The notes: a model not told the origin generated them from the sequence alone. DNA of 16,992 bases from Bdellovibrionota bacterium FG-1 (GCA_051382295.1 JBBCAW010000075.1:1-16992), one strand, 5' to 3'; shown: positions 1 through 16,992, counted from the first letter of the stretch. Numbers and translations are program-made.

Positions 1-40
1 TCGTGCGGTATACGCAGTGGGCTTGTCTCCGTAGTCTCAT
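1..40 (-). CDS. tnpA: IS200/IS605-family Y1 (HUH) transposase, N-terminal 13 codons only (partial)
   Basis: The minus strand from 40 reads MRLRRQAHCVYRT, matching the typical TnpA start (..xxHxVYxxxYH.VW). It lies about 45 nt inside the terminal hairpin. It is absent from the ORF track because the window truncates it. Confidence 0.7.
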   Translation of the reverse strand, partial: MRLRRQAHCVYRT

Positions 41-86
41 GAACCGAGCTTCTACCACGAAAAGAAGACCTGGGAGCCTTATACAC

Positions 87-106
87 CCCCGGACTTACGT
101 CCGGGG
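87..106 (-). repeat. IS200/IS605 left-end subterminal hairpin (candidate TnpA binding site)
   Basis: 8-bp perfect stem 87-94/99-106 with a 4-nt loop. Confidence 0.75.
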
Positions 107-122
107 ATCTTCTAAGGTACTA

Positions 123-1867
123 TTAGATACCGGCAACTTTACAGAGAAACTCAACCCGACCCTCGCGGTAGATGGACTGGGGTCGAAGAGAATGGCAAGC
201 TGCGACGACTCGATAAGACTGAGCGAGCTGATTTTTCGAAAATACCAAAAGGTTCTCGCATTTTTGGCACAGTTTCCCAGTGGGCACCGTCGTTTTCCGC
301 GGCTAACGTTTATGACTTTGACTTTGAAGGAACAACATACAAACCCACTCCCGGCCAATGCTGGATAACGTCTCACGACAAGATGCGTGTTCTCGGAAAG
401 ATTGGTCGCCTTTTCGTTGAGGGTGACTTTCCCAGGTACGTAGTGTTTCACGACGATTTTCAGTTTGCGAAGATTACAAATCCTTGGGACGACACCGCAC
501 CCGCCCAAGATAAGACCTACACCGTTCAGACCAATGAGAAGGTAATCGAGCGTTGCCTGCTTATGACCACCGACCCCGGCGATCTGGTGCTTGATCCAAC
601 CTGCGGCAGTGGAACCACTGCTTACGTTGCAGAGCAATTAGGGCGACGTTGGATCACATGCGATACCAGTCGCGTTGCTCTAGCACTGGCGCGCACGCGG
701 TTCATGGGCGCCAAGTATCCCTACTATCTCCTGGCAGACTCGCCTGAAGGTATCATGAAGGAAAAAGACCTTACGGGTAAGATACCTCCCGAACACAAGA
801 CCGACGGCGACATCAAAAAGGGGTTTATCTACAAACGCGTCCCGCACGTCTCTCTTAAGTCCATCGCAAACAATCCTGACATTAAGGAAGGGATGACACG
901 GCTACAGATTGACGCAGCCATCAATCGTCACGCCGAAACAGAATCGCTCTACGACTTGCCATATGAAGACAACAAGCGCGTGCGGGTGTGCGGACCGTTC
1001 TCCGTAGAAAGCCTATCACCGCATCGTGTGCTGTCCACGGCTGACGATAATCAAGACGGCACAGTAACGGAGCAGGAGGCTCACAAACAGCAGGACTTCG
1101 CCACCATGATTCTGGAAAATCTCAAGAAGTCTGGCGTTCAGAATACCCGAAAAGCGGAACGGCTCACCTTTGAGAGAATTGACCCCTATGCCGGAACCTG
1201 GTTACAGGCCGTAGGCCATTACAGCGATGCCGATGGCAAGGCTCGCCGCGTGGCCATTTCCATTGGTCCAGAGCACGGCACCGTTGGCCCGCAGCAGGTG
1301 AAGGAAGCCGCCAAAGAAGCTGTGCAAGGCGTGGGATTCGACATGCTCGTCGTCTGTGGCTTCGCTTTCGATCCGCATGTCGCCGAGGAGGCGAAACGTT
1401 ACGGTAAACTGACCGTTCTACCAACCAAGATGAACCCCGATCTGGCGATGGGCGACGAGCTCCTCAAGAAGACAGGCGCAGGAAATCTATTCATGGTCTT
1501 CGGTGAGCCGGACGTTGAGATCAAGAAGCAGAAGAATGGAAAGATTGTAGCCGAGATCAAAGGAGTGGATGTCTACGATCCAACCACCGGTCAGATTCGC
1601 AGTGCCTCCACTGACGACATCGCCTGCTGGTTCATCGACACGGAATATAACGGCGAGAGCTTCTTCGTGCGACACGCCTATTTTACTGGAGCAGATGAAC
1701 CCTTCGACAAACTCAAGCGGACATTACGGGCAGAAATCGACGAAACAGCTTGGAGCAGTCTTTACAGCACGGTGAGCCGACCTTTCGAAAAACCAAAAAT
1801 GGGCAAGATCGCCGTGAAGGTTATCAATCATTATGGCGACGAAGTCTTGAAGGTATTTGAGGTATAG
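123..1867 (+). pseudogene. mod: Type III-like site-specific DNA adenine methyltransferase (Mod subunit), 3' portion, interrupted by the IS
   Basis: The frame of ORF 383..1867 stays open upstream to 116 and reads xRYRQLYRETQPDPRGRWTGVEE...YDFDFEGTTYKPTPGQCWITSHDKMRVL. It carries the SAM-binding motif I region TDPGDLVLDPTCGSGTTAYVAEQLGRRWITCD and the long C-terminal extension (WFIDTEYNGESFFVRHAYF...KIAVKVINHYGDEVLKVF) typical of this Mod family. The catalytic DPPY-type motif is absent here and is expected upstream in beta-class order. Confidence 0.8.
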
Positions 1868-1871
1868 AAAA

Positions 1872-3197
1872 ATGACTAACAGTGACACCGCACCAGGCAG
1901 CACTAGTGGTACCTTCTCTTTTCTTAAGGGTGGCGATAACGCCGTCGCACCAAGAGACGGGAAGGCGTTTGACTGGGAGCAGGCTGCACTCAAAGTCCGT
2001 GAGCAGCTCAGCGATGCGATGAACGCGAAGCATGTTGCGTTTCTTATCGGATCAGGGTGCTCGTCCCACGTTGTGAAAGGTCAGCAGCTCGGTGTTCCCA
2101 CGATGAAGCCGATTGCGGCCGACTTTACTGGCATGGTGGGTGCCAAGGGTGATTTGTATCACGTCACAGCCGAAGAAAATTCCATCCTCCTGAAACACCT
2201 GGGGTTAAATATTGCTGATCCGGAGTACGCCAATAACCTCGAACGCCTTATGGAAATTCTTTATAGTTTACAGTTCGTTCTTAAACGGAGTCACAACGAC
2301 GAGCTTAAAAAGGCCGCCAACGCTGTGCACACTGTGATCGAGAAAATTACTCGTTTCATCCTTCGTTCATGCACGAAAGGAAAATTTTCAGAAGGCGATG
2401 AGTCACTTTTGGGTCTCTATCAAGCCTTCTACCGCAAACTTGTCTATCGCGATCGTGCGTTGCCACGCCCTTGGGTTTTCTCTACGAATTACGATCTCTT
2501 CAATGAAACCGCAATGGATCGGCTTGGCATCCCATACTGCAATGGCTTTTCAGGGACCGTTGAACGCCGTTTCAATCCCGCCACATTTCGCTATTCGCTC
2601 GCGGAGCAGTTTGATATTTCCAGCCGCAAATGGACGGCGGTCGATAATTTTGTCTACCTGTGCAAGCTACACGGTTCAATCAACTGGATTGAAGAAAGCA
2701 AAGGTCTCTTCCCGATTCGCGAATTACAACAGGCTGCAACTGACGGTGGAAGTCGCGTAATGATTTATCCGACACCAGCAAAACAAAATGCCAGCCTCGG
2801 CTCACCATACTCCGATCTATTTCGAGAGTTCCAATCTCGAATCGTTCGAGAGCAGAGCGTTCTCTTCGCGCTTGGATACAGTTTTAGCGACGAACATCTC
2901 AATAATATTATTTTTCAGGCACTTACAGTGCCAACCTTTCGGCTAGTTGCTCTTTTGCCACCTGATGCTGACGGTGTACCTCTTCAACTTCGTAGTCTGG
3001 CTGATCCGCGAATCTGGATAATTGGTGGGGATGGTCCGTCAGAGGGGCGAAAAGCCCACTACTTTGATACCTTTATTGACAAGTTTATGCCCGAACCGCC
3101 TGGCGACAAAGTCGATACCGCCGTTGCAAAAGTACTCCAGACGCTAATTGGTGGCGCGAAAAGCCGGGAAGAGGAAGACGTGTCCGATGACCTCTGA
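1872..3197 (+). CDS. SIR2-like (sirtuin/NADase) domain protein of a Sir2-HerA anti-phage system
   Basis: Motifs FLIGSGCS, FSTNYD, LCKLHGSINW and LGYSFSDEHLN. ATG at 1872 is 4 nt after the mod stop and is preferred over the TTG at 1857. The 3' end overlaps the herA start. Confidence 0.9.
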   Translation: MTNSDTAPGSTSGTFSFLKGGDNAVAPRDGKAFDWEQAALKVREQLSDAMNAKHVAFLIGSGCSSHVVKGQQLGVPTMKPIAADFTGMVGAKGDLYHVTAEENSILLKHLGLNIADPEYANNLERLMEILYSLQFVLKRSHNDELKKAANAVHTVIEKITRFILRSCTKGKFSEGDESLLGLYQAFYRKLVYRDRALPRPWVFSTNYDLFNETAMDRLGIPYCNGFSGTVERRFNPATFRYSLAEQFDISSRKWTAVDNFVYLCKLHGSINWIEESKGLFPIRELQQAATDGGSRVMIYPTPAKQNASLGSPYSDLFREFQSRIVREQSVLFALGYSFSDEHLNNIIFQALTVPTFRLVALLPPDADGVPLQLRSLADPRIWIIGGDGPSEGRKAHYFDTFIDKFMPEPPGDKVDTAVAKVLQTLIGGAKSREEEDVSDDL

Positions 3198-5250
3198 TGA
3201 TCGTCGCAGAGCACTCGGCAAAGTTGTATCCGTCGCAGCCGACAGGTTCGTGGTGGAGCTTCATCGGGGAAATGATAATTTTACCGTAGTCGGATTTGAT
3301 GATGTTCACTATATCGCGCGTCTGGGGTCCTTCGTAGTCATTCCGGTTCAAGCTGAATACGTAGTTGCTGAAGTTGTTGGCCTGCGCGAGAAGGACCCCA
3401 CGGCAAACCGCCCCGCAAAAGACGACGGGAAAGAACTAGACAAGGCTTCCTCATCAAAGTTTCTTGATCTCGTGCCGGTAGGGATGCTGCCACAAAAGCG
3501 CGATGGTGAATTTCGATTTGGGGTGTCCACCTTCCCTTCATTATATGCTGACGCTCTCTATGCCTTGGACGCGGAACTCGACCGCATATTTGAAGTATCG
3601 GGCTGGGTAGAACCGGTGCCGCCTGGACTGGACGAATCAATTACTCGATATAGAGCTCTTACCATTGGGACATCTGTAGTCTTTCAGGGTTATGACTTGA
3701 AGGTTCGCGTTGATGAATTTTTTGGAGGGCACGCCGCCATTCTTGGCAATACTGGAAGCGGAAAGTCCTGCACTGTGGCCTCGGTACTTCAATCCCTTTT
3801 TGAAAAGCGGAACGAGCTTGTTGCGAGAGGAGCTACGTTTATCGTCCTCGATGTAAACGGGGAATATCGACGAGCTTTTACGAAATTGCCGGAATCAATC
3901 ACCCGTCATTATCTTCGAGTCGCCTCGAACCCCTATGAGGCAGCACCCCTCCCGGTGGATGCGCACGAAACAACGGGTACCTTCCGGCTTCCCCACTGGT
4001 TCATGTCTGTGGAAGAATGGGAACTGCTTCTGCGCGCTAGCGAGAGAACGCAACAACCAGTGCTGAGGACGGCACTTGGCCTCTCGACGCTATTCTCCAA
4101 AGGTAGAGATGGTCAGCTCGACAAAATTAAAAATCACATTCTTGCCTCGTGCATTCAGGGCATCCTGGCAAGCGACGCTGGCAGTCCAACAAAATCGGAT
4201 CGAATTACAGGTTTGCTTTCAACATTTTCGACTGCTGAGATCAGTTGCGACAAGCTAAGAGGTATGATCGCCATTAGTTACGGCCAAATGGCAGATGCGG
4301 AGGGCCTGGCCACGCTTTTACAAGGTCACATTCTAGAGAATATTTCTCTTCCGGGCTATTCACGCTGTGAATTCAAGTTCGAAGACATGGGAGCCGCGCT
4401 TGATTTGGCTCTCTGTTATGAGGAGGCGCACGGTAACCGGCAAATCAGAGATTATTGCGCACAGATGCTAACGCGTTTTAAGTGGATTAAAGAGCGTGAA
4501 GAATTTGCATTTCTTCGTGTTCCACCAAACAGCCTGAACAGTGAAGAACGTCATATTGATCTGTTTGTTGAGAATTTCCTGGGGCTGAAAAGGAAAGCCG
4601 ATAAACTTTACAAGACCAGCCAGATTATCATTTTAGACATGAACGAAGCCGACGATGAAGTTGTTGAAGTGGTGTCGGCAGTCATGGCAAGGCTCGTGTT
4701 TGATCGACTGCGCAAAGCCGAGCCGCGGAGCCGATTTCCGGTCAATTTCATTCTCGAAGAAGCTCATCGCTACGTCGCGGAGCACCCGTCTCGACATGCC
4801 ATTGATGCGGGCAGAATATTCGAACGTATCGCCAAGGAGGGACGCAAGTACGGACTATTTCTTATGCTTGCCTCGCAGCGTCCAAGTGAACTCTCTAAAA
4901 CCGTACTATCTCAGTGTTCCAATTTTGTAGTTCATCGCATTCAGAATCCTGATGATCTTGCACACATCCGTCAGATGACCCCATTTGTGTCCGAAAGTGT
5001 GATGAAGCGCCTTACCTCTTTGCCGAAGCAACATGCACTGATCTTCGGTAATGCGGTCAATCTAGCCACGACCTTCAAAGTGCGCGATGTCGATCCAAAA
5101 CCGAAGAGTGACGATGCCGCCATCCGCGACCTATGGTTTAGAAACAAAGATGAGGCGGTTGAACTCACTATCCCCGTGGAGAGGGTGGTCGTTGAAGAGG
5201 ACCCTTTCGGGAGCGCCATAACAGAGAACGATGATGATATTTCATTCTGA
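3187..5250 (+). CDS. herA: HerA/FtsK-superfamily ATPase (DUF87-type), partner of Sir2
   Basis: N-terminal beta-barrel-like region, Walker A GNTGSGKS, LDVNGEY, Walker B ILEEAHRY, KEGRKYG and SQRPSELSKTVLSQ. ATG at 3187 is preceded by GAGGAAG and overlaps the sir2 end by 11 nt. Confidence 0.9.
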   Translation: MTSDDRRRALGKVVSVAADRFVVELHRGNDNFTVVGFDDVHYIARLGSFVVIPVQAEYVVAEVVGLREKDPTANRPAKDDGKELDKASSSKFLDLVPVGMLPQKRDGEFRFGVSTFPSLYADALYALDAELDRIFEVSGWVEPVPPGLDESITRYRALTIGTSVVFQGYDLKVRVDEFFGGHAAILGNTGSGKSCTVASVLQSLFEKRNELVARGATFIVLDVNGEYRRAFTKLPESITRHYLRVASNPYEAAPLPVDAHETTGTFRLPHWFMSVEEWELLLRASERTQQPVLRTALGLSTLFSKGRDGQLDKIKNHILASCIQGILASDAGSPTKSDRITGLLSTFSTAEISCDKLRGMIAISYGQMADAEGLATLLQGHILENISLPGYSRCEFKFEDMGAALDLALCYEEAHGNRQIRDYCAQMLTRFKWIKEREEFAFLRVPPNSLNSEERHIDLFVENFLGLKRKADKLYKTSQIIILDMNEADDEVVEVVSAVMARLVFDRLRKAEPRSRFPVNFILEEAHRYVAEHPSRHAIDAGRIFERIAKEGRKYGLFLMLASQRPSELSKTVLSQCSNFVVHRIQNPDDLAHIRQMTPFVSESVMKRLTSLPKQHALIFGNAVNLATTFKVRDVDPKPKSDDAAIRDLWFRNKDEAVELTIPVERVVVEEDPFGSAITENDDDISF

Positions 5251-5353
5251 CGCTGGCGGGCGAAATGCTCCGTGATGATGACTCAGATAAGGCAGCATTT
5301 CAAACGCGCCATGACAGCATTGTCGCTGTTGAAGCTGCTGTGGTGGGTCGTAA

Positions 5354-8300
5354 ATGAAACGCCTCAAAGATGGCTCTTTCCGCTTTTCTCCTTCTGACCT
5401 CACGACCTATCTTGAGAGCCCGTTCTCAGCCTGGATGGACCGCTGCGCGATAGAGTTCCCGGAACAGTTCAAGAGCGATCCAGATGACGAGTCAGCGAAG
5501 CTCATCCAAAAGAAGGGCAACGAGCACGAAGCACGCGTTCTTGCCTACCTAAAGACCAAGCATGGACACGTAGAGGTGATTCCATCTGAAGGCGATTTTG
5601 AATCCCGCCACAATGCCACACTCGCCGCGATGAGGACGGGACATGCGGTTATCTATCAGGGCGCTCTAAAACGCGAACCCTTCAGCGGATACGCGGATTT
5701 TCTGGTTAAGGTTGTAGGTCAGTCGAAGCTCGGCACCTACCACTATGAGGCATGGGACTCGAAGCTCGCGCGCAAGACCAAACCGTATTTTGTGATTCAG
5801 TTGCTTGCCTATTCTGAGATGCTCGATGAGATCCAAGGTGTGTTCCCCGCGACCATCACCGTCGTACTTGGAACAAATGAGCACAAAGTGCTCAAGACGT
5901 CGGATTTTCGAAACTACTACCAAAGCGTGAAACGCCGATATCTGGAGTTCAATCGTACTTTCAATCCAAAACAACAACCGATCCCAGAAAAGAGTGAAGA
6001 GATCAGGTCTTGGACCGCCGAGGCCAAGGCGCTAATCGCAAGGACAGATCATCTTTCGCAAGTCGCAGGCATTCGTGGGGCGCAGATCAGGAAATTGGAA
6101 GCGGCGGGCATTACATCCCTGGCAACACTTGCTTCGACCCTACTTGAGAAGATCCCCGACATGGAGAAGGGAACGCTCAAGAAACTCAAGCGGCAGGCGC
6201 GGCTTCAGGTCACATCCAAGGGGTTGCCTGTACCGAAATATGAAATCTTGGAACACGAGGAAAACGCGCGCGTCGGACTGCGCCTCCTACCGCAGCCGTC
6301 GATAAAAGACGTTTATTTTGACATGGAAGGGTACCCACTCTTTGAGGACAAGGGTTTAGAATATCTTTTTGGCGCGATCTACGAAGAAGCAGCCTCGGGC
6401 GGTAAGGAAGCAAGCCAGACTTTTATTGACTTCTGGGCACATGATCGAGCGCAGGAGAAACGTGCATTTGAGGCGTGGATTGACTGGGTTTACGCGCGCT
6501 TTAAGGCTGATCCGAAGATGCACATCTACCACTACGCGTCCTACGAAGTTACCGCGATGCGAAAGCTTTCAACGATGCACGCGACCCGCGAGACGGAGGT
6601 GGACGATTTTCTAAAGAAAGATGTCTTCGTCGACCTTTACCGGATCGTGACGCAAGGAATAGTGGTCGGTGAAGACTCTTACTCAATCAAGAAGATCGAA
6701 CATCTCTTTGGGCAAAAGCGCGATGGCGATGTCACCAACGCGGGTGATTCCATTGTGGAGTACGCAAACTATCTCGCCATGCCGGATGGCGCGGACTATA
6801 AAACGTCTCCGACACTCAAAAATATCCGCGACTATAACGAGGTGGACTGCGTATCGACTCTAAAACTCTGCAACTGGTTGAGAGCGGTACAAAAAGAATC
6901 ACAACTCGACTATCTGATGAAGACGCCCCAGCTCGAAGAGGAAATGGAGCGCGAAGAATCTCCCGCCACCCAGCTCGCCCAGAGTTTGTTGTCTGAACTG
7001 AACGGGAAAACGTCACTTACCGTCGATGAGACAGTCCAAAAACTCCTCGCTGAATTACTTGAGTTTCATCGTCGTGAGGCGAAACAATATTGGTGGAAAT
7101 ACTTTGACTGGATTAACTCGACGCACGACGAGCTGGTGGATCAGAGCGAGTGCATCGGTAATGTAAGGCGCACGGAAAAAGCACCATTGCCCGACAAACA
7201 GTCACTCATCGCCGAGTATCGCTTTGATCCTGGCCAAGACATTAAATTTGTTCCTGGGAGTGACTGCCAGGTCTACGCGGATCACGATAACGTCCTGGGG
7301 GCTGAGATACGCGATCTCGACACCGGTACCGGCCTTTTCACAGTGCGTGTGAGTAAGAAAAAATTGGAAAAAGTCGGTGGCTTTCCAGCCATTGCCTCCA
7401 TTTTACCCGGTGGTCCCATAAGCACTAAGGTGATGACAGAATCTCTTTTTTCCATCGTATCCAGATTCAAAGAAACGAAGCTGAGACATTCCATTCCCAA
7501 GGCCATTGCGGAGCTGTTGTACCGCACTCTGCCCCAAATTGACGGACACAAGGCTGGCGCTCCGTTGATTGCAGAGGGTGATCTGCCCCTCGAACGCACC
7601 ATCGATCTGATCAAGAGCATGAGCGAAACGACGATTTGCATCCAAGGTCCACCTGGCGCCGGAAAAACATATACTGGATCGCATGTGATTCACGCGCTTC
7701 TACAAGCTGGCCGAAGGGTCGGTGTCACGTCGAATTCTCACAAGGCAATTGAGAATCTTATGGGAGCCGTTTTGGATGTCGCGAAGAAAAATGGCTCTGA
7801 AATTACAGGATTTAAAAGTGGCGGTGAGCCGGAATTTCTAGAAAAGACCGGCCTCAAGAAGTTTGAAACCAAAGATATCGCAGCACTGATACCGGCACGT
7901 AATGGACATATATTGATTGGCGGCACCGCCTGGACATTCTCGCGGGAAGAGGCCTGCTCGGATGGAAGAGAAGTGTTGGATTATCTCTTTGTAGATGAGG
8001 CAGGGCAAGTCTCGCTCGCCAATCTCGTCGCCATATCACGCTCGACCAAGAACATTGTTCTCATGGGCGATCAGCGGCAGCTTGAGCAGCCAATTCAGGG
8101 TTCCCACCCCGGCGAGAGCGGTGAATCCTGCTTGAACTACCTGATCCAGGACCATGCAACCATTCCGGCGGAACTCGGCATTTTTTTAGGAACCACATTT
8201 CGAATGCGTCCGGACGTTTGCAAGTTTGTCTCTGATAATTTTTATGAATCGAGACTCGTGGCCGACGGGTCGACGCTCGAAACTGAACTTATACGTCATG

Positions 8301-8791
8301 CCTCATGCCAAGAAGTCGGAAAATCTGAGGGTATTTTATTTATTCCTGTTGAGCACGAGGACTGTTCCCAATCGAGCCGGGAAGAGGTGGCTACCATCAA
8401 CTCGGTGATTGGTGAACTCCTCAAGTCGCAAATCAAGGATGCGAACGGTACAAGGCCGCTTACCATGAGAGATATTCTGGTAGTGGCTCCCTACAACCTC
8501 CAAGTCAATCTCCTGAAGCAGACTCTTCCGAAGGGAATTGAAATCGGATCAGTGGACAAATTTCAGGGCAGAGAGGCTCCGGTTGTGATTTTGTCCATGT
8601 GCTCAAGCACGCTCGATGCCTCCCCTCGCGGAGTGGACTTTTTATTCAGCCCCAACCGGCTGAACGTGGCGCTCTCTCGCGCAAAGTGCCTGGCTATTGT
8701 CGTTGGCAATCCGGACTTGGCTGCGACAGACGGCACATCAATCGAGAAGATGAAAATGGTGAATTTATTTTGTGGGATTGTAAACTGCTGA
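5354..8791 (+). CDS. TM0106-family RecB-like nuclease fused to an RNase H-like domain and a UPF1/DNA2-like SF1 helicase
   Basis: N-terminal FSPSDL, nuclease motifs GYADFL / WDSK / QLLAY, HhH-like LSQVAGI, RNase H-like YFDMEG..YLFG..IYHY..YNEVDC, and helicase motifs IQGPPGAGKT, VDEAGQ, GDQRQL, APYNLQ, SVDKFQGRE, RLNVALSRAK. Confidence 0.88.
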   Translation: MKRLKDGSFRFSPSDLTTYLESPFSAWMDRCAIEFPEQFKSDPDDESAKLIQKKGNEHEARVLAYLKTKHGHVEVIPSEGDFESRHNATLAAMRTGHAVIYQGALKREPFSGYADFLVKVVGQSKLGTYHYEAWDSKLARKTKPYFVIQLLAYSEMLDEIQGVFPATITVVLGTNEHKVLKTSDFRNYYQSVKRRYLEFNRTFNPKQQPIPEKSEEIRSWTAEAKALIARTDHLSQVAGIRGAQIRKLEAAGITSLATLASTLLEKIPDMEKGTLKKLKRQARLQVTSKGLPVPKYEILEHEENARVGLRLLPQPSIKDVYFDMEGYPLFEDKGLEYLFGAIYEEAASGGKEASQTFIDFWAHDRAQEKRAFEAWIDWVYARFKADPKMHIYHYASYEVTAMRKLSTMHATRETEVDDFLKKDVFVDLYRIVTQGIVVGEDSYSIKKIEHLFGQKRDGDVTNAGDSIVEYANYLAMPDGADYKTSPTLKNIRDYNEVDCVSTLKLCNWLRAVQKESQLDYLMKTPQLEEEMEREESPATQLAQSLLSELNGKTSLTVDETVQKLLAELLEFHRREAKQYWWKYFDWINSTHDELVDQSECIGNVRRTEKAPLPDKQSLIAEYRFDPGQDIKFVPGSDCQVYADHDNVLGAEIRDLDTGTGLFTVRVSKKKLEKVGGFPAIASILPGGPISTKVMTESLFSIVSRFKETKLRHSIPKAIAELLYRTLPQIDGHKAGAPLIAEGDLPLERTIDLIKSMSETTICIQGPPGAGKTYTGSHVIHALLQAGRRVGVTSNSHKAIENLMGAVLDVAKKNGSEITGFKSGGEPEFLEKTGLKKFETKDIAALIPARNGHILIGGTAWTFSREEACSDGREVLDYLFVDEAGQVSLANLVAISRSTKNIVLMGDQRQLEQPIQGSHPGESGESCLNYLIQDHATIPAELGIFLGTTFRMRPDVCKFVSDNFYESRLVADGSTLETELIRHASCQEVGKSEGILFIPVEHEDCSQSSREEVATINSVIGELLKSQIKDANGTRPLTMRDILVVAPYNLQVNLLKQTLPKGIEIGSVDKFQGREAPVVILSMCSSTLDASPRGVDFLFSPNRLNVALSRAKCLAIVVGNPDLAATDGTSIEKMKMVNLFCGIVNC

Positions 8792-8822
8792 ACTCAAAAC
8801 GCGGTGTCACCTCAGCCACGCG

Positions 8823-8863
8823 AAAACCGGAAAACCCTGCCGGCCCTTCCATGGGCCGACAGG
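8823..8863 (-). terminator. Rho-independent terminator of the DUF6908-like gene
   Basis: Minus strand CCTGTCGGCCC-ATGGAA-GGGCCGGCAGG (11-bp stem including one G.U) followed by GTTTTCCGGTTTT, starting about 10 nt after the TAA stop. Confidence 0.65.
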
Positions 8864-8872
8864 ATCTGACAA

Positions 8873-9292
8873 TTACTCGGCCTCGGCTCTCACCAGCGTT
8901 CCCTTAGCGAAACCCTGCGCCAGGAGGTTGCGAGCCCACGTCCGCGAAAAGCTCTGAAGGTCGCGCATCGCGCGCTTGGAAACGAGCCAGTTGCCACTCG
9001 CGGCCTGCTCTGCGGCTTTACAGTAGTGCCCCGTCGAGTGCTGGATCGCCACCGGGAGCCAGTCGGCGCCGCCGAGGTCGACGAACTCCATGTCGGGATC
9101 TGGGACCAGGTCGCCGTTCTGCTCGTAGTAGTGAGTGACCGTGATTTGCTTGTCGTGCTTCTCGATCGAAAGAGGCATGAATCCCTCGCTAGCGATCTTC
9201 ACCGCGTAGTGTTCATTCTGGCGGAAGGTTTCCAGCAGGCCGTGGGTGGTCAGGATTTTCTCGATCGCGGACTTCATCGTGGTTCTCGTCAT
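8873..9292 (-). CDS. DUF6908-like hypothetical protein (139 aa)
   Basis: Start at ATG 9292 after a strong RBS (AAAGGAG). The GC-rich 52-aa extension in the ORF track is probably non-coding. The motif MPLSIE...THYYEQNGDLVPDPDMEF resembles DUF6908 proteins of mobile elements. Confidence 0.65.
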   Translation of the reverse strand: MTRTTMKSAIEKILTTHGLLETFRQNEHYAVKIASEGFMPLSIEKHDKQITVTHYYEQNGDLVPDPDMEFVDLGGADWLPVAIQHSTGHYCKAAEQAASGNWLVSKRAMRDLQSFSRTWARNLLAQGFAKGTLVRAEAE

Positions 9293-9319
9293 GGCTATCT
9301 CCTTTGTGTGTGAGGGCCG

Positions 9320-9616
9320 GGGGTCGTCCTGGCCCTTCTCGCAAACAGCAGGAAGGGCCAGGCACGACACCAGGGCGCGCGAAGGCCGGAGCCCGGCGCC
9401 GCATCCCGCAGGGGCATGGGACATGACAGCTCCGCTGGCGGGGCACATGCAGCGAAGCCGGATTTAACTCCGGCCGTAGCGCGCACGTCGCCCCGAAACA
9501 CAAAGGGGACGCCAAAATAGGAATCGCGGCAGCCGCGATCGAGAATTCCGTGACCTCTCCGGCAAACGCCCCGCCGCCGAAAATTAACGCATCGCGCACG
9601 TTGAAATCGTGTACGA
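9320..9616. other. Cluster of stem-loops in the intergenic region / 5' leader of the DUF6908-like gene
   Basis: GTCGT-CCTGGCCCTTC (9323-38) pairs with GAAGGGCCAGG-C-ACGAC (9352-68). Other stems: imperfect 9401-9450, GCCGGA-N6-TCCGGC 9457-74, 9486-9511, ATCGCGGC-A-GCCGCGAT 9523-39 and imperfect 9594-9616. Confidence 0.55.
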
Positions 9617-9664
9617 AATTCCGCCAAACTGATGAGCAACGCAACGGTTACGCACCACACCGAA

Positions 9665-9718
9665 TGAGACTATAGTCTCACAACTCACAGAGTCATCAGA
9701 TCCGCGAGTCTCACTCGC
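9665..9718. promoter_or_regulatory. Putative transcription-factor (enhancer-binding protein) sites upstream of the operon
   Basis: Perfect 16-bp palindrome TGAGACTATAGTCTCA (9665-9680). An additional GTCTCA half-site lies at 9708-9713, within the inverted repeat GCGAGT-CTC-ACTCGC (9704-9718). Confidence 0.5.
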
Positions 9719-9817
9719 TGACGACGGTAAACTTTATTATTACCGACAGTTGACTTGCATTGCTGCCCGTTAGATAGATGGGCCAATTGGGGTGAGTAGT
9801 TTCACAGAGGGGGTTTT

Positions 9818-10822
9818 GTGGAGAGGCAACTTTCAAGCGGGCGAACTTTTTTACAAAATGCGCGAGGCGTTCGCGTCTATCTGCTGCCGCGCTCCGGCTT
9901 CGCACTCGCGTTGCTGGCGAATCTGATTTGGGGCACGTCGTTCTTGGCCTCGAAGGTGACGCTCTCAGTCTGGGGTCCCTTCACGGCGTCGGCCCTTCGT
10001 TTCGCGATCGCGATCGTCGGCATGATCGTGGTGCTTCCGGCGCTGGGCCTTCCGATCCAGATCCCCCACTCGCGAACGGCCTGGTGGAAGGTGTTCCTCA
10101 TCGGCCTTTCTGGGTTCGGCCTGCTTTACCCGCTCCAGCTCGGCGGCATGACGTTCATCCCATCCTCGCTTTCGGCGGCGATTATGCTCAGCGCACCGCT
10201 TTTCGTCCTGGTTTTCACGGCAGGCTTTCTAGGCGAAGCGCTGCCGACGCGGAAGATCTTCGCAATTGGCATCGGGATTGTCGGCGGAACAATTCTGGTC
10301 TCTCCGGGCACTTTTGCTGTCGGGAATTGGTCCGCCGTGGCGGTGCCGCAGCTTTTGAAAGGATTTCTGCTCACGCTGGGCGCATCGTTGAGTTTAGCGG
10401 TGTCGGTGATTATCACCCGCTCCGTCACCAAGGACATTGACTCCCGGAGCCTCACTTTCTGGTCCATGTGCATCGGCGAGGCGCTCCTGCTCCCGTTCGC
10501 GCTCGCCGAAAATCACAGCGCTCTCACCCGGCCCGCGCTGGGGATGGGAATCGCGGCCCTCGTGTTTTTGGCGCTGTTTTGCTCGGTATTCGCGTTCCTC
10601 ATCTGGAACCGCGCGCTTGCAGTGGCATCACCCCAGGAGATCGCCTCCACGATGCACGTCAAAACGCCGGTCGCGGTGCTGCTTGGAATCGCGGTGGCCG
10701 GTGAACCGCTGACGGTTTCAATCGCGGCCGGAACGATCCTCGTTTCTTTTGCCGTATGGCTTTCGCAATCGCAGCCCAAGCCCGCCGCCGTGCTCATGCA
10801 CCCCAAAGAGGCAACACTGTGA
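9818..10822 (+). CDS. EamA/DMT-family (drug/metabolite) transporter
   Basis: About 10 hydrophobic segments, IWGTSFLASK...PFTASALRF, SAAIML..PLFV..LGE.L..RK and a repeated second half (FLIWNRAL...GEPLT). GTG start after AGAGGGGG. Confidence 0.9.
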   Translation: MERQLSSGRTFLQNARGVRVYLLPRSGFALALLANLIWGTSFLASKVTLSVWGPFTASALRFAIAIVGMIVVLPALGLPIQIPHSRTAWWKVFLIGLSGFGLLYPLQLGGMTFIPSSLSAAIMLSAPLFVLVFTAGFLGEALPTRKIFAIGIGIVGGTILVSPGTFAVGNWSAVAVPQLLKGFLLTLGASLSLAVSVIITRSVTKDIDSRSLTFWSMCIGEALLLPFALAENHSALTRPALGMGIAALVFLALFCSVFAFLIWNRALAVASPQEIASTMHVKTPVAVLLGIAVAGEPLTVSIAAGTILVSFAVWLSQSQPKPAAVLMHPKEATL

Positions 10823-11559
10823 ACGCATATCGCGCCTTTGAACCCGACCTCATTGTCGAAGCCACCTCAGTTTGTGATCGGCAGTGCTCGGGCTGCTACG
10901 CGCCCAATGTGATTTCGCGCGAAAACCCGCTTAAACTGTTGGCGGATCGACCGGACCTTTTTCTCGCGCCAGCGCGCCTTGAAGAAGCGCTCAGGACGTT
11001 GTCATCTTCACCGGACATGACCTTGCAGACGATTGGCATTCGTGGGGGCGAGCCCACGCGCCACCCGGCAATCGCTGAGATTCTTCGCGGCTTGAAGCGG
11101 CACTCAACAGCAGCACTCTTCCTCGAAACGCACGGGCGCTGGATCATGGATAAATGTGGTGATGAATGTGGTGAGCGCGCTGCCCTGCTTGCGGTGCTAC
11201 TGGAAACCGGAACCACCGTCAAATTGTCGTTTGATCGGATGCACGGACTTTCAGCGGGCGCACTCCAGATTATCACTCGCACTTTGGCTGCTCACGGGAT
11301 TCAATTCTGCATCGCGATCACCGAACCCGACGACGCGAGTTTTACCACTGCTCGCGAGTCTTGCGCGTGGATCGCGGATGATCGCATTATTTTTCAGAGG
11401 AAGGCCGACGCGAAGGATAGCCTTGTGCGGCCAAAGTACGCGGTCATTCGGACCGACGGACGTATTTTTAGCGAAGTCTCGACGCGTCCTGAGTTTAAGA
11501 CCGTTGGCACCATCGCACCATTATCATTTTCCGCTATTTCGACAGGAGCCTGTTCATGA
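10819..11559 (+). CDS. Radical SAM superfamily protein (short, 246 aa, no SPASM/twitch domain seen)
   Basis: CxxxCxxC motif CDRQCSGC followed by Y, GGE motif IRGGEPTRHP, LETHG and LSFDRMH. GTG at 10819 follows RBS AAAGAGG and overlaps the EamA stop (GTGA). Confidence 0.85.
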   Translation: MNAYRAFEPDLIVEATSVCDRQCSGCYAPNVISRENPLKLLADRPDLFLAPARLEEALRTLSSSPDMTLQTIGIRGGEPTRHPAIAEILRGLKRHSTAALFLETHGRWIMDKCGDECGERAALLAVLLETGTTVKLSFDRMHGLSAGALQIITRTLAAHGIQFCIAITEPDDASFTTARESCAWIADDRIIFQRKADAKDSLVRPKYAVIRTDGRIFSEVSTRPEFKTVGTIAPLSFSAISTGACS

Positions 11560-12737
11560 AGCGATTGCTTGAAATACTGGGCGCGGGCATTTTTATGCTG
11601 GCGATGGCGCCCGCTTCTTTCGGCTCTGGCGGCGCCATAAAGTCAGTACCCATTGGCCTGGCCTCAAATTTCTCAGAACCCAGCCCCAGTTCATCCAACC
11701 CCTATGGTGATTATTTCCGAAGTGGTGTGGGCCTGGCGCTCAGCGATTCCGACTCCCGGTTGACCCGGCGCGGGCTCAAGATCGAGCTACAAGAATTCGA
11801 CTACGGGAACACTCAAATCCGCGCCCTGGACGCCGCGAAGAAAGCAGCAGCCTCTACGGTGATTGGCGTTCTTGGCTATAATTTGTCCTCCAACGCGCTT
11901 CTCGCCGCGCCCGTGCATCAAGAAGCAAAACTGCCCATGCTGACGCCGAGCGCGTCGGCTGATCGGCTTGGACGGATGGGACCTTTCGTTCATTCCGCCA
12001 GCTTTGACAACAGCTTCATGGGGCGCTCCTTGGCCCGAGTTGCGAGCGAACGACTCCACGCCAAAAGCGTCGCCATAGTAGTCGCCGTTGACTGCGCCTA
12101 CTGCCAGGACCTGGCGCGCGCCTTTGAAGAGAAATTCCGCGCCCTCGGCGGTTCGGTGCCAGTACGGTCTGAAGTTCTTGAAGGTGATACGGATTTTTCC
12201 CAAACGATTACCGCTCTCAAGAAAGCGGACTTCGATGTTGTTCTTGTGCCCAACCAGGGCTTCAGCCCACCGAGAATCATCGCCTCACTCCTCAAGGCGG
12301 GAATTCACAAACCTTGTCTGGGTGGCGATGGCTGGGGCGACGCCGGAAGCGACTTCTTCGCGCTCCTCGATAACCAAGACCTCAAGGGCTTTTCAGTTTC
12401 CCACTGGCATCCCGATGTTGCGCGCCCTCGCTCAAAGCGATTTGTAAAAGCCTTTGCCGCGCGATTCGGAAAGCAGCCCAACGACACGGCCGTTCTCGCC
12501 TACGATGCAACCCTTCTAATGGTGGAGGCGATCCTTTCCGCGAAAGAGCTGACGCGGCAAGGACTGGAAAACTCGCTCAGCGCAATCCATCATTTTGAGG
12601 GAGTGACCGGAGATTTTAGTTTTCGCAGCGGGGCCGCGCCCGCCAAGAGTCTCGTTCTTCTGACCGCTGATAATGAAAAGAAGAATTTCAAGCTCGCGGG
12701 AACAATCTCGCCCCAAGGGAAGGAGACATTACGATGA
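11556..12737 (+). CDS. Periplasmic binding protein, type I (LivJ/LivK branched-chain amino acid-like fold)
   Basis: Signal peptide-like N-terminus, PMLTPSAS, GDTDFSQTITALK, LGGDGW, AVLAYDA..L..AI and FEGVTGDFSF. ATGA overlap with the radical SAM gene. Confidence 0.85.
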   Translation: MKRLLEILGAGIFMLAMAPASFGSGGAIKSVPIGLASNFSEPSPSSSNPYGDYFRSGVGLALSDSDSRLTRRGLKIELQEFDYGNTQIRALDAAKKAAASTVIGVLGYNLSSNALLAAPVHQEAKLPMLTPSASADRLGRMGPFVHSASFDNSFMGRSLARVASERLHAKSVAIVVAVDCAYCQDLARAFEEKFRALGGSVPVRSEVLEGDTDFSQTITALKKADFDVVLVPNQGFSPPRIIASLLKAGIHKPCLGGDGWGDAGSDFFALLDNQDLKGFSVSHWHPDVARPRSKRFVKAFAARFGKQPNDTAVLAYDATLLMVEAILSAKELTRQGLENSLSAIHHFEGVTGDFSFRSGAAPAKSLVLLTADNEKKNFKLAGTISPQGKETLR

Positions 12738-12847
12738 TTCACTACAAACGCATCACGCTACGCGCTCTTGCAGCTCGGGACCGCGATACCTGCATCATGG
12801 GCCTCCTGCGCCCGGATTTTGAGCAAAAAAGGGCCAAGCCGGTATGA
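12734..12847 (+). CDS. Unannotated 37-aa ORF MIHYKRITLRALAARDRDTCIMGLLRPDFEQKRAKPV; probable internally deleted RimJ/RimL-type GNAT remnant
   Basis: Strong RBS AAGGAGA. It has ATGA overlaps with both the upstream SBP stop (12735-37) and the downstream kinase start (12844). The halves resemble the RimJ/L N-terminus (RIxLRAL..xD) and C-terminus (D..IMGLLRx[DE][FW]). Confidence 0.7.
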   Translation: MIHYKRITLRALAARDRDTCIMGLLRPDFEQKRAKPV

Positions 12848-14331
12848 GCGCATTCTGGAAACTATCCGCTCATGAGGTCACGCTGCGGACAACGCTCAAT
12901 CGGGTCCTTCTCCTTACGCTTGCCTTGGTGACCATTGCGACGATTGGCATTCTTTTCGGCTACGCGGAGATCAAGCAGACCACCGCGATTCGCGAACGCA
13001 TCGACGAACTCGCCAAGGGTACGCCCGCTCAAATAGCGGCGGTTTTGCCCTCATTCCTTGTGCCTGAGCAACGCTTGGGCATGGCAATTATGCTGGAACG
13101 ATTCAAAGCGTCCGATGGCTTGGACGACATCACGGTTCTGCTCCCCGGCAGCCCCTTGCCCGCCGCGCTCTCGGCCTGCACTTTGGGTTCGGCGCCGAGT
13201 GATTGCGTGGAAGTGGGTGGTAAGCGAATCGCCTACGTTGCCCCGGTTCGCGAGGGCGACCATACTTTTGGCTACCTCGTAAAAACGAAAATCTACTCTA
13301 ACCCATTCGCAGGCGATGTGATTCTGCACATGATCGAGTCCGCATCAGTGGTGCTGGTCTTGGTGTTCCTGGGCCTTTTTCTGTTTTCATCACGTCTTAC
13401 GGCCCGAATGATCCCGGATGAGCTTTCCAATCTCGCGACCTGGGTCGAGTCGGTCCTCTCGGATCAAACCTCGGCCAAAGCGCCTCGACTCCGGTTTAAG
13501 GAACTGAATGATCTTGCCGCTCAAATCGCCCAGATTCTGGAGCGCCACGAAAGAGCGCGCGACCAGGCGGTGGTTGGGCAGTTGACCAGCGGGATCATGC
13601 ACGACATCCGAACCCCCATGGCTCCAATTGTTGCAGCTCACCTGCTCGTAGCAGAGCAGACCGAAGGCTCAGAAAAGCGCCTCAAGCGCCTCGAAAACCT
13701 GTTCAGAGCGTGCACGACCAATCTCCCTATTATCGGCAATCTGATTGAATCGGTACTGGATGGAAGCCGCGAGATCAGCGTTGAGTCTCAAGCGCTGGAT
13801 CTTAGAGAAACAATCCGACAGGCGGTCCAGCTCCTTTCGCCCCGCGCACTCAATCGCAGCGTCGAATTAAACGTACACCTCGGTGATACGCCGATTGTGG
13901 TGCCACATGACCCTAACCAGATGACCCGCGTTTTCGCGAACGTCATCCGAAATAGCATTGACGCGATTGTTGATGCCCGCAGCACGGATTCCGAACACCA
14001 GGCGCAGTTCAAGATTACCGTGGACGCCTGTGCAGACGGCGGGGCGCATGTCCGAATGGAAGATTCCGGCCTCGGACTTCCAGCAGATCCGGAAAAGGTG
14101 TTTCGAGTATTCCGCAGTTCCAAACCCCGTGGCAGCGGTCTTGGGCTGATGATTTCGCGTAAGATCGTTGAGGCTCACGGAGGAAAGATGACGGCGGGAC
14201 GCTCCGATTGCCTGGCTGGAGCCCGTTTCGACGTAAACATACCGGCGGCAGCAGGCAGCCTGACGCCCGGTTTAACTCGTGAACTTAAGCAGGACCAAAA
14301 GTCAGAGCGCGCCATGGAGACGACTACATGA
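12844..14331 (+). CDS. Membrane sensor histidine kinase
   Basis: Two TM segments flanking an extracytoplasmic domain, H-box GIMHDIRTPM, N-box FANVIRNSIDAI, G1 EDSGLG, F-box VFRVF and G2 GSGLGLMIS. Confidence 0.92.
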   Translation: MSAFWKLSAHEVTLRTTLNRVLLLTLALVTIATIGILFGYAEIKQTTAIRERIDELAKGTPAQIAAVLPSFLVPEQRLGMAIMLERFKASDGLDDITVLLPGSPLPAALSACTLGSAPSDCVEVGGKRIAYVAPVREGDHTFGYLVKTKIYSNPFAGDVILHMIESASVVLVLVFLGLFLFSSRLTARMIPDELSNLATWVESVLSDQTSAKAPRLRFKELNDLAAQIAQILERHERARDQAVVGQLTSGIMHDIRTPMAPIVAAHLLVAEQTEGSEKRLKRLENLFRACTTNLPIIGNLIESVLDGSREISVESQALDLRETIRQAVQLLSPRALNRSVELNVHLGDTPIVVPHDPNQMTRVFANVIRNSIDAIVDARSTDSEHQAQFKITVDACADGGAHVRMEDSGLGLPADPEKVFRVFRSSKPRGSGLGLMISRKIVEAHGGKMTAGRSDCLAGARFDVNIPAAAGSLTPGLTRELKQDQKSERAMETTT

Positions 14332-15746
14332 TCGAGCAACCAAGAGCGTTACCCAAAATCCTTGTGATCGACGACGACCCGTCGTGGTTGGAGCAGATTC
14401 CCCTCATCCTTGAGGATGAGTGTCTGGTTGAAGGCTATGCCACGATCGACCAAGGGCTTCATGCCATTGCCATGGACTATTACGATGTCCTTCTCCTGGA
14501 TCTCAACTTCGATGGTGAGAGCCGCACCGGGCTCGATGTTTTCAAGAAAATCCAGGCGCTTGACCGGGGCGTGGACGTGATTGTGGTAAGCGCCGAAACA
14601 ATCCCGAGTCGCCTGATCGAGGTATTCAACGCGGGGGTAAGCCATTTTATTCCGAAGCCAGCCACCCCAAACGCCATCCGTGTGGCCGTGAAAAAGACGC
14701 TGGAACAGCGGGAGATTCGTTCGCGCGCGGTGAACCGCGAAATTCAAGGCAGCGAAGGACCAACACTTGTGGGGCGCTCAGCGGCAACGCAACGGTTGCG
14801 CTCTGACATTTGTCGCGTCGTTTCGGCCAAGGTCAACAATGTGCTGATCCTGGGTGAAACGGGAACGGGCAAAGAAGTAGTCGCCCGCATGATCGCCGGA
14901 CGAGCAGATCGTTCCCCGCGTTTTGTGGCCGTTCACTGTGGCGCCATCAACGACGGCCTGGCCGAATCTGAACTCTTTGGCCATGTGAAGGGCGCGTTTA
15001 CCGGCGCCGACGTGCCTCGTGTCGGGGCATTTGAAGCGGCGGGCGGCGGTTACGTTTTTTTGGATGAAATCGGTGAGATGCCGATGGCCCAGCAAGCCAA
15101 GCTTCTGCGCGTGCTTCAGGAGCGAAAAGTTCAGCGGGTGGGCTCAAATGAAGAGCGTCCCTGTAATTTTCGGCTGATCGCCGCAACCAATATTAACCTT
15201 GAGCAAGCGGTAGCAGAGAAAAGATTTCGGGAAGACCTCTACTATCGAATCGCGGGCGAGAAAATCGTGATCACGCCCTTGCGCGAACGAATCGAAGATA
15301 TCCCGGAATTGGTTTACGATACGTTGGCGAAGAAGCCAGCCACCCGCAAAATCAAACTGACCAGCGGCGCAATGGCGCTCCTCCAATCCCACACCTGGGC
15401 GGGCAACGTGCGAGAACTCATCCACATCGTTGAGCGCCTTGCGATTCGTTGCCCCGACAACGTGATCCGCGAGAAGGATGTTTGCCTCGTAGTGCCAGAG
15501 GTCACGTCGATTTTCAATTCGCGCTCCACCAAAGTGCTCGTGGGCCGTTATGGTGCCCAGCTCATCGCAGGCGAGCGTAAGCGCTTTGAGAAGGCCATCA
15601 ACGAAGCCTACGGAAACCGAGAAAAGGCTGCAAAAATCCTCGGCATCTCGCGGCCCACCTTCTTTCGTAAAGCGAAGGAGTTTGGGCTGGTCAGAGAGCG
15701 GATCAAGGATATTGAGCCGCCAGAGGGGCCGGAGGTAACCCAATGA
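14328..15746 (+). CDS. Sigma54-dependent response regulator (NtrC family: REC-AAA+-Fis HTH)
   Basis: Receiver ILVIDDD / LLLDL / FIPKP, Walker [24 protein letters not shown], Walker [17 protein letters not shown], and [18 protein letters not shown]. Confidence 0.95.
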
Positions 15747-16408
15747 TCGGAGGAATGAGTTCCTGTATGCTTCTACTTATGGCAGTTGCGACCAATAAGT
15801 CAGTGATAAAGATCGCACCCCAGCAGCTGACATTGAAGGACGGCGCAAAGGTAAACGTCCGCGCAGCGACCAAGAAGGATGTTGGCGCCGTAACCGATCT
15901 CATCCATCAAGCCTATGGCTACTGGATGGATGAATTTGGCCTAAAACTGACTCCGCAAACCCAGCCCACTGATAAGACCGAAAAACACCTCGTCGGCTTA
16001 GGTTTTGTAGCAACGGATGAATCTGGAAAAGTTGTCGCCACGTTTAGTGTGGACGAAGTAAAGATCACCGAGACTCCAGAGAATATCGACGTAAAGTTCC
16101 GCTTTGCTCGCGACGGAGTGTCCTACACGAAGGCGGAGAACCTCAATACGCCGGTCAATGGGCGCTATTTGGAATTTAAGAAATTTGCGACCGATCCAAG
16201 CCTGGGCAGACAAGGGCTCGGAAAGCAGCTTTATCTCATGGCTGAAAACTACGCCCGCGCCAACGGCTTTGATGGCGTGGAGCTGGAAACAGTCTACGAG
16301 TGCCGCTGGCTCTATGAATGGTACGTGGAGATGGGCTTTCAGGTCATTGGTAAGCACCGGTATCCGAACTCGAAGTTAGACACTTTGATTCTGGTGAAGA
16401 GGTTTTAG
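15743..16408 (+). CDS. GNAT-family N-acetyltransferase
   Basis: VRAATKKD N-terminal strand/helix, acetyl-CoA motif A (FATDPSLGRQGLGKQLY) and C-terminal LYEWYVEMGFQVIG. ATGA overlap with the regulator; the start could alternatively be a downstream Met. Confidence 0.85.
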   Translation: MIGGMSSCMLLLMAVATNKSVIKIAPQQLTLKDGAKVNVRAATKKDVGAVTDLIHQAYGYWMDEFGLKLTPQTQPTDKTEKHLVGLGFVATDESGKVVATFSVDEVKITETPENIDVKFRFARDGVSYTKAENLNTPVNGRYLEFKKFATDPSLGRQGLGKQLYLMAENYARANGFDGVELETVYECRWLYEWYVEMGFQVIGKHRYPNSKLDTLILVKRF

Positions 16409-16411
16409 AGA

Positions 16412-16858
16412 ATGGCTGACGTGAAAACTCGAAAAATGAAACTCAAGAAGGACTTTACGCCCCCGAGCTTCGATGACGGCGACGAGTTTTTTCCAAACGG
16501 CATTTTTGAATTCAACATAACGAAGCTGCTTTCGTTTATCGGTTCTCATCCGAGCGCGTTTCCAGTCGAAAACGTCGAGGTCTCCTCGTTGGTTCGCGGA
16601 GTGCCCGATCACCTGGACGAAAACACTGTTCAACAGGCCAATTTTAGGAACCCAATCGTCCTGGCTGAAATCAGCCCTGGCCGGTTCAACGTGGTCGATG
16701 GCAACCACCGACTTGAAAAGGCGCGACGCGAAGGCGCGGTGAAGATTCCCGCATACAGGGTGGCTGCCGAGCAGCATGTGTCGTTCATGAAGACCGTCAA
16801 GGGATATCGGGCCTACATCGGGTATTGGAATACGAAAGTCAGAGAACTCAATGGTTGA
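16412..16858 (+). CDS. Stand-alone ParB/Sulfiredoxin N-terminal-like domain protein
   Basis: NPIVLAEISPGRFNVVDGNHRLEKAR matches the ParB/Srx PI.V...DG.HR motif. No HTH or dimerisation domain follows. The start could be 16412 or 16436. Confidence 0.7.
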   Translation: MADVKTRKMKLKKDFTPPSFDDGDEFFPNGIFEFNITKLLSFIGSHPSAFPVENVEVSSLVRGVPDHLDENTVQQANFRNPIVLAEISPGRFNVVDGNHRLEKARREGAVKIPAYRVAAEQHVSFMKTVKGYRAYIGYWNTKVRELNG

Positions 16859-16947
16859 GTACCTAAGCGGCCGCCCAACAATAACTTAACAGAACTAGGT
16901 CTTAAAACATCGATTCAGCGAGACACAGAGCAGCCGTTCGCTCCTTC

Positions 16948-16973
16948 AAATATGTCAACTTAATGGCATATTT
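16948..16973. promoter_or_regulatory. Operator-like inverted repeat
   Basis: AAATATGTCA-ACTTAA-TGGCATATTT, 10-bp arms with one mismatch, in AT-rich intergenic DNA. Confidence 0.35.
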
Positions 16974-16992
16974 TGGCCACGACGCAATATAG

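Follow-up and report, generated by a model that had tools for sequence, protein, structure and literature searches.

The window, by which we mean the whole 16,992-nucleotide stretch analysed here, holds a run of overlapping genes with a candidate operator region on its 5' side, set between accessory genes and the end of an insertion sequence (IS) at which the contig breaks. Its features are the following.

383..8791, + strand: cargo genes (a DNA-methyltransferase fragment, a Sir2-like and HerA pair, and a TM0106-type nuclease-helicase); matches to Sir2/HerA antiphage models are below their cut-offs
8873..9448, − strand: divergent, element-associated DUF6908 gene (PF21849), in the same place in loci L007, L008 and L030
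9665..9680, no strand: perfect palindrome TGAGAC-N4-GTCTCA upstream of EamA, predicted activator operator
9708..9713, + strand: operator half-site GTCTCA, seen in the sequence
9750..9755, + strand: TTGACT, predicted -35 box, of sigma70 type, in the promoter that serves the cassette
9818..10822, + strand: EamA/DMT transporter, 334 aa (PF00892, E 1e-34), predicted exporter
10819..11559, + strand: minimal radical SAM enzyme, 246 aa, of an uncharacterised family (motifs and fold), predicted signal synthase
11556..12737, + strand: LivJ-type (type I) periplasmic binding protein (SBP), 393 aa (PF13458, E 2e-40), predicted signal receptor
12734..12847, + strand: 37-codon in-frame remnant of a RimL/SpeG-type GNAT, junction near 12777/12778, both 4-bp overlaps retained
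12844..14331, + strand: sensor histidine kinase, 495 aa (HisKA/HATPase)
14328..15746, + strand: response regulator of 472 aa, an enhancer-binding protein of sigma54 type (D58, GAFTGA, Fis-type HTH; Response_reg/Sigma54_activat/HTH_8)
15743..16408, + strand: accessory GNAT, 221 aa, family F10 (PF00583)
16412..16858, + strand: small ParB/Srx-like protein, 148 aa, accessory; weak SbnI/SerK matches (E ~1e-3)
16851..16866, + strand: 5' end (five codons) of a gene for a PLD-family nuclease, interrupted by the IS (target-site match TAA/TTA)
16867..16992, no strand: IS end and contig break, common to four other contig ends

The open reading frames agree with the first-pass annotation, which described seven genes joined by six 4-bp (G/A)TGA overlaps (at 10819, 11556, 12734, 12844, 14328 and 15743). 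Its family calls are also borne out (EamA, radical SAM, Peripla_BP_6, HisKA/HATPase, Response_reg/Sigma54_activat/HTH_8 and Acetyltransf_1), as is its statement that the window holds no ABC permease or ATPase gene. By a crude count, up to 485 of 1897 closely spaced pairs of long ORFs in the host genome could overlap by -4, so that a single such overlap is ordinary and six consecutive ones are not. All seven genes had been taken as one unit; the unit that is conserved has five, encoding EamA, the radical SAM enzyme, the SBP, the kinase and the sigma54-type activator. An Rfam search of the window gave no match.

Do these genes keep company elsewhere? Failure to co-occur in other genomes had been named as grounds for giving up the proposal, and they co-occur widely, the five-gene core being kept in dozens of loci, mostly of Bdellovibrionota. 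Among 74 dereplicated loci, EamA is encoded 5' of the radical SAM gene in 49 of 55, the SBP 3' of it in 58 of 64, the kinase 3' of the SBP in 46 of 46, and the activator 3' of the kinase in 33 of 37, counts that overstate independence because many loci are close kin; four metagenome records cover 10-kb flanks only. The overlap between the radical SAM and SBP genes is itself -4 in 42 of 48 loci. Some of the genes are fused, with seven EamA-radical SAM and five radical SAM-SBP representative proteins, the latter holding a membrane segment between the two parts, and one fusion, seen in its genome, lies alongside the palindrome, the motif described below and tra genes.

The 37-codon ORF, earlier counted as a small protein in its own right, is a deletion remnant, or pseudogene. 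A DNA alignment to the intact gene of L028 shows that it keeps ~14 codons from the start and ~22 from the end of a gene for a GNAT of ~180 aa, 447 nt having been lost in frame, and an intact RimL/SpeG-type GNAT (PF13302) occupies the same position in relatives. Contigs of three other runs span the junction gap-free, so the deletion is not an assembly error. Being a GNAT remnant, the ORF is rejected as a RiPP precursor or small regulator. Of 30 other long loci, 3 carry the F10 GNAT, in no case together with an intact RimL-type GNAT, and it adjoins the radical SAM or EamA gene in three further loci. A GNAT as a required synthesis step is also rejected, since 10 of 30 long loci lack all three GNAT families over the fetched stretch; judged by gene content, the GNATs are optional accessories, not core synthesis genes. 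The ParB/Srx-like gene adjoins the cassette elsewhere only in L005.

The radical SAM protein scores 21.9 bits in Pfam, below the 29.5 cut-off; its CxxxCxxC, a GGE motif and a partial TIM barrel, the marks of the superfamily, are nevertheless present in sequence and model. Across 55 sequences the invariants are C19/C23/C26, GGEP, ETHG, SFDxMH, TE and Q193, and glycine precedes the third cluster cysteine, where an aromatic residue is usual. The structure model (pLDDT 92.5) is an open partial barrel of ~225 residues with no auxiliary cluster. A fold search ended in a five-way tie among EpeE/YydG, viperin, GDGT-MAS, SuiB and SkfB (Z 13.0-13.8, rmsd 3.1-7.7 over 182-207 residues, identity 14-18%), and with this tie assignment of a function from structure was dropped. 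EpeE shares an S.D..H stretch (E 2e-6). The enzyme differs from this group in having neither SPASM/twitch cysteines nor an RRE, and scores far below the NCBIfam cut-offs; with only three invariant cysteines, it lacks the auxiliary cysteines of the EpeE/YydG type. The family numbers 99 representatives at E<=1e-30. An ESM Atlas search returned generic radical SAM clusters only, no match occurred among 72,556 plasmids or the viral contigs searched, and in genome contigs a single-protein search returned no relatives whereas an alignment-based search succeeded. The enzyme occurs without EamA or SBP in L011, L025, L063, L067, L071 and L073. Distance correlations are 0.83-0.90 among SBP, kinase and activator and 0.45-0.55 for the radical SAM enzyme, values confounded by kinship; the quick radical SAM tree is too poorly resolved for a test of co-evolution.

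The SBP is nearest in structure to 4gnr and 3td9. Its invariants in 54 sequences are GY..S, CAYC, G.DGWG and HW, and its pocket motifs align with those of amino-acid-binding HAAT proteins; the window's copy deviates from the family at L110, G235, F236 and C254. In the kinase (invariants H253, C112 and C121), two membrane helices flank one small PAS/Cache-like periplasmic domain, whose fold matches include CitA (Z 12.1), WalK (Z 11.5) and, at rank 17, LuxQ (Z 8.8). Four loci have a longer kinase and no activator. The recognition helix of the activator is kept across its family and has no counterpart among the other host regulators. The activator is not a LuxO orthologue, scoring 244 bits against the LuxO model NF041946, whose cut-off is 800.

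Upstream of EamA, the palindrome is perfect in 27 of 39 loci and has at most one mismatch in 34 of 39, against a background of 7 in 1568 tiles and 0 in 780 shuffles; the host genome of 4.4 Mb has two perfect copies. Of the five loci that lack it, three are without the cognate activator and two are contigs ending before its position. TTGAC lies downstream of the palindrome in all 34 palindrome-bearing loci, and 26 of these have a half-site-like word in the spacer, which the window lacks. The cassette promoter of the window was not among the calls of a generic sigma70 scan. The first-pass annotation proposed a reporter carrying the 9660-9817 region. A sigma70-type -35 box and operators lie there, with no sigma54 motif upstream of EamA in the window, so that this reporter would probably show autoregulation and not the activated output.

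Where, then, might the activator act? In 26 of the 31 loci, half-site arrays and a sigma54-like motif precede the transfer genes' operon, and the TGAGAC/GTCTCA boxes are common to the cassette promoter and the transfer-operon promoters. A shortened spacer inactivates sigma54 promoters, and the motif is always 1-2 bp short of the canonical spacing, with near-invariant TGGCAC and TTGC boxes. The GG and GC dinucleotides of sigma54 promoters are spaced GG-N10-GC (PMC6296734); here the spacing is GG-N9-GC in 22 loci, GG-N8-GC in 4 and GG-N10-GC in none. The host genome (G000) has 22 canonical intergenic sigma54 sites and one RpoN, and no second sigma54 gene was found in it. The arrays lie 45-150 bp upstream of the motif, the usual activator distance being about 80-150 bp. 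Of the 11 full-cassette genomes, 10 have a half-site plus the short motif, as against 17 among 390 other genomes; when the canonical spacer is substituted as a control, 2 of the 11 do. In the host, array and motif stand at four promoters, before ssb-VirD4/TraU, a TraE/TrbI/TraC operon, TraG-relaxase-excisionase-integrase, and mobC-relaxase-integrase.

T4SS or coupling-protein genes lie downstream of the cassette in 19 of the 26 loci with at least 4.5 kb, or 20 of 26 with L024 read further. Three elements were traced to a terminal integrase, and in G063, G064 and G065 the cassette, T4SS, a coupling-protein-like ORF and the integrase share one contig; the relaxase call is weak in these three (one MobC/Replic-Relax match below cut-off). 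As gene content indicates, the Bdellovibrionota elements that carry the cassette are integrative and conjugative. In the host, IS copies interrupt the assembly, the parts of the element being split over C75, C35 and C58, and the link from the window to its transfer operons spans such a break. The N-terminus of the homologue P0371 agrees with the PLD-nuclease codons at 16851..16866, and the remainder of that gene is most likely on C35, followed by the first transfer operon.

On balance we lean towards reading the cassette as a transfer switch of Bdellovibrionota conjugative elements, in which a self-made signal would be sensed to time their spread. An amino-acid-like signal is likely the product of the radical SAM enzyme; EamA is its likely exporter, and the LivJ-type protein likely binds it and, through contact with the kinase, sets kinase activity. 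The activator is predicted to bind the TGAGAC/GTCTCA arrays and, with sigma54, to turn on conjugation, relaxase and integrase operons, and likely represses its own cassette promoter; the GNATs may acetylate the signal, so as to quench or vary it. Is the signal a stimulus, or does it announce that carriers are already here, an inhibitory logic like that of LuxPQ-LuxO? We regard the two as about equally likely. The predicted autorepression is unlike the positive feedback typical of quorum sensing, and counts against this reading. So do the short spacing of the motif, the loci in which the radical SAM enzyme is found without EamA or SBP, the orphan SBP-kinase pairs and the Lipocalin_5 variant described below, the loci that lack transfer genes or the activator, and the residues at which the window's SBP leaves its family. 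The make-export-sense circuit of the first-pass annotation stands in part: the fusions, and sister cassettes with a LysE exporter and a monooxygenase, speak for it; the GNATs that it included are accessory, and it missed the transfer-operon output.

Must the cue be self-made? An amino-acid-like compound derived from prey, host or habitat might control transfer, with EamA, the radical SAM enzyme and the GNATs taking it up, converting or detoxifying it and so shaping the response. This is unlikely, if the most credible of the alternatives. In five fetched genomes a close activator orthologue (54-57%) and the same operators are accompanied by a distantly related SBP and a Lipocalin_5 protein, with no radical SAM enzyme or EamA; the circuit as such can therefore do without enzyme and exporter, and this variant argues for caution. 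Orphan SBP-kinase pairs (L158 and L163), matches of the RimL-type GNAT below cut-off to SpeG, AAC(6') and ArsN1 models, and a negative autoregulation that would suit a homeostatic circuit point the same way, as does AioXSR, the closest known architecture, which senses an external compound (PMC7533571). In sister cassettes, however, the related SBP and kinase stand with a LysE exporter and an enzyme resembling kynurenine-3-monooxygenase (a tra operon adjoins two of the three), so that enzyme and transporter are replaced jointly, and the new transporter is an exporter. Moreover, the two genes lie in a predicted autorepressed operon, not behind an activated promoter as a detoxifying output would, and the cognate SBP (E<1e-140), present in 11 of 401 genomes, is never without the radical SAM enzyme (11 of 11).

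Less probable again is that the radical SAM enzyme, instead of making a small molecule, acts on one of the circuit's own proteins or peptides, or that it joins EamA, the SBP and the kinase in a membrane complex as an Fe-S or oxygen sensor. As a rule small radical SAM barrels take large substrates, and the open barrel without auxiliary cluster, the peptide enzymes EpeE, SkfB and SuiB among the top sequence and fold matches, the radical SAM-membrane segment-SBP fusions and the invariant CAYC of the SBP would all fit. Yet sister SBPs keep CAYC in cassettes that have no radical SAM enzyme, the sister enzyme is a small-molecule monooxygenase, the radical SAM enzyme is also seen with a methyltransferase and no SBP, and clustering of neighbourhood ORFs of at least 70 aa gave no conserved small precursor.

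It is very doubtful that the cassette is passenger cargo, its activator having other targets and its proximity to transfer genes being incidental. Such a reading would accommodate the non-canonical spacing, and the absence of transfer genes and motif from three long loci (L038, L040 and L059) and from the four long-kinase loci. Against it, the arrays keep their 45-150 bp distance 5' of the motif at each of the four host transfer operons, they precede transfer operons of two different T4SS types, and three half-sites occur at 4 of 60 motif-like host sites versus at least three in 6 of 34,106 tiles. That the SBP, as its database name and HAAT-family membership would have it, supplies the substrate-binding part of some ABC importer for branched-chain amino acids whose other genes lie elsewhere, an outcome that the first-pass annotation would have counted against itself, is extremely improbable and was rejected: tblastn with LivH/LivM from a relative found nothing in the 79 radical SAM loci (L005-L084 minus L027) or in the host genome (97.7% complete, which limits this absence), the three host PF02653 permeases each have their own sugar- or nucleoside-type binding protein, and the phylum's housekeeping LivJ proteins group apart (E ~1e-55 versus 1e-170) and come with a livHMGF set of their own.

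How does the favoured transfer switch compare with known circuits? Vibrio LuxP is a sugar-type binding protein; LuxQ is a hybrid kinase with tandem PAS domains that relays through LuxU; LuxS makes the signal, the outputs are small RNAs, and LuxO represses its own sigma70 promoter. The cassette resembles this system in combining binding protein, kinase (of loosely LuxQ-like fold) and sigma54 activator, and in the predicted repression of its own promoter. It differs in that its SBP is HAAT-type, LuxP not being among its 19 and 16 PDB sequence matches, in that its kinase has one PAS-like domain and no receiver, in having no Hpt gene or LuxS, and in its output, a mobile element. The Rap/Phr system of ICEBs1, the enterococcal pheromones and arbitrium use peptide signals and cytoplasmic RRNPP readers in Gram-positive hosts; these differ from the cassette in having neither kinase nor sigma54. 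In the Rap/Phr system of plasmid pLS20 (PMC7641744), as in these, a mobile element times transfer by an extracellular signal of its own, the trait in common with the proposed switch. AioXSR likewise has a membrane kinase and a sigma54-family activator encoded together with a periplasmic binding protein, and drives a separate operon: AioX binds As(III) from outside the cell, and the operon, read from an RpoN promoter, gives arsenite oxidase (PMC7533571). The cassette's SBP is LivJ-type, not of the AioX family, its operon includes an enzyme and a transporter, and its predicted targets are transfer genes, not aioBA. TraI1/TraR of ICEMlSymR7A has an AHL synthase, a cytoplasmic LuxR receptor, positive feedback and an FseA cascade (PMC8789080); the likeness is that the element itself carries the genes for signalling, and that boxes lie both at the promoter of the synthase and 5' of the genes leading to excision and transfer. 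The AHL synthase, LuxR-receptor and FseA families are absent from the cassette by Pfam and NCBIfam matches to the 14 window proteins. In the literature searched we found no description of a comparable cassette controlling conjugation, nor an account of such conjugative elements in Bdellovibrionota.

AHL and peptide systems are known cases in which a signal controls the transfer of mobile DNA, and the cassette uses no part of either; conjugation here is likely under a quorum-like control whose parts are unrelated to those of known systems. If so, an uncharacterised radical SAM family would bring new signal chemistry, a LivJ-type protein, kinase and sigma54 activator would form a new receptor route for conjugation control, and a sigma54-like promoter would work at a spacing that textbook rules deem inactive. 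Receptor, operator, target promoters and natural variants are all named, and their small size would allow the circuit to be reconstructed in a laboratory strain.

A wider reading is possible, and we offer it tentatively. The Bdellovibrionota conjugative elements might carry an unrecognised signalling class, with swappable 'dialect' cassettes feeding a kinase and sigma54 activator; the window's would then make the first radical-SAM-derived autoinducer, the short -24/-12 promoters would be closed to host activators, and a satellite element of this genome, itself mobilisable, would be eavesdropping. The dialects named here are radical SAM with EamA, a kynurenine-monooxygenase-like enzyme with LysE, and methyltransferases with a YdcZ-type exporter; further ones are a hydrolase and methyltransferase with a peptide-binding protein, and a lipocalin-like protein.

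The cassette is situated on conjugative elements. Its five core genes, with the two further reading frames of the window that accompany them, are as follows.

9818..10822, + strand, EamA gene
10819..11559, + strand, minimal radical SAM enzyme (rSAM)
11556..12737, + strand, LivJ-type periplasmic binding protein (SBP)
12734..12847, 37-aa ORF between SBP and kinase
12844..14331, + strand, histidine kinase
14328..15746, + strand, sigma54-type response regulator (activator)
15743..16408, terminal GNAT

The families encoded 3' of the cassette are TrbC/VirB2, VirB4/TraC and TrbL/VirB6, or a VirD4-TraU fusion with a T2SSE ATPase. Downstream transfer genes are present in 19 of the 26 loci that extend 4.5 kb or more in that direction, and also in L024 when it is read further; three long loci (L038, L040, L059) show neither transfer genes nor the short promoter motif discussed below within the stretch covered. 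In genomes G063, G064 and G065 the operon continues as far as a tyrosine integrase; those of them that were scanned also match VirB9/VirB10 and coupling proteins. On their 5' side, cassettes have excisionase-like genes along with cargo for restriction or defence.

The window is one entire contig (C75) of the FG-1 genome (4.44 Mb, 158 contigs), and IS copies cut it at both ends. Where does the element go on? The window most likely continues into contig C35, because the IS target sites of the two match and because the cut nuclease gene on C35 has a 58% homologue, P0371, whose N-terminus agrees with the five codons 5' of the IS; C71, also considered, terminates inside another gene. In genome G066 a sister element is spread over two contigs: cassette, ssb and VirD4-TraU lie together on the first, and the second has a tra operon 65-86% identical to that of C35. 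Elements of this type have a fusion of about 1050 aa, of a VirD4/TrwB-type coupling protein with a TraU domain, followed by a T2SSE-family ATPase, at L007 16370-19603 and on C35, C28, C63 and C19. On its left side the window has an IS end at the contig break (1-127), a methyltransferase ORF resembling a C-terminal fragment (383-1867), a Sir2-like and HerA pair similar to an anti-phage system (1857-5250), and a TM0106-type nuclease-helicase (5354-8791); the pair and the nuclease-helicase are typical element cargo.

The rSAM family is tight: a word-indexed search gave 151 proteins, with 99 representatives at E<=1e-30 and then a sharp fall-off. Alignment scans with rSAM found 23 genome and 63 metagenome loci, of which 74 were kept after removal of seven distant matches (L027, L085-L090) and five near-duplicates. 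The first-pass annotation had taken the genes for a unit, and they do recur together where contigs are long enough (EamA in 49/55 loci, SBP in 58/64, kinase in 46/46, activator in 33/37), though many loci are close kin in the tree and these counts are not independent. The rSAM-SBP overlap is -4 in 42 of 48 loci. Among 401 genomes of the phylum Bdellovibrionota, 12 have rSAM; the cognate SBP (E<1e-140) occurs in 11 genomes, and each of these has rSAM too. Twice, two divergent cassette copies occur in one assembled genome (L008 with L013; L010 with L021).

What would the cassette control? The palindrome TGAGAC-N4-GTCTCA lies 5' of EamA, perfect in 27 of 39 loci and with at most one mismatch in 34, against a background of 7/1568 tiles and 0/780 shuffles; the count leaves aside seven loci that are too short, five duplicates and L023, an Elusimicrobia locus. 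Of the five palindrome-less loci, three are the ones with a longer kinase and without a cognate activator. Since a TTGAC box follows the palindrome in 34/34 loci, and its spacer contains a half-site-like word in 26/34, the arrangement suggests that the cassette's sigma70 promoter is autorepressed. In 26 of 31 loci, arrays of the half-sites TGAGAC and GTCTCA recur before the transfer operon, 45-150 bp 5' of a TGGCAC...TTGCA motif, and the activator's recognition helix, conserved family-wide, is unmatched by any other FG-1 regulator. FG-1 has four promoters of this kind, their arrays nearly identical.

Promoters with half-site array and short motif in FG-1
C35: ssb-VirD4/TraU-ATPase
C35: TraE/TrbI/TraC operon
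C58: TraG-relaxase-excisionase-integrase
C14: mobC-relaxase-integrase

Across the 401 genomes, half-site plus short motif occurs in 10 of the 11 with a full cassette, the remaining one missing the pattern by one base, versus 17 of the 390 others; a control version with canonical spacing occurs in 2/11. The C14 unit (4012, - strand), on a contig without T4SS genes, is possibly a mobilisable satellite served in trans by the activator. A further GTCTCA half-site stands exactly 40 bp from the start of the short motif, just 5' of the first transfer gene's ribosome-binding site, in L012, L013, L019, L021, L035, L044, L048, L050, L051, L055, L065, L069, L072 and L074.

As a rule, spacing at sigma54 promoters is strict. 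The short motif reads GG-N9-GC in 22 loci, GG-N8-GC in 4 and GG-N10-GC in 0, the last being the sigma54 consensus given in PMC6296734. FG-1 has one RpoN and 22 canonical intergenic sites, some of which belong to the homologous tra operons of C28 and C63, and the activator retains GAFTGA and D58. To judge from these features, sigma54 is probably used at the short-motif promoters, and control of those of the transfer operons by the activator is likely. By eye, a 15-nt gap also separates TGGCAC from TTGCA (GG-N20-GC, exceeding the canonical spacing by one helical turn) 5' of two other VirB-type operons, near 46770 on C115 (- strand) and near 2030 on C24 (+ strand).

We propose that the cassette would make its own signal and export it, that the signal would be sensed through SBP and kinase, whose contact is predicted, changing transfer up or down, and that the activator would turn on the transfer operons and repress the cassette promoter. 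The transfer switch by itself we hold to be highly probable; the complete model, self-made signal included, is somewhat better than an even bet. The SBP is a HAAT-family protein; S111, S132, S/T134, Y182, D258 and G259, which stand where LivJ binds the alpha-amino acid group, are invariant or almost invariant; the equivalent of Y202 is mostly Gln, and a CAYC is an invariant extra. One conserved amino-acid-like ligand for the family would be the simplest reading. The window SBP may have drifted or be decaying, because it differs from the family at L110, G235, F236 and C254. The kinase has a single small PAS/Cache-like periplasmic domain.

Is the signal made by the cell, or does the cassette sense an external cue? 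The latter is unlikely, though it has variants on its side. Six of the 17 genomes with motif and without rSAM have a close activator orthologue, and in the five examined (L212-L216, in G044, G108, G309, G346 and G300) a Lipocalin_5 protein of about 127 aa accompanies a kinase and a distant SBP, and rSAM, EamA and any other enzyme or exporter are absent; a perfect palindrome lies upstream in 4/5, and the short motif with 5-7 half-sites in 3/5 stretches. Because these enzyme-less variants exist, as do orphan SBP-kinase pairs in two genomes and rSAM without a sensor, activator, operator and transfer promoter are the constant part and the inputs are modular, which fits signal dialects and also sensing of outside cues. 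On the side of a self-made signal stand fusions, seven EamA-rSAM and five rSAM-SBP, which would tie the three proteins together; some may be errors, a single indel at a 4-bp overlap being sufficient, and one EamA-rSAM fusion (G358) is in genome context with palindrome, short motif and tra genes. Sister cassettes, in which a related SBP and kinase accompany a kynurenine-3-monooxygenase-like enzyme (E 5e-47) and a LysE exporter, likewise bear on it.

Sister cassettes
L161 7425-12827 and L162 7235-12602 (G267)
L160 6891-12559 (G055)

Here enzyme and exporter differ jointly from those of the window's cassette, and the new enzyme's family acts on an amino acid. The sister SBP keeps CAYC, and both G267 copies, which adjoin a tra operon, also have a sigma54 activator and an SDR. 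L160 adjoins glutamate-mutase-like, desaturase-like, ATP-grasp and EamA genes.

That rSAM is instead a protein modifier or a sensor seems improbable. Modelled at pLDDT 92.5, it is a bare core in which three cysteines alone are invariant, and the reaction cannot be assigned from the fold because the best matches, EpeE, viperin, GDGT-MAS, SuiB and SkfB, tie. Five loci (L011, L063, L067, L071, L073) have rSAM without EamA or SBP, followed by a methyltransferase-domain protein of about 525 aa; L011 is Pyrinomonadaceae by title, and in L073 an ABC transporter (PF04392) and an aminotransferase come next. The cassette as passenger cargo is very improbable. Nor is there much room for the SBP as an ABC transporter subunit, a negligible prospect: the first-pass annotation had noted no ABC permease or ATPase, and LivH and LivM were found neither in FG-1 nor in the cassette loci, and the phylum's housekeeping LivJ stands apart as a group that has transporter genes of its own.

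Signal-controlled transfer is already known; the parts of this cassette are unrelated to known systems. The self-signalling model resembles TraI1/TraR of ICEMlSymR7A in purpose (PMC8789080) and AioXSR in wiring (PMC7533571), but the cassette is a member of neither. The first-pass annotation had not recognised the gene combination as a described system, and a full-text literature search through listings and abstract starts, mostly of non-subscription papers, returned no account of it, of sigma54-run conjugation in the phylum, or of an autoinducer synthase of the radical-SAM kind. By a term search, a 2025 plasmid-mobility review (PMC12282955) names quorum sensing five times and 'sigma' and 'two-component' never.

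All seven ORFs and six 4-bp overlaps of the proposed operon are present in the window, and family scans of its proteins match EamA, Peripla_BP_6, HisKA/HATPase_c, receiver-Sigma54_activat-HTH_8 and Acetyltransf_1, with a weak Radical_SAM match (21.9 bits, below cut-off) for rSAM. Such overlaps are ordinary in FG-1 (at most 485 of 1897 tight gene pairs, by a crude count). The 37-aa ORF does not hold up as a gene. Relatives have a RimL/SpeG-type GNAT of about 180 aa (PF13302) between SBP and kinase, and the ORF aligns with the L028 copy of that gene over its first 44 and last 70 nt, 447 nt being absent in frame; contigs of three other sequencing runs, about 91-95% alike, cross the junction gap-free. 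It is a GNAT pseudogene in which both 4-bp overlaps are kept. The GNATs are optional to the cassette: 30 long loci have the RimL type (13), the window's terminal type (3), a third type (3), two types (1) or none (10), and the window has lost the first and has the second.

In the Elusimicrobia locus L023 (3688-14383) the order is GNAT-EamA-rSAM-SBP-long kinase, without a cognate activator, and nitroreductase, serine-acetyltransferase-like and GTP cyclohydrolase II genes lie 3'. Other transfer regions of FG-1 have signalling cassettes of their own; spacing is canonical on C28 and C63, and short on C19, with a different upstream repeat.

Signalling cassettes of other FG-1 transfer regions
C19 3845-9759: peptide-type SBP, kinase, sigma54 activator, hydrolase, methyltransferase
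C28 34402-42117: activator, methyltransferase, YdcZ exporter, second methyltransferase-like ORF, kinase
C140 5529-11049: activator, metallo-beta-lactamase-fold protein, Oxidored_molyb-like protein, kinase
C143 7786-9113: transfer region with its own signalling cassette
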